NCBI GenBank assembly: GCA_963781585.1
Contig: CAWAGQ010000002.1
Location: 180,241 to 244,240, forward strand
Length of the DNA stretch: 64,000 nt
Direction: 5' to 3'
Source: an uncultured Gemmatimonadaceae bacterium
Lineage (GTDB): Bacteria; Gemmatimonadota; Gemmatimonadetes; Gemmatimonadales; Gemmatimonadaceae
Shown: positions 1-64,000 of the stretch, piece after piece
Layout of the letters: each line of letters starts with the position of its first letter
Position numbering within the stretch: position 1 is the stretch's first letter
The notes under the pieces: generated by a model
Seen by the model: only the letters and a program-made list of their open reading frames with translations
What the model was told of the DNA's origin: nothing
The model's database searches: none
Translations under genes and position numbers: made by a program

Positions 1-2
1 CG

Positions 3-500
3 AGGCTGGAGCCGGCGCCCGACACCATTCCCGAGCGCCTCGAGACCGGCACTCAGAATCATGAAGGGATCGTCGGCACGGGCGCCGCGATCGAGTTTCT
101 CGCGGCCATGTCGCCTGGGGCCACGCGACGCGAACGGCTGCGTTCCACCATGGGCACTCTGCACGCTCGCGGAACCGAACTGGCGGTCGCCATGTGGGAC
201 GGTCTGTGCCGAATCAGGGGTGTGCGGTGCTACGGCCCGCCTCCGACTCGCCCGCGCACGCCGACCCTCGCGTTCGTCGTGGCCGGCATGTCGTCGGAGT
301 TGGTGGCGGAGCGGCTGGCGCAAGCCGGTATCTTCGTCTCCCACGGTGACTTCTACGCCACGACGGTCATCGAGCGGCTGGGGCACTCCGCCGACGGGGT
401 GGTTCGGGCGGGAGCGGCCTGCTACACGACGCCCGATGAAGTCAGCCGGCTTGTCGAGGCCGTGGCGGAAGTCGCAACGGCGGCCCGTCGTGGCACGTAG
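3..500 (+). CDS. Cysteine desulfurase-like aminotransferase class V, C-terminal part (5' end outside window)
   Basis: Frame reads RLEPAPDTIPERLETGTQNHEGIVG...RTPTLAF...GIFVSHGDFYA...VRAGAACYTTPDEV, typical of this family's C-terminus. Confidence 0.8.
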   Translation, partial: RLEPAPDTIPERLETGTQNHEGIVGTGAAIEFLAAMSPGATRRERLRSTMGTLHARGTELAVAMWDGLCRIRGVRCYGPPPTRPRTPTLAFVVAGMSSELVAERLAQAGIFVSHGDFYATTVIERLGHSADGVVRAGAACYTTPDEVSRLVEAVAEVATAARRGT

Positions 501-545
501 GGGGGCACACGGTCGAGACACGCGCGGCCCGTATATTTGCGGGCG

Positions 546-1723
546 ATGATCACGGTCCGGCGTGTGTTGGTTCCGCTCGCGATGGCTGGGCTGGCGTCGT
601 GCCGCCCGGGCACGGGCGCACGCGCGCCCGCGGCGAATCTGCTCGTGGTCGCCGGCGACTCGACGTTCTGGATCGCCAATGAAACGGGTGCGTTCGACGT
701 CCGCCGATCGCCGATCCTGCTGGCACACTACGGCGGTCGCTTCTACGAATCTACGTCACCGACGACGACCGGTCATTCTACGACGCGGTCATCGTCGGGC
801 AGCGCATCTATCGACGCGATCTGATCAGCGGCGATTCGGTCGCGGTGTTCGAGGATCCGACCCTCGCCGAACTCGCGGCGTCATACGCATCGGCCCATCC
901 GGGCCAGCGGCCGCTGGCGCCGGACGAAGACGGCGCGGACGATCCGATGATGAGCTCCACGACCGAAACGGACATCGTGGACGTACTCGGCCCATTCGTG
1001 ACCTTCGAGCAGCGCGCGGACATGGACCTGCCGGACGGCCGCGAGTTGCTCCACACGTCGCGCTCGGTGGTCGATCTGCGCTCGTCGCGGGTCATCGCCC
1101 TGGGCGACCTGGTCACGGACAGCGTTCGTCGCCGTCTTCTGCGCGATGAGCAGCGCGCAATCACCGCGACGTTCGATTCCGTGCGGAGGTCGAGCGATCT
1201 GCGAGCACGCGTGGCGGCCAGGATGCTGCGCGGCTTCATCGAGGATGACTCCAGCTTCTCGCTCGTTGTGGTCGACACCGGACCGGCGGTGGCGTTCCTG
1301 GTTCCCGGGCAGGGCGAGCGCGCCGGCGGCTACGCGCTCCCGTTGCCACCGATGCGCATCCCGGCCGGAGCGTGGTGGAACGAGGTGCGCGGCACGCTGC
1401 CGCTGCACCGGGGGCCCACCGAGGATGCGTGGGCCGGGCCCGGGTACGACGTGGTGGCGCGGTACGACTCCGCCGCAGACGCTGCGTTGCTCGTCCTGCG
1501 CGATGTCCGGGGGAGGGAGTTCTTCGCCACTCCTCTCCCGGCTCCGGTGACGCGGGTGTACCGACTGGACAGTCTGGCGCGCGATACGGTGGCGATCAAC
1601 GCCCTCCGGCGTGCGTTCGACGAAGCCTCGGCCGGCGCCAGCGACACCAGCAAGGCCATCACGACGGTCCCACCCATGGGGATGCCACCCGTCTCCAACT
1701 GGACGCGGCGGCGCCCGCCCTGA
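546..1723 (+). CDS. Hypothetical lipoprotein, frameshifted near 750
   Basis: Lipobox LASC; coding sense passes from ...GGRFYE into YVTDDDRSFYDAVIVGQRIYRRDLISGDSVAVFED of the 845..1723 frame. Confidence 0.6.
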
Positions 1724-1786
1724 CGCGCCAGCGCTCCTCGAATCGCCGTGCGCCCCTCGCCGGTCTCCCCATCAGCCCCAGGCAAC

Positions 1787-2305
1787 GTGCCAGATCAGTC
1801 TTCTCGTCCCACGCGAACGGTCAAGCAGTCGCAGCACGAGACCTCCGAGATCATGATGCCCCAGCACGCCAACAATCTCGGGCACGTCTTCGGCGGCGTT
1901 GTGCTGGCCATGATGGATCGCGCCGCCGCGGTGGCCGCGATCCGACATTGTCGCACCACGTGCGTGACGGCGTCGATCGATCGGGTGGATTTCCGTGAGC
2001 CGATCCACGTGGGTGATCTGGTGGTGATGCGTGCCAGCGTGAACTACGTGGGACGGACGTCCATGGAGGTGGGGGTGCGGGTGGAGGCCGAGGACCTGTT
2101 CTCGGGCCGCCGGCGCCACACCAATTCGTGCTATCTGACCTTCGTGGCAGTCGACGCCAGCGGCCGGCCGGTGGAGGCCCCGGGGCTGGTTGCGGAATCG
2201 GAGGATGAGATCCGCCGCTATCACGCCGCTTCGGCGCGGCGACGGCGCCGGCTCGAGGAACGGGAAGCGGAAGAGCGAACGCTGAGGGGTGGCGCCGGTG
2301 GGTAG
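1787..2305 (+). CDS. Acyl-CoA thioesterase (hotdog fold, YciA-like)
   Basis: [49 protein letters not shown]. Confidence 0.9.
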
Positions 2306-2351
2306 GATTCCGGGCTTGACCGAGGCGGGCGCTGCACGACAGCCTTCTCCA

Positions 2352-2759
2352 ATGACGCAGCGATTCACCGTGGACCAGGCCAATCGCATGCTGCCACTGG
2401 TGAGGCGCATCGTCCGCGACCTGGTGGATGGCTTCGCGACCTGGCAGGCCAGGGTGCGCGAGTTCGAGGTGGCCACGGCGCAGAGCCGCGCCGACCGGCC
2501 GTCCGCGCGGGCCGAGGAGCTCCAACGCGACACCCAGCGGCTGGCGCAGGAGATTCAGGGATTCGTGTCGGAGCTGCGCGGACTTGGCGTCGAACCCAAG
2601 GGATTCGACATCGGGCTGGTCGACTTTCCCAGCGAGGTGGGCGGACGCACCGTGTATCTGTGCTGGAAGCTGGGTGAAGAGTCGGTGCAATACTGGCACG
2701 AAGTGGACGCCGGTTATTCCGGCCGGCAGCCGCTGGAGTCGATCCTGCAGAACTCCTGA
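2352..2759 (+). CDS. DUF2203 family protein
   Basis: [13 protein letters not shown]...[11 protein letters not shown]...VYLCWKLGE...[13 protein letters not shown]. Confidence 0.85.
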
Positions 2760-2782
2760 TCGTTCATCGCCATCAACTCGTT

Positions 2783-3061
2783 ATGCGCGCCTTTCAGGGA
2801 CCGGACGGCACAATGTGGGGGGTGGACGTCAAGGTGCCGAGTTTCAGCAGCGCGATGGTGGTGTTCCGGCCGCCCGATGGAGAAACCGCCCGCGGGGACC
2901 GGTATGCGTGGTACAACGCGCACACGCCGGAGGCGCACGATCCGCGGGCGCGGCTCAAGCCGAAGGCGGTGCTCGAGTCGCTCACCGACATGCAGATCGC
3001 CCTGCTTTTCCGGCGGTCGATGCCGATCAACGAGGACCGGCCGAGCTACGTGGTGACGTAG
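2783..3061 (+). CDS. Hypothetical protein
   Basis: 92-aa ORF with normal composition, co-oriented with upstream genes. Confidence 0.65.
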   Translation: MRAFQGPDGTMWGVDVKVPSFSSAMVVFRPPDGETARGDRYAWYNAHTPEAHDPRARLKPKAVLESLTDMQIALLFRRSMPINEDRPSYVVT

Positions 3062-3064
3062 GTC

Positions 3065-4024
3065 TCAGCGTGGCGCGACGGCGCCGGTCGGCGCCGGCGC
3101 GGGTTCGTCCTGGAACGCCACGTCGATCTCCAGGCCATCGCGCGCCACGAGGGTGTTGGGAAAGACCTCGCGCGCCTCCCGTTCCAGGTCGCTCACGTCG
3201 CGGGTGTAGCGTGCCGACACGTGGGTGAGCACCAGGCGCTTCACGCCGGCGCGCGCGGCCACCTCGGCTGCTTCGCGGGCCGTGGAGTGTCCGGTCTCGA
3301 CGGCGCGCTCATGTTCCTCGTCGCCAAAGGTCGCTTCGTGGACGAGGAGATCGGCGTCCCGCGCCATCTCGATCGTGGAGGCCGTGGGCCGCGTGTCGCC
3401 GGTGAGTACGACCCGGCGCCCGTAACGGCGTGGGCCCACCAGGACGCCCGGGTCGATCACGCGGCCGTCGTCGAGGGTGATCGACTCGCCCCGGTGGATC
3501 CGTCCCCAGAGCGGCCCCTCGGGGATACCGAGTTCCCGGGCGAGGTCGGGATTGAAACGCCCCCGGCGCTCGGCCTCCACCAGGGAGTAGCCCAGGGAGG
3601 GAGGCCCGCGGTGGTCCAACTCATGGGCAATGATCACATACTCCTTTCGGGGAATTTCGTCAGCAGGGTTCAGTTCCCTAACATCGAGTGGGAACGCGAG
3701 CCGATCTGCACCGAACAACTCCGCCCGTCGGAGAATGCGTGCGGCGCCTCGCGGACCCCAGGCCCGCAGGGGTTGGGTGCGTCCCTGGAGCGACATGGTT
3801 CGCAGCAAGCCCACGATTCCGAGAAAGTGGTCCGTGTGGAAGTGGGTGAAGAAGACGTCGTCGAGGTTGAAGGTGATCCCGAAGCGCATCATCTGTCGCT
3901 GGGTGCCCTCGCCGCAGTCGAAGAGAAATGTCTCACCTTCGCGCACGAGGGCGACCGAGGCGACGTTGCGTTCCACGGTGGGGCGTGAAGCGGACGTGCC
4001 GAGGAAGCGGAGGGTGAGCGACAT
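3065..4024 (-). CDS. rnz: Ribonuclease Z
   Basis: FLGTSASRPT, LFDCGEGTQRQ, THFHTDH, PEGPLWG exosite, GDTRP, HEATF, HSTAREAA, LTHVSARY. Confidence 0.95.
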   Translation of the reverse strand: MSLTLRFLGTSASRPTVERNVASVALVREGETFLFDCGEGTQRQMMRFGITFNLDDVFFTHFHTDHFLGIVGLLRTMSLQGRTQPLRAWGPRGAARILRRAELFGADRLAFPLDVRELNPADEIPRKEYVIIAHELDHRGPPSLGYSLVEAERRGRFNPDLARELGIPEGPLWGRIHRGESITLDDGRVIDPGVLVGPRRYGRRVVLTGDTRPTASTIEMARDADLLVHEATFGDEEHERAVETGHSTAREAAEVAARAGVKRLVLTHVSARYTRDVSDLEREAREVFPNTLVARDGLEIDVAFQDEPAPAPTGAVAPR

Positions 4025-4242
4025 GGGGCGGAATATAGCGGCACCGGATGGGAGGCCGGGTCGTTACCGAACGTGATCGCTTTCGAGCGTCAGGTGTGAT
4101 CCATCTCGCAGACGTTATGACCGGTGCGGGTGAAGTTGCGGGGCAAGCACTCATCAGGCTGTTCGATCCACGTGCGCAATTCGGCGCACGGCACGAAGCG
4201 GGCGGCGACGTGTTCACCGTATCCATGGCTGTGGGAGGGCTT

Positions 4243-4629
4243 ATGAACGGAAAGAGCAGGCGAGGATTCGCGTCGATGGATCCATCGCGTCAGCGTGCCA
4301 TCGCCAGCAGAGGGGGCAAGGCAGCGCATGAGAAGGGAACCGCGCATGAGTGGTCGTCGGACGAGGCGCGGAACGCGGGGCGGAAGGGAGGTGAGGTGGT
4401 GAGCCGGGACCGCGTACACATGGCCGCTATCGGCCGTGAAGGCGGCGAGGCGCGGGGCCGTTCCCGTGCCCGGCAGCTCATCGCTGCCAGCAGCAATCTC
4501 GATCGGATCGGCCGGTATGCCGATCGCGAGACGCCGGTTGCAACGAGTCGCGAAATGGGCCCGGCCTCGTCGGAACGGGAGCGCCAGGTTCCTCGGAGTG
4601 AGCCTATCCGCTATGACCTGGAGCGGTAG
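4243..4629 (+). CDS. KGG-repeat stress-induced protein
   Basis: GGAGG SD; GFASMDPSRQRAIASRGGKAAHEKGTAHEWSSDEARNAGRKGG. Confidence 0.85.
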   Translation: MNGKSRRGFASMDPSRQRAIASRGGKAAHEKGTAHEWSSDEARNAGRKGGEVVSRDRVHMAAIGREGGEARGRSRARQLIAASSNLDRIGRYADRETPVATSREMGPASSERERQVPRSEPIRYDLER

Positions 4630-4864
4630 GTAGCCGGAGAAGTCGGTTCACCGGGCGGTGTCTCGAGCGCGCCATCCCCTGCAGTCGGGGAGCGTTCGGG
4701 ACATCGCCACAGTACGCCCCGTGCTGTTCATGGCCGCCTGTGTCGATGGCGATGCGTCAGGCGCCAGCCGATCGTGACAGGTCCGTATCCAACGTGTTGG
4801 CCCGTCGTGATGTTGCGGCGCGAACCTCAAGTCGTCCTGCAATTCGAAGTGGACGCAGTCCGGG

Positions 4865-4892
4865 TTGACTTCTGGGCCCTGGCGAATAGGTT
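4865..4892 (+). promoter_or_regulatory. Candidate sigma70 promoter for tRNA-Ala
   Basis: TTGACT-16 nt-TAGGTT about 90 nt upstream of the tRNA. Confidence 0.5.
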
Positions 4893-4982
4893 ACGGGCCA
4901 GTGCCGGCCCCGCCCCGAGCGGGGCCGAGTCGTTCACCCGGAGTGCGACCGGAGGAACAAAGTGGCGCGCTCCCGGTACGTG

Positions 4983-5055
4983 GGGGCTGTAGCTCAGCTG
5001 GGAGAGCGCTGCAATCGCACTGCAGAGGTCAGGGGTTCGACTCCCCTCAGCTCCA
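4983..5055 (+). tRNA. tRNA-Ala (anticodon CGC)
   Basis: Cloverleaf GGGGCTG/CAGCTCC with G3:U70, anticodon arm CTGCA-ATCGCAC-TGCAG, TTCGA T-loop; CCA not encoded. Confidence 0.95.
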
Positions 5056-5203
5056 TACTTAGAGCAGGTCAAAGGCCAGAAGTCAAAGGCCAGAGGTCAT
5101 AGGGCATTCAGGACTGCCTCAGGGTGTTAGCCCGCCGCCGACCGGTAGGACGTAGAGTTCCAATGGCGGCGTGCGTGGCGAACCCTGGGGAACTGCAGGA
5201 GAG

Positions 5204-5240
5204 GCGCTGCTGATCGGGTGATCGGCGGCGTTTTTTGTTT
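5204..5240 (+). terminator. Intrinsic terminator
   Basis: GCGCTGCTGATC-GGGT-GATCGGCGGCGT followed by a T tract. Confidence 0.7.
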
Positions 5241-5245
5241 GTGCC

Positions 5246-6532
5246 CTATTGCCGCCCCACATCCGCCCGTAGCGCCGCGAAGAGCCGCGCCAGGTAGCTG
5301 TTCTCCTCCGCTTCCACGCGCCCGCTGAAGTCACTGAACGCCGACGCGCCCAGGCGACCGATCCAGCGCATGATTGCGCTCTCGTTCACGACCAGGTGGA
5401 GCGCGCGGAAGCTGAGGGTCTGCGGCGGGATGTCGTCGCGGACGCCCAGCCGGAGCTCGATGCCGCGGCCCTGGAACGGGCGGCGGAGCGGCGAGTGAAT
5501 GAGCTTGTCCACGGCCAGCGGGAAGTGCCACGCCGGTTCGCGTCGGAACCGGAACATCCACGCGCGCAGGTGCTCGCCGCGCTCGATGGTGAAGTCGGCC
5601 ACGAGGTCGGTGTAGCCGATGCGGTAGAAGCTGTGCTTGAGCGAGATGTCGCTCTCGAGGAGGAGTGAATCGGGCAGCGGGCGGGCGGGATCATCGAGGG
5701 CGACGAGGGTCCCGGCGCGGGCGCGGAGCCGGACGACGGCGTGGCCGTTGCGGCCAGTCAGGTCGAAGTAGCGCGCCCCTGCGTGATCGGTGACGGTGAA
5801 CCGGTAGACGGTCGGGACGGCGTATTTGTCGAGGTACGCGGCGAAGGCCGGGAGGGAGGTGCGGATACTGTCGGGACGGATCGCGATGCCTAACGTGAGC
5901 GCGGTGGAGCCGTCGGTGGCCACGACGGTGCGCAGCGAGTCGATGGCGAAGAGGCGTGACAGGTAGCGCGCGGTACTGGGGAATGCGGCCACGGCGCCAG
6001 CCCGCGCCTGGTCACTGGACATGCCCGCGGCGCCGGTGAAGGTGGCGGCGATGGCCGCCGCGATGGCGCCGGCGGTCGCGTGGCCGATGGCATGATCGAT
6101 CGTGGTGTTCCACTCGTAATCGTTGTGCCCCAGCGATCGAAGCTGGAGGAAGTGCCGCTGCTCACCGAGCTCCGATGGGTAGGGGGCGTTGGTGCCATTG
6201 GAGAACCGGTACCGGCCATTGTCGCGCGTGCCACGCAGGTACATCGCGCGCGAGCTGTCGGCGGTGGAGACGATCGGCCAGATGGCGGTGTCGGAGTAGA
6301 GGTGCGAGGGGATGAGCGCCTCGCGCGCCATCTCGATTCGGGCGCTATCGAAATGCGGTTCGCGCTCGGCGTCGGTGAAGCGGTACTGAAATGCGGCGAA
6401 TGTGTCGCCCGCGTTCGTGCGCGCGGACTCGGGGGTCGAGCCGAACGCGTCGATGGTGGCGCGGCAGGCGGATGAGGCCGCGACTGCGGCGAGGAAGGCG
6501 AGGTGGAGAGAAAGGGCGGGCCTGCGGCGCAA
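5246..6532 (-). CDS. Hypothetical lipoprotein (start uncertain)
   Basis: Long ORF with hydrophobic N-terminus LSLHLAFLAAVAASSAC; TTG start chosen because the longer ORF overlaps tRNA-Gln. Confidence 0.65.
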   Translation of the reverse strand: MRRRPALSLHLAFLAAVAASSACRATIDAFGSTPESARTNAGDTFAAFQYRFTDAEREPHFDSARIEMAREALIPSHLYSDTAIWPIVSTADSSRAMYLRGTRDNGRYRFSNGTNAPYPSELGEQRHFLQLRSLGHNDYEWNTTIDHAIGHATAGAIAAAIAATFTGAAGMSSDQARAGAVAAFPSTARYLSRLFAIDSLRTVVATDGSTALTLGIAIRPDSIRTSLPAFAAYLDKYAVPTVYRFTVTDHAGARYFDLTGRNGHAVVRLRARAGTLVALDDPARPLPDSLLLESDISLKHSFYRIGYTDLVADFTIERGEHLRAWMFRFRREPAWHFPLAVDKLIHSPLRRPFQGRGIELRLGVRDDIPPQTLSFRALHLVVNESAIMRWIGRLGASAFSDFSGRVEAEENSYLARLFAALRADVGRQ

Positions 6533-6651
6533 AGTGCCGGGGAATAGAGGGTTAGGCCGGGTCTCGAGGGGTTGCCGGGGTAGTCCGGAGGCGGGTATCT
6601 TAGCAACCCGGCCGATGCGGATGATAGTTTGTCGGGCGGCAGGGAAGTCAT

Positions 6652-6724
6652 TGCCCCTTGGTGTAACTGGCAACACGCCTGACTCTGGATCAGGAGAGTC
6701 CTGGTTCGATCCCAGGAGGGGCAA
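6652..6724 (+). tRNA. tRNA-Gln (anticodon CTG)
   Basis: TGCCCCT/AGGGGCA acceptor, CCTGA-CTCTGGA-TCAGG anticodon arm, TTCGATC T-loop. Confidence 0.95.
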
Positions 6725-6729
6725 TATCG

Positions 6730-6756
6730 AGCGGCGGGTCCAAGAGACCCGCCGCT
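6730..6756. terminator. Hairpin after tRNA-Gln, probable terminator
   Basis: AGCGGCGGGTC-CAAGA-GACCCGCCGCT between convergent units. Confidence 0.55.
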
Positions 6757-6824
6757 TCCGCTCCTGCCCCTTGGGCTCGGAGGCTCGCTGGCGCTGCGCC
6801 ACGACCCAGGAGGGGCAATAGATC

Positions 6825-7280
6825 TCATTCACCCAATGTCGGAAGCTCCTTGCGGCCGGCGGCCTCTCTCGCGCGCTGGCGGGCATCCGCGGCGTCAAAA
6901 GTACGCCAGAGATTGTACACCCAGAACATGGCGCCAAGCGCGAACAGGGATCCGCCCGCCACCGTGACCCATCGCCCGGAGGTTGCACTGGTTGGCGACA
7001 TCAGAAACCCGACCGCGAGACCGGCCAATCCGACATTGGCGCAGAACAGGTGTGCGATCGCGAGGGGCGCACTGTGCAGCGGATGCCCGAACAGCCTGGG
7101 GAGCAGCTGATAGCCGACGCCGAACACCAGCATGGTGAGAAACCCCACCACGTTCATGTGCGCGTGGGCGGCCCGGTAGATGATCCATTGCGGATGCACG
7201 GCCATCGCCACCCCCAGCACGATCCCGGCCGCGAACCACAGCAGCGAAGATCGGATAAACGCCTTGATGAACCATTCCAT
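6825..7280 (-). CDS. Small four-TM membrane protein (heme-copper oxidase subunit I-like)
   Basis: AHAHMNVVGFLTMLVFGVGYQLLPRLFG motif and four hydrophobic segments. Confidence 0.65.
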   Translation of the reverse strand: MEWFIKAFIRSSLLWFAAGIVLGVAMAVHPQWIIYRAAHAHMNVVGFLTMLVFGVGYQLLPRLFGHPLHSAPLAIAHLFCANVGLAGLAVGFLMSPTSATSGRWVTVAGGSLFALGAMFWVYNLWRTFDAADARQRAREAAGRKELPTLGE

Positions 7281-7542
7281 CCATGTGGACCCGGCTCAGG
7301 GTACGGGGGCGAGTCAGCGTACGGTCCTGAATCGCACTGCCTAACGGCCAGCAGCGAGCGACGGCGCGTCACCCCGGCGCGTCCGGCAGGCGCGTGGCCG
7401 CGACCCGGCTCGCATCAGGGAGTGACAGCACGGTCGCCGACGCGATGCCTGTAGAGTACTGGCCGGCCCGGTTCCGAGGGAGCGCCAGGAAAGATGATAC
7501 CGCCTTCATCCCGGGCACGCGAAACGGCGCGCCCGACTTCCA

Positions 7543-8232
7543 CTAGACCACCGCGCCAAACAGGCGCCCGATCAACGCGGTGCATCCCATCGCCAGTGCG
7601 CCCCACAGCGCGACGCGTAGCGCGCCTTTGACCGGCGGCGCGCCACCCATTCTCGCGGCGGCGGCGCCGAGCACGACGAGAAGGGCCAGTGAGCTGCCTG
7701 TGATGCCGCGGCTCAGCCATTCCCGCGGCAGAATGGCGGCCAGCAGCGCGGGCGGCGCGGCGCCAACCGCGAATGCCGCTGCAGACGCCAAGGCCGCCTG
7801 GACCGGCCGCGCGCGCGTTCGCTCGTGCATGCCGAGTTCGTCGCGCAGGTGAGCGCCCAGCGCATCGTGCGCCATGAGTTCGTCCGCCACCTGCCGGGCC
7901 AGTTCCGGCCTCAGGCCACGGTCCACGTAGATCCCCGCGAGCTCCGCGCGCTCCTTGGCTGGCGAAGCCTCCAGCTCGCGTTGCTCGCGCGCACGATCGG
8001 CTCGCTCGGTGTCAGATTGTGAACTCACGGAGACATACTCGCCCGCAGCCATCGAAAGGGCCCCAGCCACCAAGCCGGCCATTGCCGTGATCAGTATGGC
8101 GGAACGCCCGCTCACTGCCGCGGCCACGCCCACGACGAGGCTGCTTGTGGAGATCAGCCCGTCGTTGGCTCCGAGCACCGCCGCTCGGAGCCAGCCGATG
8201 TTGTCCGTGCGGTGGGACTCCGCTTGAGGCAT
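7543..8232 (-). CDS. VIT1/CCC1 family Fe/Mn transporter
   Basis: WLRAAVLGANDGLIS, GALSMAAGEYVSVSSQ. Confidence 0.92.
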   Translation of the reverse strand: MPQAESHRTDNIGWLRAAVLGANDGLISTSSLVVGVAAAVSGRSAILITAMAGLVAGALSMAAGEYVSVSSQSDTERADRAREQRELEASPAKERAELAGIYVDRGLRPELARQVADELMAHDALGAHLRDELGMHERTRARPVQAALASAAAFAVGAAPPALLAAILPREWLSRGITGSSLALLVVLGAAAARMGGAPPVKGALRVALWGALAMGCTALIGRLFGAVV

Positions 8233-8353
8233 TCAGTGCACCCAGGTTCGTTTCCGGCAGGCGGATATACTGTCATTCGGCGTCGCGCTCAAGGGGCGAG
8301 GTCCACGCTGCAGCAGCACCCTTGACTCGGACGCCTCGCGGCTATTGCCAGCC

Positions 8354-9136
8354 TCAGCGAATCAGTACGCGCGCGCCCACCGGGACGTGCTCAAAGAGCC
8401 AGACGAGATCGTCCTCGCCCAGGCGAATGCAGCCGTGCGTGCTTGCCCGCCCGATGCTCATTTCGTTCGACGTGCCGTGAATCATGTACCCCTCGCCGAG
8501 ATCGAGCGCGAAGCGTCCGAGGTCTCCGGCGATCTGGCGATTCACCGTCCCCATCGGCGGGATGAACAGCGTGCCATCGAAGACGATGTGTTCATCCACG
8601 GGGAGCTCCGCGAAGTCCTGGCCCGGGAAAACGATCCCGACCGCGTTGCGTCGTATCACGAGCCGAGCGCCGCCGCGCAGGGTCGTTCCGCGTGCGCCGA
8701 GCCGGGCGAGCCGCAGTCCATGGTTCCGTGCCGTCTCGGCGTAGTGCCAGTCAGGAGGCGTCCACACGGGGTCAGTAACCTTCCGCAACACCCGCCGCTC
8801 GCCACGCGGCGTGCGGAACTCCCACCGGTGTCCGGCATAGACGAATGCAAATCCACTGGCCACTCCGACCGGCGCTCGGAAAACGGTATCCTCCCCCTGG
8901 AGCACCGACAACGTCCGGTCGGCCAGTGAAACGATCAGCCGCATCGACGCCGCGCTGCTGGTGTCGCGGAGGCGCAATCTCCCACCGAGGCGAGGATTCA
9001 GGGTGTGCGAATCGACGGGAACGGCCGTGGCCGGCAGGCGCTCCGGCTGCTGCGCCCGCACGCCGGCGGGACGCGCCAACAGGCCGGAGACCAGTACGCC
9101 GGCCACGACCAGGATGCCAGGACGAATCATCGGCAT
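8354..9136 (-). CDS. L,D-transpeptidase (YkuD)
   Basis: Signal peptide; TPRG, PVWTPP, IHGT...SIGRASTHGCIRL. Confidence 0.9.
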   Translation of the reverse strand: MPMIRPGILVVAGVLVSGLLARPAGVRAQQPERLPATAVPVDSHTLNPRLGGRLRLRDTSSAASMRLIVSLADRTLSVLQGEDTVFRAPVGVASGFAFVYAGHRWEFRTPRGERRVLRKVTDPVWTPPDWHYAETARNHGLRLARLGARGTTLRGGARLVIRRNAVGIVFPGQDFAELPVDEHIVFDGTLFIPPMGTVNRQIAGDLGRFALDLGEGYMIHGTSNEMSIGRASTHGCIRLGEDDLVWLFEHVPVGARVLIR

Positions 9137-9557
9137 TCGCCGCCCGGAACATCAGCGTCTTCGCCGCGCGCCCCTGACTTCCTCGTGATCGGGCCCCCAA
9201 CGCGACGAAGACGATCTGATGCCTAACGTGAATGAGCAACTGCTACCGCAGCGTGATGCCCGCGATCAATGGAACCCAACGAAGATCGCGGCTGCCGTTC
9301 GACGCGTCCACCAGGCTCTTCTCGGCGAACACGTTCGTGACCGCCGAAACGCGCTCCCCTTCCGATTCTCATCCGGGCCTGATCAGTGAGCTGGACGAGG
9401 TCTTCGGCTGGCGGGCCGCCACGCGGGCGGCGCATGCGCCGCGACACCGCATTCGACTAGCTTGCACATCGTGGTCGAGCGACGCCGCCGGCCGCACGAT
9501 CCGGGTGCCAGGCACCGGACCGTGACGGTGGCGACCAGCATTCAACCGGAGCCTGCA

Positions 9558-10496
9558 ATGACCGGTACCGTCCGCATCCTCGTGCTCCTCGGCATTGTCG
9601 TCGGATTCGCTGGTCCACTTCCACTGCGCGCGCAGACACCGTACCCCACGCGGTGCGGGGCGGGAATTCCGCGCAGCGAGCAGTCGGGCTACGTCCCGCT
9701 TCCTCGAGGCGACGTCTTCTGTCCGCTCGTCGCCGATCCCAAGGCATCGACCTCGTTCGCGAGCTATCTGCACGAACACTCCGATGCGACCACGCCCGAC
9801 ACCTCGATCAACATCGCGTCGGTGGGCATCGGCGATTCGTTCGGACTCGGCCGCTGGAACGGCGCCCATCCCGGCGACGGCGTGCAGATTGCGCTGTCGG
9901 GCAGCGTCTTCGCGCAGTTCGACCTCAAGAGCGCATCGTACGACCTGCTCAACGCCGATTACGTGATCGGGATTCCGGTGACGATCCGGCGCGGCTGGTT
10001 TTCGACGCGCATTCGCGTCTATCACCAGAGCTCGCATCTTGGCGACGAATACCTCCTGCGCGAACCGGCAGATCGACAGGATCGGGTGAATCTCTCCTTC
10101 GAGTCGCTGGAATGGATCCTGTCGGCTGATGCCGCGGCGCTGCGGCTGTACGGTGGAGGCGAGTACCTGTTCCGCCGGTTCCCCAAGGATCTGGAATCCT
10201 ACGTGGCCCACGGCGGCGCGGAACTGCGGCCGCAATTCCGCATCATCCCGCTCGGCTCGTTAGGCGGATTCCGCCTGGTGGCGGCCACCGACCTCAAGGC
10301 GTCGCAGGAACACGACTGGAAACCGAGCGTGAGCGCGCGGGCGGGGCTGGAGTACGATCGCGCCGGCCGCGTCGATGCGCCGGGGCGGCGGTGGGGCCTG
10401 TTCTTCGAGTACTACAGAGGCCCGTCGCCGTACGGGCAGTTCTACCGCACCGACGTCCGGCACATGGGGTTGGGGATCCACTTCGGACCGACGTGA
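9558..10496 (+). CDS. DUF1207 family outer-membrane protein
   Basis: PLVADP, DLLNADY, YHQSSHLGDEY, EYYRGPSPYGQF. Confidence 0.8.
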   Translation: MTGTVRILVLLGIVVGFAGPLPLRAQTPYPTRCGAGIPRSEQSGYVPLPRGDVFCPLVADPKASTSFASYLHEHSDATTPDTSINIASVGIGDSFGLGRWNGAHPGDGVQIALSGSVFAQFDLKSASYDLLNADYVIGIPVTIRRGWFSTRIRVYHQSSHLGDEYLLREPADRQDRVNLSFESLEWILSADAAALRLYGGGEYLFRRFPKDLESYVAHGGAELRPQFRIIPLGSLGGFRLVAATDLKASQEHDWKPSVSARAGLEYDRAGRVDAPGRRWGLFFEYYRGPSPYGQFYRTDVRHMGLGIHFGPT

Positions 10497-10502
10497 GCAG
10501 GG

Positions 10503-10546
10503 TTTCGCAACGGTAGTGGGTCTGACCCACTACCCTTTCGCAACGG
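10503..10546. repeat. GGGTC-T-GACCC palindrome flanked by 11-bp direct repeats
   Basis: TTTCGCAACGG at 10503 and 10536 around GGTAGTGGGTC-T-GACCCACTACC. Confidence 0.75.
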
Positions 10547-10607
10547 CCCCCTTGACAGACCGGCGGCTCTGCTGAGAAGCTCGCGCCGTCAGCTCAGCGC
10601 CTCGAAC

Positions 10608-11201
10608 ATGGACTCGTCCCCCGCGCATTTTCCGAATGCGGCCGCATTCCGCGCCTGGCTTCGCACGCATCACCGGACGGCCACGCATCTCGTCGTACGG
10701 ATCGCCCGGAACCACGCCGCACATCAGGGCGTGACGTACGCGCAGGCGCTCGAGGAGGCGCTCTGCTTTGGATGGATCGACGGGGTACGGCGCAGCCTGG
10801 ACCGTGACAGCTTTTCCATTCGCTTCAGTCCGCGGAAACCGCGCAGCATCTGGAGCCGGGTGAACGTGCGACACGCGAAGCGGCTCGTCGCGGCCGGGCG
10901 CATGACCGGAGCCGGACTCAAGGCCTTCGAGGCACGCGACGAAGCACGAACCGGCGTGTACTCCTTCGAACGGCAGCCAGCCACGCTGGCCCCGATGTAT
11001 CAGGCGCTGTTCCGCAAGAAGAAGAAGGCCTGGAAGTACTTCCAGGAGGAGGCCCCATGGTATCGTCGCACCAGCATCCACTGGGTGATGAGCGCCAGGC
11101 GCGAAGAGACGCGCGAGAAGCGCCTCGCGACGCTGATGGCGTGCTCCGCGAAAGGCGAGCGGATCCCACCGCTCCAGCGGACGCCGAAGGGCGGGAGCTG
11201 A
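10608..11201 (+). CDS. YdeI/OmpD-associated family protein
   Basis: FRAWL, EEALCFGWIDG, FSPRKPRSIWSRVN, WVMSARREETREKR. Confidence 0.9.
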   Translation: MDSSPAHFPNAAAFRAWLRTHHRTATHLVVRIARNHAAHQGVTYAQALEEALCFGWIDGVRRSLDRDSFSIRFSPRKPRSIWSRVNVRHAKRLVAAGRMTGAGLKAFEARDEARTGVYSFERQPATLAPMYQALFRKKKKAWKYFQEEAPWYRRTSIHWVMSARREETREKRLATLMACSAKGERIPPLQRTPKGGS

Positions 11202-11247
11202 CGACGCACCAACGGCGTGTCGGTTCAGACGAACGTCGCGGCGGGGT

Positions 11248-12612
11248 TCACGGTACGCGTGTCATCGCGATGTCCCGCCCTCCCTGGTGGAGGACTGCCC
11301 CGGAGACGGCGCCGGCGCCGTTTCGCCTGAAGGTGAGCTGGGCGTCGACGACGGTCCAACGATACGCGGAATCTGACGTCGCGAAGATCCGAAATCGCTG
11401 CTGTCCGGTCATCTGCGCGTAGAGCTTCCCGCCGGCACGAGTGACGCTCAGCCGCACCCCCGGGGCGACTTCATAAGTACCTGCATACTGCTGCAGCACG
11501 GTCGTGTCCTGCGGCAACTCCACTGGAGGAGCCGGTGGGGGCTGAAGGTCATTGCGCTCGTCGATCAGGTGGAGCCCGAGGTCGTCGATCGATGTGGCTG
11601 AGTTGGAGAGGATGACGACGCCCACGTGTCGCGCCGGATCGAACCCGATGAACGAGTGAAAGCCCGCCGTCTCGCCGTTGTGCCAGACAATGTCGGTCTC
11701 GTGCGCGTGGAGAATGTGCCAGGCGAGTCCAATGGTCGTATTGGGCAGCGTTGTCGCGAGGCGCGAGGCGTGGGTGGCGAAGAGCGCCGCGCCGAGTGGT
11801 GTCTTCGCGCTATCGAGGTTGGCCGCGAGGAACGTGAGCATGTCGTTCAACGTCGAACGGATAGCGCCGGCGCCCGCCAGCGCATTGAAATGCCAGTTCG
11901 CGACGGCATCGCCGTCGCGGTTGTGGCCCGTCGCGAGCCGCCTCTGCATGCCGGCCGTGCTGGTGATGCGCGTATCGGCCATGCCCAGCGGTGTCAGAAT
12001 CCGCGCCTCGAGGAGCTGTTCGTAGCTCTTTCCGGCGTGCCGGGCGAGCGCGAGGCCGAGCAGGCCCACACCAACATTCGAGTACTCGTACTGCGCACCC
12101 GGGTCCCGCGATGGTGTGTAACCCGACAGGAACTGGTAGAGCTCCGACGGACCGTAGTCGACATACGGGTCATCGGGATTTGCCGGATGGAGGTTTGCCG
12201 GCAAGCGGGGCAGTCCCGAACTCTGCGTCGCCAGGTCGAGCAGCGTGATCGCGCGCCCGTGGGGGACGAGCTTCACCTCCGGCGGCAGGTATCGCGTGAC
12301 CGGATCGTCAAGTGAGACCTCGCCGCGTCGGACCAGGTCGGCCAGAAGCGATGCAGTGAAGGTCTTGGTGACCGAACCGATTTCGAAGACCGTGTTCGGT
12401 CCGAGGGCCACTGTTCCGTTGTCCGTCGCGCTCCCGAACTGAAACAGGTGGCGGTGCCCCGTGGAATCGATAATGCCGGCCACGATTCCCACATTGCGGC
12501 GAGTCTCCACGCGCTCCCGAATCAGGCGCTGAACGGCAGTATCGGGCGGAATGGACATCATGTGGAGCGCGGCCGCTGCGATGGCGCCCCGGATCAGGTA
12601 CGAAGAATTCAC
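11248..12612 (-). CDS. Serine hydrolase (beta-lactamase/AmpC-like) with C-terminal DUF3471-like domain
   Basis: FEIGSVTKTFT (SxxK), YEYSN, WHNGETAGF. Confidence 0.9.
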   Translation of the reverse strand: MNSSYLIRGAIAAAALHMMSIPPDTAVQRLIRERVETRRNVGIVAGIIDSTGHRHLFQFGSATDNGTVALGPNTVFEIGSVTKTFTASLLADLVRRGEVSLDDPVTRYLPPEVKLVPHGRAITLLDLATQSSGLPRLPANLHPANPDDPYVDYGPSELYQFLSGYTPSRDPGAQYEYSNVGVGLLGLALARHAGKSYEQLLEARILTPLGMADTRITSTAGMQRRLATGHNRDGDAVANWHFNALAGAGAIRSTLNDMLTFLAANLDSAKTPLGAALFATHASRLATTLPNTTIGLAWHILHAHETDIVWHNGETAGFHSFIGFDPARHVGVVILSNSATSIDDLGLHLIDERNDLQPPPAPPVELPQDTTVLQQYAGTYEVAPGVRLSVTRAGGKLYAQMTGQQRFRIFATSDSAYRWTVVDAQLTFRRNGAGAVSGAVLHQGGRDIAMTRVP

Positions 12613-12648
12613 ACGTCCTCCAGCGTTGGGGAAACCGTCCGGGAGCGC

Positions 12649-13248
12649 TCACGCGCCGGGCTCGCCTGACGAGGATACCTCTGCGAGCAGCCGCGAGAGC
12701 TCCTCCAGCCGTGGCTGCAGATGGCGCCGGGCGGCATTGACGTTCAGCCGGTAGAGGACCAGCGACAGGAGCGCGACGGAGGCCGCGCAGCCAAAGGTCA
12801 GCCATGATGCGCCGGCGCGGCCGGCGATGACCATGATCACGCCGAGCGAGATCGGCGCCAGATACCACACGAAGACACTCTCGAGGAGCCGGATCTGCGC
12901 TGCCACGCTCGACCGCTCATGCTCCAGCGCCACCGCCACCGGCAACTCCATGCGTGCCGCGCTCGGCACCCGGCGCGCACGGTACAACCTGACCACCACG
13001 AGCGCGTACGCCACGATCAACACCACCACTCCGAGGCGGGTGAGGAGAGTGCCGTGTACCGCCGCGGGGACAATGAGGACGAGAGCGACGACCGCCGCGA
13101 TGACCTCTCGGAGGTCGCGGAACCGGATCTGCTTGTCGAAGCGTCGTGCTTCCGACTTCACGTAGAGGAGAATCTCCTCCGGCGACAGCCGAACGACATC
13201 GGCGTCTCGCTCTGACCACCAGTAACCCTTCGCGTCGTCCAAACTCAT
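12649..13248 (-). CDS. Membrane protein, probable anti-sigma partner
   Basis: Four hydrophobic segments; overlaps the ECF sigma stop (ATGA). Confidence 0.6.
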   Translation of the reverse strand: MSLDDAKGYWWSERDADVVRLSPEEILLYVKSEARRFDKQIRFRDLREVIAAVVALVLIVPAAVHGTLLTRLGVVVLIVAYALVVVRLYRARRVPSAARMELPVAVALEHERSSVAAQIRLLESVFVWYLAPISLGVIMVIAGRAGASWLTFGCAASVALLSLVLYRLNVNAARRHLQPRLEELSRLLAEVSSSGEPGA

Positions 13249-13754
13249 GACCGCTCCTCGGCCAGCAGCGTGGCCAGTTCTTTCCTGATGCGATGCAGTT
13301 TGACGCCCACGTTGCTCTCGCTGATTCCCAGTACCTCGGCCATCTCGCGGTAGCTCTGTTCGTCGAGGAACATGGTCACGAGGATCTTCTCGATGTCGTT
13401 CAGCCGGCTGATCGCCGCGTACAGGCGCTCGAGTTGCTGCGCCGCCTCCAGGCGCTCGTCGGCTCCCGGCGTCTCGGACCTCGGTTCCGCACGCACATCG
13501 AGCCGCGACTCGCGGCGCGCACGATGCCGGCGCCTGTGGGTGAGCGCGGTATTCAGCGCCACCCGATACAGCCAGGTGCCCGGGAGCGACTGCTTCGCGA
13601 ACGACGGGAGGGAGCGCCAGACCTGCACCAGCACGTCCTGATAGAGGTCCCTGCGGGCCTCGGCGTCGCGCTCATAGACGCGACAGATCTTCCACAGGCG
13701 CGCTTCGTTCTTGCGCACGAGTTCGAGGAAGGTCTGTTCCAGGTCGTTAGCCAC
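13245..13754 (-). CDS. ECF RNA polymerase sigma factor
   Basis: DLYQDVLVQVWRSLPSF, TWLYRVALNTA, SYREMAEVLGISESNVGVKLHR. Confidence 0.92.
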   Translation of the reverse strand: MANDLEQTFLELVRKNEARLWKICRVYERDAEARRDLYQDVLVQVWRSLPSFAKQSLPGTWLYRVALNTALTHRRRHRARRESRLDVRAEPRSETPGADERLEAAQQLERLYAAISRLNDIEKILVTMFLDEQSYREMAEVLGISESNVGVKLHRIRKELATLLAEERS

Positions 13755-14030
13755 GCGTCCGCCACGTGAAGGACACCAGTATATGTCGCAGGAGCGGGCC
13801 CACTCTTACGCGTGGTGGACGTCGAGTGAGGGAGCCCCGGACAAGATGTAGGGAGAAACCACGAGATCATCTCCCTTCCGGGTCTCACGCCTCAGGGCTT
13901 CTCGCGCCCGGGCGGAGCGGGTGCGCCGGGAGCCCGGCACTGGTACGGTACCAGTGACCGGAGCCCCTCCGATTTGGGAAGGCGAATGGCGCGACATACC
14001 TTTAGGGCGGAGCGGCGAGGAGGTGTGTCG

Positions 14031-15380
14031 ATGATGGGCCGTCTCAGGTGGGTGCTCGTTCTCTCGGCAACCGCGGCCTTCACCGGCAACGCGGCGGGGC
14101 AGCCGGACTCGGTGGCCCGAGGGGGAGCCGCGCCCGCGACCCAGCATCAGATGCCCGGGCATGATCGGATCCTGGTGATGCACCTCGCGGACGATATCTC
14201 ACCCGTGACCGCCGAAGCGCTCATCTCCGCGATCGATCGCGCCGAGCGGGAGGGGTATCGCGCCCTCGTAATCGAGATCGATACGCCGGGCGGTCTCGAG
14301 AGCAGCATGCGCACGATGGTCAAGCGGATGCTGGCGTCCACGGTGCCGATCATCACCTGGGTGGCGCCGAGCGGCGCGCGCGCGGCGTCGGCCGGGGTGT
14401 TCGTGACGATGGCCGCGGACGTGGCGGCGATGGCGCCGGGCACGAACATCGGGGCCGCGACACCGGTCAATCTCCAGGGTCCGATGGACTCCACGATGGC
14501 GCGCAAGGTGACGGCGGATGCCGCGGCGTTCGCGCGCACCATTGCCGGACAGCGGGGCCGGAATGCCTCGTGGGCTGAACGCGCTGTGCGCGAGGCCATC
14601 GCCGCGAGCGAGGCCGAGGCGGTGGATCTGCACGTCGTGGACTTCGTCGCCGCCACACTGCCCGAGTTGCTGGACAAGGCCGACGGGCGCACGTGGCGGC
14701 GCGCGGGCGAGGAGCACGTCCTCTCGGTCAAGGGCTTGCCTGTTGATCGCATTCAGCTGGGATTTCGCGACCGCCTGCTCGCGATTCTCACCGACCCGAG
14801 CGTCGCCTACATCCTGCTCTTGTTAGGCTTCTACGGTCTGCTGTTCGAGCTGCAGAATCCCGGGGCGATTCTCCCGGGTGTGGTGGGCGTGGTGTGTCTG
14901 GTGCTCGCGCTGTTCGCGCTCTCGACCCTTCCGGTGAACTACGCCGGGGTGGCGCTGATCGTGCTCGCGGTCGGGTTCTTCATCGCCGAGATCAAGATCG
15001 TGAGCCACGGCGTGCTGGCCGTGGCAGGGGTGATCTCGATGTTGCTGGGATCCCTGATGCTGTTTCCGGGTGACGAGATGCGTCTGGCGGGGACGCTGAT
15101 CGGCGGGGCGACGCTGGTTACCGCGGCGTTCTTCCTCTTTGTGGTCGGCGCCGGGCTCAACGCGCAGCGACGCCGGGTGCAGACGGGAGCCCCCGCCCTC
15201 ATCGGGGCGCGGGCGTCGGTCATATCCCGCCTCGCGCCGGAGGGGATGGTGCGTGTGGAAGGAGAACTGTGGAGGGCGGTGTCGGACACCGCGGTGGAAC
15301 CGGGGAGCGAAGTGGAAATCACCGGCGTGGACCAGCTCACGCTGCACGTCCGCGCGTCAGGCAAGGAGACCGCAACATGA
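14031..15380 (+). CDS. nfeD: NfeD-family membrane-bound serine protease
   Basis: [31 protein letters not shown] bundle, C-terminal OB fold VEGELWRA. Confidence 0.92.
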
Positions 15381-16147
15381 TTGGACCATCCCAGACGCTG
15401 CTCCTGTTCGTGATCGTGCTGGGGATCGTGATCCTGTCCAATGCCATTCGGGTCGTGCGGGAGTACGAGCGGCTGGTGGTGTTCCGGCTGGGTCGTCTCA
15501 TCGGCGACAAGGGCCCCGGACTGGTGATCCTGATTCCGATCGTGGACCGGGCGGTGAAGGTTGGGCTTCGGACGGTGGCGATGGACGTGCCCCCGCAGGA
15601 CATCATCACCCGCGACAACGTGACGGTGAAGGTGAACGCGGTCATCTTTTTCCGCGTGATGAGTGCGAAAGCGGCGGTGGTGCAGGTCGAGGACTTTCTG
15701 TTTGCCACGTCGCAGATCGCGCAGACGACGCTGCGCTCGATTCTGGGCCAGCAGGAACTCGACCAACTGCTCGCCGAGCGTGAGAAGCTGAACCAGGCGC
15801 TCCAGCAGGTGATCGACCGGCACACCGAACCGTGGGGGGTGAAGGTGAGCACGGTCGAGGTGAAGAACGTGGATCTGCCCCAGGAGATGCAGCGGGCGAT
15901 CGCGCGGCAGGCCGAGGCGGAGCGTGAACGACGCGCCAAGGTGATCAACGCGGAGGGCGAATTCCAGGCGGCGGCGCAGCTGGCGGAAGCGGCCAAGGTG
16001 ATCGCGGCCCAGCCTGTCGCGCTCCAGCTCCGTTACCTGCAGACACTGGCGGAGATTGCGACCGAGAACAATTCGACCACTATCTTCCCGGTACCGGTGG
16101 ACTTTCTCTCGGCGTTCATGGGCTCGGCATTGTCGCGAGGGGGATGA
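15377..16147 (+). CDS. SPFH/stomatin-like (slipin) protein
   Basis: [45 protein letters not shown]; coupled to nfeD. Confidence 0.92.
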
Positions 16148-16576
16148 TTGGGGGGTCAGCGAAGAGGTGGCGGCTCCGTCAGCGCCACGCGGCGAGTTGC
16201 TGATCGCGCCGTTTGTGGGGTCGCTTTGCTCGCGGGCGCGTGCATCCACCACGCGAAGCCGGCGGCAGACGATCCCCGAGCGGCAACGCGCCAATGCGTC
16301 GAGGCGCAGGTCCAGCTTGCCGGCTACCGCGTTCTGAGTCGCGGCGAGGGAGGCATCTACGCCGTGAGCGAACCGCCCAGCGGCTCGTTGAATCAGCCGC
16401 AGCAGGGCGTATTCGATCGCCTCAGCGTCCACTTTCTGGCGCGCGGCTTCACCACCGAAGGCTCGAGCTGGGCGAGCGATCCGTACGCCGCGCGGGGCGC
16501 GGTGCGCCAGGTGGAGGAGTCGATGCGGCTGTGCGCGCTCGAAGCCACGCTCGAGCGCACCTGCGCGCCGTCGTGA
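16148..16576 (+). CDS. Hypothetical lipoprotein
   Basis: LLAGAC lipobox-like segment; start uncertain. Confidence 0.45.
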   Translation: MGGQRRGGGSVSATRRVADRAVCGVALLAGACIHHAKPAADDPRAATRQCVEAQVQLAGYRVLSRGEGGIYAVSEPPSGSLNQPQQGVFDRLSVHFLARGFTTEGSSWASDPYAARGAVRQVEESMRLCALEATLERTCAPS

Positions 16577-16579
16577 CCA

Positions 16580-18328
16580 TCAGGGCGGCGATCCTGCCAC
16601 CTCGAGGACGCGAAGCGCGATCTCGCGCGGCGACATCCGGAGTGTCGTCAGGATCCGGATGTGATCGCCTTCGGCCGGCAATCCAACGGACAGGGGCGTG
16701 CCCGCGGGCACGTTGCAGAAGGTCGCCACGCCCGCCGAGTCCGTGATTGCCTGATCAGCGTGCTCGCGGGCCCCGAGGGCGGACCTGCGCCCGCGTGAAA
16801 CCTGCGCCGTCCCGCTCCATGTGAGGCGCAGAGTCACGCCGGGCAATGGAGTGCGGGAATCGTCGCGGATCAAGGTGAGCCGCAACGTCGCCTCGCTCGT
16901 ACCGGGCATGCGTCCGTCGCACATGGCGAACGCGATGCCCGCAGCACCCGGGGCACGGAAGTCCAGTTCGCGGCGCGCTCCCTCCTCCAGCACGATGTCG
17001 GTCCGGCCGATGCGCACTCCGTAGCGCGCGTAGTCGGCGTGGTCGGCGGCCAGGGCATAGACACCGGGCGGAAGACTGTCGAACCGGAACCTGCCTGACG
17101 AGTCGATCATGGTACGCCACGACGTGCCCAGCAGCGTCACGCGCGCACCCGCGAGTGGCCGGCCGGTGCTATCCCGCACGATGCCGGTGAGTTCGGCCGG
17201 CTCCTCCGACCGCGCGAGCTCCGGAGAGAAGACGAAGCCGCCCTCCTCCTCGAGCCCGACCTGAATCGGACGCACGCCGCCATTCGGCGCCGGCGCGATG
17301 AACAGCGAGCGAGGGATGCGCAGATACCAGCGCCGCACGATCCACGGCCCGCCCGCCAGCCGCGTGAAGTACACCCTGCCGCCGGTTCGCTCGCCCGACG
17401 CGTTATCCGGGAGGCGCAGCCACGAGAACTCGACCCACCGTAGTTCCGAGGTCCGCGCGTCCAGCCAGACCGTGCCGCGAATCTCCGGTACCGTGCGACC
17501 GCGGACCGGCTCGAACGACAGGCCGACCAGACCGCGCCGATCGCCGGTGCCGTCGGAGACGGTGAAGCAGTGGTCCCGCACGAATGCGTCGGAGAGCAGT
17601 GCGTTCGCGTCGAGCCCGTAGAAGATCGTCGTCATCTCGTTCACCGGCTGCCAGTAGCCGATCGTGGACAGGGAATCTCCGCGCAGACTGGTGAAGACGG
17701 GCGGCATGCTGTCGCCGGCGGCGCCGTAGGCGCGGTGTGTTTCGTCGAGCACGGCGAGGTTGGTCGGATCGAGGGCCCGGCTGTAGCGCACCAGCTCGTA
17801 GCGGGCCAACCTGTCCCGGGCGGTGATCTGCGCCGCGGTGAGGGCAGCGCGCGCGTCGTCCCAGAGCTCTGCCAGCCGCGACGCGTCGGCGAGACGGGTT
17901 CCGCACAGCGATTTGCCGGTGACCGCGACACCAGGGAGCGAGGTCGCAACGCGATCGAGCGCGACGTCCATGTGGCGCGTTTCCCCCGGCGCCAGTGGGA
18001 ACGCATCGGACGTATAGCGTCGGGAGCCGATGCGCTTGATCAACAGCCGGAAGCGTCCCGCTCCGGGCGCGCTCACCGTGAAATCTCCCGTCTCACTGGT
18101 GAGCACGTTTCGCAGGCCCGCCGTGTCGGCCGCGGAGGCCGGGCTCTCGCGCTCGAGCGTCACGAGCGCGCCAGCCACGGCGGCGCCGGTCGCCCGGTCT
18201 GTGACGGCGCCGCGCACCACCTGCCCACGAAGGCTCGAGGGGCCGACCGCCAGCAACAGCAGAACGAGCAGTGGAGCGCCTCGTGCGCCTGCACCCCGAA
18301 TTCGCCGATCCCACCGGCAGCTGGACAC
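16580..18328 (-). CDS. Secreted protein with carboxypeptidase regulatory-like domains
   Basis: Signal LLVLLLLAVGPSSLRG; repeated GxVxD..TG..LAGAxVTL modules; GTG start with GGAG upstream. Confidence 0.8.
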   Translation of the reverse strand: MSSCRWDRRIRGAGARGAPLLVLLLLAVGPSSLRGQVVRGAVTDRATGAAVAGALVTLERESPASAADTAGLRNVLTSETGDFTVSAPGAGRFRLLIKRIGSRRYTSDAFPLAPGETRHMDVALDRVATSLPGVAVTGKSLCGTRLADASRLAELWDDARAALTAAQITARDRLARYELVRYSRALDPTNLAVLDETHRAYGAAGDSMPPVFTSLRGDSLSTIGYWQPVNEMTTIFYGLDANALLSDAFVRDHCFTVSDGTGDRRGLVGLSFEPVRGRTVPEIRGTVWLDARTSELRWVEFSWLRLPDNASGERTGGRVYFTRLAGGPWIVRRWYLRIPRSLFIAPAPNGGVRPIQVGLEEEGGFVFSPELARSEEPAELTGIVRDSTGRPLAGARVTLLGTSWRTMIDSSGRFRFDSLPPGVYALAADHADYARYGVRIGRTDIVLEEGARRELDFRAPGAAGIAFAMCDGRMPGTSEATLRLTLIRDDSRTPLPGVTLRLTWSGTAQVSRGRRSALGAREHADQAITDSAGVATFCNVPAGTPLSVGLPAEGDHIRILTTLRMSPREIALRVLEVAGSPP

Positions 18329-18499
18329 CTGGCTGATCTCCCTGTCGCACTTCGGCGATGACGACCGGCGGCCGCGCACGGCCCGCCGCCGGAAAATGCG
18401 GTGACTCGCGAGGGTTGGCCAGCGACCGGGTGCGCCGGAGTTTCGCTGCCGGATGGATCGCCACTTCCTCCGGAAAGGCTCGCGGTCTATCATGGGGAT

Positions 18500-18597
18500 A
18501 CTCGTCCGGGGTGCCCGAGCGCGGAACACCGTCCGCGTGAAGGCTGAGAGAGTCCCGTCGAACCTGATCCGGTTAGGACCGGCGTAGGAAGTCGCGA
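18500..18597 (+). ncRNA. TPP riboswitch
   Basis: GGGGTGCC...GGCTGAGA-GAGTCCC-GTCGAACCTGATCCGGTTAGGACCGGCGTAGGAAG matches the THI-box consensus. Confidence 0.9.
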
Positions 18598-18783
18598 GTG
18601 ACTCGGCGTTTCTGACGCCGGGTCCGCCTGGGAATCGATGCCGCTTCGCGACGCGCGAGCGGCCACGTGGTGCCGAGTGCATCGCGCCACCGTCCCGGCA
18701 GCGGGTCCATCGCCAGTGCCCACCAGTACAGGCGGCGCGTCGATCGGCTCCGGCGAGCCACGATCTTCTGCCTGACGATTCCC

Positions 18784-21153
18784 ATGCTGTCCCCGCATTC
18801 CCGCGCGATGCTGGTCGCGCTCGTGGTTCCATCCGTTGGCGGCATCCTCGCCGCCGGTCGGTCACTCGAGGCGCAGAGCGCCGACGCCGTTCGTGGTCGC
18901 GGGCGTGGTGGTCGACGCGTCCACCGGGGCGCCCCTCGACAGCGCCCATGTGTACGTGTCCGATACCGTTCCGGCGTCGACATTCACCATCGGAACGAAC
19001 AGGCCCGGCGACGTCCAGCGAGCCGGAGCGGCCCCACTGGCATCCACCTTCACTGGTACCGACGGCCGGTTTCACTTGACCCTTCCGCGGCGAGGGACGC
19101 TGGTGGTGGAACGGTCCGACTACGTGACCATGACCCGCGACGTCGCGAGGGGAGACACCGCCCTGGTCGTCGCACTTGCGACCCGGGTGCTGGCCCGGGC
19201 GCGTACGCTCGAGGGGCTCACCATCACCGCGGTCCGCGCGGGCAGTGAAGCACCGATCGCGCAGACGACGCTCGACCGCGCGCGACTCCAGCGCGACTAC
19301 ACCGGACAGGACGTACCGCTCACCCTGCGTCAGGCGCCGTCGGTCACCGCGTATTCGGAGAGCGGATCGCTGCTCAACTACTCGTACTTCCGCCTGCGCG
19401 GCGTCGACCAGTCGCGCATCAACATCACGCTGGACGGGGTGCCGCTCAACGAACCCGAAGATCAGCAGATCTACTTCTCGGACTTTCCCGACTTCACGAG
19501 CTCGGTGCAGAGCATGCAGGTGCAGCGCGGCGTGGGCACCAGTAGCTACGGCCAGGCGGCGTTCGGCGGGTCGGTGAACTTTGCCTCGCCATCGCTGGCG
19601 GGCTCGCACCGCCTGACGACGCTGGAACTCGGCGGCGGCTCGTTCGGCATGGCCCGCGGCATGCTGGAGGCGCAGAGCGGGCAGCTCGCCAATCGCTTCG
19701 CCTTCTCCGGTCGTGTCTCCGGCGTGCGTTCGGACGGGTATCGCGAGGGCGCGACCACGGCGGCCAACAGCGCATTCATGAGCGCCGGCTACTTCGGCAA
19801 CCGCAACCTGGTGAAGCTCACCGCCGAGACCGGACTCGAGCAGAACGGCCAGGCATACGAGCCATTGCCCGACAGCACGCTGCGTCGCGATCCGCGCGCC
19901 AATCCGCTGGCCGGCGTCGGCGATCACTACCGCGAGAGCTTCGCGACGCTGAACTACACGCGCTTCCTCTCGCCTGCCGCGTCGGCGGGACTGACCGCGT
20001 ACGGGTTCCTCACCAGCGGCTACTACGACTATCCCTCGGGCGCGCCCGGGCCGGCACTGCGCTACCGCTCGGCGTCGCGCTGGGTCGGGGTGATTGCGGC
20101 GGCACACGCAGTGGCCGGACGCCTGATGGTGGACGGCGGCGCGCACGCGGAAACGTACTCCAAGGATCATCAGTTCGACGACCGCCCGGACCTGGTGTAT
20201 CCGGGGTACTCGAACACCGGCTACAAGACCGAAGCGTCCGCGTTCGGCAAGGTGAGACTCGCGTTAGGTGCGGCGACCCTGTTCGGCGATCTGCAGCTTC
20301 GCACCGCCGAATTCCGGTATCGCCCTTCGGCGGGGTACGGGCTGGACGACGCCAGCCAGCGGTGGAGTTTCGCGAACCCACGGGCCGGCATCACGGTGCG
20401 CGCGGCGCCGCGGCTGACGCTGTTCGCGTCGTACGGCACCACCGGCCGCGAGCCAACGCGCAACGATCTGTTCGCCGGTGCGGACGACGTCACGCCTGAC
20501 GATGCCCCGACGCTGCTTCCGCTCACCCGCGTGCGCCCGGAACACGTCAACGACCTGGAGGCGGGGGCACGCTCGTCGTCGGGCCGGCCGGATTCACGCT
20601 GAACATCTATGATATGCGGTTCCGCGACGAAATCGCGCGCACCGGCGCCACGACGCCGCTCGGCTATGACATCCGCGCGAACGTGGGGCGGAGCTACCGG
20701 CGCGGGGTGGAGCTCGACGGCTCGTGGACCGTGACGTCGTCGCTGGACCTGGGCATGTCGGCGGCCGTGAGCCGCAACCGGATCGTCGCGTATCACGACG
20801 AGGCGAGCGGGATGACCTTTCGGGACGTCGACCCCATCCTCACCCCCACGGTCGTCGCCAGCCACCGCCTGACCTGGCATGCCGCGCCCCGGGTGTCGTT
20901 CACCGCGGACGGCCGCTATCAGGGACGCACGTTTCTCGCGCCCACGGGTGACGACCGCCTGACGACTCCAGGGTTCTATGTCCTCGACGGGGGAGTGACG
21001 ATTGCAGTGGGCGGGCGCACGCTGCTGGTGCAGGGGCGCAACCTGCTGGACCGGCGCGCCTATCCGTCCGGCGACGTGAGCAGTGACGGCGAGGCGCGGT
21101 ACTTCATTCTGGCGCCCCGCAGTGTGGATGTGACCCTCCGGATTCGGCTCTAG
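18784..21153 (+). CDS. TonB-dependent receptor, probably for thiamine (frameshifts near 18890 and 20575)
   Basis: Plug motifs FRLRGVDQSRINITLDGVPLNEPED, QVQRGVGTSSYG; barrel continues in 20614..21153; follows the TPP riboswitch. Confidence 0.85.
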
Positions 21154-21165
21154 CTTACGCCTGGT

Positions 21166-21246
21166 ATGAACCGAACGGAGTGGTGGGCGGTGCCCGTGCG
21201 GCGCGCGACGCGGGTCGATCCGCTGGTGGCCCTGCGGCAGGACTAG
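21166..21246 (+). pseudogene. C-terminal relic of an ADOP/MacB-FtsX-type ABC permease
   Basis: Reads WWAVPVRRATRVDPLVALRQD*, the PxRRATRVDPxxALR end of these permeases. Confidence 0.65.
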
Positions 21247-21254
21247 CCGGACCC

Positions 21255-22133
21255 GTGCATCGGGATCGGCCCAGTCGTACCGCCTACCGTGTGGCACTTC
21301 GCCGAGCCGCGCACCAGTTGCTCGACGCACCGGTTGTGTTCGCAGATCCGGTGGCGCTCGAGATCCTCGGGCCGGAACAGGCTGCGGCGCTTCGCGCGAA
21401 TGCGGCCACGCAGGAGCGCGGGCCGATCGCACGGGCGCTGCGGGCGTTCCTGGCCGCGCGCAGCCGGCTGGCGGAGGAGACGCTGGCCGAACTGGTGACG
21501 TCGGGCGTCCGCCAATACGTCGTGCTGGGCGCCGGACTCGACACGTTCGCCTACCGGAATCCCTATCCGGCGGACCAGCTCCGCGTGTTCGAGGTGGACC
21601 ATCCATCCACCCAGATCTGGAAATGCGAGCAGCTCGCCGCCTCGGGCATCAACGTCCCCGGCACGCTGACGTTCGTTCCGGTGGACTTCGCGCAGCAGGA
21701 TCTGACGGCGCAGCTGCGTGGCGCCGGACTGCGGATGGGCGAGGGGACGTTCTTCTCGTGGCTCGGCGTGGTGCCCTACCTCGACACCGCGGCGGTGCGG
21801 ACGACGCTGACGTCGATCGCGGAACTCACGCGTGCGGGTGGCGGTGTGGTCTTCGACTACGCGGTGCCGCCGGACGCGCTGACGCCGTTGCAGCGAACCG
21901 CATTCGAGGCGATGGCCGCGCGCGTGGCCGCGGCGGGAGAACCGTGGCGGAGCTTCTTCGTGCCGGCGGATCTGGAGCGCGAAGTGCGGGCGATGGGCTT
22001 CGGCCAGGTTGACGACCTCAGTGGCGATGAAATCAACCGGCGCTACTTCGCGGGTCGGCACGACGGACTGCGGGTTGGCTCGCTCGGCCGGATCCTCAGG
22101 GCCCTGTCGCTTCCCGCCCGGAAGGCCGTATGA
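21255..22133 (+). CDS. Class I SAM-dependent methyltransferase (LCM-like)
   Basis: SRTAYRVALRRAAHQ, QYVVLGAGLDTFAYR, FEVDHP, FSWLGVVPYL. Confidence 0.88.
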   Translation: MHRDRPSRTAYRVALRRAAHQLLDAPVVFADPVALEILGPEQAAALRANAATQERGPIARALRAFLAARSRLAEETLAELVTSGVRQYVVLGAGLDTFAYRNPYPADQLRVFEVDHPSTQIWKCEQLAASGINVPGTLTFVPVDFAQQDLTAQLRGAGLRMGEGTFFSWLGVVPYLDTAAVRTTLTSIAELTRAGGGVVFDYAVPPDALTPLQRTAFEAMAARVAAAGEPWRSFFVPADLEREVRAMGFGQVDDLSGDEINRRYFAGRHDGLRVGSLGRILRALSLPARKAV

Positions 22134-22139
22134 TCCGGG

Positions 22140-22418
22140 ATGCGCGAGCACCACGAGTACGATTTCCGATCGTCACCGGGAGATGAGCCGCCTCGAGCCG
22201 CAGACCGGACATCCGTCGTTCCCTTCGGACCGTTCGAGATGGATCCGGGGCCGTGGGAGCTGCGCGTCGAGCGGGAGCGCGTCGCGCTGGGACCGAGACC
22301 AGTCCGGCTGCTACACCTGCTGGTAAGCCGCAAAAGCGAGCTGGTCACGCGCGACGAGATCTACCAGCTCCTGTGGTCCGATGGAGAGAAGCGGCGCTTC
22401 GTGCGGGAGGAACCATGA
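22140..22418 (+). pseudogene. Truncated OmpR/CadC-type winged-helix fragment
   Basis: FGPFEMD...LLHLLVSRKSELVTRDEIYQLLW then stops before the recognition helix. Confidence 0.55.
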
Positions 22419-23602
22419 GATACTGGCCCTGCAGACACACGCGCGCGTCAAGGCCCCGGGCTCGTCGCAGGCTTCTGGCCCCCGCAATTCTTGTCTGCCT
22501 GGTCGCGCCCGGTGTTGCAACCGCGCAGCTCGCGTGTCGCGCCATGCCCGGCGGTGCACCGGCACCCGCACTCGCTCAGACCGAAGCCTGGCCGGCGCTC
22601 GGCGACGAGCTTGTACTCGGTCGCGATGTTCGCGCTGACCTGCTCTCCGATGGGAGCGCGGTCGTCATCGACCGCTCCAAGCTGGAGCTGCTTCGCGTTG
22701 ACCGAAAGAGCGGCCGCGTGACGACTCTTGCACATAAGGGGCCGGGGCCTGGAGAGATCGGATCGGTCGTCGGTGTGGTCGTCACGGTCGGCGACACGAT
22801 TGTGGTGCTCGATCTCTCGAAGCGGCGAGCGATGCGCCTGGGCTTACAGGGGAATTTGATCGCGGCGCCCCCATATCAACCCGCCGGCCTGCCGTTTCCT
22901 GTACTGCTCGCCGCCAGCGGCGGCGACGTCATCGAGGTGACTCGGAACCGCCCTCAGCGAGGCAAGGCGGAACCCCCCGTGATGATCATCCGGACTCTGG
23001 ATCAGGACTCGGCGCGCGTCGCGCGCACGGTGGAGTTGAGCGATCCCCCTTCGGAGCCTGGCATCTTCACACCGAATGGTGTCGCCGGGCTCCTCGACGA
23101 CACTCACGTCGTTGTTGCATCGGGCGTGACGCCGGACATCAGGGTTGTTGCGCTACGGGGCGCGGCGGACGGCGTGATCCACCTCGGAATCGGGCCGCCG
23201 CAGAAGCTCACCCGCGACTTCGCTGAGCGCGTGATGACGCAGGCATTGACACAGGTCCCCGCCCAGGACCGACCGCGCATGATCGCGTCCATGCTCGGAG
23301 CACTGCCGCTCGCTCCGTCTTATCCGATGTTCGCGCGCATGTTGGCGGGGACATCGGGCTCGCTGTGGGTCCAGCGCACGTACCCCGCGCCCGACGACGC
23401 TTCATCCGCCGACGCGCCGGCCACGTTTTCGATGGACGATCTGGGCGGATTCGTGTGGCAGCAGTTCGGACGTCAGGGCGCACTCACGGCGGAGTGTCGT
23501 ACTCCTTCGGAATGGCGGGTCGTGCTCGCGCGCCGGGGCGAAATCCTGTTCGCGGAGGATGACGCGACCGCGACGCGATTCTTCACCTGGCGACCACGGT
23601 GA
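22415..23602 (+). CDS. Secreted beta-propeller-like hypothetical protein
   Basis: Signal peptide; KGPGPGEI and GDTIVVLD blade-like motifs. Confidence 0.6.
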   Translation: MRYWPCRHTRASRPRARRRLLAPAILVCLVAPGVATAQLACRAMPGGAPAPALAQTEAWPALGDELVLGRDVRADLLSDGSAVVIDRSKLELLRVDRKSGRVTTLAHKGPGPGEIGSVVGVVVTVGDTIVVLDLSKRRAMRLGLQGNLIAAPPYQPAGLPFPVLLAASGGDVIEVTRNRPQRGKAEPPVMIIRTLDQDSARVARTVELSDPPSEPGIFTPNGVAGLLDDTHVVVASGVTPDIRVVALRGAADGVIHLGIGPPQKLTRDFAERVMTQALTQVPAQDRPRMIASMLGALPLAPSYPMFARMLAGTSGSLWVQRTYPAPDDASSADAPATFSMDDLGGFVWQQFGRQGALTAECRTPSEWRVVLARRGEILFAEDDATATRFFTWRPR

Positions 23603-23945
23603 GGTCTCACGCGAGGACGCAGCGACAACCATTGCGTACCTCGAGTGGTTGCGGTGGTCGGCAGGCATTGCACGCCGCCTGGCGGGGACCCTGTTGCTCG
23701 CGGCTGGCGCGTGTACGCCGTTCGTCCAGCCGGTCAGCACGCTCAGTCCCGTTCTGAGCCGCTGCCGCACGTCGGACCAGCGTGCGCGGCTCGCCCGCAG
23801 ACGATCGTGACCCCGAGTCACGGGACCCGTCGGGCGTCGTTGCATCAAATCCTTACGAACACATCGCGCCTTTCCCGACAGACGGGGGAGAGGTGGGCGG
23901 GCATCATTGCACCGACAGGAGCGACACAAGCTGGAGGACCACCCA

Positions 23946-25293
23946 ATGACGGCGGTATCTCTGCAGCCGCTGGCGCGGGCCCTCGGGGACGTGGTCCGTC
24001 CTCTGACGGGTTCGGCGAGCGACTTTGACGCATTGGTGGCGCGAGTGGGCGAGGCGCGGATGGTGCTCATCGGCGAGGCCTCGCACGGGACGCACGAGTT
24101 CTATCGGATCCGCGCCGAGATCACCAAGCGGCTGATTCGCGAGCGCGGCTTCACAGCGGTTGCGGTGGAGGCTGACTGGCCCGACGCATACCGGGTGAAT
24201 CGGTACGTGCGCGGGAGCGGCGTCGATGCCGACGCCGAGCAGTCGCTGGCCGGGTTCCGCCGCTATCCGCAATGGATGTGGCGCAACGCCGATGTGCTCG
24301 ATTTCGTGGGCTGGCTCCGCTCGCATAACGAATCAGTTGGTGACGACGCCCGGCGGGTGGGCTTCTACGGAATGGACCTGTACAGCCTGCATTCGTCCAT
24401 GGAGGCGGTCATCCGCTATCTGCGGGTGGTGGACCCGGAGGCCGCGCGGCGTGCCGAGATCCGCTACGGCTGCTTCGACCGGTTCGGCGGCGACCCGCAG
24501 GAGTACGGCTACGCGTCGTCCATCGGGCTGTCACCGTCGTGCGAGGCGGAAGTGGTCGAGCAGCTGGTGACGCTCCGTCGGGCGGCCGGGGAATATGCGC
24601 GCCGCGACGGGCGCGTGGCGGAGGACGATCTCTTCTTCGCCGAGCAGAATGCGCGCGTGGTGGCCAATGCGGAGCGCTACTATCGCGCGATGTTCGGGAG
24701 CCGGGTGGAGTCATGGAATCTTCGCGACCGGCACATGGCCGAGACGCTGGAGAGCCTGACGCGCTTCCTGAGCCAGCGCGGCGCCTCGCCGAAGATCGTG
24801 GTCTGGGCGCACAACTCGCACCTCGGCGATGCGCGAGCAACCGAGATGGGACAGGGGGGCGAGTTGAACGTGGGCCAGCTGGTGAGCGAGCGATTCGGCG
24901 ACGACGCGGTGCTGGTCGGGTTCAGCACGTACTCGGGGACGGTGACCGCGACGTCCAACTGGGACGAGCCGGCACAGCGCAAAGTCGTCAGGCCGGCGTT
25001 GCCGGGGAGCTACGAGAGCCTGTTCCACGACGCTGGCGATACCGAATTTCTACCTCGACCTGGGCGATCGCAGCGAGGCGGTGTCTGAGCTTCACGCGGC
25101 GCGCCTGGAGCGCGCGATCGGCGTCATCTACCGTCCGGAGACCGAGCGGCAGAGCCACTACTTTCACGCGGAGCTTCCGCGACAGTTCGACGCCATCCTG
25201 CACTATGACCGGACGCGAGCCGTGGAGCCGCTCGAGAGGACGGGAGCGTGGGACAAGGGAGAGCTGCCGGAGACATACCCCAGCGGCGTGTAG
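23946..25293 (+). CDS. Erythromycin esterase family protein (frameshift near 25045)
   Basis: LIGEASHGTHEFY, VAVEADWPDA, WNLRDRHM, VWAHNSHLGDARAT; C-terminus LERAIGVIYRPETERQSHY in 25081..25293. Confidence 0.88.
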
Positions 25294-25525
25294 TCCGGAG
25301 GGCAGGTCGGCGCCGGCTCGGCGCGACAGACCCGGGCCATGCGTTCCGGTTGGCGTGCGCGTGGGCCAGCGTGTCGCTCACCAGGCGGGGCCCCGGCGTC
25401 TTTTCGGGCGCCGGGACCTCACGCGGGCGCGAGAGAGCGACCGGTATTAACATGCCACGAATGACCGACTGCCTGGCGCCTCGCCCGAAGTGGCCGACTG
25501 CGCGCGAGGACGCCATCGCGCCCTC

Positions 25526-26422
25526 ATGACCAGCGCCATTGCCATAGCCACGTTAGGCTTCTTTCTCGGCATGCGCCACGCCACCGACGCCGACCACGTG
25601 ATCGCCGTGACGACGATCGTGGCGCGGCACCGGAGTGTGCGGAGCGCGGCGTGGATCGGGGCCGTCTGGGGAATCGGCCACACCGTCACGATCCTGGTCG
25701 TCGGCGGCGCCATCATCCTGTTCAGCTGGGTGATCCCGCCGCGCATTGGATTGTCGATGGAGCTGGCGGTCGGACTGATGCTGGTCGCGCTGGGCCTGAT
25801 GAACCTCGGCGGCTTCTGGCAACGGGTTCAACAGGTGCAGCCGGCGGCGGGTGCCCCGCTGCATGGGCACGCGGCGACGCACCCGCCGGCCCAGGCGCAG
25901 TTGCGTCAAGCCGCGGATCAACCCGCGCACGCGCATCCGCACGAGATCCCGCACGTGCACGCGCATGCCCACCGCCACGGCGACTACATCCACACCCACG
26001 CGCACGAGCATGACCCCGAACGCCACCCCCACGATCCCGACCGCACGCCCCTGAGCCGCCTTGACCAGCGACTGGGATCCTTGCGCCTGTATCAGCTCGT
26101 GCGCCCGCTGGTCGTCGGCGTCGTGCACGGGTTGGCCGGGTCGGCGGCCATCGCCCTGCTCGTGCTCACCACCATCCGGAGCACGACCTGGGGCGTTGTG
26201 TATCTGCTCATCTTCGGAATCGGCACCATCGCCGGCATGATGCTCGTCACCGCCGCGGTCAGCGTCCCCTTCGCCATGACCGGCGCCCAGTTCGGCCGTC
26301 TGAATCGGCAGCTCCGGATCGTATCGGGCGTGGTGAGTCTCGCCTTCGGACTGTTCATTGCCTGGCGGATCGGGATCGTCGGCGGCCTGTTCACCGGCCA
26401 TCCGCAGTGGACGCCGAGGTAG
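25526..26422 (+). CDS. High-affinity nickel/cobalt transporter (NiCoT/HoxN-like)
   Basis: GMRHATDADH, WGIGHT, His-rich loop, GVVHGLAGSA. Confidence 0.88.
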   Translation: MTSAIAIATLGFFLGMRHATDADHVIAVTTIVARHRSVRSAAWIGAVWGIGHTVTILVVGGAIILFSWVIPPRIGLSMELAVGLMLVALGLMNLGGFWQRVQQVQPAAGAPLHGHAATHPPAQAQLRQAADQPAHAHPHEIPHVHAHAHRHGDYIHTHAHEHDPERHPHDPDRTPLSRLDQRLGSLRLYQLVRPLVVGVVHGLAGSAAIALLVLTTIRSTTWGVVYLLIFGIGTIAGMMLVTAAVSVPFAMTGAQFGRLNRQLRIVSGVVSLAFGLFIAWRIGIVGGLFTGHPQWTPR

Positions 26423-26427
26423 GCGCG

Positions 26428-26727
26428 ATGCTTCTGGAACTGCGGCCTGTGTCGCGCAAGACGCCACTCGACGGCAAACTCGAGATCACGGCGGCTGCCG
26501 CCGACCGGCTGGCGGCGCTGGGGCCGGAGTTTCCGCTCTCGGTCGACGACCGCCAGGCGACCGGATGTCTGCGCGCGCTCGCGTGCACTTGCGGGAAGGG
26601 GGCGGGCGCGTCGCACGTGCACCACTTCCTCGAGAGTCCCGCGCTCCGTGCGTTGTTGCCTGGGGTCGAGGTGCGGGTCGAGCTGGACGAGGCCGCGGGC
26701 ATGGTGCGAGTCGGGACCTGGGCCTGA
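26428..26727 (+). CDS. Small putative metal-binding protein
   Basis: CTCGKG...HVHHFLES; 5 nt after the NiCoT stop. Confidence 0.6.
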   Translation: MLLELRPVSRKTPLDGKLEITAAAADRLAALGPEFPLSVDDRQATGCLRALACTCGKGAGASHVHHFLESPALRALLPGVEVRVELDEAAGMVRVGTWA

Positions 26728-26780
26728 CGTGCCAGTCCCCGCGCCGTCGACGTTGATCCGACGTTACACCCGTCGGCGGG

Positions 26781-26837
26781 AATTGGGGTCAGACTCGAAT
26801 TTTCGCGCCGCGCGAAAATTCGAGTCTGACCCCAATT
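26781..26837. repeat. 57-bp perfect palindrome of the GGGGTCAGAC family
   Basis: AATTGGGGTCAGACTCGAATTTTCGCGC-C-GCGCGAAAATTCGAGTCTGACCCCAATT. Confidence 0.9.
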
Positions 26838-26937
26838 TTCCAACTTCATTCGCCGCGGCCCCGTGACAATCCCCGCCCGCGGCATCAGCTTAGGGAAGCG
26901 CCCCCCAACCATGCCACCACCCTTCAGGAGTCTGAGG

Positions 26938-28638
26938 ATGAAGCTCACCGCTCTCGCCGGCGTCCTCACGGTCGCCGCGGCCAACACGGTGTGCGCGCTG
27001 CCACTGGCGGCGCAGGAAAAGGTCGATGTCGCCACGGTCGAGCGGATCAAGGCCGAGGAGATGCAGCACTCCCAGGTCATGGAGATCATGAGCTGGCTGT
27101 CCGACGTCTACGGGCCCCGACTCACCTGGTCGCCCAACCTCACGCGGGCCAAGGACTGGGCGATGGGCCAGATGAAGTCCTGGGGCCTGGCCAACGTGCA
27201 TGAGGAGATGTGGGACACGCCACCGGGACTCGGCTGGGAGAACGAGCGCTTCTCGTTCATGGCGACGTCGCCCATGCCCTTCATCGTGGAGGCGGTGCCG
27301 CGCGCGTGGTCGGCGAGCACGAAGGGCACCGTCACCGGGCCGGCGATGATGGTGAATGCCGAATGCTCGGACGAGCTGAAGCAGATGTACGCCGGAAAGC
27401 TGCATAACGCCTTCGTGATGACGTCCCCGCCGGCGGATCAGCCGGTGAACGACTTCGAGCCGACGGCGTCGCGCTATTCGGATTCCGCGCTGGCTGTCAT
27501 GGCGGCCGCGCAGCCGGCTGCGGCGGGCGGGCGCTTTGGTGGTCGCGGCGGTCGGGGCGGAGGCGCTCCGCCGCAGCGCTCGGCGGTGTGTCAGGCACAA
27601 TTCACGCGTGACTCGATTGCGGCGGCGGCATCGGGCCGCGGCGGCGGACGGGGCGGCTTCTTTGGCGGGCGCGGCGGACTCAACATGAACGACACCACTA
27701 CGCTTCGATGGATGGAAGCGCAGGGCACGGCGGCTATCGTGCTGGAGGACACACGCCATGTGGGCGGTGACATCGGAACGGACAACGGCGCGTCGCGCGC
27801 CTCCGGCGCTCCGCAGGTCCCGTTCGTGCACGTCGCACGGGAGTCGTATGGCCGCATCGCCCGCATGGTGGAAAAGAAGGTTCCGGTCACGCTCGAGCTG
27901 AACATGCAGAACAAGTTCTTACCCGAGAACAAGACCTCGTTCAACGTCATCGGCGAGATCCCCGGAACCGACCCGCAACTCAAGGACCAGTTGGTGATGA
28001 TCGGTGCCCACTTCGACTCGTGGCACTCCGGAACGGGTGCAACGGATAATGGCGCGGGCTCCGGTGTGATGCTCGAGGCAATGCGGCTCCTCAAGTCACT
28101 CAACCTGCAGCCTCGGCGGACCATCCGGATCGGGCTGTGGACCGGGGAAGAGCAGGGACTGCTCGGCTCGCGCGCCTACGTGGCCAAGCACTTCGGCACC
28201 ACCGACGCGAGCGGATTCCACCCAACACCCGAGCAGGCGAAATTCGCCGCCTACTTCAACGTCGATAACGGCAGCGGCAAGATCCGCGGCGTGTACCTCC
28301 AGGGGATCGAAGCAGAACGCCCGATCTTCGATGCCTGGATGGATCCGTTCAAGGGCATGGGGATGAAGACGCTGACGATCAGGAACACCGGCGGTACGGA
28401 TCACCTCTCGTACATCGGTGTCGGACTCCCCGGCTTCCAGTTCATCCAGGATCCGCTCGACTACGGCAACCTCACACACCATACCAACCAGGACGTCTAC
28501 GAACGGCTGCAGCCTGACGACATGAAGTTCAACGCGGCGGTGGTGGCGAGCTTCGCCTGGCTGGCCGCTCAGCGCGATGAGATGCTGCCGCGGCCACCGC
28601 TACCAACGGCGGTGCAGGGCGGTCGCGGAGGTCGGTAG
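26938..28638 (+). CDS. M28 family peptidase (carboxypeptidase Q-like), exported
   Basis: YGPRLTWSP, GAHFDSWH, TDNGAG, WTGEEQGLLGS, GGTDH, THHTNQD. Confidence 0.9.
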   Translation: MKLTALAGVLTVAAANTVCALPLAAQEKVDVATVERIKAEEMQHSQVMEIMSWLSDVYGPRLTWSPNLTRAKDWAMGQMKSWGLANVHEEMWDTPPGLGWENERFSFMATSPMPFIVEAVPRAWSASTKGTVTGPAMMVNAECSDELKQMYAGKLHNAFVMTSPPADQPVNDFEPTASRYSDSALAVMAAAQPAAAGGRFGGRGGRGGGAPPQRSAVCQAQFTRDSIAAAASGRGGGRGGFFGGRGGLNMNDTTTLRWMEAQGTAAIVLEDTRHVGGDIGTDNGASRASGAPQVPFVHVARESYGRIARMVEKKVPVTLELNMQNKFLPENKTSFNVIGEIPGTDPQLKDQLVMIGAHFDSWHSGTGATDNGAGSGVMLEAMRLLKSLNLQPRRTIRIGLWTGEEQGLLGSRAYVAKHFGTTDASGFHPTPEQAKFAAYFNVDNGSGKIRGVYLQGIEAERPIFDAWMDPFKGMGMKTLTIRNTGGTDHLSYIGVGLPGFQFIQDPLDYGNLTHHTNQDVYERLQPDDMKFNAAVVASFAWLAAQRDEMLPRPPLPTAVQGGRGGR

Positions 28639-28669
28639 CGCGAAGGTGGTGGATTGGAGGATCGATCCA

Positions 28670-28719
28670 GCGGGTTGCAACAAAGGGGCGGCTTCGGCCG
28701 CCCCTTTGTTGCAACCCGC
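28670..28719. terminator. 23-bp perfect hairpin with TTCG loop between convergent genes
   Basis: GCGGGTTGCAACAAAGGGGCGGC-TTCG-GCCGCCCCTTTGTTGCAACCCGC. Confidence 0.8.
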
Positions 28720-28793
28720 GGTGCCTCACGCGACCGGTGTCTCCCGCCACATCAGGAGCGTAGCATCTGGCCTCTGGCCTCTGGCCCATTGGC

Positions 28794-30221
28794 CTATGCC
28801 CTTTCCCCCGCCCCCTCCTCATCCGGCAACGGAAGGCTGACACGGAATTCTGTGCGCCCGGGCCGCGTCTCCAGTTCCACGCTTCCACCGTGCTGCTGCA
28901 CCTGACGGCGCACGATGTCGAGGCCCAGGCCGGTGCCCTGTCCGACGGGCTTGGTCGTGAAGAAGGGATCGAAGATGCGACCGGAGATGTCATCGGGGAT
29001 CCCCGGGCCGTTGTCGATGACCCGGACGACCACCCAGCCTCGCTCGGGCTGCGCCGTCACGGTCACCTGTCCCGACGCCGGCACCGCGTCGATCGCGTTG
29101 TCGATCAGATTGGCCCACACCTGATTCAGCTCGCCGCCGGACCCCATGACCCGCGGAAGATCAGGCTCCAGCTCGAGTCGCACTCCCACGGATTTCTGCC
29201 GCGCCTTTGAGCCGAGGACCGCGATGGTATCGGCGAGCCCCCGGCCGACGTCGAGCAGCTCCGGCGTCGATGGACGGTCCATGTGGGTGAAGCCCTTGAC
29301 CGCGCTGACCAGGGTGTACACGCGCGACGCCGCCTTCTCGATGTCCGACACCAGTCCACGCGTGGCACAGCCTGATGCGATCCACCGAACGGCGGCGTCG
29401 AGCGCCGAGCCCTGCACGACCTGCGCCATGTCATCGAGCATCGGCAAGGTGACGGCGGAGTCGGCGAGCGCGTGTGCCGCCGCCGCGTCGAGATTGCGCG
29501 CCACGAGCCACTCGGCGATGGCATCTTCGCGATCAGCGCGCTCGAGGGGCGCTTGGACACCGGCCGGCGCGCCCACGCACAGCTCGCGCACGCGTTTCAG
29601 CCTGCCAAGGGCCGCATCCGACAGTCCGGCCGCGCCCAGCACGAGCGCAGCTTCGTCGGACTCGGCCAGCGTTCCCGCCAGTAAGGTGGCGCTCCGCGCG
29701 GCGGCCGATGCCGGATTGTTCAACTCGTGTGCGAGCCCAGCGGCCAGCTTTCCCAGCGACATCATCTTCTCGACCTGCGAGTCATCCGCGCGGAAGACGC
29801 GGGCGCGGTCGAGCATCACATGCACCAGTATCGTGGCGATCTCGGGACATTCCCGGATCAGAGCCGGGAAATGTCGGCGATGTATCGCCAGTGCCTCCGA
29901 CACTTCTTCGGAATAGACCTGGCCCGGCGAGAACTTCATGCGCGAGTAGGGGAGATTCCCCACCACGTCGCCGCCGACCCACTCCATCACCTTCCGGCGG
30001 TTTCCTCCGCGATCGAGGTAAATGGCGATGTGGCCCGAGAAGAGCACATAGAGATAGTCGATGGCATTCGCCACCGTCGTGACGTTGTCGCCCTTGCCGA
30101 ACTGCACGAGACCGCCGTGCGACACCAGCCAGGCGAGCTCCTCGCGCGGCGCATCGCCGAGGGTCCGATGTTGCTGCAAGCGATCTATAAGATGGGCGGT
30201 GGTGTAGGCGGTTCCGGTCAT
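28794..30221 (-). CDS. Sensor histidine kinase with N-terminal cNMP-binding-like domain
   Basis: [13 protein letters not shown] (H box), [31 protein letters not shown]. Confidence 0.92.
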
Positions 30222-30519
30222 GGCTGGTGTGCTGTCGCGCGCAGCAGACGCGCCACCCGGACATCTGATCGCCGGGAATCACTGCCTCGCATCGCGTTCC
30301 ATGGTGCCGTCGCTCGCGGTGGGCTCTGCCGTGCAGGGGGAGGAAATTGCCCGCCCGCTCGCACTGCCACAAGGCGAACCGGACGTCGTGGCATCATTAT
30401 TCTCCGAGGGTCACCCGCCGCCGGCGCGAGCAACCGCATGGTCCCTGGCTGCCGCCGCGGCTCCATCGCGCGAGGTGAACGGGTGACAGGTAGGGCAGCT
30501 CGAATCCGGGGAGATCGCC

Positions 30520-32578
30520 GTGCGTATTCGTTCCACTCGATACCCGTTGTCCATGGGGCCCACGATCGCTGCCCTGACGATAAGTCTGGCGCACAGCCTG
30601 GCCGGGCAGACGCGCCCGCTGCCGTCACTCGACCCGTCCGGCACCGTACAAACGGGCCGACCGCTGCCGGGGCCCGTTTACGAAACTCCCGCCTTCACGC
30701 GCGCCGTGGAGCGGCGAACGCGCACGCGCACGGGCGCCCCTGGTGAATCGTCGTGGACCCAGCATGCCCGCTACTATATAGATGCGCGTCTGGATCCGGT
30801 GGCGACACGAGTGTCGGGCAGCGAACGCGTCGTCTACCTCAACAATTCGCCCGACACGCTGCGCCGGATCGCGGTTCATCTGCGGCAGAACGCATTCGCG
30901 CCCGGAAACGCACGCCGCACGGCTGTCCCCACAACAGGCGGCATGACGCTGAACCGGGTGGCGGTGCGCGGAACCACCGTTGCGCCGCCCTCCGCGCCGG
31001 CGCCCGGCGCATCGATCAGCAGTTCGCCTCGGACCGCCGCGTCGAGGGACAGCTACCTCATCGACGGAACGGTCATGTGGATCACCCTGGCCGTGCCCCT
31101 CATGCCGCGTGACAGCATCCGCCTGGACTTCGCGTGGTCGTATTCTCCGGCGCCGGCTCCAGCCGACGGACGGGAGGGACGCGAGGCAGACGTCTTCTTC
31201 ATGGGATACTGGTATCCGCAGGTCGCCGTCTACGACGACGTGAATGGGTGGGTCGCGGATCAGTACCTGCTGCAGGCCGAGTTCTACATGGAGCCCGCCG
31301 ACTACGACGTGCGGCTGCACGTGCCGCGCGGGTGGGTGGTGGGTGCGACTGGCATTCTGCAGAACGCCGACACGGTGCTGAGTTCAGTCGCGCGCGCGCG
31401 GCTTGACGAGGCGCGGCGCACCGGGAGTGTGGTACATGTCGTGACGCCGGGACCCGGGACCTCACGCGCGCTCGCCGGCACCGGCCCGACCCTCACCTGG
31501 CACTACTGGCGCGTCGACGTCCGCGATTTCGCCTGGGGCGCGGGCAACGCTTACGCATGGGATGCGACGCGCGCAATCGTCTCCGGGGCCGACGGCCGCG
31601 ACCGACACGGTCGACCATCAACAGCTTCTACCGACAGCACGCGACGGCGTCAGCCTGGGCAGCAGGCGGGGCGCGTTTCACGCGGGACGCGATCGAGCAG
31701 CTCTCGGCCTGGCTCTGGCCGTATCCGTGGCCCCAGATGACCTCGATGGAGGGGATGCTGGACGGCGGCGGCATGGAGTATCCGATGATGACCATCATGC
31801 AGCCCTGGGCGGACACGCTCTCGCTGGCGGGCGACCTGATGCACGAGACCGGTCACATGTGGTTTCCGATGCAGGTGGGATCGAACGAGACTCGGTATCC
31901 GTGGATGGACGAAGGCTTCACGCAGTTCAACGATGCCCAGGGGATGCGGGTGCTGTACGGGGAGCCGCGCACCGGCGGCAGGCCTAACGATTCGGAACCC
32001 GGACAGCGCCGGCTCTATCTGGATGCAGCGCGCTCCGCAAGGACCAGCGGCTCATGGTGCCCGGGGACTCTATCCGTCGGAGCGGTACTTCGTCATGTAC
32101 TACGACAAGACGGCCCAGGTGCTGGCGGCGCTGCGCGGCATGCTCGGCGAGCGAGACATTCCATCGGGCGTTCCGCGAATACGGACTCCGCTGGCTCGGG
32201 AAGCATCCGTACCCGTACGATTTCTTCAACACCATGGCGGACGTCGCCGGACACGACCTCTCATGGTTCTGGACGACGTGGTTCTACGAGCCGTGGTCCC
32301 TGGATCAGGCGATCGCCGCGGTGTCCACGGTGGGTGATTCCACGGCCATCGCCATCGAGGATCGCGGGCTTGCGCCGATGCCCGTGCGTCTCGCCATCAC
32401 ACGCGCCGGCGGCGCCGTGCAGCGACTCGATCTGCCGGTGGACATCTGGTTGACTGGGTCGCGGCGCCACATGGTGCGCGTGGCCGCTACGCCGGCCGTC
32501 ACCCGGGTGGAGATCGATCCCGACGCGGCCTTCCCCGACCTCGATCGCCGCAATCAGGTCTGGACGGTGCCACGCTAG
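30520..32578 (+). CDS. M1 family metallopeptidase (several frameshifts near 31600 and 32040-32160)
   Basis: YLNNSPDTL, YWYPQVAVYDD, GGMEYPM, HETGHMWF (HEXXH), WMDEGF, KHPYPYDFF across three frames. Confidence 0.85.
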
Positions 32579-32605
32579 CCGCGTCCACACCGCTACCCGG
32601 TGGGC

Positions 32606-32678
32606 AATTGGGGTCAGACTCCATTTTTTCGGAAAAATGGAGTCTGACCCGATTCCCCCAATTTCCCCAATTTCCCCG
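32606..32678. repeat. GGGGTCAGAC-family palindrome plus short AATTTCCCC tandem
   Basis: GGGTCAGACTCCATTTTT-TCGG-AAAAATGGAGTCTGACCC, then repeated ATTTCCCC. Confidence 0.85.
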
Positions 32679-32777
32679 CCAGTTACGCGTGGCAGGCAAT
32701 CGGCGCGACCATCTTGCCACGCGGTACCCGCGCGATCCACTTTCGCAGCTCCAACGGATGCCTCATGGGAGCGCTCG

Positions 32778-34085
32778 ATGTTCACCACGCCACGTTTGCT
32801 GCGGGCGCGTGTCAACGCGCCATTCCTTTTCCTCGCCATCCTCGCGGTACCGCTCGCGGCCCAGGGGCGCTACTTCCCGCCGCGAGGGGAGTGGGAGAAG
32901 CGCACCGCCGCGCAGGTCGGTCTGAACGCGAGCGGCGTGGACTCCGCGGTTGCCATCGCACTCCGCAGCGAGTCGACGGCGTCGCGCGACCAGCTCGAGA
33001 TGCAGCGCGGATCGTTCGGCCGGGAACCGCACGGCGAAGGGATCGGCCCGTTCAAGCCGCGCGGCGGCCCCGCGGGATTGATCGTGCGACACGGATACAT
33101 CGTGGCCGAGTGGGGCGATCCCGACCGCGTCGACCTCACGCACAGCGTCACGAAGAGCTTCCTGTCCACGACCGTCGGGCTGGCCTACGACCGGAAGATG
33201 ATCCGTGACGTGCACGACCCCGTGCGCCAGTACATGACGCCGATCGTGGCGCTCAAGGGTCCGCCGGGGAGGAGTGCCTCGCTGGTACCGATCCCGCCCG
33301 ATGTGATGGGTGCCAATGTGAGCGACAGCGCCGCGCCGCCGCCGCCCGCCGGTGTGGCCTTCGACGCGTTCGAGGTGCTCGAGCCGTTCGAGTCCGAGCA
33401 CAACAGGAAGATCACCTGGGACGAGATGCTGCGGCAGACGAGTGAGTGGCAGGGAACGCTCTGGGGGAAGCCGGACTGGGCGGATCGTCCGCGCGGCGAC
33501 ATCGAGCAATGGAAGCGGCGGGAGCGCCCCGAGCCCGGCACCGTGTACACGTACAACGACGTGCGCGTGAATCTGCTGGCGCTCGCGGCGCTCACGGTGT
33601 GGCGCCGTCCGCTGCCGCAGATACTGCGCGACTCGGTGATGGATCCGATCGGCGCGTCGAACACCTGGCGCTGGTACGGATACGACAACTCCTGGATCGT
33701 GCTCGACGGCCAGCTCGTCCAGTCGGTGACCGGGGGCGGGCACTGGGGCGGCGGCATGTGGATCAGTGCCCGCGACATGGCGCGTTTCGGCTACCTCACG
33801 CTCAACAGGGGGCGGTGGGGGAACCGGCAGATCCTGTCCGAGGCGTGGATCCGGATGGCGACGACGCCCGGCGTGAACACGGGATACGGTTTCTGCAACT
33901 ACTTCCTGAACACCGGCCGGCGGGCGCTGCCGAGTGCTCCGGAACAGGCGTTCTACCACCTGGGCAACGGGAACAACGTCATCTACGTCGATCCGGTGAA
34001 TGATCTGGTCATCGTGGCGCGCTGGATCAACAGCACGCGCTCGCTGGACGCGATGATCAGGGCGGTGCTGGCCAGCGCGCGTTAG
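32778..34085 (+). CDS. Serine hydrolase (beta-lactamase-like), exported
   Basis: HSVTKSFLST (SxxK), YTYNDVRVN, GGHWGGGMWISARDMARFG. Confidence 0.88.
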   Translation: MFTTPRLLRARVNAPFLFLAILAVPLAAQGRYFPPRGEWEKRTAAQVGLNASGVDSAVAIALRSESTASRDQLEMQRGSFGREPHGEGIGPFKPRGGPAGLIVRHGYIVAEWGDPDRVDLTHSVTKSFLSTTVGLAYDRKMIRDVHDPVRQYMTPIVALKGPPGRSASLVPIPPDVMGANVSDSAAPPPPAGVAFDAFEVLEPFESEHNRKITWDEMLRQTSEWQGTLWGKPDWADRPRGDIEQWKRRERPEPGTVYTYNDVRVNLLALAALTVWRRPLPQILRDSVMDPIGASNTWRWYGYDNSWIVLDGQLVQSVTGGGHWGGGMWISARDMARFGYLTLNRGRWGNRQILSEAWIRMATTPGVNTGYGFCNYFLNTGRRALPSAPEQAFYHLGNGNNVIYVDPVNDLVIVARWINSTRSLDAMIRAVLASAR

Positions 34086-34200
34086 GCGGCGCGGCTGTGA
34101 CGCCGCGCACGTTCCGGTGCACGGCTGACTCCGACTGCGACCCGGCGCACGACTGCCGGGGTATCACCCGCGCCAGACATACGCAAACCCAGGAGGTCAC

Positions 34201-34842
34201 ATGCGTAAGGCAATCCCGGCTGCGATCATCGGCGGCCTGATGTTTGTGGCGTGCGCGCGTCAGGCGCGTATCGAGTCCGGCGGCGACGTCGATCTCAGCG
34301 CCACGCCTCTGGACGCCCGCATCCTGCCGAGCGGGATAGCGGTCGACGTGCGCCTCGACCGGGAAATCGGCACCAAGGCCAGCCGTGTGGGCGATCAGTT
34401 CAGCGCGACGGTCGAGCACGCCGTGGTGGCGCAGAACGGGGCGACCGTGGTCCCCGAGGGCGCCAAGGTCTACGGCACGGTAACCGGGCTCGATAATTCC
34501 GAGCACGTCGGCGACCCGGCGGCCATCCGCATCGATTTCGACCGACTCAACATGCGGGGGCAGAACTATCCGTTCTCCGCGAAAGTCACGGCCACCAATC
34601 TGGAAACGCGCGGCGCGGACACGCGGAGCGAGACGCTGAAGAAGGCGGGTGTCGGGGCCGCTGCGGGCGCCGTGCTCGGCGCCGTCCTCGGCGGCGGTGA
34701 TCTCGACAAGATCCTGCTCGGCGGCGCGATCGGAGCGGCCGCCGGTACCGTCATTTCGTTAGGCACCGGTGAAGTGGAGGGTGTGCTCCCGGCCGGAACC
34801 GACATGACGCTGCAGACCACGCAGACCGTGGTCCTTCGGTAA
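34201..34842 (+). CDS. Lipoprotein with glycine zipper
   Basis: AGGAGG SD, FVAC lipobox, GAAAGAVLGAVLGG...GAAAG. Confidence 0.75.
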   Translation: MRKAIPAAIIGGLMFVACARQARIESGGDVDLSATPLDARILPSGIAVDVRLDREIGTKASRVGDQFSATVEHAVVAQNGATVVPEGAKVYGTVTGLDNSEHVGDPAAIRIDFDRLNMRGQNYPFSAKVTATNLETRGADTRSETLKKAGVGAAAGAVLGAVLGGGDLDKILLGGAIGAAAGTVISLGTGEVEGVLPAGTDMTLQTTQTVVLR

Positions 34843-34994
34843 GACCGGACCCTGGTCCGTCAGGCGGGCGCCGCCGGCCGGGCTTCATGCGGCCGGCGGC
34901 GCTTCGTCTTGGCGGACGACCGAGGGCTCGGCCGCGTCGCCGAATCCAGTACGGAGGCTCAGGGAATCGCTGACAAGTACACCAGGCATATTGC

Positions 34995-35032
34995 CAAGTA
35001 TACTTGACATCGCACTGGGTGCCTGCTAGCCT
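34995..35032 (+). promoter_or_regulatory. Sigma70 promoter overlapped by a palindromic operator
   Basis: CAAGTATACTTG palindrome (34995-35006) overlaps TTGACA-17 nt-TAGCCT. Confidence 0.7.
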
Positions 35033-35080
35033 TCCCGTGCAGTTCAGCAATCAGCGATCTGGCCTACCGGAGGACTCACC

Positions 35081-35299
35081 ATCACCACGCCGCGCCTCGA
35101 GAACCGACTGAAGGTCGCACGCGCCGAGCGCGGGCTGTCGCAGACCGACCTCGCCCGACTTGCTCACGTGACGCGGCAGACGATCAGCTCAATAGAGACA
35201 GGCCAGTACATCCCATCCGCGCTGCTTGCGTTCATCCTCGCCAGGCGGCTGGGACAGCGCGTCGACGAGCTGTTTACCCTGCAAGGAGACGATCCATGA
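35081..35299 (+). CDS. XRE-family HTH regulator (apparent ATC start; absent from the ORF track)
   Basis: GGAGGA-6 nt-ATC; LENRLKVARAERGLSQTDLARLAHVTRQTISSIETGQYIPSALLAF. Confidence 0.85.
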   Translation: MTTPRLENRLKVARAERGLSQTDLARLAHVTRQTISSIETGQYIPSALLAFILARRLGQRVDELFTLQGDDP

Positions 35300-35589
35300 A
35301 AGACGAAGACGTCGTGCGCGATGAACGCACCGTCGCCACCGAGAACATGAGCTATCGCTGGGCCTACCTCATTCTGAGCTACGGACTGCTGCTCTCCACG
35401 GCGTATCGCGCGTTCGTGACGAAAGAGGCGGCGTGGGACCTTCTCGGCCTGGTGATTCTCGGCGGCGTCGTCAGCTCTTCCTATCAGGCGACGCATCGCG
35501 TTCTCAGCAAGCGGTGGGTGCGCGGCAATCTCCTGACCATGGCCGCTGCCGCGGTGATCGCGGTGCTGATGGTGCTCGCGCTGCGCTGA
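35296..35589 (+). CDS. Small membrane protein coupled to the XRE regulator
   Basis: ATGA overlap; DER motif followed by three TM segments. Confidence 0.75.
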   Translation: MKDEDVVRDERTVATENMSYRWAYLILSYGLLLSTAYRAFVTKEAAWDLLGLVILGGVVSSSYQATHRVLSKRWVRGNLLTMAAAAVIAVLMVLALR

Positions 35590-35700
35590 CTCGATTTCTG
35601 AACAAGCTCTGCCCGCGGTGACGCCCGTACTGGCGCGGCTGCGGACCGTGCGGCACGCGGGAGCTCCGACCTCGAGACCCGACGGTCATGGCGAGTCGCT

Positions 35701-36237
35701 CTATCTGTACGCCGCGATGGTCCCGTCGGCGAATTCGTCCACACACTTCTGGGCCGCGCGGTCGATGACCCGCGCCGACGGGACGTCCATGGCATAGGGG
35801 CCCACGCGCACGGTAGAGGTGTGCAGGCTGCGCGCCGGCGCCACCGCAGACGCTGTGAGCGTGCCGCTCACCGTCTGTCGCCCGCCGGCAACGGCGAGCG
35901 TCATACGCACGATCACCCTGATGCAATCGCCGGAATCTCCGCGACGGGTTCCGAAGCAAGCGCCGTACGCGTTGTCGGATCCAAGGTTCGCTGTATCGCG
36001 CGCCGAAAAGTCGTCCACCGTCGTGGCGCCGCGATCGCGAAACGCCGCGATCAGCGTGGCTGCCGTGGCGTCCCGCGCCCCTTCGAGGTCGCCGTGAGGA
36101 AGCGACGTGCCGGTTGCCGTCAGCTGAACGACGACGGCGATGGGAGGGAGCGCCACCGAATGGACGGCGGCACGCGCCGTCCACGACAGCGCCGCGGTGA
36201 TCAGCACCACGCCCGTGGCAGGGTAGAACAACTGCAT
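35701..36237 (-). CDS. Secreted hypothetical protein
   Basis: Signal-like N-terminus; last gene of the caspase/CsgG-like unit. Confidence 0.55.
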   Translation of the reverse strand: MQLFYPATGVVLITAALSWTARAAVHSVALPPIAVVVQLTATGTSLPHGDLEGARDATAATLIAAFRDRGATTVDDFSARDTANLGSDNAYGACFGTRRGDSGDCIRVIVRMTLAVAGGRQTVSGTLTASAVAPARSLHTSTVRVGPYAMDVPSARVIDRAAQKCVDEFADGTIAAYR

Positions 36238-36254
36238 GTCACCCGAACGAGCCG

Positions 36255-36977
36255 CTACGGTTTCTTCCGCGCCGCCGTCAGGATCGCTCCGTATGCGTCC
36301 TGCAAAAACGTCGTCAGGGGCTCCTTGAGCGTCTCAATTGCCTTCTGTACCGCGTCGCCCTCGGTCCGGGCCAGTGGGTCGATCTCTGAACCGCTCTTGA
36401 CGTTCTTGCGGACACCCTTGTCGATGGCGTCGGTCGCCGCTTCCTGAATCGATTTGGGAAGAAGTGCCATGACGCCGGTTTTCTTCGCGGCGTCCGATCC
36501 TGGCGTCTTGTTCCGCAGTGTGAACAGTCCCGTCTTTATCAGCTCGCCCGTTGCCGTGTTCACGAGCTTGATCCGTACACCCAGGTCGGCTATGTAGCTG
36601 ATGTCCGAGCGCGTCTTCCCCACGCGGGTGACGGTCTCCGATTCAATGACACCAAGCAGCAGCACGGTGCTGTTGAGACGTGACGTGCTCTCCAGGGAGA
36701 CGCGGCTGTCGAAGTTGCGATAGCTCTGCGCGCGCTGCATCTCCTGCTCGATCGCGGGATCCGTGCTGCGATCGAGAATGGAGTACAGGTCGGCTTCCTG
36801 CGCGAACTGCACGACGTCCTGCCCCAACTGAAGGGCAGTCTGTCGCGAATACGGGCCCGGTGTAAGCACGCCGAACGGCAGGACGGCCAAGGTGACCTCG
36901 GCGCCCTGTGTCAGGGCCGGTTGCGCGGCGGTGAGGGAAAGGCCGGCGACCATGAAGAGCGCGTTCCGAGTACACAT
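36255..36977 (-). CDS. CsgG/HfaB-like (TolB-N fold) exported protein
   Basis: Signal peptide; LAVLPF, ILDRS..IEQE, VRIKLVNTATGELI. Confidence 0.7.
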   Translation of the reverse strand: MCTRNALFMVAGLSLTAAQPALTQGAEVTLAVLPFGVLTPGPYSRQTALQLGQDVVQFAQEADLYSILDRSTDPAIEQEMQRAQSYRNFDSRVSLESTSRLNSTVLLLGVIESETVTRVGKTRSDISYIADLGVRIKLVNTATGELIKTGLFTLRNKTPGSDAAKKTGVMALLPKSIQEAATDAIDKGVRKNVKSGSEIDPLARTEGDAVQKAIETLKEPLTTFLQDAYGAILTAARKKP

Positions 36978-37090
36978 CCGTCTTCTCCCGCTCAGATTAA
37001 GCGGGCTTAACATAGCTCTGCTCGCCTGGTGCCGCAATACGCGCAAGTGACGGAGCTTGGTGACGGCTCGCTATCAGGGCGTCCACTTCT

Positions 37091-38959
37091 TCATGGAACA
37101 GCGTGCCACCAATCGATGTCCGCGCGCGCCGAGAGGGGATGGGAGCAATCCGTGTGCACGCCGTACCGGCACGCCAGCGCGAAGAGTCGGGATGCTTCGC
37201 GCGCGTCGCGCTTGACGCCAAGGCCGATCTCGTGCAGACGTCCCAGCAGGAAACACCCCTCGCCGGAGTGCGCGTTGCAGCTGCGCTCGGCAAGTTCCCG
37301 CGCGCGCGGAAAGTCCGGGTTCGCGCCCAGCCCGAACGACAACTGCTGCGCCAGCAGATTGCACCCCACGGGATCGTAGAGGGCGCAGGCCGCTTCGGCC
37401 AGGCGGCCCGCGAGTGTTTGCTCAGCGGGTGAGCGGTTCCGCTCCACGTAGAGGCGCGCGAGGAAGGCGCACGAGGTCGCGTCGCCACTGCGGCAGCCGG
37501 TGTCGAGATAGGTCTGGCCGGCCGGAGCGAGCCGGGTGCCCGACGTGCCCGGACTCGCGATGGCGGCGTAGGGACAGGCGGCGGGAACGCCGCCGGTGCA
37601 GCCGTTACCAAGGGCCGACAGCAGTTCGCCCGGGCTGCCGCCGTGGCCCTGCGACAGCCACAGACGGGCCAGTCCAGCGCACGCGTTAGGCTCGGCGTGG
37701 TCGCAGGCCTTCCGGAGCCGTGCCGTCCCGTCGGCGCTCCGCGCCGGGTCGCGGGCATCCAGCAGCGCGCCTTCCGCACACGACGCCGCATCTCCCGCGT
37801 CGCAGCCGTGCGCCAGCAGATCGCGCGCCGTGGCGTCGTCCCGCGGGACGCCGTGAGCCGCGAGCACGCGGATGCCCGCCGCGTAGCAGTCGCCGGGCGC
37901 GCCGGCACGGCACGTACCGGACAGCGCGTCGAACCCTCGCGAATCGACCGCCGCGACCAGGACGTCCGGTGCCGCCGCAACGCTCTCCGCCAGAGTGTGT
38001 GACGCGCCGGCTCCGCGCGAACGCGTGTCAGGGACGGCGGCCGGTGGGGTGCCCGCGTCCCGGACCGGGCCGCCTGGCGGGGATGCCGGGGCGGTCCCGG
38101 ATCCAGCGCCGCCGGGATTCGCCCAGGCTCTCGCCGCCGCGGCACCCGCGTCGCGCAGCGGGAACAGAAACTCCCCCCCCTCGTCCTCGGTGTCGAAAAT
38201 CGTCCCGTACTCCGGTGTCACAGGACTGTTGTTCATGACCGCTGTGCGGAGACTGGTAAACAGCTCCGACGCGGGGAGGAGCGCCGCCCGATTCTCATCG
38301 AGTCGCTTGATCAGGTATTCGAGAAAGCGGCTGTTGTCCGGCACGGTCTCCTTGGCCCCGCTGGTCATGGCTTTTCGGCTCCGGAGAGCGTACAGCCGTG
38401 ACATGGCCGGCGCATTCGCGAAGTCCGCTCCGCGCGTCTTGAAGATCCCACCCGAGAAGCACGCGTCGGTGATCAACAGGGTGTGCTGCGTCTTGATGCG
38501 TCTGATCAGGTCACGGATATCGGCGTTGGAGATCCAGCGGGCCGGGTTCGCGCGCCTGGCATCCGCCGGGAGCCAGTAGCCTTGCTGAGTCTTCTCATCC
38601 CAGTGTCCGTGTCCGGCAAAGAAGATCAGGAGGTTGTCGTCAGGGCCCAGTCGCTCCGAGAGCGCGTACAGACTGGCCTCGATGCTGTCGCGTGTCGGAT
38701 TGTCCAGGACGGCGATGTCCCGTGACTCGAACTGGTAGCGCTGGATCAACACGTCGCGCAGTCGCCCGGCGTCACGTACCGGATTGTCCAGCCGCGGCAG
38801 CGCCGGATCGGCATAGTTCTCGACCGCGATCAGCAGCGCGTGGTACGCGCCCAGCCGTGTTGCCCCGCGGTTCTGCTGCACCTCGACCCCTCGGGTGTTC
38901 TGGGCCGCAAGGTGCGCGCCGAGCAGGAGCAGCAACGCCGGGTAGCGGGCGATCGTCAT
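37091..38959 (-). CDS. Exported caspase-family (C14) protease with Cys-rich Sel1-like repeats
   Basis: Signal MTIARYPALLLLLGAHLAA; ALLIAVENY, FFAGHG (His), TDACFSG (Cys); C-terminal GC..GD..SC Sel1 repeats. Confidence 0.9.
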   Translation of the reverse strand: MTIARYPALLLLLGAHLAAQNTRGVEVQQNRGATRLGAYHALLIAVENYADPALPRLDNPVRDAGRLRDVLIQRYQFESRDIAVLDNPTRDSIEASLYALSERLGPDDNLLIFFAGHGHWDEKTQQGYWLPADARRANPARWISNADIRDLIRRIKTQHTLLITDACFSGGIFKTRGADFANAPAMSRLYALRSRKAMTSGAKETVPDNSRFLEYLIKRLDENRAALLPASELFTSLRTAVMNNSPVTPEYGTIFDTEDEGGEFLFPLRDAGAAAARAWANPGGAGSGTAPASPPGGPVRDAGTPPAAVPDTRSRGAGASHTLAESVAAAPDVLVAAVDSRGFDALSGTCRAGAPGDCYAAGIRVLAAHGVPRDDATARDLLAHGCDAGDAASCAEGALLDARDPARSADGTARLRKACDHAEPNACAGLARLWLSQGHGGSPGELLSALGNGCTGGVPAACPYAAIASPGTSGTRLAPAGQTYLDTGCRSGDATSCAFLARLYVERNRSPAEQTLAGRLAEAACALYDPVGCNLLAQQLSFGLGANPDFPRARELAERSCNAHSGEGCFLLGRLHEIGLGVKRDAREASRLFALACRYGVHTDCSHPLSARADIDWWHAVP

Positions 38960-39319
38960 CGCGCCCCGCAGTGGAGCGTTCGGCGGATCGCAACTCTGGA
39001 GCACCATCGACGGGCAGCACCAGACAAAGCGCACGACATGCCCTATCCCCCGCAGAATCAAGTGGTGGTGAAGGCAGTCTAGGGATCACCGGGATGCTCG
39101 GCAAGGCGAGGCCGATGACAGGAGACGGGCAGAGGGCCCAGGGCCCAGGGCGAAAGGCCATGCCACTTGACGTGCTGGGGGATCAGTTTCACCGTTTCTC
39201 CCATTCCGTGATTCCCGGCCCCGTCCGGTTTTCGCGGAGCGCGAACCGGTCGATGCGTCGGTGCCGCAACCGAAGCGTCGATGCGGCGCCGAGGGTCGCG
39301 CGGCCGCCCGCAGCGAGCG

Positions 39320-40183
39320 ATGGTCATGCCTATCCAACACGAGGTTCCGGGAACACCGCGGGCACGACGTATCGCGTGCGCCGCGGCGGTGGCGGTGACC
39401 GTTCTGCTGCCGATGACAATTCCCGCGCAGGGATCCGTGGCCTACGTGCTCGTGGCACGCGGGGCGTGGTTCGCGGGAAGCAAGCCGGGGGAACGCTTGA
39501 CTGCTGGCGTGGCGCTCTTCGCGGGCGACACGATACACTCGGCGCCACAGTCCGAGGTGGGGGACCACATCACCGTCGTCCTGCGCGCCGGGGATGCCAT
39601 CACCCTCGAGTGCACGGCGATGGGCGAACGAGGCTGCGATGAGTCCACCGTGATCCCGGAGGCGCGTGGTTCGACGGTTTTCGGGCGCTTCGTCGACAAG
39701 GTGATGGAGGGGCTACGTGGCGAGCCGACACGATATGCCTCGCTGGTAAGTCGCGGAGCGCCCGGGCCCGCCGATGCGGTGCTCCGGACCCGCGGCGATG
39801 AGCTGGAGGTCGCCCCGGCGCTCGTACCGCTCAATTCCGACGAGTACGGACTGTGCCTGATGCGGCCGGTTCCAGCGAGTGCGACGGCCGCTGCGGGTTG
39901 TGCGCTCGAGGCGCGCTATCATTGGAACGCCGATCGGGCAACGGTCGCACGGTTGCCCGGACTGACGCCGGGGCTGTACCAGCTGGCCGTGCGCTCGGCG
40001 GACGGCGCGTCCGTTGGAGCGCCGGCGTGGGTCGTAGTGACCGACAGCGTGCATTTCCCGCAGATCCACGCCGCATTCGACAGTGCCCGTGCGCTGACCC
40101 TGCGGTGGGGCGATCAGGTTCCGCCCGGCGACATCAGGACGTTCCTGCGGTCCGCGCTCGACGCGCTGGCGCAGAGGCGCTGA
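39320..40183 (+). CDS. Secreted hypothetical protein (start uncertain)
   Basis: Signal-like segment, N-terminal beta domain, LVSRG linker, C-terminal GLTPGLYQLAV. Confidence 0.65.
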   Translation: MVMPIQHEVPGTPRARRIACAAAVAVTVLLPMTIPAQGSVAYVLVARGAWFAGSKPGERLTAGVALFAGDTIHSAPQSEVGDHITVVLRAGDAITLECTAMGERGCDESTVIPEARGSTVFGRFVDKVMEGLRGEPTRYASLVSRGAPGPADAVLRTRGDELEVAPALVPLNSDEYGLCLMRPVPASATAAAGCALEARYHWNADRATVARLPGLTPGLYQLAVRSADGASVGAPAWVVVTDSVHFPQIHAAFDSARALTLRWGDQVPPGDIRTFLRSALDALAQRR

Positions 40184-40194
40184 GGCGGCCGCAC

Positions 40195-41665
40195 GTGCCC
40201 GGCCACCGCGTGCCAGCGAGCGAAGAAGAGCGACCTGGTGATGGCGTCGCCGCTTCGCCGCGCAAGCGCGTACGAAGGGGGGTGCTGGCGATCGTCGGCG
40301 CGGTGCTGTTCTTCCTGCTGGCGGGTCGTCTCGAGGAGTTCTACGGCCTCGAGGCCGCGGCACGCGACTGGCAAGCGTCGCTGCGCGGGAGTGCACTGGA
40401 CAGCAGTGTGGTCCTGGTGATGATCAACGACAACGACTATCGCAGGTACTTCGGCGGTCAGAGTCCGCTCGAGGTGCACGCTCTGGACAGGCTGCTGCGG
40501 GCGATCGCCGCCGGGAAGCCGAGGGTGATCGGCGTGGACCTCGAGACATCGCATCCCGGCTTTGCCAGCCATGCAGCTGCCTGACGACTCGCCACCGATC
40601 ATCTGGGCGCAGGAGGCACTGCGGTGCGACGAGGCGGCGGGCGTCGAAGGGTCTGCCGCAGGTGTCGACTCCGTCGGGGCGACGAAGCCGGAGGCACCGC
40701 CGGGTTCCTGCGGCGCGGACGAGTTGGTGCCGCAGCCCGTGCTTGGCGGTCGCGAGGCCGCGGTACGCGCCGGATTGGTCGCGAACGTCCTGGACCGGAA
40801 AGGCACCATCCGGCTCTACAGCCGCTTCCTCCGCACTACGAACGGAACCCGGCCCTCGTTCGCGTATCTCGTGGGCGTGGCCGGTGCTCCCGATGCGCGA
40901 TTGGGTCCGGTCACGAGCTCTGATTCGACGGCATTGCGCTTTATCTCATTCCATCGTGACGCCGCGTGGAAGGTCAACGTGGAGCAGATCCTCACCATGG
41001 CAGCCGAGTCGGGAACCGGATACACCGGAGCACGGGGGGTCCTGCATGACAGGATCGTGCTGCTCGGTGGGAGTTACCGCGCCGGACGCGACGAACACCA
41101 CACCCCCGTGGGGATGCTGGCCGGGGTGACAATCCAGGCGCAGGCCGTGGAGACCGTGCTCGACGGGGGCGGCGATCCGTCGCCCTCGCTGGTGCGCATC
41201 GCGGTGCTGCAGTTCCTGGCGGGCGCGACCGTCGTGGTCCTGTTCCTGCGCTTCTCGCCCGCCGGCGCCATGCTGCTGACACTCTTCGCGTTCCCCGCGG
41301 TCGCCGTGTTGGGCAGTCTGGTGCTCACGAGTTCGGCGGTCGCGGGTCTGCCATATTTCGCTCCCCTGCTGATCTTCATGATCATCCAGCAGCTCTACGA
41401 TCAGGCGAGTCTGTACCGCGATACGCTCATCGAGGAGTTCTACCGGCAGGCGCGGGGCGCGGCGCGCGGGGAGGATGCCGCCCAGGCACTGCTCGACGGC
41501 GTCGAGGCGCGGGTGGAGCGACTCGAGACCGGGGTTGGCAGGCTCGCGTCGAGGGTTCTGCGGAGAATGAGACCCCGTCATGACGGCGATGAGACCGCGG
41601 CGGGGCAGAGCGGAGCCAGGCCGGCGCAAGGGGAAGCGCCGGCGGGAGAACGCCCGGACACTTGA
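40195..41665 (+). CDS. CHASE2-domain membrane sensor without catalytic output (frameshift near 40570)
   Basis: N-terminal TM; VVLVMINDND, KPRVIGVDL, DRKGTIR, DRIVLLGG...DEHHTPVGMLAGVTIQAQAVET; three C-terminal TMs; short tail. Confidence 0.85.
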
Positions 41666-41689
41666 CACCTCTCCCGGGTGCGCCATTCT
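41662..41689 (+). promoter_or_regulatory. Candidate sigma70 promoter
   Basis: TTGACA-16 nt-CATTCT upstream of the 41745 gene. Confidence 0.4.
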
Positions 41690-41744
41690 TGTCTGCCGCA
41701 GGCAGTGTCTCCCGCAACCCGTCGATACTCGTGAGGCAATCATC

Positions 41745-42209
41745 ATGTCGCTGAAGCAGACCACTCTGGCGTTCTGTGCGGGAGTCGCACTCACTCTTGC
41801 GGCGTCGCGAACGGTTCACGCGCAACAACCGACCGCGAAGGACACGGTCGATACGCATGCCGCGATGAGCCGGGGCGCGGCGACCACCGATCCGAACGTG
41901 AAGCACGATTCGGTGACCAACGTCCGGACGGCATCACCGGATGCACCGCCGGCCAAGGGGGGCGCCAAGCCTCGCGGCATGTCACCGGGACAGCTCCACG
42001 TGGACAATCGCACCCAGTGGGTCATCTTCATCTACGTGGACGGGGATCGCGTCGGCTCGGTCTCGCGATACGGTGATGCGTACGGCTACTACTCGTGCGG
42101 TCCTCACGTGCTCTATGCGCGCGCGTTCTTCGACGATGGGTCGGTGCGCACCTGGGGTCCCGTGACCGCGGCGGTGTGCGGGACGTACACCTGGCGGCTC
42201 TGGAACTGA
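41745..42209 (+). CDS. Small secreted protein: signal peptide, disordered pro-region, beta-rich domain
   Basis: GAGG SD; MSLKQTTLAFCAGVALTLAASRTVHA; MSRG and KPRG; LHVDNRT...IYVDG...TWRLWN. Confidence 0.8.
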   Translation: MSLKQTTLAFCAGVALTLAASRTVHAQQPTAKDTVDTHAAMSRGAATTDPNVKHDSVTNVRTASPDAPPAKGGAKPRGMSPGQLHVDNRTQWVIFIYVDGDRVGSVSRYGDAYGYYSCGPHVLYARAFFDDGSVRTWGPVTAAVCGTYTWRLWN

Positions 42210-42424
42210 CGTCGCTGCTCACGCCGCGCCCGCTCTTTTTTCTCATGCGTCCCACAGCCAGAACAACAGTTCACGAAGACCCTGAACACACTGACGCCCG
42301 AATACTGTTACTCCGCTGACTCCCGATTCCTGTCACTTCGCCCATCAGTTCTCAGCTATCAGTTGCAGTCATCAGGTGTCAGTGGCCTTTTTATCAGACA
42401 GCGAACGCATCGCCTGCCGAATCA

Positions 42425-44797
42425 ATGCCTGCCCGTGACTGCATGCGCCGCGCCGTCGTGATGCTGGCGGCCTGGTCCGCGATGGCAGCCGGAGGGGCGC
42501 TGCGGGTGGATGCACAAACGCGCCGCGTGCTGCTGATCGGGATCAACAAGTATCACTACAGCAGTGCGGTGACAGACGCGTGGCGCGCCCGCCTGCCGCC
42601 CGAGGCGGTGGCCACCACCCGCGGCCCCGACACCACGCGCCGCGCCGACATGCCCGATCTCGACGGCGCGGTGAGTGATGCACGCGCCATGGAGCAGCTG
42701 CTCCTGACCCGGTTCGCGTTCCTGCCCGCCAACGTACGGCACCTCTACAACGAACAGGCCACGCGCTCGGGAATCCTCGACGCCGTCCGCCAGCTCATTC
42801 GCGAGTCGCAGCCGGGCGACGTGGTGGTATTCTACTATGCCGGCCACGGCTCGCAGCGCTACAACTCGCTCGCGCCCGCGTCGGCATCGATCAACAGGTT
42901 CGACCAGACGATCGTCCCCGCCGACGCGAACCTCGGCCAGTACGACGTCCGCAACACCGAGCTCACCGCGCTCTTCGACGAGCTGCTCGCGAAGGGGGTG
43001 CAGGTCACGCTCATCTTCGACAGCTGCAACAGCGGATCTGCTGTTCGCGGCCTGGTGCCCCTCAAGGTGCGCTTCGCGCCGTTCGACCTCCGGGATGCGC
43101 GCGATCCCGCCGATCCGGAGTCGCTCACACGGCCGGGCCGCCGCAATCCGGCGCTGGTCCTCGCCGCCGCGCAGGAGAGCGAATTCGCCTGGGAGGATCC
43201 AGGCACCGGGCACGGGGCCTTCACCGCGGCCCTGCTTCGCGTGCTCCAGAGTGCGGCCACGTCGGTGAATGCGCCGGCGCAGGAGATCTTCCGCCAGGTC
43301 GAAGCGCTCCTGCGGTGGAACAGCGTTCCGCAGGTACCGGTTCTCAAGGGAACCGACGCCGACGCGGGGCGGCCGCTGTTTGGCGCGGAGAAGGGCGCTG
43401 GTGCCGGGCGACTCCTCCTCACGCTCCAGGGCATTACCGGTCCGCAGCAGGATACGGCGATTCTCGACGGCGGTGCGGCAATGGGCATCGGCGAGGGCAG
43501 CGAGCTGCGTGCGGTCGGCGTGGGGCCGGAGACGCTCCGCCTGCGCGTGGTCGGCGGGTCCGACCTGAGCACGAGCCGTGCAGTGGCGATCGCCGGCACA
43601 CTCCGCCCCACTCCGGGCGCGGCATTCGTCGTCGAGAAATGGGTGCTCCCTGCCGAGGCGAACCTGCAGGCGTGGGTTCCGGCGGCGATCGACGAGCGCG
43701 CGCTCGCGGCGGCCGCGAGACAGCTGGCGGGATTGCGCAGCGCGGGGAGCGTGGAGTGGGTCGCCGATCCGACTGCACTGCCTGACGATGGCCGGCTCCT
43801 CTACACTGTGGAGTACGATGCCGGCACGTGGAAGCTTCGCCTCCCCTCCGGATCCCTGACCGCGCTGCGCGCCCCGGCTCCGGCAGACATCCAGGCCGCC
43901 GTCGCCGCCGACGTTCGCCTGACGAGCGAGGCGCGTGCGCGGGAGGCGGGCGCGCCGGCCGCGGCACCGGGACAACCGCGACTGTTCGTGATGGTGCCGC
44001 CGACGACGAGGCTGCTGCAGGAAACCGGCCTCGCGACTCCCTCGTCTCCGGTGCGCGTGTCGCCGAGTCCCGCGGGGTGTGCCTATGCGCTGGTGGGCCG
44101 GTTGAATGACGACGGCACGGTGAGCTACGCGTGGGTACGGCCGAACGCCACCGGGCAATCGGCGACCCGCTCGCCGTTTCCGGTGCGCACGGATTGGATC
44201 TCCGAAGGCGATGACGCGGCCGGAGGGAAGCTGGGCGAGCTGGGCCGGCGGCTGGCGCGGGTGAACTACTGGTTGACGGTCCAGGACCACAACCCGAATC
44301 CGTTCCCGTATCATCTCGTGCTGCGCCGCACCGACGCCACGGCGCCCGACAAGGCAATGGCCGACACCACCCCCACGCACGGTGGTGAGCAGTACCGGCT
44401 GGTGCTGCGCCCCGATCCCACGCTCCCTGTGCAGAGCGACACGCAGTGGGTCTACATCTTCGTCATCGATCGAACCGGCCGGGGCCAGCTGCTGTTCGGT
44501 CAGTCGATGAACAAGTTCCCGCCACCGACGGCCGCGCCGGGAGCGGGTGCGACGGCGGAGGTGGTGGTGCCGAAGTCCGACTTCACCATCACATCCCCGT
44601 ACGGAATCGACACGTTCGTCCTGCTGGCGTCGAAGCGTCCGATGGGTACGCCCGAGAGCACATTCAGCTTTCCAGGCGTCGTGCTCGAGGGCGGAGCGCG
44701 TGGTGTGGAGGCACACACCGAGCCACCCCCCGCCGACTGGTCCATTCAGCGACTGGTGACGCGGAGCCTGCCGCCGGCCAGCGGCGGGAACCGCTGA
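42425..44797 (+). CDS. Exported caspase-family (C14) protease with DUF4384-like C-terminus
   Basis: Signal peptide; VLLIGINKY, FYYAGHGSQ (His), FDSCNSG (Cys), HGAFT; C-terminal WVYIFVID..G..LLF, PYGIDTFVLLAS. Confidence 0.9.
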   Translation: MPARDCMRRAVVMLAAWSAMAAGGALRVDAQTRRVLLIGINKYHYSSAVTDAWRARLPPEAVATTRGPDTTRRADMPDLDGAVSDARAMEQLLLTRFAFLPANVRHLYNEQATRSGILDAVRQLIRESQPGDVVVFYYAGHGSQRYNSLAPASASINRFDQTIVPADANLGQYDVRNTELTALFDELLAKGVQVTLIFDSCNSGSAVRGLVPLKVRFAPFDLRDARDPADPESLTRPGRRNPALVLAAAQESEFAWEDPGTGHGAFTAALLRVLQSAATSVNAPAQEIFRQVEALLRWNSVPQVPVLKGTDADAGRPLFGAEKGAGAGRLLLTLQGITGPQQDTAILDGGAAMGIGEGSELRAVGVGPETLRLRVVGGSDLSTSRAVAIAGTLRPTPGAAFVVEKWVLPAEANLQAWVPAAIDERALAAAARQLAGLRSAGSVEWVADPTALPDDGRLLYTVEYDAGTWKLRLPSGSLTALRAPAPADIQAAVAADVRLTSEARAREAGAPAAAPGQPRLFVMVPPTTRLLQETGLATPSSPVRVSPSPAGCAYALVGRLNDDGTVSYAWVRPNATGQSATRSPFPVRTDWISEGDDAAGGKLGELGRRLARVNYWLTVQDHNPNPFPYHLVLRRTDATAPDKAMADTTPTHGGEQYRLVLRPDPTLPVQSDTQWVYIFVIDRTGRGQLLFGQSMNKFPPPTAAPGAGATAEVVVPKSDFTITSPYGIDTFVLLASKRPMGTPESTFSFPGVVLEGGARGVEAHTEPPPADWSIQRLVTRSLPPASGGNR

Positions 44798-44878
44798 TCG
44801 ACCCCGGCTTCCCGCCCACGAGGATCGCCGCTCTGCCGGCGCCGTCGGCAACCCGCTGTGCCGAGCGTGGCACGGCCG

Positions 44879-46492
44879 CTACTTCTTTGCGGGCTTTCCG
44901 CCGTCCCCCGGCCCGGGCGGACGCCCGCCATCATCGCCGCCACCGTGCCCGCCCGACAGCAGGTCGGGCAGGTTGAAGATCGAGATGGAGAAATACCGGA
45001 CGGCGTGCCCGTAGGTATCGCGGGTCCGGAGAAACTTGTCGTTCGGCACGTGGTCGCCGATGGCGAGGCCGTCCAGGACCGCGTGGCGCACCATCACCGC
45101 GCCGAACCCCACCTTGACCGACCAGAGCGAAAGCGCCGCGCCTAACGCAAAGGCCCGCGGCCCGCTGCCGGCTTCGGCGACCGTCACCTCGGGGAGCCAC
45201 AAGGCGACGTTGTGCGTGCCCCGCCAGTCGAGCCACGGATACCAGGTGATGCCGAGCGTCACGCCGTAGGAGAAGCGGTCGTCGACCGTCGACGATTCGT
45301 AGACCTCGTTAGGCGACCCCGACCCGCCGGTGGCCCGTACGCCATAGGTGTGATAGATGGCGCGGGAGGCGTAGAGTGCGGAGAGCGCGAGCGTGGCGTT
45401 GAGGCGGGCCGGTGGCGGGAGGAGCGTGACGCTGAACGAATAACTGCGGTCCCCGGCCACGCGCTGGATCTCGGGATCCGACAGCGGCTGGACGCGGACC
45501 GTGACCACCCGTCCCGCGCTCGGAGAAACCCGTACCGGAGGCGACTCCCAGTGCGAGCACGCGCCGAGGACCTGGTTGGCCGTATGTTCGACCCGGTACA
45601 CCCCGGTGAGCATCGCGTCCGAATCGCGCAGAGCCGTGTCGGCACGTGCCTCGACGCGCTGCAACCCGCTGCGCAACTCGACGATGCTGATGTCCATCAG
45701 CAGGGTGTCGCTGAGCGCGGCGCGCAGTTCGGCCGCCTCGGGCTGCAGCGTGTTCAGCGTCGCCAGCACGTCGCTGGAGATGGTAAGCGCACCCGATGCC
45801 ACACCCCGCGCCTTCGCGCCGGGCGCGCTTTCCTGGCAGCTCTGGTCCGGCACTTCCAGCGTGTCGGCCATCGCCCGCGCCTGCGCCTCGACGTCGCCGA
45901 TTCGCATGCGGTCCAGCGTACGGAGCGTCAGGCCGAGCACCGCGTCAACGCCCCTGGGGCCGTGCGAGAGCTGGTCGAGTCGGAGCAGGTCGCTCTCCAC
46001 GGCCTGGCCGGTCGCGAGCGCGCGCGCCGCCACCGCCGCGCTGGCAAGCGAAACGCCTTCGGGAACCGACTCCGGGAGCGTGCTGGCGCGCCTCGCGCCC
46101 GCGGGCCCTCGCCCGCGCGGGACCACGAACGCCAGCTCGGGCAGGTACGACTTCATCATCGGAAGGAACTGGCGAATCGGTTGCGCCGTCGGCGGAGCCG
46201 GGGCGGGGTTGTCCTCGGTGGTGATGCGATACAGGGCCGTGTTCGTATTCACGACCTGGAGCCGGACCGTCGCCTGTCGGCGTACGCGCCACGTGCCGGC
46301 TTCCACGGAATCGACCAGGCGGCCATGCGCCGGCTTCGCCACGTGGACGGTCTTCGCGACCGGATCGACCTGGAGGACGACGTCCGCAGCAGTCGTCGAT
46401 GAGTCCTGAGCGCGCACTACCCGGGTGATCGTCAAGAGACACCCGGCGCAGACGGACAGGACAAGACAGAGTGTATGGCGACTGGATTGCAT
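44879..46492 (-). CDS. Secreted or outer-membrane hypothetical protein
   Basis: Signal peptide; beta domain, PRGRG linker, helical middle, amphipathic beta-strand C-terminus. Confidence 0.65.
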   Translation of the reverse strand: MQSSRHTLCLVLSVCAGCLLTITRVVRAQDSSTTAADVVLQVDPVAKTVHVAKPAHGRLVDSVEAGTWRVRRQATVRLQVVNTNTALYRITTEDNPAPAPPTAQPIRQFLPMMKSYLPELAFVVPRGRGPAGARRASTLPESVPEGVSLASAAVAARALATGQAVESDLLRLDQLSHGPRGVDAVLGLTLRTLDRMRIGDVEAQARAMADTLEVPDQSCQESAPGAKARGVASGALTISSDVLATLNTLQPEAAELRAALSDTLLMDISIVELRSGLQRVEARADTALRDSDAMLTGVYRVEHTANQVLGACSHWESPPVRVSPSAGRVVTVRVQPLSDPEIQRVAGDRSYSFSVTLLPPPARLNATLALSALYASRAIYHTYGVRATGGSGSPNEVYESSTVDDRFSYGVTLGITWYPWLDWRGTHNVALWLPEVTVAEAGSGPRAFALGAALSLWSVKVGFGAVMVRHAVLDGLAIGDHVPNDKFLRTRDTYGHAVRYFSISIFNLPDLLSGGHGGGDDGGRPPGPGDGGKPAKK

Positions 46493-46909
46493 GTTCCCGC
46501 CGAGGGTTCGGTCTGCCAAGAGGCCGGCACCACCGTCCGGCCGACTGCTGCGGCTGCCGAACGACGTTTCCAACAGGCCCGGCGCCCGCCGGCGTCAGAG
46601 TGTGCCGCAACCCGGGAGCGATTGTCAAGTGCACCGCGCCGCCACGCAGGCTCCATGCGGGACGCTGGAGTGTCATGCCCATCTTGCGTCGGCCAGTTGT
46701 CCCGCGCAGTGTGTGGCGACACCTGGACGGATTCTTTCATGGTTACGACGCAAACCGGTTCAGCGAGCGCACGGATGCATTTGGCGCTCGTTCACGGTCG
46801 GAGAGGCGATGCCCGCAGCACCTTGCGCACGGTGCTTTCTGCCGTGCGCCGTGCAAAGCAGGTCCGTCGCCACTTCAGCAAAGCGGGCATCGTGCGCAGT
46901 TGTGTGGAC

Positions 46910-49900
46910 ATGGTGCTGTCGCTCTGGTTGCCAGCCTGCTGCGTTGCTCCCGTCGCGGCCCAGGTGAGCGGGTCGTCCACCAGCGCGGCCTCACTTCGAC
47001 AGGAGGCGCAGCAGCTCTGGTTCGAGGGTAAATACAGTGAGGCAGCCGCTGCATATGGGCGGCTCGCAAGCCTGTACGCGCGTGCCGGTCGGGTCGAGGA
47101 TTTAACGTCTGCCCTGGCACAGGCCGGCGAGTCGCGCCTCATGCTCGGCCAGTACGTCCAGGCGCGCTACGATTTCCGAGCCGCATACGCCGCCGACAGC
47201 ACCCGCAACGGTGCAAAGGCCGACGCCTACGACCTTGTGCTCGTGGCGCTCTCATTCCGCGTGGCAGGTCTCGCCGACTCGGCCATGCCGGCATACGACC
47301 GCGCGCGCAGCGCCCTGCAGCGCCAAGGGGTCACCGGCTTCCTCGACGCTGCCCTGAACGAGGCGCGCATGCAGAGCCTCACGTCGCGACGTGACTCGCT
47401 CGACGCGGAGATCCGACGCCGGCACCCGGACTGGCCGATGATCCTCTGTCCTCCGCCACCGTCTGATACATCCGTCACCGAGGCGAATCGCCGGTGGTTG
47501 GCCGAATGCTGGAGGGGCGATTCTCTTCTCGCAATTGCGCGCGACTCCGTGTCGCGTGCGTTCGACGCGCTCGCTGCCGGCATTTCCGGTGCTCGCGACG
47601 ATGCCCATGACGCAACTGGGTTCTCGGAATCACGCTGTCGGAGCGCGCTGCCGCGCTCCGCGAGCGCGGTGAGGCTGAAAGCGCCCGAGCCGAGTTCCAG
47701 AAGGCTTCCCGGGCGTTCGGTCGTACGACGGCACCGTTGTTGTTGACGCGTGTGCAAACTATTGGCGACCGTGATGCGCCCACCGACCACGTGCATCTGC
47801 GGTTTGTGTGTCGTGGTGCAGGGGCTGCGCCGTGGTGCCGTGTTGGCGCGACGGAATCGTCGATTGTGCAGCTTCGTCTGCGACTGGCGAAGGAACGATT
47901 TCTCGGCGACATCGAGGGAGAAGGACTCACCCTCAGACGACTTCGCGCCGCACTGCTGGCGGTCGGCGATACCGCGGCCGTCCGCGAGGCCGCCGCCGCA
48001 ATCGGGTGGCTCCACGATCTGCAGACGGGAGGCACGGGCGTGCCGGCAACGGAAATCGCGCCAGACGAGCGCATTGCGACTCTCCTGGCGACGGGGAAGC
48101 ACTGGCTCGAGGCCGGACTTGTCGATTCCGCTCTGGTCGCTCTGGATGACGCGCAGGAGGAGCTGGAGAAGCATAAGGGCGCCGCCAACCTGACGGCGCT
48201 TGGAGGGGAAGTCTTGGGGGCAAGGGCGTTGGCGCTCCAACGAAATGGACAGGTCGAGTCTGCCATCGAACTGCTGCTGGAAGGTGAACGGCGGCTCACC
48301 CAGCAGCTCGTCCTGACGAACGACGTGGCTCCCATGGTTGCTCGAGTTCTGCTGCTTGCCGACTTGGCGGGATTGTACCATCGAGCATTGGCGAAACCGG
48401 ATCTGCTGCGCGCGACCGCGTACTACGATACGGCGTCCACCGCCATGCTGAACGCGCTCGCAATGCCGTTGCGCGACGAAGAGCGGACCGTCCTGTCGGA
48501 CCGTGTGGCGGACTTGCACGCAGACTGGGCTCTGGCGTGGCTCGGTCGAGAATCGTTCTTCGGCGAAAGCGCTCGCAGTGCGCTTGGCGCCATCGAGGAG
48601 GGACGTGTTCGTGCCTTGCAGCTCATGCGGGGCGCGGAGTGCGAGCGAGACGTGTCGGGCGCGTTCCCTTCGCTCGGTGATAAGGTAGGTGAGTACATCG
48701 GAACCCACGTCGGGCCGGGCGAAGTACTGCTTGACTACGCGCTGGCGCGAGACACCCTCCTCATCTGGATTATCAGCGGCGGCCGTACGCAAGTGGTCCG
48801 TCGAGGAGTGGACCTGCAGGCGACCGAATCGGACGTTGCCGCGGTGCGTGCCGGCATGCGACCTCGTGCCGACGCGCCGGTCGCCCCTTCGGCGGCAGGG
48901 CGGCGGACGCCATCGAGCGAGCGTGGTGTTTTGGTCGGCGTCGAGCCGGCCACAGCGGCCGAGCCGGCGCTGAATCGACTATATGACGTTCTGTTCCCGG
49001 GTCCGGTGGAGGCGGCGATGGCGGACAGTCAGCTACTGCTGATTGTTCCTGATCGCGTTCTGAATGAACTGCCGTTCGCGGCGCTCCGGTCGGACAGCAC
49101 CCGGGCGCCACTCGGGGCGACTCATCCGCTTCGCTTCGCGCCGGGCATTGCCATTCTTGGCGATGCGGTCGAGTCGGCGTTCCCCACGGCGCTCCGCCCC
49201 TGCTCGGACATCACGTCACCGGAGCGGTGTGCACCCACCCTGTCGCGCGGATCGACGAATGCCGCGGGATGGAAGGCGCGACGCCTCAACTGGAGCCAGC
49301 ATTCGCTAGTGGTCGGAGATCCGCGAATGCCGCATGTGCGCCTTCCGGGAGGAGACACACCGACGTTGCTGGATTCGCTGCCGGGGGCCCGCGCGGAAGC
49401 GCTCGAGATCGCCGCACTCCTCGGCGTCAGGCCGCTTATCGACAGTGCCGCGACGGAGGGTGCAGTCCGACGTGCGATGGCCCAAGCGCCCGTGATTCAC
49501 CTGGCTACCCATGGACTCGCCTACAGCGATTCGCACCTGGCGCGCCGTTCGTTCGTTGTCCTGGCGGCCGATGCCACGAATGACGGATTGTTGGAGGCCC
49601 GGGAGATCGCGGACGACTCAACGCTCACTCTCAGGGCGGAACTCGTGGTGCTCAGCGCCTGCGAAACCGCGTTAGGTGCTCTGAGCCGCACCGAGGGTAC
49701 GATCGGCCTTCAACGTGCGTTTCTCGCCCGTGGCGCACGTTCGCTGCTGGTCAGCCAATGGAAGGTCCCCGACGCGGCATCGAGACTGCTCATGACGGCA
49801 TTCTATCGCGCATGGCTCGACCCCGCGCGCGACACCGACAAGGCGGCGGCCCTCCGTGAGGCACAGGTCGAGGTGCGGAAGGTGTATCGAGATCCATACT

Positions 49901-49935
49901 ACTGGGCGGGCTTTCAGCTCATCGGCGCGCCATGA
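46910..49935 (+). CDS. TPR-CHAT domain protease (frameshift near 47615; start uncertain)
   Basis: TPR-like helices; IVPDRVLNELPFAAL, LVVGDP, LPGARAE, IHLATHG (His), VVLSACET (Cys), SQWKVPD, PYYWAGF. Confidence 0.88.
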
Positions 49936-49965
49936 GGCGCGCGCAGCGGTCGCCGGCGCGAAGCC

Positions 49966-52063
49966 CTACTGCCGTCGCACTGGGCGGGCGACGAGTTGAG
50001 CCAGGCTCGGATCGACAGACAGGTCGAAGCGGCTCCCCAGCGCTGATCCCGACCCGGACGGCCACAGTCTTCCGTAGTCGATGGGAGGGAACGCGGGATC
50101 GGGTGCAAGGAGCAGAGGGCCGCTCGCCGGCAGGCGGCTGGCAACTTCCGGAGGAAACAGAAACGCCGCCAAGCCGGCTCGCGCAACGGAATCGTCTGAC
50201 GCAGCAAGACGGATCAAGCGCTGCTTGGTCGCCGCCACCCGCGTCAGCGCGGCGTACGTTCCCGAACTCAGCATGAGGTCCGGCCGCAGCGTCCAGATCA
50301 CAAGCGTGTCGTTGGCGAACCCGTACACCAAGGCCGATCGGCCGTGGAGCTGGTTGGCCAACGCCCATCCATCGTTGTCCATGGGCGGCGACGCATCGGC
50401 GTCGGTTATGTCGTACGGCACCGAGCAACCTGGTCGTATCGCAGAATCTACGCTGCTGTGTTGATCCGTGGGGAGCGGCACGAACCCGCCGAGTGCCTGC
50501 CGTTCACGTGCGCCGAGGGCAGACAAAACGTACGATTCGGCGAAGCCGCTGTCGCGCGCGGCCTGACGTGCCGCTACGGCTGCCCATGCCAGCATGATCT
50601 CTTCACGGAGCAGTGTGTCGTCTTGGGAATGCAGGAGCCTGACCTCACCGGTACCGGCCAAGGCGCGAAGGTCCGGCGGGATCCTCTGGATCGCGGGCAC
50701 CAACCACAGCAGTGCGATCTCGGACCCGCGTCCGCGCCGACCATGAAGCGTGGTGAGATTCATCAGCATGGTGGTCATTTCACGACAGTCATGCCGTCCT
50801 GGCACGAACGCGGAATCAGTTCCTGGGATCCCCAGTTCACCTACTGCCTCGGCAGCGCGGTAGGCCTCCATAGCTGACTGCGTGAACACTATGGCACTGT
50901 CGATGCTGTTCGATTCGGAGAAGCGGGATGCCAATCTCACGTACACGCGCCACAGCTGCGCCGCGCCGCGCGGGTTCGATTGGAGCGGCGAGCGCTGCCT
51001 GCACGAGATACGCTGTGGTGGAGTCCGAGACGCCCATGCTTTCGTACAGCACCGCAATACGCTGTCGGGTTTGGGCCAACCCCGCTCCGCCGCTCTCTCG
51101 TTGCGCCGCCGCGAGAAGCTTGAGGTGCCGAAGTACAGTGTCAGTCGGAACGCGCTCGGACTCGATCGCCAGCATCGAGGGGAGCACGGCTTGCGCCTGC
51201 ATCCAATCGTCCTGTTGCTCATACGCCGCGAGCGCGGAGCGGTAGTGGACCAGGGCAGAGTCGATCTGCTGATCCCGCGCCAGTCCGTTTGCCAAAAGGG
51301 TGTCTGCCTCTGGGGCCAACGAGGGATCGTAGAGGCGACAAACCGCTGAGAAGAGTCGGAGGTATGGCAGCGCGTCATGCGCGCGACCACGCTCCACCAA
51401 GGGCGGGACCACGGCCTGGATGGCCAGGCTGGTGACAGCGCCAATGCCCTCAACTGACGCGCTGTCCTGGCGCGGCGGTGGGTGGGCCAGGATCTGCGCG
51501 ACCAGCGCGAGCGCCGTATCCGGCCGCAAGGTCGCTTCCGTTGCCGCGAAATCGAGGAGTTCATGCACGAGTGCGCGATCGGCCCCGCGGGCGCGCAAGG
51601 CAGCTACCACGCGCGTGTGAATCACGCGTGCAGAGTCCAGACGGTTTGCGTCCGCATACGCGTCTGCGATATGGCTCTCCTGCTCCAGAACCACGCCGGA
51701 ATCGCCAATCTGCCGGGCCACCGCAAGCGCCAGAAGGTCGTAGTGGAGAACGGAATCCAGCGCGTGGTCCAGCCAAGCGAGCCACGCGAAGGTTCGCAAC
51801 GCGTCCAATTCTCTAGGCCGGTCGCCGCGCGCTCGTGCGAGCACGAGCGCGCGTTGTGCGAGGGACCGCGCCCGCCGGTTCTCCGTCAATGCGGCCCGCC
51901 CCTCCAGTGGAGCTGCACGCCTTGTCGCCACGGCAGCGTCCAGCAGCACCGTAACGGAATCGGGTCGCGTGGTAGCGGACCCCCGTATGGCTACCTGAGC
52001 GGACGACACCGGTGACAGGACCAGTTCGGCAGTACAGAGGATCAGCGTCGCTCCCAGGAACAT
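49966..52063 (-). CDS. Exported TPR protein ending in the non-catalytic first half of a CHAT domain (frameshift near 50930)
   Basis: Signal MFLGATLILCTAELVLSPVSSA; TPR-like helices; LVYGFANDTLVIW, LAAFLFPP, LLLAPD..IDYGRL, LGSRFDLSVDPSL then stop. Confidence 0.65.
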
Positions 52064-52521
52064 ACGGCGGCGACCGCGCACGGACACTCCCGAGCCGTGC
52101 CGGTGGGCCAGCCAAGGCAACGGTCCCCCGATGCTCGACTCACAACGCATTTCTTCGGTCCCAGGCATTGCGGTTCTCAGAATGTGCTGCGTCCGGCTGT
52201 TAGCCGAATTAGCCAGTCCCAAAAGATATGGGGGCTGTACGTATCCTCCGACAGCGCGACCCCGATTCGGACGGAACCCCGACCTATGCGCCCTGTTGCA
52301 TCCAGTGTATCGCCGTGGGGTCGAACCGAGCGTGGCGGTGACGCGGGAGTGAGCGGGTAGAACGGCAACCGCACGTCGATCCCACTGCCCTTGCCAAGGC
52401 TCTCCGTCCTTGAGCGATTAGTTGGGACGCTCCGGAGGTCGCGCGGGAACGCCAGTCGCGCCGGTAGCGGGAAGAGCGGCCGCATCACACGTTATCGGGC
52501 TCCCCACTCGTCCGCGAACAC

Positions 52522-53228
52522 GTGACTGCAAAGGCCAATCCCACCACACGCCGTCTCATTCGCCTCGTCAGGCAGCTCCGCGCGCTCCATGGCGCGCCGG
52601 TCCCGCCCCCGACGCGCGATCCGTATCGGCTGCTGCTCTGGGAGCAGGTCGGGTACCTGGCGGACGACGCCACGCGCTTGGCGGCCTGGCGATGCTCGAG
52701 GAACGGGTCGGTACAAGGCCCGAGGAGATCCTCTCCGCGTCCACCGGCGCGCTGCGAGCCGTCGCACGGCGCGGAGGGTCGATTGCCGTGGCGCAGCGCG
52801 CTGAGCGATTGCGCACCGTAGCCCGGCGAGTCCGGGACGTATGGAAAGGCACGCTGCGCGCCGCGGTGCGTCAGCCGCTCGATCAGGCCCGCCGCGAACT
52901 GGCAAAGTATCCATCCGTCGGCGTCCCTGGTGCCGAGCGGATTCTGCTCCTGAGCGGCGCGCACCCCGTTCCTGGTCTCGACTCGAATGCACTGCGCGTA
53001 CTCCAGCGTCTTGGCTACGGACGCGAGTATCCGCAGTGGGGGCGGACGTATCGCAGCGTTCAGGAGGCCGCCGAGCGTGAGCTCCCGCGTACCGTGCCTG
53101 CGCGGCGATTAGCCTATCTGCTGCTCCGATACCATGGTCAGACGCTGTGTCGTCGCTCCGCGCCGCTGTGCGAGGCCTGCCCGCTGCGGCCGGACTGTCC
53201 GACCGGTTCGGCGGGTGGCGCCGGCTGA
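52522..53228 (+). CDS. HhH-GPD endonuclease III-like DNA glycosylase (frameshift near 52690)
   Basis: YPSVGVPGAERILL, LDSNALRVLQRLG, 4Fe-4S motif CRRSAPLCEACPLRPDC. Confidence 0.8.
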
Positions 53229-53349
53229 CGGGAGCATGCAGGGCTGGCCGGAGCTCACGCCCAGTACCGCAGAAGAGGTTTGTCCGCGCGCGTAGCGAGC
53301 GCGCGTCCGCAGGCCTACATTCTGCCGACGTGATCCATACCGCGGCGGG

Positions 53350-56300
53350 ATGAGCACGGACCTGCGCGCACAGCTCCAGGAGACCCTGGGCAGCGCCTAT
53401 ACGCTCGAACGCGAACTCGGCGGCGGCGGCATGTCGCGCGTCTTCGTGGCTGAGGAGACGCGCCTTCACCGCAAGGTGGTGGTCAAGGTCCTCTCTCCCG
53501 AGCTCGCGGCCGGCGTGAGCGCCGAGCGCTTCGAGCGGGAGATCCAGCTTGCGGCCTCGCTGCAGCAGGCGAACATCGTGCCTCTGCTTTCCGCCGGCGA
53601 GACGAACGGGCTGCCGTACTTCACCATGCCGTTCGTGGAAGGGGAATCGCTGCGAGTCCGGTTGGCGAAGGGGCCGCTCAGCGTGACCGAGGTGGTCGGC
53701 GTGTTGCGCGACGTCTCACGCGCGCTGAGCTACGCCCACGAGCGCGGCGTGGTGCATCGCGACATCAAACCCGACAACGTCCTCCTGTCGCACGGGACGG
53801 CGGTAGTGACGGACTTCGGTATCGCCAAGGCGCTCTCCGCGTCGCGAACGAAGAGCGGTGACGCCACGCTCACGCAGCTCGGCACGTCCATCGGCACGCC
53901 GGCCTACATGTCGCCCGAGCAGGCGGCCGGGGAGACGGAGATCGATCATCGCGCGGACATCTACGCCTTCGGCTGCATGGCGTACGAGTTGCTGGCGGGG
54001 CATCCGCCGTTCCACGGCCGCACGCCCACGCGTGTGCTCGCCGCCCAGATGAGCGAGACGCCGCCGCCGGTGAACGATCTGCGCCCCGACACGCCGGTCG
54101 TCCTCGGCGAACTGGTCATGCGCTGCCTGGAGAAGGATCCGGGTCGCGACCGCAGTCGGCGAACGACCTTGCCCGGACGCTCGACAACGTCACAAGCGGG
54201 GCGGGCATGCCATCGATGCCCGCGGTCCTGCTTGGTGGGCGGGGCATGCTCCGGCGCGCCCTGCTGGTCTATGCCGCCGCCTTCATCGGAGTGGCGGTGG
54301 TTTCGAAGGCGGCGATCATCGCCATCGGACTTCCGTCATGGGTCTTTCCGGGCGCCCTCATCGTCATGGCGCTGGGCCTGCCGGTCATCCTGTTCACGGC
54401 GTACGTGCACCGGGCCACGCGACGGGCCCTCACCGCCACGCCGACGCTCACGCCGCGGGGCACGCAGCCCGAGGCGCCGGGGACGATGATGACCATCGCC
54501 CTCAAGGCGAGCCCGCATCTGAGCTGGCGCCGCGCCGCGTTCGGCGGCCTCTATGCGTTAGGCGCGTTCGTGCTGCTGGTGGGTGCGTACATGGTGCTCC
54601 GGATGTTCGGTATCGGGCCGGAGGGCTCGCTGCTGGCCGCAGGGAAGCTGTCCAGCCGGGATCAGGTGCTGATCGCGGATTTCGCCGTACCGGGCTCGGA
54701 CTCGTCGCTGAGCACCGCGCTCACCCAGGCGCTCCGGTCGCAGCTCGAGCAGTCGACAGCAATCTCGGTGATGCCGGTCAGCTCTGTCACGGCGGCACTC
54801 GAGGAGTCGCGACGCCCCGCGAACACGCGGATCGACCTCGACGTCGCCAAGGACATCGGGTTGCGCCGCGGCGTGAAGGCCGTCGTGGCCGCCGATGCCG
54901 CGCAGCTCCCGGGTGGCGGCTACCTGGTGACCACGAAGCTGGTAAACACCCGGACCGGTGATGCCCTGGCGAGCTATCAGGAGACGGCGCAGGACGCCGC
55001 GGGGCTCCTTGGTGCGATCGACGCCGCGACGCGCAAGCTGCGAGCGCGCATTGGCGAGTCGCTCAAGGCCATCCAGGCCGAGGCGCCTCTTGAGCAGGCG
55101 ACGACGTCGTCGCTCGACGCCCTGCGGAAGTACGCCCAGGGCGTGCGTGCGAACGACGTGGAAGGCGACTACCTGAAGGCGGTGGGACTGTTGCGTGAGG
55201 CGGTGGCCCTCGACAGCTCGTTCGGTATTGCCTACCGAAAACTGGCCGTGGCGCTGAGCAATGCCTCGGAGCCCGCCGTGCTGCAGCGCGCGGCCATCGA
55301 GAGAGCCTACCAACTCCGGGACCGGATGTCGCAGCGCGAGCGGGATCTGGCGATGGGTGTCTACTTCGGCACCCGGCCCTACGCTGATCGCGCAAAGGCG
55401 ATCGACGCGTACAGCGACGCGTTTCGCCTCGATCCGCGGTCGTACACGGCGAGCGGCAACCTCGCACAGCTGGTGGCATCGAAGCGCGACTGGGACGGGG
55501 CCCTGCATTACGCGCGGCTCACCGAAGAACTGCTTCCCATGTCGGCCTTCGGGTACTGGTATCAGGTGGACGCGCTCGCGTCGCTGGGGCGCTTCGCCGA
55601 GTCAGCCGCTGTCCTGGACACGCTCGCCCGCGTGGACAGCACGAGCAGCACGTGGATCCTGGCGATCGCCTCGCTCGCCCAGGCGCGACAGCAATACGAT
55701 TCGCTGGGCGCGCTGCTCCGGCGACAGGTCACGGCCCGCGACCGCGACGCACGCCTGGCAGCCATCCAGACGCTGGTCGGCGTTGCGTCCGTCCAGGGTC
55801 GCGTGGCCGAGGCTCGTCGCTGGCTCGACTCGCTCGACGTGATGCTGCGTCTGCGGTCGCGCGCCGATTCGGCAACGGCGATCCTCGGCGACGCGTTCTT
55901 CGCCGCGGCCTACGATCTGGACCGGGCCGGGGCGATTGCCCTCGCCGACCGCATCTCGTCGGCCACCTACCTGGACGGGATCCCGTCGCCGGACCGTCCG
56001 TACCTTGGTGTCGCGACGCTCTACGCGCGGGCCGGAGACGCGGCGCGGGCGCGCGCCATCCTGTCCCGCTACGAGGAGCAGGTACGCGACACCGCGCTGC
56101 TACGACAGGATGCACCGGCCCACCATGGCGTACTCGGCGAAGTGGCGCTTGCCGAGCGCCAACCGAACGTCGCGATCCGGGAGTTCCGTCTGGCGGACGT
56201 ACAGCTCGACGGCGCACCCGATCCGTGCGCTGTCTGCCTCGACCTGGGGCTGGGCCGCGCGTACGACCTGGCGGGGCAGGCGGATTCGGCGATCGCCGCG

Positions 56301-56537
56301 TTCGACCGCTATGTGCGCAGTCCGTTCAGTGCCCGGCTCCCGACCGACCAGTTCTTCCTTGGTCCGGTCATGAAGCGACTGGGTGAGCTGTACGAGGCAA
56401 AGGGGAATCGCCAACAGGCCATCTCGTCGTTCACGCGCTTCGCCGAGCTGTGGAAGAACGCCGATCCACCACTGCAACCCATGGTGGCCGACGTGCGGCA
56501 GCGGATCGCCCGGCTGGCCAGGGCCGAGGGGCGTTAG
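53350..56537 (+). CDS. Hanks-type Ser/Thr kinase with TM segments and TPR region (frameshift near 54150)
   Basis: LGGGGMSRV, VVVK, HRDIKPDN, DFGIAK, GTPAYMSPEQ; continues as TM, TolB-N-like and TPR region in 54207..56537. Confidence 0.9.
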
Positions 56538-56749
56538 GCAGGCACCGCCGCGTGAGGCGCTGGTGGCCGGCCTCCGCCGCTTCCGCCGGTTTTCCCGCGG
56601 GGCGGCTCGACCGTGGGACCTGCAGGCGAGTGATGGTGTCCGGCGAAGGCACCTCTGACTCCGCCCGGGGCTGACCCTCGTGGCCGACGCGCGGCGCTCG
56701 CACCGGTGTTCTCCGCTCGCCCGAGGCTTTCGTCAACAAACTCATTCAG

Positions 56750-57573
56750 ATGGTCATCCACCTCGTCGACGGCACCTACGAACTCTTCCGCCACTTCTAC
56801 GGCCTGCGTCGCTCTCCAGATAGCGGCGACCGCCCTTTGGCGCCGCGACCGGCGTGCTGCACACGGTCCTGCAGATGATCGAGTCCGGCGCCACGCACGT
56901 CGGTGTCGCGACCGATCACGTGATCGAGTCGTTCCGCAATGTGCTCTGGGCCGACTACAAGACTGGCGATGGCATCGACCCTGCGCTCTGGGCGCAATTC
57001 CATCCGCTGGAGGATGCGCTGCGCGACATGGGCGTCGCGGTGTGGCCGATGATCGAGCTGGAAGCCGACGATGCGCTCGCCTCAGCCGCGCATCTCGCCG
57101 CGGCCGATGACCGCGTGCGGCAAGTCTGCATCTGGACGCCCGACAAGGATCTGGCGCAGTGCGTGGTTGATGATCGCGTGGTGCAGGTGGACCGGAAGAG
57201 CGGACGCATCCGGAACGCCGAGGGTGTGCGCGAGAAGTTCGGCGTGGAGCCGCGGTTGATTCCGGACTACCTCGCGCTCGTCGGTGACGCCGCGGACGGG
57301 TATCCGGGAATGCCCGGGATCGGCCCGGTGACCGCCGCGCGGCTGCTCAATCGCCATGGTCCTATCGAGGAGTTCCCGCCTGACGTACTCGGCGAGGGAC
57401 GCGATCGCGCACTGCTCTTCAAGCAGCTGGCGACGCTCAGGACCGACGCGCCCCTGTTCGACGATGTGGAGGCGCTGCGCTGGCGCGGACCGACGCCGCA
57501 ATTCGCTGCCCGAGCCGGGCAGCTGGGCGACGTTCGGCTCGTGGAGCGCGCGGCGCGAGTCCATAGGGCATAG
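56750..57573 (+). CDS. 5'-3' exonuclease / flap endonuclease (frameshift near 56840)
   Basis: MVIHLVDGTYELFRHFYG, SFRN...YK, EADDALAS, PDKDL, LVGDAADGYPGMPGIG. Confidence 0.88.
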
Positions 57574-57599
57574 CCAATGCGTCATAGGCCATGGCCGCC

Positions 57600-58050
57600 C
57601 CCATCGCCTCGCGCCTACGGAGGTTTGTTTCCACCTCCCGCTCCAGGTCGAGACGGCGCCAGGGAAACCCGGGACGGGCGTGGGGGTCCCAGCCGGCGCG
57701 GTTCGGGTATTGCCGATTCCGCAGGCGTATCTGCAGTGGTGGATGGAGATGGAAGGGTGCTCGGGGATCGGTGGCGACGTGCGCCACGTGCGTTTCTATG
57801 CCGTGCCCGACGTCTACGCGTGGTGGCGGAAGACTTGGGCAGATGGGTGATGGGCGGATGGACGGCGCGAGGCAATCGCATCACCGTGGGCGCGTTCTTG
57901 CGCGACGACGGGGGACTGCTGCGCCACGAGATGCTGCACGCCCTGCTGCAGCGGGGTGACCATCCGGCGGTGTACTTCGTGAAGCAATGTGGACCACTGC
58001 TGGCGTCTGCGGACGCTCCGCTCATTGGCGCCGGGCCAGTCGTGCCCTGA
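57600..58050 (+). CDS. Hypothetical protein with HExxH motif (frameshifted; start uncertain)
   Basis: YLQWWMEMEGCSG in one frame, NRITVG...RHEMLHALL...HP in the next. Confidence 0.5.
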
Positions 58051-58262
58051 GGTAAGCATCCGGGAGAGGACTGACATTGCTCCCGCGGGTCGCGCCCCCG
58101 AAACCGAAACCTGAACGCTGAAGTCGGACTCCCCGCTCGTTCTCGCGCGCGACTGGATGTATGCTATGTGGAGGCGTTCGCCGCCGCCGGCGTGGAAGAG
58201 GAGGCGCACCTCGCGACCTGACAGCAGGACTGAGACGACGCTCGAACCGTGCATCCGAACCG

Positions 58263-59283
58263 ATGCCAGTGAAACCTCGACCACTTGCGCAAGTAACGGC
58301 TCGAATGGCGCGCGCGATGTCGACGGTCGCCATTGCGGCGTGCGCGACCGGTGGATCGAGAGCCCCGACGACGGCTCCTTCTGCGGCGGCGAGCGCCGAG
58401 TTCCGTTCGTTCGACCCACGAGCCGGGGCATGGGTCAGCCTCGACGACGTAGTCGATGCCGCAAGGAGCGCGCAGGTGGTCTTCTTCGGCGAGGAACACG
58501 ACGATCCCGCGACGCACAGGGTCGAGCTGGCGCTCCTCAGGTCGCTCGGCGAGCGCCACGGTCATATCGTGCTGTCGCTGGAGATGTTCGAGCGCGACGT
58601 GCAGCCGGTGGTCGATGAGTATCTCGCTGGCGCAATCGGCCACGAGGAGTTCCTGGCGCGCTCGCGCCCCTGGTCCGCGTACATGACGGACTATCACCCG
58701 CTCGTGGAGCTGGCCAAGGCGCGTGGCTGGCCGGTGGTCGCGGCCAACGTGCCGCGCCCGCTGGCGTCGGCGGTGGGGCGCGTGGGGCTGGCCGCGCTCG
58801 ACACGCTGTCGGCGGCCGAGCGCGCGATACGCGGCGCGGGAGATCGTCTGTCCCGACGATGCCTATCGCGCGCGCTTCATGGACGAGATGCGCACCCACA
58901 GCGCGGGCGGAGGCGCGGCACCGTCGCCTGACGACTCGCTGCCGACCGCGGTCGCGGCGCGGTTCTATCTGGCCCAGTGCGTGAAGGACGAGACGATGGC
59001 CGAATCGATCGCGAATGCATTGGCCAGGGCCGGGCCCGACGCGCTGATATTCCATGTGACGGGATCGTTCCACAGCGCGTACGGCCAGGGGACGGTGGAG
59101 CGATTCGTCCGGCGCGTACCGCATGCGCGGGTGGTCACGGTCACGGCCGTACCGGTGGCCGATCCGGCGAAGGGGTCGGCGGACGCGTATGCGAAGCGGG
59201 CGGACTTCATCATCCTCACCCGGCGCGCGACCGCAGTGTCGTCTCCTCCAAGGCACGCGGGCGCTGTCGGAGACGGTGCGTGA
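58263..59283 (+). CDS. ChaN-family lipoprotein (frameshift near 58825)
   Basis: IAAC lipobox; VFFGEEHDD, SLEMFERDVQ, YHPLVELAK, AANVPR; AQCVKDETMAESI, GSFHS. Confidence 0.85.
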
Positions 59284-59570
59284 CGAGCTCGAGCGGTCGC
59301 GCTGATCTGGTCATGGATGGCGGATCGCTCAGCTGCTCACTATTCGCGTCCGCGTAATCGGGGATCCCTACGATCAGACTTTTGGTCTGACTGGAGCTGG
59401 CCGCCGCGCCAGGGGCCTGTTGCTCGCCTTGCCGCCTGGGACTGTGACCGCCTCATACGGCACGCGTGAACTTGCGCGGATCCGTCCCAGCGCGCCGCTA
59501 GCTCGTTCATTCCGCCTGTGACATGTGGATCCACCCCGGCGTCTCCACCGTTCGGGTCGATCATCGCTTC

Positions 59571-59700
59571 CTCGAGAACGGCTACGACATCCGGACCGTG
59601 CAGGAGCTGCTGAGGCACGCGGACCTGCGGACCACGATGATCTACACCCACGTGCTCGCGCGTGGGCCAGGGTCGGTGCGCAGTCCCCTGGAGCCCGTGG
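59571..59700 (+). pseudogene. intI: Integron integrase relic (C-terminal ~43 codons only)
   Basis: [40 protein letters not shown] matches the IntI C-terminus; LGH changed to LRH; no upstream tyrosine-recombinase sequence. Confidence 0.85.
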
Positions 59701-60059
59701 GATCCCTTCCGCCGGAACACCACGTGGCGCCCGCGGTCGCCGCGCGGTGCTGCAGGATGACGCAATGGCACGCCGAACGAGCCGACTCGTCGGGGCGGCC
59801 TCGCCGGCGACGTGTCTTGTCCGGAGTACTGGCGACGGGGCCCGGACGGGAGTAACGTCTGGCGTCGGTACGCGCGCGGGAGGGGTTGCCGATTGGGCTT
59901 GGGCATTCGCGTCGTGTCTTCGCAGCGACCGATCCCCGCGGGCATTGGCAGTCGCGAGCTGGTTGAGGTGATCTACGCGACTTCCGCTGGGTAGCGTGGG
60001 ATTGGCTCGAACACGCCTATGTGTTTGGACCGTTCCCGTTCAGCGCATTGGCGGTGGTC

Positions 60060-60122
60060 GTATCGCAACTGTTTGCTCGGCTGCTCCAACCTGTTCGAGT
60101 GGCGGTCGAATGTACGTTATAC
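60060..60122 (+). other. attI-like site / start of cassette 1
   Basis: Core GTTATAC at 60116; GTTATACCGCAT is the exact reverse complement of ATGCGGTATAAC at the cassette end; no full attC hairpin upstream. Confidence 0.65.
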
Positions 60123-60141
60123 CGCATGAAGAGGCACCTGT

Positions 60142-60867
60142 ACGAACCTCCGACTGATTGCGCTAAAGGTCGGCGATGAGCTGAAGTATGACGCGACCGT
60201 GAATGAAATCGGTCGAACAGCGTCAGCGCTCTTTCGCTTCCGTAAAGAAGCCTTTCCGCACGATGCCATCACCTCTGTTCGGGCGCAGCTCGTCTACGAT
60301 TGGCTGATGAGTCTCGGCAAGCAGGAGATGGTTGAGGAAGAGCGTGCCAAGCTGATATCCCAGTTCTGCCTTGCTATTAGCCCGGAGGCGAACAAGGCGG
60401 CGGTCGAGCAGATCCTGGTGGAAGGTGGGATAGCCGAGGCACTCGCAACACGAGCAGAGCGTGCGGCGTTTCTCAATCGCGGCTTCCACGCTGAGGTTGT
60501 CCGGCACTCCCGAACGCTCTATTTGCAGCGCAACTACTTTCACGCGGTATTCGAGGCATCAAAGGCATACAACAAGGCGGTCCGTGAGAAGGCCGGCAGT
60601 GCAAAGGATGGCCAGGATCTCATGCTCGCAGTGTGGAGTTGCGAGAAGGGAGTGCTGAAGATCACGGCCTGCCGTACAGAGACGGATCGCAACGTCCAGG
60701 ATGGTATCAAGTTCCTCTCCGCAGGACTCATGGCGGCGATCCGTAATCCGACAGCGCATGAGCCGGCCGTCGAATGGCCGATCAGCCGCGAGGATTGTCT
60801 CGATATCTTGGGCTTTGTGAGCTTCCTCTTTCGGAAACTTGATGTTGCGGTGCGGCATGCGGTATAA
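60142..60867 (+). CDS. Cassette 1: TIGR02391/Ymh family protein (HEPN-like)
   Basis: FHAEV, YFHAVFEASK, KDGQDLM, AIRNPTAHEP (RxxxxH); lower GC; frame open back to ACG at 60142. Confidence 0.85.
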   Translation, partial: TNLRLIALKVGDELKYDATVNEIGRTASALFRFRKEAFPHDAITSVRAQLVYDWLMSLGKQEMVEEERAKLISQFCLAISPEANKAAVEQILVEGGIAEALATRAERAAFLNRGFHAEVVRHSRTLYLQRNYFHAVFEASKAYNKAVREKAGSAKDGQDLMLAVWSCEKGVLKITACRTETDRNVQDGIKFLSAGLMAAIRNPTAHEPAVEWPISREDCLDILGFVSFLFRKLDVAVRHAV

Positions 60868-60951
60868 CAACGTTTGCTGCTGACAGCCGGGGTAGTCTGC
60901 TCGCTGTCGCTCGCGTTTATTGAAACCGGCTGCAGCAGAAACTTGTCCGTT
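60862..60951 (+). other. attC1 (interrupted at its GTT by IS1182)
   Basis: R'' GTATAAC, inner arms TTTGCTGC/GCAGCAGAAA and AGCCGG/CCGGCT, R' GTT at 60949. Confidence 0.85.
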
Positions 60952-62752
60952 GAGGTTGTAGGAAAAGCCTCTTTGGACGGCCGTCGGGGGCGCCTCCAGT
61001 GGTAGAGGGCGTTAGGCGACGTGGGCATCGCTGGACCCGTCATCGCGAGCTCGCGACGGACGCCCGCTGGGGTCGTGGCTCGCCGGCGTTTACGCCGCGT
61101 AGCCGTGGTGCGCGAGCTTCTCGATGTTGTGGACCAGACAGAAGAGTTTCCACTGGGCATCGACTTTGATACGGCCGCGCAGCGTGAAGCGATTGAGCCC
61201 TTTGTTGTAGCACATATTCCCGAAGACCGGCTCCACCGTCGCGAAGCGCTGTCCGTACCGCGCGCGGCCCTCCGGGGCATCGAGGCGACGCTTCATGCGC
61301 GTCGTGTGATTCTCGGGTTTGGGCTTCCGCGCGACGCGGCCGTGGAAGAAGACGACCTGCCGCGCCGGCGTTGTCTCGGGCGTGCGTAAGCACTGTGCGC
61401 GATGCGTGCACGGCAGACAGTCACGTTTCGCGCCCCGAAATTCGTCCCCGACATATCCGTTGATCACGAGATTGCGGCCCTTGCGGTACAGGGACTTCCC
61501 CGCGGGGCACACGCACGTCCGCGCGTCGGCGTCATAGGTGAAGTCGCTCGGCTGATAGAGCGTGCCTTTCTGATCGGGGTGCGGCTTGGACTTGTCATGC
61601 AGGGGATGGGGCGCCTGCTGATGGCGCTCCTGCGTCGCAAACCGCTCGTCGCGGCGCCGCATGTCGTTGTCAGCGATGAGCGCGTCCACCTGCCGTGTGG
61701 CGAGCTCCCTGAGGTTCGCTTCGCTGTGATAGCCGGCATCGGCGGTGATCAGCGAGTCCGGCGCGAGCACGTCCTGCATCGCCGTGACGACGGGCAGCAG
61801 CACTTCTTGCTCCGACCCCGTGCCGTGCGCTTGGGCTTCGACGATGATCTGATGCGCGCTATCCACGGCGGCGACGCCCGTGTAGCCCTGAATCACGCCC
61901 TTGCCCGTGGCCATCTTCGCACTCTCATTGTCGGTCCGGTTGCTCTTCCGGATCGCGCCCTGCCCGCGACTGCGACGGCCGCGTCGGTCTGCGGGATGCT
62001 GGGCGAGCCAGCCGCGAATCTGCGCCGCGTCCTTGTCCAGGCGTGCGACCCGTTTCGCTTCCTTCGTGGCCCGCGCGGGTTCCGGGGGCAGGGCATCCGT
62101 GGCCCGATGGCGGGCGAGAATCGTCTGCGCGGTGGCTTCGAGCTTCGTGGCCTGTCGCTCAAAGTCGGCCCGCGCTCCACTCCGCCGCTTCGACGCATTA
62201 CTCGGCAGCTTCACCCCGTCGATAGCGAACATCTCCCGGCCGATCAAGCCTTCCGCGTCGCAGATCGCCACCACCGCCGCGAACACCCTCGCGATGTCGT
62301 CGCCCAGCGTGCTCACAAAATGCGCGATCGTGGTGAAATGCGGTGTGCGTGCGCCGCATAAGGCAATGAAGGTCACGTGTTCCTCGCAGGCCCGCTCGAT
62401 CCCGCGACTGCTGACGATCCCCTGCGAGTACGCGAAGAGCACTACCTTCAGGAGCAGCGCCGGCGGATACGCCGCGGCCCCCGTGGCGTCGTTACGAAAG
62501 CGCGCATCGAACGACGACAGATCGATCGCGTGATCCAGCAGGTGGTTCAGCGCGTGCTCGAAGGTGCCGGGCAACAGCTGCCGCGCCAGATCCACGGCCA
62601 AGAAGCGCGGGTTGGTATCGATGTACTTGTAGCGGGCCATGGGGTCCTCGACGCGGAAGCGCAGGCGCGACAAATTCGATGCACCTGTGACCCGTGAGTG
62701 CCTAGCGAGTTCCCGCTATCGCGAGATGCAGGGTGGGTTTTTCTACAGCTTC
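60952..62752 (-). mobile_element. IS1182-family insertion sequence
   Basis: Imperfect terminal IRs GAGGTTGTAGGAAAAGCC / GGGTTTTTCTACAGCTTC (14/18), GTT on both flanks, single transposase. Confidence 0.88.
61090..62640 (-). CDS. IS1182-family DDE transposase
   Basis: AYPPALLLKVVLFAYSQGIVSSRGIERAC, AIDGVKLPSNASK, TDNES, ADAGYHSE, CPAG, VEPVFGNM. Confidence 0.92.
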   Translation of the reverse strand: MARYKYIDTNPRFLAVDLARQLLPGTFEHALNHLLDHAIDLSSFDARFRNDATGAAAYPPALLLKVVLFAYSQGIVSSRGIERACEEHVTFIALCGARTPHFTTIAHFVSTLGDDIARVFAAVVAICDAEGLIGREMFAIDGVKLPSNASKRRSGARADFERQATKLEATAQTILARHRATDALPPEPARATKEAKRVARLDKDAAQIRGWLAQHPADRRGRRSRGQGAIRKSNRTDNESAKMATGKGVIQGYTGVAAVDSAHQIIVEAQAHGTGSEQEVLLPVVTAMQDVLAPDSLITADAGYHSEANLRELATRQVDALIADNDMRRRDERFATQERHQQAPHPLHDKSKPHPDQKGTLYQPSDFTYDADARTCVCPAGKSLYRKGRNLVINGYVGDEFRGAKRDCLPCTHRAQCLRTPETTPARQVVFFHGRVARKPKPENHTTRMKRRLDAPEGRARYGQRFATVEPVFGNMCYNKGLNRFTLRGRIKVDAQWKLFCLVHNIEKLAHHGYAA

Positions 62753-62788
62753 GTTAGACCGCTCAAGTCGGTGACGTTCGGAGGAACG

Positions 62789-63697
62789 ATGAAGCGTCTG
62801 ATGGCTCTCAGTGCCGCCGTTCTGCTGCACGCACCGGCCGAGCCCACGCAGGCACAACGGCCTCCCGTGATCGACGTGCACGTTCACTCGGGGCAGCCAC
62901 CACGCAGCGTAGTCGCTGCGCACGATTCGTTGAATGTCCGGTTCGCCGTCGTTTCCTTACTCCAATCTGATCTGCGGACGTGGGCCGGGGCCGACACGGG
63001 TCGCTTCTACCTTGGCTTGCTCTTTCCATGCGAAGGAGGGCGAATGCCCAACACCGGGCTCGCCTGTTTCGATAACGGGGCAGATTTTCCCGACACCACC
63101 TGGCTGCGCGCCGAGTTGCGAGCTGGGCACCTTCGGGTTCTGGGGGAGCTTTTGCCTGAGTACGTTGGCATGACTCCGAACGACTCTCGTCTGGAACCGT
63201 ATTGGCGTCTTGCGGAAGAGTTCGACGTGCCGGTCGCCATCCACATGGGACCAGGACCGCCGGCCGCTGCATATGAGGTGAGCCCCGTCCCCTACAAGTC
63301 ACCTGACTTTCGCATTGCCGCCGGTGACCCGCTGCTCCTGGAGGAGGTGTTGCTCCGACACAAGCGTCTCCGGGTGAACGTCATGCACGCGGGGTGGCCG
63401 CGCCTGGAGTCGATGTTGGCGCTCCTCTACGCCCATCCTAACGTGTATGTCGATGTCGGCGTTCTCCAGTACGACGTGGTCATGCCAAAGCCCGCATATC
63501 TCAGTTACTTGCGCGGTTTGGTAGAATCTGGCTTCGGCAAGCGTGTCATGTTCGGTTCGGACTTCGCGAATCTGCAGGGTCTGGGCATCGACATCATTCT
63601 TGAGGCGGAGTTCCTGACCGCCGAGCAGAAGTCGGACATCTTATGTAATAACGCCGCCCGTTTCTTTCGCCTTCGCTCCGGCATCTGCACCCCCTGA
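62789..63697 (+). CDS. Cassette 2: exported amidohydrolase_2 family protein
   Basis: GGAGGA SD; signal peptide; IDVHVH, VAIHMG, MHAGWP, NVYVD, VMFGSD, NAARF. Confidence 0.9.
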   Translation: MKRLMALSAAVLLHAPAEPTQAQRPPVIDVHVHSGQPPRSVVAAHDSLNVRFAVVSLLQSDLRTWAGADTGRFYLGLLFPCEGGRMPNTGLACFDNGADFPDTTWLRAELRAGHLRVLGELLPEYVGMTPNDSRLEPYWRLAEEFDVPVAIHMGPGPPAAAYEVSPVPYKSPDFRIAAGDPLLLEEVLLRHKRLRVNVMHAGWPRLESMLALLYAHPNVYVDVGVLQYDVVMPKPAYLSYLRGLVESGFGKRVMFGSDFANLQGLGIDIILEAEFLTAEQKSDILCNNAARFFRLRSGICTP

Positions 63698-63700
63698 GCG

Positions 63701-63818
63701 GTCTAATCCGCGCTTGCTGCCGTCGGGGCCAGAACGGTTCGGCCGCCGCGATGCATGATTATTCAAGGACTGCGGAGACCTCACCTGGCCTCGCAGCAGA
63801 AAGCGCGGGTCGTTAGGT
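63701..63818 (+). other. attC2
   Basis: R'' GTCTAAT (TGAGCGGTCTAA complements the cassette start TTAGACCGCTCA), arms CCGCGCTTGCTGC/GCAGCAGAAAGCGCGG, R' GTTAGGT. Confidence 0.85.
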
Positions 63819-64000
63819 GCACGCGAGAGGTTCCGTGGCTGCGAATGATGAGCTGAAACGCATTATTGCAGAGCAACGCGTCTACGGAGCGCGGTGAAAC
63901 CCGTCGAAGTAACGAGCGGGCAGGGCTACTGGACATGACGGTCCCGCCCGGTGTCCTCCTGGGCTACACGAGCGTCGTCAGGTACGTCGGCGCCCGCCGG

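Follow-up and report, generated by a model that had tools for sequence, protein, structure and literature searches.

A locus joining predicted exported caspase- and CHAT-type proteases to a CHASE2 membrane protein in an uncultured Gemmatimonadaceae bacterium

Within a 64,000-nucleotide stretch of a Gemmatimonadaceae genome, hereafter the window, we found ten adjacent genes (g1 to g10) that, from gene calls and third-position GC, fill positions 35701-52063, as an earlier sequence-only reading had claimed. It is very probable that these genes are functionally linked. We favour, tentatively, the view that they make up a recurrent type of composite envelope locus, in which Sec-exported clan-CD proteases would be coupled to a CHASE2 protein in the company of small secreted partners. 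The 5.7-Mb genome contains a single Pfam C14 match, a single CHAT match and a single CHASE2 gene, all inside this 16-kb island, and no paralogues of the island proteins were found elsewhere in the same genome. This concentration exceeds chance.

Two of the genes encode caspase-like proteases with intact His and Cys motifs, as had been proposed, one belonging to C14 and the other probably of C14 type. The predicted exported protein encoded by g7 (42443..44797, + strand) matches Pfam Peptidase_C14 (PF00656; E = 4.2e-22; 79.4 bits, cut-off 21.4) and carries the motifs YYAGHGS (His) and FDSCNSG (Cys); with a profile score above the gathering score and both motifs present, it belongs to Peptidase C14. 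Its closest solved structures by sequence are metacaspases 4 and 9 and GSU0716. Full-length homologues of g7 adjoin homologues of g8 in L006 (55% identity) and G277 (35-36%). The ~480-residue tail of g7 had been described as DUF4384-like, a description that did not survive: PF14326 scores 18.5 bits, below its cut-off of 27, and a profile made from six genuine caspase-DUF4384 tails misses the protein. For the second caspase homologue, g3 (37091..38959, - strand; exported by prediction), no match to Pfam C14 was found at E<=0.01. A caspase fold is nonetheless clearly predicted, given its match to NCBIfam NF047832 (caspase_w_EACC1; E = 2.5e-22, 79 bits, below the subfamily cut-off of 140), its match to the PADLOC caspase model (2e-13) and its motifs FFAGHGH (His) and TDACFSG (Cys). 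The Sel1 repeats attributed to one of the caspases are found in its Cys-rich, Sel1-like C-terminal region, which scores 33.6 bits (cut-off 30.7).

The third protease, g9 (46910..49935, + strand), is a putative exported TPR-CHAT protein read in two frames, the first up to 47746 and the second from 47737. Its CHAT domain (PF12770) scores 206.9 bits (cut-off 24; E = 5.7e-61), and the sequences HLATHG and LSACET align with the conserved His and Cys columns of a custom CHAT profile, placing the protein within the CHAT family. Thus the CHAT domain and intact dyad ascribed to this protein stand, and its TPR part is seen weakly (TPR_2, E = 0.076). The product of g10 (49966..52063, - strand, two frames), also predicted to be exported, is TPR-CHAT-like and ends before the catalytic dyad. 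Its N-terminal part shares 28% identity with the TPR region of a TPR-CHAT protein in G305, and its C-terminal part is 27% identical to a relative in L006 over the pre-CHAT stretch and approximately the first 65 residues of CHAT. As neither Pfam nor the custom CHAT profile (at E<=10) gave a match, g10 falls outside PF12770, and what had been called half a CHAT domain amounts to the first fifth.

The CHASE2 sensor claimed for this locus was confirmed in g5 (40192..41665, + strand), where the domain (PF05226) is spread across two frames: profile positions 3-77 lie in 40192-40584 (E = 2.5e-11) and positions 101-239 in 40562-41665 (E = 9.9e-11), with scores of 44.1 and 42.1 bits (cut-off 26.3). Hydrophobic segments flank the domain on both sides, in keeping with CHASE2 membership. 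In the ~100 residues after the membrane region we found no Pfam or NCBIfam domain, so g5 is not a CHASE2 receptor with an output, and if CHASE2 were to read a released ligand, as was suggested, the locus offers no evident readout for it. In a tree of CHASE2 domains, g5 groups with proteins from G407, G289 and G299 (support 98/97), all of which are output-less and each of which adjoins a CHAT or caspase gene.

The N-termini of all ten island proteins are signal-like, with 10-29 consecutive uncharged residues and, in eight of them, A-Q after these; three (g1, g9 and g10) have no positively charged n-region, with a net charge that is 0 or negative. Judged by this hand heuristic, as opposed to SignalP, the entire set resembles Sec signals or anchors, in line with the export signals reported for nearly all of the genes, and the island proteases are probably extracytoplasmic. 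Reading-frame changes occur in g5 (~40570), g9 (~47630) and g10 (~50900). No homopolymers are found at these junctions, so the three genes could be real pseudogenes, and the island would then consist of decaying or merely co-located genes for secreted proteins. Three frame changes in 16 kb with homopolymers absent nearby would fit such decay, as would the missing catalytic half of g10 and the fact that loci centred on g8 and loci centred on CHASE2 do not overlap elsewhere. However, frame-split genes also occur in the window outside the island (a TonB receptor, ChaN and a kinase-TPR gene), which points to assembly indels, the third-position GC stays coding-like across the junctions, and every module has conserved counterparts in other genomes. 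We therefore regard decay or mere co-location as improbable.

Along with the proteases and the CHASE2 protein, the island encodes four small proteins that are predicted to be secreted, exported or anchored, and whose counterparts recur in operons or fusions with such proteases or with CHASE2. Directly upstream of the CHASE2 gene lies g4 (39281..40183, + strand; start candidates 39281, 39320 or 39389), a putative secreted or anchored partner of an unnamed family that has no Pfam or NCBIfam match. In G407 the gene for a g4 homologue (E = 1.4e-14) runs over into the beginning of an output-less CHASE2 gene, and a weak relative (E = 1e-3) lies upstream of the CHASE2 gene in G289. Three identities considered for g4 were rejected: FecR-like, for which Pfam gave nothing and the Atlas lead was only 0.76; a relative of the ~310-aa protein of the cyclase operons described below, to which hhalign found no relation (probability 0.2); and MtxA-like (Atlas lead 0.86), for which a solved-structure profile search returned weak Ig-like matches (E = 0.031 and 0.9) and no MtxA. 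Upstream of g7 is g6 (41745..42209, + strand), a 154-aa protein predicted to be secreted, without a family match in Pfam or NCBIfam, whose homologue in G277 (34-36% identity, E = 6e-21) adjoins a g7-like caspase.

The other two small proteins belong to the g3-g2-g1 unit. Its last gene, g1 (35701..36237, - strand; 178 aa, putatively secreted), has a frame supported by third-position GC and no Pfam match. In G299, a caspase protein has a C-terminal part that is matched by residues 35-175 of g1 (E = 2.7e-14), and g1 thus corresponds to a domain fused to a caspase elsewhere. The 240-aa predicted exported protein g2 (36255..36977, - strand) is possibly CsgG/LpoB-like. The label CsgG-like given to it earlier is kept as a language-model lead: an Atlas feature search returned CsgG/LpoB clusters at 0.94, with 170 shared features and all 10 best matches in the same family, and no Pfam match was obtained at E<=5 (including PF03783 and PF13036), nor any solved relative. 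In G299, a g2 homologue with 46% identity comes after an output-less CHASE2 gene.

The remaining gene, g8 (44879..46492, - strand), encodes a 537-aa putative exported protein of an unnamed family with 204 cluster representatives among 1.84 billion, none of the 25 sampled having a Pfam family. An AF2 model (pLDDT 70) suggests an N-terminal beta-sandwich, a helical bundle and a C-terminal up-and-down beta domain (pLDDT 73 when modelled as a domain). Foldseek gave no match at E<=0.001 for either the whole model or the C-terminal domain. The best structural matches of the C-terminal domain are BBn6 (Z 8.3) and LptG (Z 5.6), followed by PagL, OmpA, NspA and OprF (Z 4.6-4.8), with Foldseek adding OmpA and OmpX at E>=0.015 only; five of its strands alternate hydrophobic with Gly, Ser or Thr residues. 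The protein may be an outer-membrane-anchored component. Matches to the helical bundle (Z 8-10) were discarded, as they fall in a range that the tool describes as common for helical proteins. Homologues of g8 lie beside caspases and/or CHAT genes in five of the six loci with enough flanking sequence, their neighbours being caspases, CHAT, M48-TPR or kinase-TPR genes, and in G277 g6-like and g7-like genes sit beside the g8 homologue. The kinase-TPR genes adjoin g8 homologues in L005 and L008, and a Ser/Thr kinase gene with a TPR region, which spans two overlapping frames at 53350..56537 (+ strand; Pkinase 5.3e-44, TPR families), is a possible associate of the island. CHASE2 was found next to none of the g8 homologues at the six loci, and the island may therefore be two or three modules merely side by side.

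We then surveyed 400 other genomes of the phylum, in which 38 CHASE2 places occur in 33 genomes, and examined 37 of these. A caspase or CHAT gene lies within 8 kb of CHASE2, or is fused to it, at 14 of the 37 loci, a count that includes one weak match, one fusion and one pair at a distance of 7 kb; no clan-CD neighbour is present at the other 23. One subset of 16 loci, which includes the highest-scoring CHASE2 matches, has no caspase or CHAT at all. Five of the linked genomes carry 2-8 C14 genes each in 3.5-4.1 Mb, from which simple arithmetic gives a chance adjacency within 17 kb of ~1-3.5%. The related genomes are kin, and counts across them overstate independence. Across the CHASE2 tree, protease association requires 3 changes, compared to a mean of 11 when shuffled (0 of 500 shufflings as low). 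Portions of the locus are seen again in other genomes, either fused or in operons: in G407 a g4-like gene, CHASE2 and TPR-CHAT follow each other as overlapping genes; in G299 the order is a caspase fused to a g1-like domain, an unnamed gene, CHASE2 and a g2-like gene; and G277 has the g6-, g7- and g8-like set. The claim that these genes belong together is borne out by the pairing in 14 of 37 loci and by CHASE2 clades that follow the association.

The commoner arrangement is a five-gene sister operon, found in L062, L064, L065 and L070 and partially also in L063 and L066, that encodes an MBL-fold protein, a caspase-DUF4384 protein, a CHASE2-cyclase with a Guanylate_cyc output domain, the ~310-aa protein and a GAF-HD protein. 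The caspases of these operons have hydrophobic N-termini. As the receptor there carries an adenylate/guanylate cyclase and is followed by GAF-HD, the output of the sister operons would be a cyclic nucleotide. We propose that the TPR-CHAT protease and both C14 enzymes of the window act outside the cytoplasm, either periplasmically or on the cell surface, with their repeat or tail domains choosing protein substrates, and that a cut in a g4-type secreted partner or in the CHASE2 ectodomain would most likely couple proteolysis to CHASE2, which would serve as a protease-gated receptor. The window CHASE2 would have to relay this through its membrane part to another protein, unless the direction is reversed. 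An exported protease cascade set off by TPR/Sel1 sensing, as the earlier reading pictured it, would be a further, hypothetical step. That the signal runs from protease to CHASE2 is the more speculative part of this proposal, and it is doubtful whether CHASE2 domains in general are protease-gated receptors with g8 as a new outer-membrane component delivering the protein signal.

In the reversed direction, the output-less CHASE2 and g4 would form a sensor or scaffold that activates the exported proteases, proteolysis itself being the output. We consider this unlikely, given that in the commoner operon type CHASE2 has its own cyclase followed by GAF-HD, which fits a receiver better. It would nevertheless account for the CHASE2 proteins of the window clade, which are without cytoplasmic output and always adjoin a protease, for the overlap of the CHASE2 and TPR-CHAT genes in G407, and for fusions in which a protease stands in for the output domain. 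One of these is the CHAT-CHASE2 fusion in G397, where the protease is N-terminal to the first membrane helix; others are the metacaspase-CHASE2 proteins of Trichodesmium erythraeum, which are described with the same order, the protease being taken as cytoplasmic and CHASE2 as extracellular (PMC3501461). The periplasmic TPR-CHAT part of DdvA is likewise proposed to be activated by a signal (PMC11506125).

A further reading is that the island serves envelope conflict or defence, with exported proteases cutting phage or competitor proteins or triggering cell death. The island is accessory: among 40 close relatives of this soil-type bacterium, synteny searches found g8 in none and only weak caspase-domain matches to g7 in two. 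Caspase and CHAT enzymes are described as common in bacterial immunity (PMC8195603; bioRxiv 10.1101/2023.06.23.546230), DdvA as sensing phage through its periplasmic TPR-CHAT (PMC11506125), and a metacaspase/CHASE2 island in Psychroflexus has been tied by Feng et al. to cell death or algal interactions (PMC3914696); G131 contains a CHASE2-TIR fusion. Yet PADLOC, run on 16 proteins, returned generic caspase models (for g3 and g7) as well as kinase models (PD-T4-6, mad6 and others) with no system partner, no gene for an NTPase, a nuclease, CRISPR or a sigma/anti-sigma factor turned up when the island was scanned with Pfam, its GC content is similar to that of the flanks, and no tRNA or integrase was found at its borders. 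Taken together, a defence role appears quite unlikely.

We return to the favoured reading of a protease-CHASE2 envelope locus, for which the closest precedents in the literature searched are protein fusions, one Psychroflexus cluster and the periplasmic TPR-CHAT protein DdvA. The statement that no characterised pathway has this composition holds within that literature, with the qualification that metacaspase-CHASE2 fusions and the Psychroflexus island had already been noted. Genomic island 15 of Psychroflexus torquis has four metacaspase genes, some with signal peptides, beside CHASE2 (PMC3501461, PMC2853523, PMC3914696). The Trichodesmium and Psychroflexus cases resemble our locus in linking caspase homologues with CHASE2, and the latter also in being an accessory island. 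In contrast, the Psychroflexus enzymes carry WD40 repeats, the cytoplasmic protease of the fusions differs from the exported proteases proposed here, and the reports, which are descriptive only, mention in their available portions no CHAT, g4-type partner, g8 or output-less CHASE2.

DdvA is like g9, as predicted here, in being an extracytoplasmic TPR-CHAT protein with a His-Cys dyad, and protein-signal sensing and regulated proteolysis are proposed for it. DdvA is described as crossing the membrane with one helix, carrying a zinc anti-sigma domain on the cytoplasmic side and being partnered by an ECF sigma factor (PMC11506125), whereas g9 begins with a signal-like segment, the membrane partner here is CHASE2, and no anti-sigma Pfam family of the DdvA type was found in g9, g10 or the scanned neighbours. 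The cytoplasmic cascade from SAVED-CHAT to PCaspase that the earlier reading cited is indeed in print (bioRxiv 10.1101/2023.06.23.546230). As in that type III-B CRISPR system, a CHAT and a caspase-like protease are encoded together, the published pair acting in sequence; that pair, however, is cytoplasmic, responds to cyclic oligoadenylate via SAVED and lies beside CRISPR-Cas, none of which applies here. In Sinorhizobium meliloti, the CHASE2 receptors of the NsrA - CyaD1/CyaD2/CyaK - Clr pathway are cyclases reported to sense a protein, plant uL2, whose signal reaches them by way of an outer-membrane beta-barrel protein (PMC13001267). This reported response to a protein counts in favour of the reading preferred here. 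The sister operons likewise have CHASE2-cyclases, and the C-terminal domain of g8 is possibly barrel-like in its model; unlike the locus described here, the S. meliloti pathway includes no protease in the accessible description, and the window CHASE2 has no cyclase.

Discussion of caspase homologues in bacteria has mostly centred on cytoplasmic effectors of cell death or immunity, whereas those described here are apparently exported and tied to a CHASE2 receptor family. We know of few CHASE2 domains whose natural signal has been identified. In the literature searched, the only one named is the plant protein in Sinorhizobium (PMC13001267). In addition, the locus brings out g8 as an unnamed protein family that comprises ~200 sequence clusters and is linked to these proteases. 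For the effect of a protease on a CHASE2 cyclase, the cyclic-nucleotide output of the sister operons would be an easy readout. Collectively, the recurring protease-CHASE2 pairing suggests a sensor controlled by protein cutting, which, if true, would give bacteria an equivalent of the Spaetzle-Toll cascade or of protease-activated receptors.

Because spurious open reading frames are common at high GC, gene models were selected from the GC content of third codon positions together with a genome-trained codon model. With these models, positions 35701-52063 are filled by ten genes (g1 to g10) in five transcription units: two contain several genes, g3-g2-g1 (minus strand) and g4-g5-g6-g7 (plus), whereas g8 (minus), g9 (plus) and g10 (minus) stand alone. 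GC content is 66-70%, the same as in the flanks. The source genome is metagenome-assembled (5.7 Mb, 17 contigs, 93.5% complete, 7.2% contamination), and the window forms the end of contig C2. Near the contig end, between 60000 and 64000, GC falls to 0.62-0.63, and this stretch encodes a Hypoth_Ymh protein (60199-60867) and a DDE transposase (61090-62673, minus strand).

The two caspase homologues, the CHAT protease and the CHASE2 protein that the sequence-only reading had placed among ten adjacent genes were all recovered, with intact catalytic His/Cys motifs in g3, g7 and g9. The product of g7 is a Peptidase_C14 protein (Pfam, 4.2e-22) and that of g3 a caspase homologue (NCBIfam, 2.5e-22, under the subfamily cut-off; PADLOC, 2e-13) with one Sel1 repeat above cut-off. 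The protein g9 has a CHAT domain (5.7e-61) in which the His and Cys columns are conserved. The CHASE2 protein, g5, was detected across two frames, and scans with Pfam and NCBIfam revealed neither an output domain beyond the membrane helices of this protein nor a family match for g1, g4, g6 or g8. Three finer assignments fared less well. The DUF4384-like tail ascribed to g7 scored 18.5 bits against a threshold of 27 and was missed by a profile built from genuine caspase-DUF4384 tails; g10, described as having half a CHAT domain, is a TPR-CHAT-like protein that ends before the catalytic region and hence has less than half; and the "CsgG-like" label of g2 retains a single protein-language-model lead (0.94) but has no match in Pfam or among solved structures. 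A candidate reading of g4 as MtxA-like was tested and was unsupported.

Signal peptides or membrane anchors had been proposed for nearly all of these proteins. Using a heuristic rather than a trained predictor, we found signal-like N-termini on all ten, each with an uncharged stretch of 10-29 residues that is followed by Ala-Gln in eight, although the n-region of g1, of g9 and of g10 is not positively charged. The reading frame switches in CHASE2 at about 40570, in g9 at about 47630 and in g10 at about 50900, and no homopolymer of at least four bases lies near these three junctions. Outside the island, a TonB-dependent receptor (18893-21153), a Ser/Thr kinase and TPR region (53350-56537) and a ChaN haem-binding protein (58305-59283) are likewise split between frames. 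Because other genes of the window are split in this way, an error-prone assembly is a fair explanation of the island's frame changes, and indel errors may occur throughout; the integrity of CHASE2, g9 and g10 is uncertain.

The genome's only Pfam C14 match, only CHAT match and only CHASE2 gene all lie inside the island, and no paralogues of island proteins were found elsewhere in the genome at 1e-5. Among 40 relatives, g8 was found in none (the genome from the same genus has a completeness of just 64%) and g7 gave just two weak caspase-domain matches. The island is accessory.

Of 400 other genomes from the phylum, 33 have CHASE2 according to Pfam. We fetched 37 of the 38 CHASE2 places with approximately 8 kb on each side and scanned them with purpose-built caspase and CHAT profiles and with Pfam. 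A protease of clan CD, which holds both C14 caspases and CHAT, is present at 14 of the 37 loci, a count that includes one fusion of CHAT to CHASE2 (L072), one protease 7 kb away (L078) and one weak match where a contig ends (L063), and that does not represent independent events, the genomes being kin. One batch of 16 loci, which included the highest-scoring CHASE2 matches, contained no clan-CD protease. As five of the protease-CHASE2 genomes have only two to eight C14 genes each, simple arithmetic puts chance adjacency at about 1-3.5% per locus. On a maximum-likelihood tree built from 34 CHASE2 domains, protease association requires 3 changes, whereas shuffled associations require 11 on average and none of 500 shuffles was as low as 3; the tree leaves out the N-terminal fragment of the window's own CHASE2 gene and four loci that a purpose-built CHASE2 profile did not detect at 1e-5 (L075, L081, L082 and L094). 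The fusion at L072 (7770-9767, genome G397) joins in one protein an incomplete CHAT domain (residues 10-161) and, C-terminal to it, CHASE2 (residues 320-588), and a CHASE2 protein in G131 (L074:7310-9085) bears a C-terminal TIR domain (TIR_2, 4.9e-26), a TIR output on a CHASE2 receptor.

Several of the island's other genes recur in such company. In genome G407, three genes overlap one another in series: a g4 homologue (E 1.4e-14) runs into the start of a CHASE2 gene that lacks an output domain, and this CHASE2 gene overlaps one for a TPR-CHAT protein. An operon in G299 consists of a caspase, an unknown, an output-less CHASE2 and a g2 homologue (46% identical), and g1 matches the C-terminal part of that operon's caspase (E 2.7e-14). 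Operon structure and one domain fusion thus tie g1, g2, g4 and CHASE2 to clan-CD proteases in other genomes.

Four loci (L062, L064, L065, L070) share a five-gene operon, part of which is found at two more. As exemplified by L065:269-8253 (G143), it encodes an MBL-fold protein, a caspase-DUF4384 with a hydrophobic N-terminus, a CHASE2-adenylate/guanylate cyclase, a secreted protein of ~310 aa and a GAF-HD phosphohydrolase. The secreted protein represents a family without a name. In G305 (L068:2688-16563), an M48-TPR gene is followed by a CHASE2-cyclase-DUF928 gene, with three exported TPR-CHAT genes flanking. The cyclase operons suggest that CHASE2 would act as the receiver and a cyclic nucleotide as the output, and a protease-gated CHASE2 receptor would fit them; it would also fit the CHASE2 cyclases of S. 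meliloti, which are reported to respond to a protein signal via an outer-membrane barrel protein (PMC13001267). The window CHASE2, however, falls in a clade (support 98/97) whose three further members likewise have no output and are linked to proteases, and the missing output of this clade makes the reverse order, in which CHASE2 and g4 would control the proteases, a serious rival.

The 537-aa protein g8 provides a second line of comparison. A word-index search returned 13 relatives, none with a Pfam domain, and a full profile search of 1.84 billion representatives retrieved 204, with no Pfam family in the 25 sampled. Within the species collection, a single relative turned up, in a MAG of the Gemmatimonadaceae, the family to which a genome search also assigns the source genome alongside many others. 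Judged by these searches, g8 is a member of a protein family without a name. Caspases and/or CHAT adjoin the g8 homologue in five of the six loci with enough flanking DNA, and signal-like N-termini are again found on the neighbouring proteases. The neighbours are TPR-CHAT, CHAT and a g7-like caspase (55% identity) at L006; a kinase-TPR, two caspases and CHAT at L008; a kinase-TPR, an ECF-type sigma factor, two caspases and M48-TPR at L005; M48-TPR directly upstream and a g3-like caspase (52-55% identity) at L019 (G331); and a caspase-PPC, g6-like and g7-like proteins and M48-TPR at L020 (G277), with TPR-CHAT farther away. The sixth, L021 (G212), has no such neighbours and holds the most distant homologue (about 25-31% identity). 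Adjacency to proteases is kept although gene order varies among the g8 loci. Neighbourhood conservation, a check proposed with the sequence-only reading, is seen in the protease-CHASE2 and g8-protease pairings.

By eye, L005 contains another g8-like gene (8129-9322), which is divergent but shares the N-terminal motif, and the gene after g8 at L020 (10999-12066) looks like a caspase-type domain in which the catalytic His is missing. Another recurrent neighbour of g8 or CHASE2 is an exported M48 metallopeptidase-TPR protein (L019:10951-12816, L020:7656-9554, L005:19436-21145, L068:6066-7943), an architecture that may resemble E. coli BepA. The AlphaFold model of g8 (pLDDT 70) predicts a beta-sandwich at the N-terminus, a bundle of helices and, at the C-terminus, an up-and-down beta domain. 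Fold searches with the model gave no clear match; the best, weak matches of the C-terminal domain were small outer-membrane barrels and one designed barrel, and it contains five strands in which hydrophobic positions alternate with Gly/Ser/Thr. It is possible that this domain serves as an outer-membrane anchor.

Parts of this composition have precedents. Two papers already describe metacaspase-CHASE2 fusions and report that Sel1, TPR and N-terminal helices are frequent in prokaryotic metacaspases (PMC3501461, PMC2853523). A third describes a Psychroflexus island in which a CHASE2 protein is accompanied by four metacaspases, part of them bearing signal peptides, so that caspase homologues are linked with CHASE2 there too (PMC3914696). 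DdvA is a periplasmic TPR-CHAT anti-sigma factor (PMC11506125), and the SAVED-CHAT/PCaspase cascade is described as cytoplasmic (bioRxiv 10.1101/2023.06.23.546230). The full-text literature searched, which excluded subscription journals, yielded no description of an operon that combines CHASE2 with an exported caspase or CHAT protein. The statement that no pathway of such composition has been characterised therefore stands for that literature, but must be tempered by the fusions and the Psychroflexus island. A role in defence is possible, although PADLOC returned nothing past generic caspase and kinase models.

The island as originally observed is largely, if not fully, confirmed, and the specific protease cascade proposed for it, with TPR/Sel1 sensing and ligand release, is unproven. 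Collectively, comparative genomics provides good support for a functional link among the island genes, and shows a genetic link of apparently exported caspase-fold proteases with CHASE2.

Follow-up and report, generated by a model that had tools for sequence, protein, structure and literature searches.

Conserved Thr/Ser-Arg-Gly motifs in the linkers of a caspase-like protease island are candidate recognition sites of putatively Arg-specific C14 peptidases

Gene content of the island

The window analyzed here is a 64,000-nt stretch of DNA from an uncultured Gemmatimonadaceae bacterium. It contains an island (positions 37,091 to 52,063) that appears to encode exported proteins, the signal peptides having been judged by eye (Table 1). 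Two members of the island are metacaspase-like C14 peptidases: caspase 1 carries Sel1 repeats, and the C-terminus of caspase 2 shows a weak DUF4384-like match. The other members include a TPR-CHAT protease, a CHASE2 membrane protein, and three proteins without a described family. The CHASE2 protein, g3, is absent from the list of Arg-Gly (RG) sites in the initial annotation.

Table 1. Coordinates of genes and RG sites in the island (positions in the window)
Feature	Position	Strand	Remarks
Caspase 1	37091..38959	-	Predicted exported C14-like peptidase, C-terminal Sel1 repeats; 622 aa from MTIARYP
Arg-Gly of QNTR-GVE (caspase 1)	38888..38893	-	Three residues past the likely signal-peptide end (..LAAQ); motif 3-6 residues past it
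CFSGGIFKTRGA (caspase 1)	38426..38461	-	Catalytic Cys167, Lys at Cys+7, Arg at Cys+9
g2	39281..40183	+	Predicted exported 300-aa ORF
LVSR-GAP (g2)	39743-39763	+	
g3	40562..41665	+	CHASE2-domain membrane protein; Pfam CHASE2, E 9.9e-11
g4	41745..42209	+	Putative signal peptide, ~55-aa linker with two RG sites, C-terminal beta-sandwich
AMSR-GA (g4 site 1)	41862-41879	+	
KPR-GM (g4 site 2)	41967-41981	+	
Caspase 2	42425..44797	+	Predicted exported C14 peptidase, weak C-terminal DUF4384-like match
ATTR-GPD (caspase 2)	42611..42631	+	In a variable insertion
CNSGSAVRGL (caspase 2)	43025..43054	+	Cys201, Arg208-Gly209 (Cys+7/+8)
GGAR-GVE (caspase 2)	44690..44710	+	In the C-terminal tail
g6	44879..46492	-	Predicted exported, no described family; 537 aa (also given as 564 aa)
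AKAR-GV (g6)	45800-45817	-	
VPR-GRG (g6)	46106-46123	-	
TPR-CHAT protease	46910..49935	+	Two frames (46910-47746, 47737-49935)
SSER-GVL (CHAT loop 1)	48913-48933	+	
TLSR-GST (CHAT loop 2)	49237-49257	+	
g9	49966..52063	-	TPR protein
QVAIR-GS (g9)	51977-51997	-	

Caspase 2 matched Pfam Peptidase_C14 (PF00656) at 79.4 bits (cut-off 21.4) and DUF4384 at 18.5 bits, below the cut-off of 27; its nearest solved sequences were Arg/Lys-specific metacaspases. Its catalytic H141 and C201 and also D199 were invariant in 103 sequences, and D85 was conserved in at least 90% of them. For caspase 1 we found no Pfam match to C14 at E <= 0.01; most of its homologues among the matches listed carried PF00656, and caspase 1 itself matched the PADLOC caspase model (E 1.9e-13) and, under the cut-off, the NCBIfam model caspase_w_EACC1 (E 2.5e-22). 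An alignment of 120 sequences of its family showed that the catalytic H117 and C167, as well as D63 and D165, were invariant. PADLOC assigned both C14 proteins to its generic caspase model only and gave no match for the other seven island proteins.

The CHAT domain of the TPR-CHAT protease matched Pfam CHAT (PF12770) at 206.9 bits (cut-off 24), with H592 and C642 invariant in 79 sequences, and a sequence search found no solved relative of this CHAT family. The two TPR-CHAT ORFs aligned to residues 28-235 and 285-976 of a single 976-aa relative. The adjacent g9 is probably a broken TPR-CHAT remnant: its frame changes near 50.85 kb, and its C-terminal part aligned to the start of the CHAT domain (E 5e-7) and ended short of the catalytic residues. 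No homologue covered its N-terminus.

Neither Pfam nor NCBIfam contained a family matching g2, which had a match at E <= 0.001 in five of 400 additional genomes from the same phylum. For g6, 163 relatives were found at E <= 0.001 and no Pfam family was matched. Searches of Pfam, NCBIfam, and PADLOC, including the EACC1 and Pepco models, gave no match for g4, homologues of which were found in seven of those 400 genomes. Homologues of g4 also occurred in 37 of 160 loci around caspase-2 relatives. Of the 139 such loci whose upstream DNA was long enough, 33 contained a g4 homologue at some position, and in 18 it lay immediately upstream of the caspase gene in the same orientation.

RG frequency and placement

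The initial annotation had proposed that RG dipeptides at processing-like positions form a shared cleavage code, with placement rather than count as the signal. The six-frame translation contained all 13 quoted peptides, each at or close to its annotated position; QNTRGVE, for instance, spans 38882-38902 (-), and its Arg codon occupies 38893-38891, in agreement with the annotation. By count, RG as such is not over-represented in the island, which contains 40 RG in 4587 residues against 33.0 expected (Poisson P 0.13) when 2363 long ORFs with codon bias from this genome serve as a proxy proteome (0.72 RG per 100 aa, observed/expected 0.90). Taken protein by protein, RG was about as frequent as in composition shuffles (p 0.31-0.87); the exceptions were the 300-aa ORF (8 versus 2.9, untrimmed) and the TPR ORF (7 versus 3.0). 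The extended pattern [ST]RG occurred 10 times against 3.0 expected (P 0.001), a pattern that was picked post hoc from data already seen.

Placement was assessed by counting RG in a given linker across homologues relative to shuffled sequence and, as an internal control, by counting the reversed dipeptide, GR, in the same way; the z-scores overstate independence because the homologues are related. The alignments showed placement beyond chance at six or seven of the 13 sites and none at four, so that the emphasis on placement was borne out for about half of the list. RG was kept among variable flanking linkers at both g4 sites, the caspase-2 C-terminal site, the caspase-1 site past the signal peptide, CHAT loop 1, and VPR-GRG of g6. 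GR was enriched at none of the conserved sites, and an unbiased window scan found the same RG places again.

Homologues did not keep RG at ATTR-G, TLSR-G, AKAR-G, or QVAIR-G. Arg occupied the ATTR-G column in 6 of 103 sequences and the TLSR-G column in 1 of 79, and RG frequencies in these loops equaled those of shuffles (19/100 versus 20.2 for caspase 2; 18/78 versus 19.1 for CHAT loop 2), so that the two loops also serve as null loops from the same proteins. AKARGV lies within an insertion found in just 5 of 53 sequences, and inspection by eye of 78 TPR-CHAT relatives revealed no recurrent RG past the signal peptide that would correspond to QVAIR-G. The alignments indicate that these four sites are chance occurrences.

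Conserved linker sites

In g4, RG was present at site 1 in 29 of 34 homologues and at site 2 in 32 of 34, and the Arg of site 2 was invariant (34/34) across at least three phyla. In the linker as a whole, RG occurred in 27 of 27 homologues against 8.7 in shuffles (z 7.9; GR z -3.1). A hold-out set of seven further homologues, found once the motif had already been defined, carried RG at site 1 in five (KG in one) and at site 2 in four (R-N in one and K-G in another). An AF2 model placed site 2 in a low-confidence loop (10-residue block mean 60) directly ahead of a confident all-beta domain (residues 82-153, pLDDT above 90), which structure comparison identified as a generic beta-sandwich (best Z 6.4).

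In the caspase-2 tail, RG was found in 87 of 101 homologues against 40.0 in shuffles (z 10.1; GR z -4.9), and the last RG lay 9-11 aa ahead of the conserved Trp772 in 67 of 88. The caspase-1 N-linker, defined as the last 40 aa ahead of the caspase domain, contained RG in 36 of 119 homologues against 16.0 (z 5.7; GR z 0.9), comprising 14 of 14 with a short N-terminus and 22 of 105 with long N-terminal domains; the Arg lay 17-21 aa ahead of the domain start in 31 of 37. Sel1-caspases adjoining caspase-2 homologues carried AQG[VT]RRG[LI]E or QRGLE in all eight cases. The claim that RG follows signal peptides thus held for caspase 1 and failed for the TPR protein.

The effect was smaller in CHAT loop 1, where RG occurred in 53 of 78 homologues against 38.0 (z 3.8; GR z -3.4) about 17-21 residues ahead of the CHAT domain, a modest effect given that aligned columns alone gave 23 of 79. 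The g6 linker past the conserved PYLPEL, which contains VPR-GRG, had RG in 26 of 52 homologues against 13.6 (z 4.4; GR z 0.2). For LVSR-G of g2, conservation rests on a single usable homologue, the only match spanning the bulk of the protein (E 1.1e-13), which retained ..SRG.. at this site but none of the four other aligned RGs of g2.

The residue preceding Arg was Thr or Ser in 22 of 23 homologues at g4 site 1, 20 of 26 at g4 site 2, 71 of 88 in the caspase-2 tail, and 23 of 37 in the caspase-1 linker. By alignment, about half of the listed RG sites therefore correspond to a short Thr/Ser-Arg-Gly motif in flexible linkers, occurring in several bacterial phyla; six or seven sites share the conserved form [Thr/Ser]-Arg-Gly(-hydrophobic or small). 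The linkers around the motif are flexible and variable in the rest of their sequence, and its distance to a domain boundary is fixed. A shared R|G code is consistent with these sites, and it is better written [T/S]-R-G.

Arg residues past the catalytic Cys

RG past both catalytic cysteines had also been read as processing sites, and here a structural Arg fits better. The caspase-2 family retained Arg in 101 and Gly in 100 of 103 sequences after Cys201, and R208 aligned with D220, a Ca2+ ligand of TbMCA2 (PMC4357240). At the four-Asp Ca2+ site of TbMCA2 (D173, D189, D190, D220), caspase 2 has D160, R176, N177, and R208, and the set of four is not retained. Because the Cys+7 Arg occupies a ligand position and Arg is found at another of these positions too, it probably takes the structural place of the metacaspase Ca2+ site and is less likely to be cut. 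In the caspase-1 family, R176 (Cys+9) was present in 118 of 120 sequences and K174 in 102 of 120; the residue after R176 was Gly in only 8 of 120, the others including S (27), D (24), E (17), K (16), A (13), and N (10). Since the Arg is kept and the next residue varies, this Arg is probably structural as well.

Predicted specificity and related systems

Two S1 aspartates give metacaspases their Arg/Lys preference (PMC6426788). We assigned the corresponding positions through alignments with AtMC4 and TbMCA2 together with that source, and found D85/D199 of caspase 2 and D63/D165 of caspase 1 at the positions of TbMCA2 Asp95/Asp211. We infer from these residues that the island C14 peptidases are Arg-specific. 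They share the His-Cys dyad, D-x-C, and both S1 aspartates with metacaspases and orthocaspases (C14B; TbMCA2, AtMC4/9, Yca1, MaOC1), and an Arg/Lys specificity would be expected for them too. Unlike those enzymes, they appear to be exported (signal peptides by eye), have Sel1 repeats or a DUF4384-like region at the C-terminus, and keep a T-R-G in their tail or N-linker. The substitution of Ca2+-ligand positions by Arg or Asn in caspase 2 distinguishes it from classical metacaspases and agrees with an orthocaspase of the Ca2+-independent type. The autoprocessing of MaOC1 at Arg219 needs no Ca2+ (PMC7475262), and by analogy the island enzymes would be expected to work Ca2+-free as well. The statements on Arg cleavage and autoprocessing by MaOC1 in the initial annotation agree with passages in two reviews (PMC7475262, PMC7935541).

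The motif resembles that of MALT1 (hydrophobic-x-Ser-Arg|Gly) in its P1 Arg, small P2 (Ser/Thr), and P1' Gly. MALT1 prefers LVSR and a small P2 and cuts LLAR|G in CARD10 (PMC3304489, PMC9463181); LVSR-G of the island equals its optimal P4-P1, and AMSR-G and TLSR-G resemble FMSR and CLSR (PMC3304489). The likeness is in the motif only: the island enzymes are bacterial, putatively exported, and nearer to metacaspases, P4 Leu is unconserved in the island motifs, and TLSR-G is unconserved in homologues.

As in protease-effector defense modules (EACC1, Pepco, bacterial gasdermin), a small partner gene, g4, adjoins the protease gene. Site-specific cleavage activates small proteins whose genes lie upstream of those for caspase-like proteases (10.1101/2025.11.14.688446). 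In contrast to such modules, both island partners have signal peptides (by eye) and no fused cytoplasmic sensor, and g4 matched no known effector family or defense-system model. The island also differs from the EACC1 type in that the small protein adjoining the caspase matches no NCBIfam or Pfam family; with NF047832 (EACC1-associated caspase), the C14 caspases scored 79.4 and 62.1 bits, under the 140-bit cut-off. A TPR-CHAT protein near candidate substrates recalls Craspase (TPR-CHAT Csx29 and its substrate Csx30), although the island has no CRISPR context and appears to be exported. Csx29 is not known to cut after Arg.

Interpretation of the conserved motifs

Our analysis established that the motifs exist, that they are conserved and regularly spaced, that g4 recurrently pairs with caspase 2, and that the S1 aspartates are conserved; Arg specificity, export, and any cleavage of the island proteins are predictions. 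On balance, we lean toward the view that the conserved [T/S]RG sites are candidate recognition sites of the island's own Arg-specific C14 peptidase(s). The sites would be cut, giving limited proteolysis of partners and of the protease tails or linkers; alternatively, they might keep the enzyme latent by sitting in its S1 pocket before being cut. In clan CD enzymes, this pocket is blocked or filled by N-terminal regions (PMC4357240). Points against this reading are the ordinary overall RG count and the limited spread of g4, which accompanies just 33 of the 139 caspase-2 loci and seven of the 400 genomes.

It is less probable, but deserves weight, that the motifs are structural or docking elements without proteolysis, with a turn or a salt-bridge Arg fastening a linker to a domain or a partner, as when the N-linker lies on the protease domain or a strand of g4 pairs with the beta-sandwich of that protein. 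The segment of g4 just ahead of site 1 was modeled as a strand (residues 34-42, pLDDT about 86), and the Arg residues past the catalytic Cys described above are precedents for such a role. Further conserved RGs lie in core helices and other structural motifs of the same families (CHAT helix ERGRA, 72/78; CHAT ..ARGAR.., [RK]G in 78/79; caspase-2 PxxRGALV, 26/102), so that conservation alone does not imply cutting. The caspase-1 motif is also too near the mature N-terminus for a meaningful prodomain; since cutting there would remove almost nothing, docking fits this site better than prodomain removal. However, one P2-P1-P1' pattern is common to unrelated proteins and low-confidence linkers, which a single protease reader explains more easily than separate structural needs. 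The motif is also what Arg-specific C14 enzymes accept: a bacterial caspase-like protease requires a strict P1 Arg with small flanking residues (10.1101/2024.10.24.620036), and MALT1 behaves similarly (PMC3304489).

We consider it unlikely that the sites are read by another protease, either CHAT or an Arg-cutting housekeeping envelope protease, with the C14 genes then being neighbors on other grounds. Separase, a CHAT relative, cuts after Arg; CHAT genes occurred in 21 of 160 caspase-2 loci, and a CHAT gene adjoins the g4 homologue of locus L204. Against this, the gene pairing is specific, with g4 directly upstream of the C14 gene, the acidic S1 residues are borne by the C14 enzymes, and the motif also lies at fixed spacing within the C14 proteins themselves. 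Chance, in which RGs that happened to fall in loops were chosen from proteins of a 68% G+C genome, in which Arg and Gly are common, agrees with the ordinary RG count and the four unconserved sites; it is very improbable as a general explanation and is refuted for the conserved sites by the conservation in g4, including the invariant site 2 Arg, the shuffle tests with GR controls, and the hold-out set.

If the C14 peptidases do recognize these sites, it is conceivable, though we hold it only tentatively, that the island represents a widespread and undescribed extracytoplasmic limited-proteolysis module, in which exported Arg-specific caspase relatives read a Thr/Ser-Arg|Gly code in Gemmatimonadota, Acidobacteriota, and Bacteroidota. 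The caspases would release themselves from tail or linker latency and would process the CHAT protease in a cascade. The pro-protein g4 would be cut twice to yield a conserved peptide of ~34 residues (G-x-x-A-D-x-N-[IV]-K ... K-G-G-x-K-T-R) and the beta-sandwich domain, which might act as an envelope signal or effector. The conserved motifs thus offer candidate cutting sites for putatively exported caspase-like proteases that are open to direct assay.

Gene content of the island

Genes of the island (window 37091..52063) were called from codon-position G+C and ORFs, together with Pfam, NCBIfam and PADLOC searches, in which g2, g4, g6 and the TPR ORFs matched no family. The G+C content of the window is 66-70%, and its protein matches carry the names Gemmatimonadales or Gemmatimonadaceae.

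Genes of the island and their positions in the window
Gene	Position	Strand	Features
caspase 1	37091-38959	-	caspase-like domain (NCBIfam subfamily E 2.5e-22, under its cut-off) and Sel1 repeat
g2	39281-40183	+	no family
g3	40562-41665	+	CHASE2
g4	41745-42209	+	154 aa; no family
caspase 2	42425-44797	+	Peptidase_C14, 79.4 bits; DUF4384 match weak, under cut-off
g6	44879-46492	-	no family
TPR-CHAT gene, two frames	46910-47746 and 47737-49935	+	TPR and CHAT
g9, TPR gene, convergent	49966-52063	-	

Putative signal peptides (by eye: basic, then hydrophobic, then ..A-Q) were found in caspase 1, caspase 2, g2, g4, g6, the TPR part of the CHAT gene and g9. All seven terminate in Ala-Gln (LAAQ, VDAQ, IPAQ, VHAQ, VRAQ, VAAQ and SSAQ), recalling the habit of signal-peptide cleavage before Gln described for Bacteroidota.

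The TPR ORF (to 47746) and the CHAT ORF (from 47737) align to residues 28-235 and 285-976, respectively, of one 976-aa relative; they are predicted to be one exported (signal peptide by eye) TPR-CHAT gene whose reading frame shifts near 47.6-47.8 kb, be it through a genuine frameshift or through a mistake in the assembly. No public sequencing run is listed for 47300-48100. The frame of g9 changes near 50.85 kb, and its last part aligns with the start of the CHAT domain (E 5e-7) and ends before the catalytic His and Cys; g9 is probably what remains of a decayed TPR-CHAT paralogue and is oriented tail to tail with the intact TPR-CHAT gene. A DNA search with the whole island against 40 relatives, one of the same genus, returned short chance matches only, and third-codon-position G+C at 46500-52100 is approximately 0.70-0.78 versus 0.81-0.86 in neighbouring genes; both hint at a separate history of this stretch. 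Just beyond the island, a Ser/Thr protein kinase ORF (53296-54489, +) is overlapped in another frame by a long TPR ORF (53862-56537), and this kinase-TPR gene (53296-56537) may also contain a frame change.

Frequency of Arg-Gly in the island

The initial annotation proposed that Arg-Gly (RG) at processing-like positions forms a shared cleavage code, with the caveat that placement rather than count would be the signal. All 13 quoted peptides are present. A proxy proteome of 2363 long codon-biased ORFs from the same genome contains 0.72 RG per 100 residues (O/E 0.90), and the 40 RGs in the 4587 island residues (trimmed to likely starts) are ordinary against 33.0 expected (P 0.13). Composition shuffles of each protein gave p values of 0.31-0.87, except for g2 (8 versus 2.9 shuffled, untrimmed ORF) and g9 (7 versus 3.0). 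The tripeptide [ST]RG, a pattern picked after the data were seen, occurs 10 times versus 3.0 (P 0.001).

Conservation of the RG sites in the two caspases

Caspase 1 has 603 relatives at E <= 1e-5 among 8000 scored candidates; the query was aligned with 119 of the 120 matches listed, its own record P0001 being omitted. The RG that follows the signal peptide (QNTR-GVE) is kept in homologues: an RG occurs in the last 40 residues before the domain in 36/119 relatives versus 16.0 shuffled (z 5.7, inflated, like all shuffle statistics here, by the relatedness of the sequences), and the reversed dipeptide GR gave z 0.9. This RG was present in 14/14 relatives with a short N-terminus and in 22/105 with large N-terminal domains, and its Arg lies 17-21 residues ahead of the domain start in 31/37. 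On other Gemmatimonadales contigs, Sel1-caspases (31-33% identical) adjoining caspase-2 relatives carry ..AQG[VT]RRG[LI]E.. or ..QRGLE.. in 8/8 cases.

For caspase 2, 111 relatives were found, and the alignment comprised the query and 102 of them, after removal of the query's own record and of the 8 weakest rows (P0224-P0231, mostly of low coverage). The RG near the C-terminus (GGAR-GVE) is likewise retained, with a tail RG in 87/101 versus 40.0 shuffled (z 10.1; GR z -4.9); in 67/88 relatives the last one lies 9-11 residues ahead of the conserved Trp772. The ATTR-G of the caspase-2 loop, also quoted in the initial annotation, proved not to be a conserved site: Arg occupies its column, in a gappy insertion, in 6/103, and RG in the insertion loops (19/100 versus 20.2 shuffled) shows no excess.

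The small partner g4

We surveyed 160 loci around caspase-2 relatives (80 genome and 80 metagenome contigs), and detected a g4 homologue in 34 by tblastn and in 37 with a profile; the record titles name Gemmatimonadota, Acidobacteriota and Bacteroidota. Among the 139 loci with enough upstream DNA, 33 contain g4 at some position, and in 18 it directly precedes caspase 2 on the same strand. As predicted for a processing code, RG is kept at both sites while the linker between them varies in length and sequence: site 1 (..SRG..AD.N[IV]K) has RG in 29/34, and site 2 (..KGG.KTRG.) has Arg in 34/34 and RG in 32/34, the exceptions being R-A and R-T. A hold-out profile search of 400 further genomes of the phylum yielded 7 new homologues, indicating a patchy distribution, with RG in 5/7 at site 1 (one K-G) and in 4/7 at site 2 (one R-N, one K-G).

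The AlphaFold2 model of g4 (mean pLDDT 77.8) has a confident all-beta domain at residues 82-153 and a short strand at residues 34-42, right before site 1; site 2 is in a modelled loop, and its 10-residue block averages pLDDT 60. A beta-gamma-crystallin or inhibitor-I36 fold was considered because of a Y-x4-Y-x-G pattern and one weak match in 28 members (E 0.019), and was rejected, since fold searches pointed to nothing more specific than a transthyretin- or Ig-like beta-sandwich of generic type (best Foldseek E 0.014; best VIA-align Z 6.4). The Atlas returned unnamed clusters only.

In one related contig (L087:28-3111, +), an additional C14 peptidase, with TPR repeats, accompanies the g4-caspase-2 pair; g4 is beside a TPR-CHAT gene in L204 and within 7 kb of one in G305 (contig C3). 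A second clan CD protease near the g4-caspase-2 pair is recurrent across related contigs.

RG sites in CHAT, g2, g6 and g9

The CHAT protease has 4418 relatives among 8000 candidates, and the query was aligned with the first 78 of 119 listed (P0233-P0310; own record P0232 omitted). The two RGs assigned to CHAT insertion loops fared differently. In loop 1, which immediately precedes the Pfam domain, RG occurs in 53/78 versus 38.0 shuffled (z 3.8; GR z -3.4), or 23/79 by aligned columns. In loop 2, the Arg column of TLSR-G holds Arg in 1/79, and an RG is found in 18/78 versus 19.1 shuffled. The non-conserved TLSR-G is contained in an insertion (residues 466-529; window 49130-49320, +) with two conserved cysteines (..PC......C..), which is common to the closest relatives P0233-P0238 and absent from the wider family. 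The N-termini of the 78 TPR-CHAT relatives, inspected by eye, have no recurrent RG after the signal peptide, and no relative covering the g9 N-terminus was found; QVAIR-G of g9 thus drops out as a conserved site.

g6 has 163 relatives at E <= 0.001, and the query was aligned with 52 near-full-length sequences among 150 listed. One part of the claim for its inter-domain linkers stands: the linker after the conserved PYLPEL has RG in 26/52 versus 13.6 shuffled (z 4.4), whereas the insertion that contains AKAR-G is found in 5/53. At its C-terminus (44879-45100, -) the g6 family has the consensus ..Y.S.S.FG.PPF, and alternating residues abound in the C-terminal half, a pattern resembling the signature of outer-membrane beta-barrels; no Pfam family matched. 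For g2, 5 of 400 other genomes in the phylum contained a match of some kind at E <= 0.001, of which a single one spans most of g2; in that homologue ..SRG.. is retained at LVSR-G, and the remaining four aligned RGs are not.

The S1 pocket and the arginines after the catalytic cysteines

The closest solved structures by sequence were the metacaspases AtMC4, AtMC9, TbMCA2 and Yca1; with a caspase-1 fragment or the CHAT domain as query, sequence searches of the PDB returned no usable match. Asp95 and Asp211 of TbMCA2, described as accommodating basic P1 residues (PMC6426788, PMC4357240), correspond to D85 and D199 of caspase 2 and D63 and D165 of caspase 1, all invariant or nearly so.

The RG noted after both catalytic cysteines is a mixed case. 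The Arg is kept in caspase 1 (..GGIFKTR, 118/120) and in caspase 2 (Arg208, 101/103; Gly209, 100/103), but Gly follows it in only 8/120 caspase-1 sequences. The reported Ca2+ ligands of TbMCA2 (D173, D189, D190 and D220; PMC4357240) align with caspase-2 D160, R176, N177 and R208 (TbMCA2 chain numbering = native + 20, inferred from His158 and mutated Cys213), so the invariant Cys+7 Arg occupies a metacaspase calcium position. Two Arg and one Asn thus stand at ligand positions, with invariant D174 and E179 nearby, and salt bridges may replace the metal site in the caspase-2 family (residues 160-208). Because of these arginines, and of Lys at Cys+7 and Arg at Cys+9 in caspase 1, we read the post-Cys arginines of both caspases as probably structural, in place of the Ca2+ site. 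This replacement fits MaOC1, which is described as Ca2+-independent (PMC7475262).

A common motif and its possible readers

In sequence logos, the P2 residue preceding the Arg (P1) is Thr/Ser in 22/23 at g4 site 1, 20/26 at g4 site 2, 71/88 in the caspase-2 tail, 58/100 at caspase-2 Cys+7, 23/37 in the caspase-1 linker, 10/23 in g6 and 14/53 in CHAT loop 1; small or hydrophobic residues occupy P2'. When all five alignments were scanned without bias in 24-residue windows, the same RG places were recovered.

These sequence patterns lead us to favour, with modest confidence, recognition of the linker motifs by the predicted Arg-specific C14 peptidase(s) of the island, which would cut them or would first hold them in the S1 pocket as latency elements. 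Precedents are available for both: MaOC1 autoprocesses after an Arg, as the initial annotation stated (Arg219; PMC7475262), and N-terminal regions are described as occupying the S1 pocket in clan CD pro-forms (PMC4357240). A bacterial caspase-like protease is reported to be strict for Arg at P1, flanked by small residues (10.1101/2024.10.24.620036), and site-specific cleavage to activate small proteins encoded upstream of caspase-like proteases (10.1101/2025.11.14.688446). From a type III-B CRISPR preprint, only a general remark on specificity could be drawn (10.1101/2023.06.23.546230). The island motif resembles sequences cut by MALT1 and plant metacaspases; for MALT1, LVSR is given as optimal, LRSR, FMSR, CLSR and GASR as substrates (PMC3304489), and CARD10 LLAR|G as a cut (PMC9463181).

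Several points count against recognition sites: in caspase 1 no more than 3-6 residues separate the motif from the probable mature N-terminus, g4 occurs in only about a quarter of caspase-2 loci, the CHAT loop 1 effect is modest, and shuffle statistics are inflated by relatedness among the sequences. The scan also picked up conserved RGs that belong to clearly structural motifs (the CHAT ERGRA helix, 72/78; CHAT ARGAR; caspase-2 PxxRGALV, 26/102; a caspase-1 core segment), and therefore RG conservation alone does not denote a cleavage site; that the linker motifs are structural or docking elements is the strongest alternative, which we regard as unlikely. Reading by another protease seems to us improbable beside caspases with acidic S1 residues. 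A signal-peptide-linked sorting tag is argued against by motifs far from N-termini, and an O-glycosylation sequon was considered and set aside. Chance is true for four quoted sites and hardly credible for the motifs as a whole.

Caspase relatives are abundant in bacteria, and to our knowledge the few substrates described so far (antitoxins, EF-Tu and defence effectors) are cytoplasmic. We found no description of such a module in open-access papers and preprints. A candidate substrate set for predicted exported caspase relatives is now defined; it includes g4, a new family of small proteins whose two Arg sites are almost invariant, near the protease in about a quarter of 139 loci, and matching motifs in tails and linkers of the proteases themselves. 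If these sites are cleaved, this would suggest that a Ser/Thr-Arg|Gly preference is old within family C14 and would point to protease cascades in the bacterial envelope.
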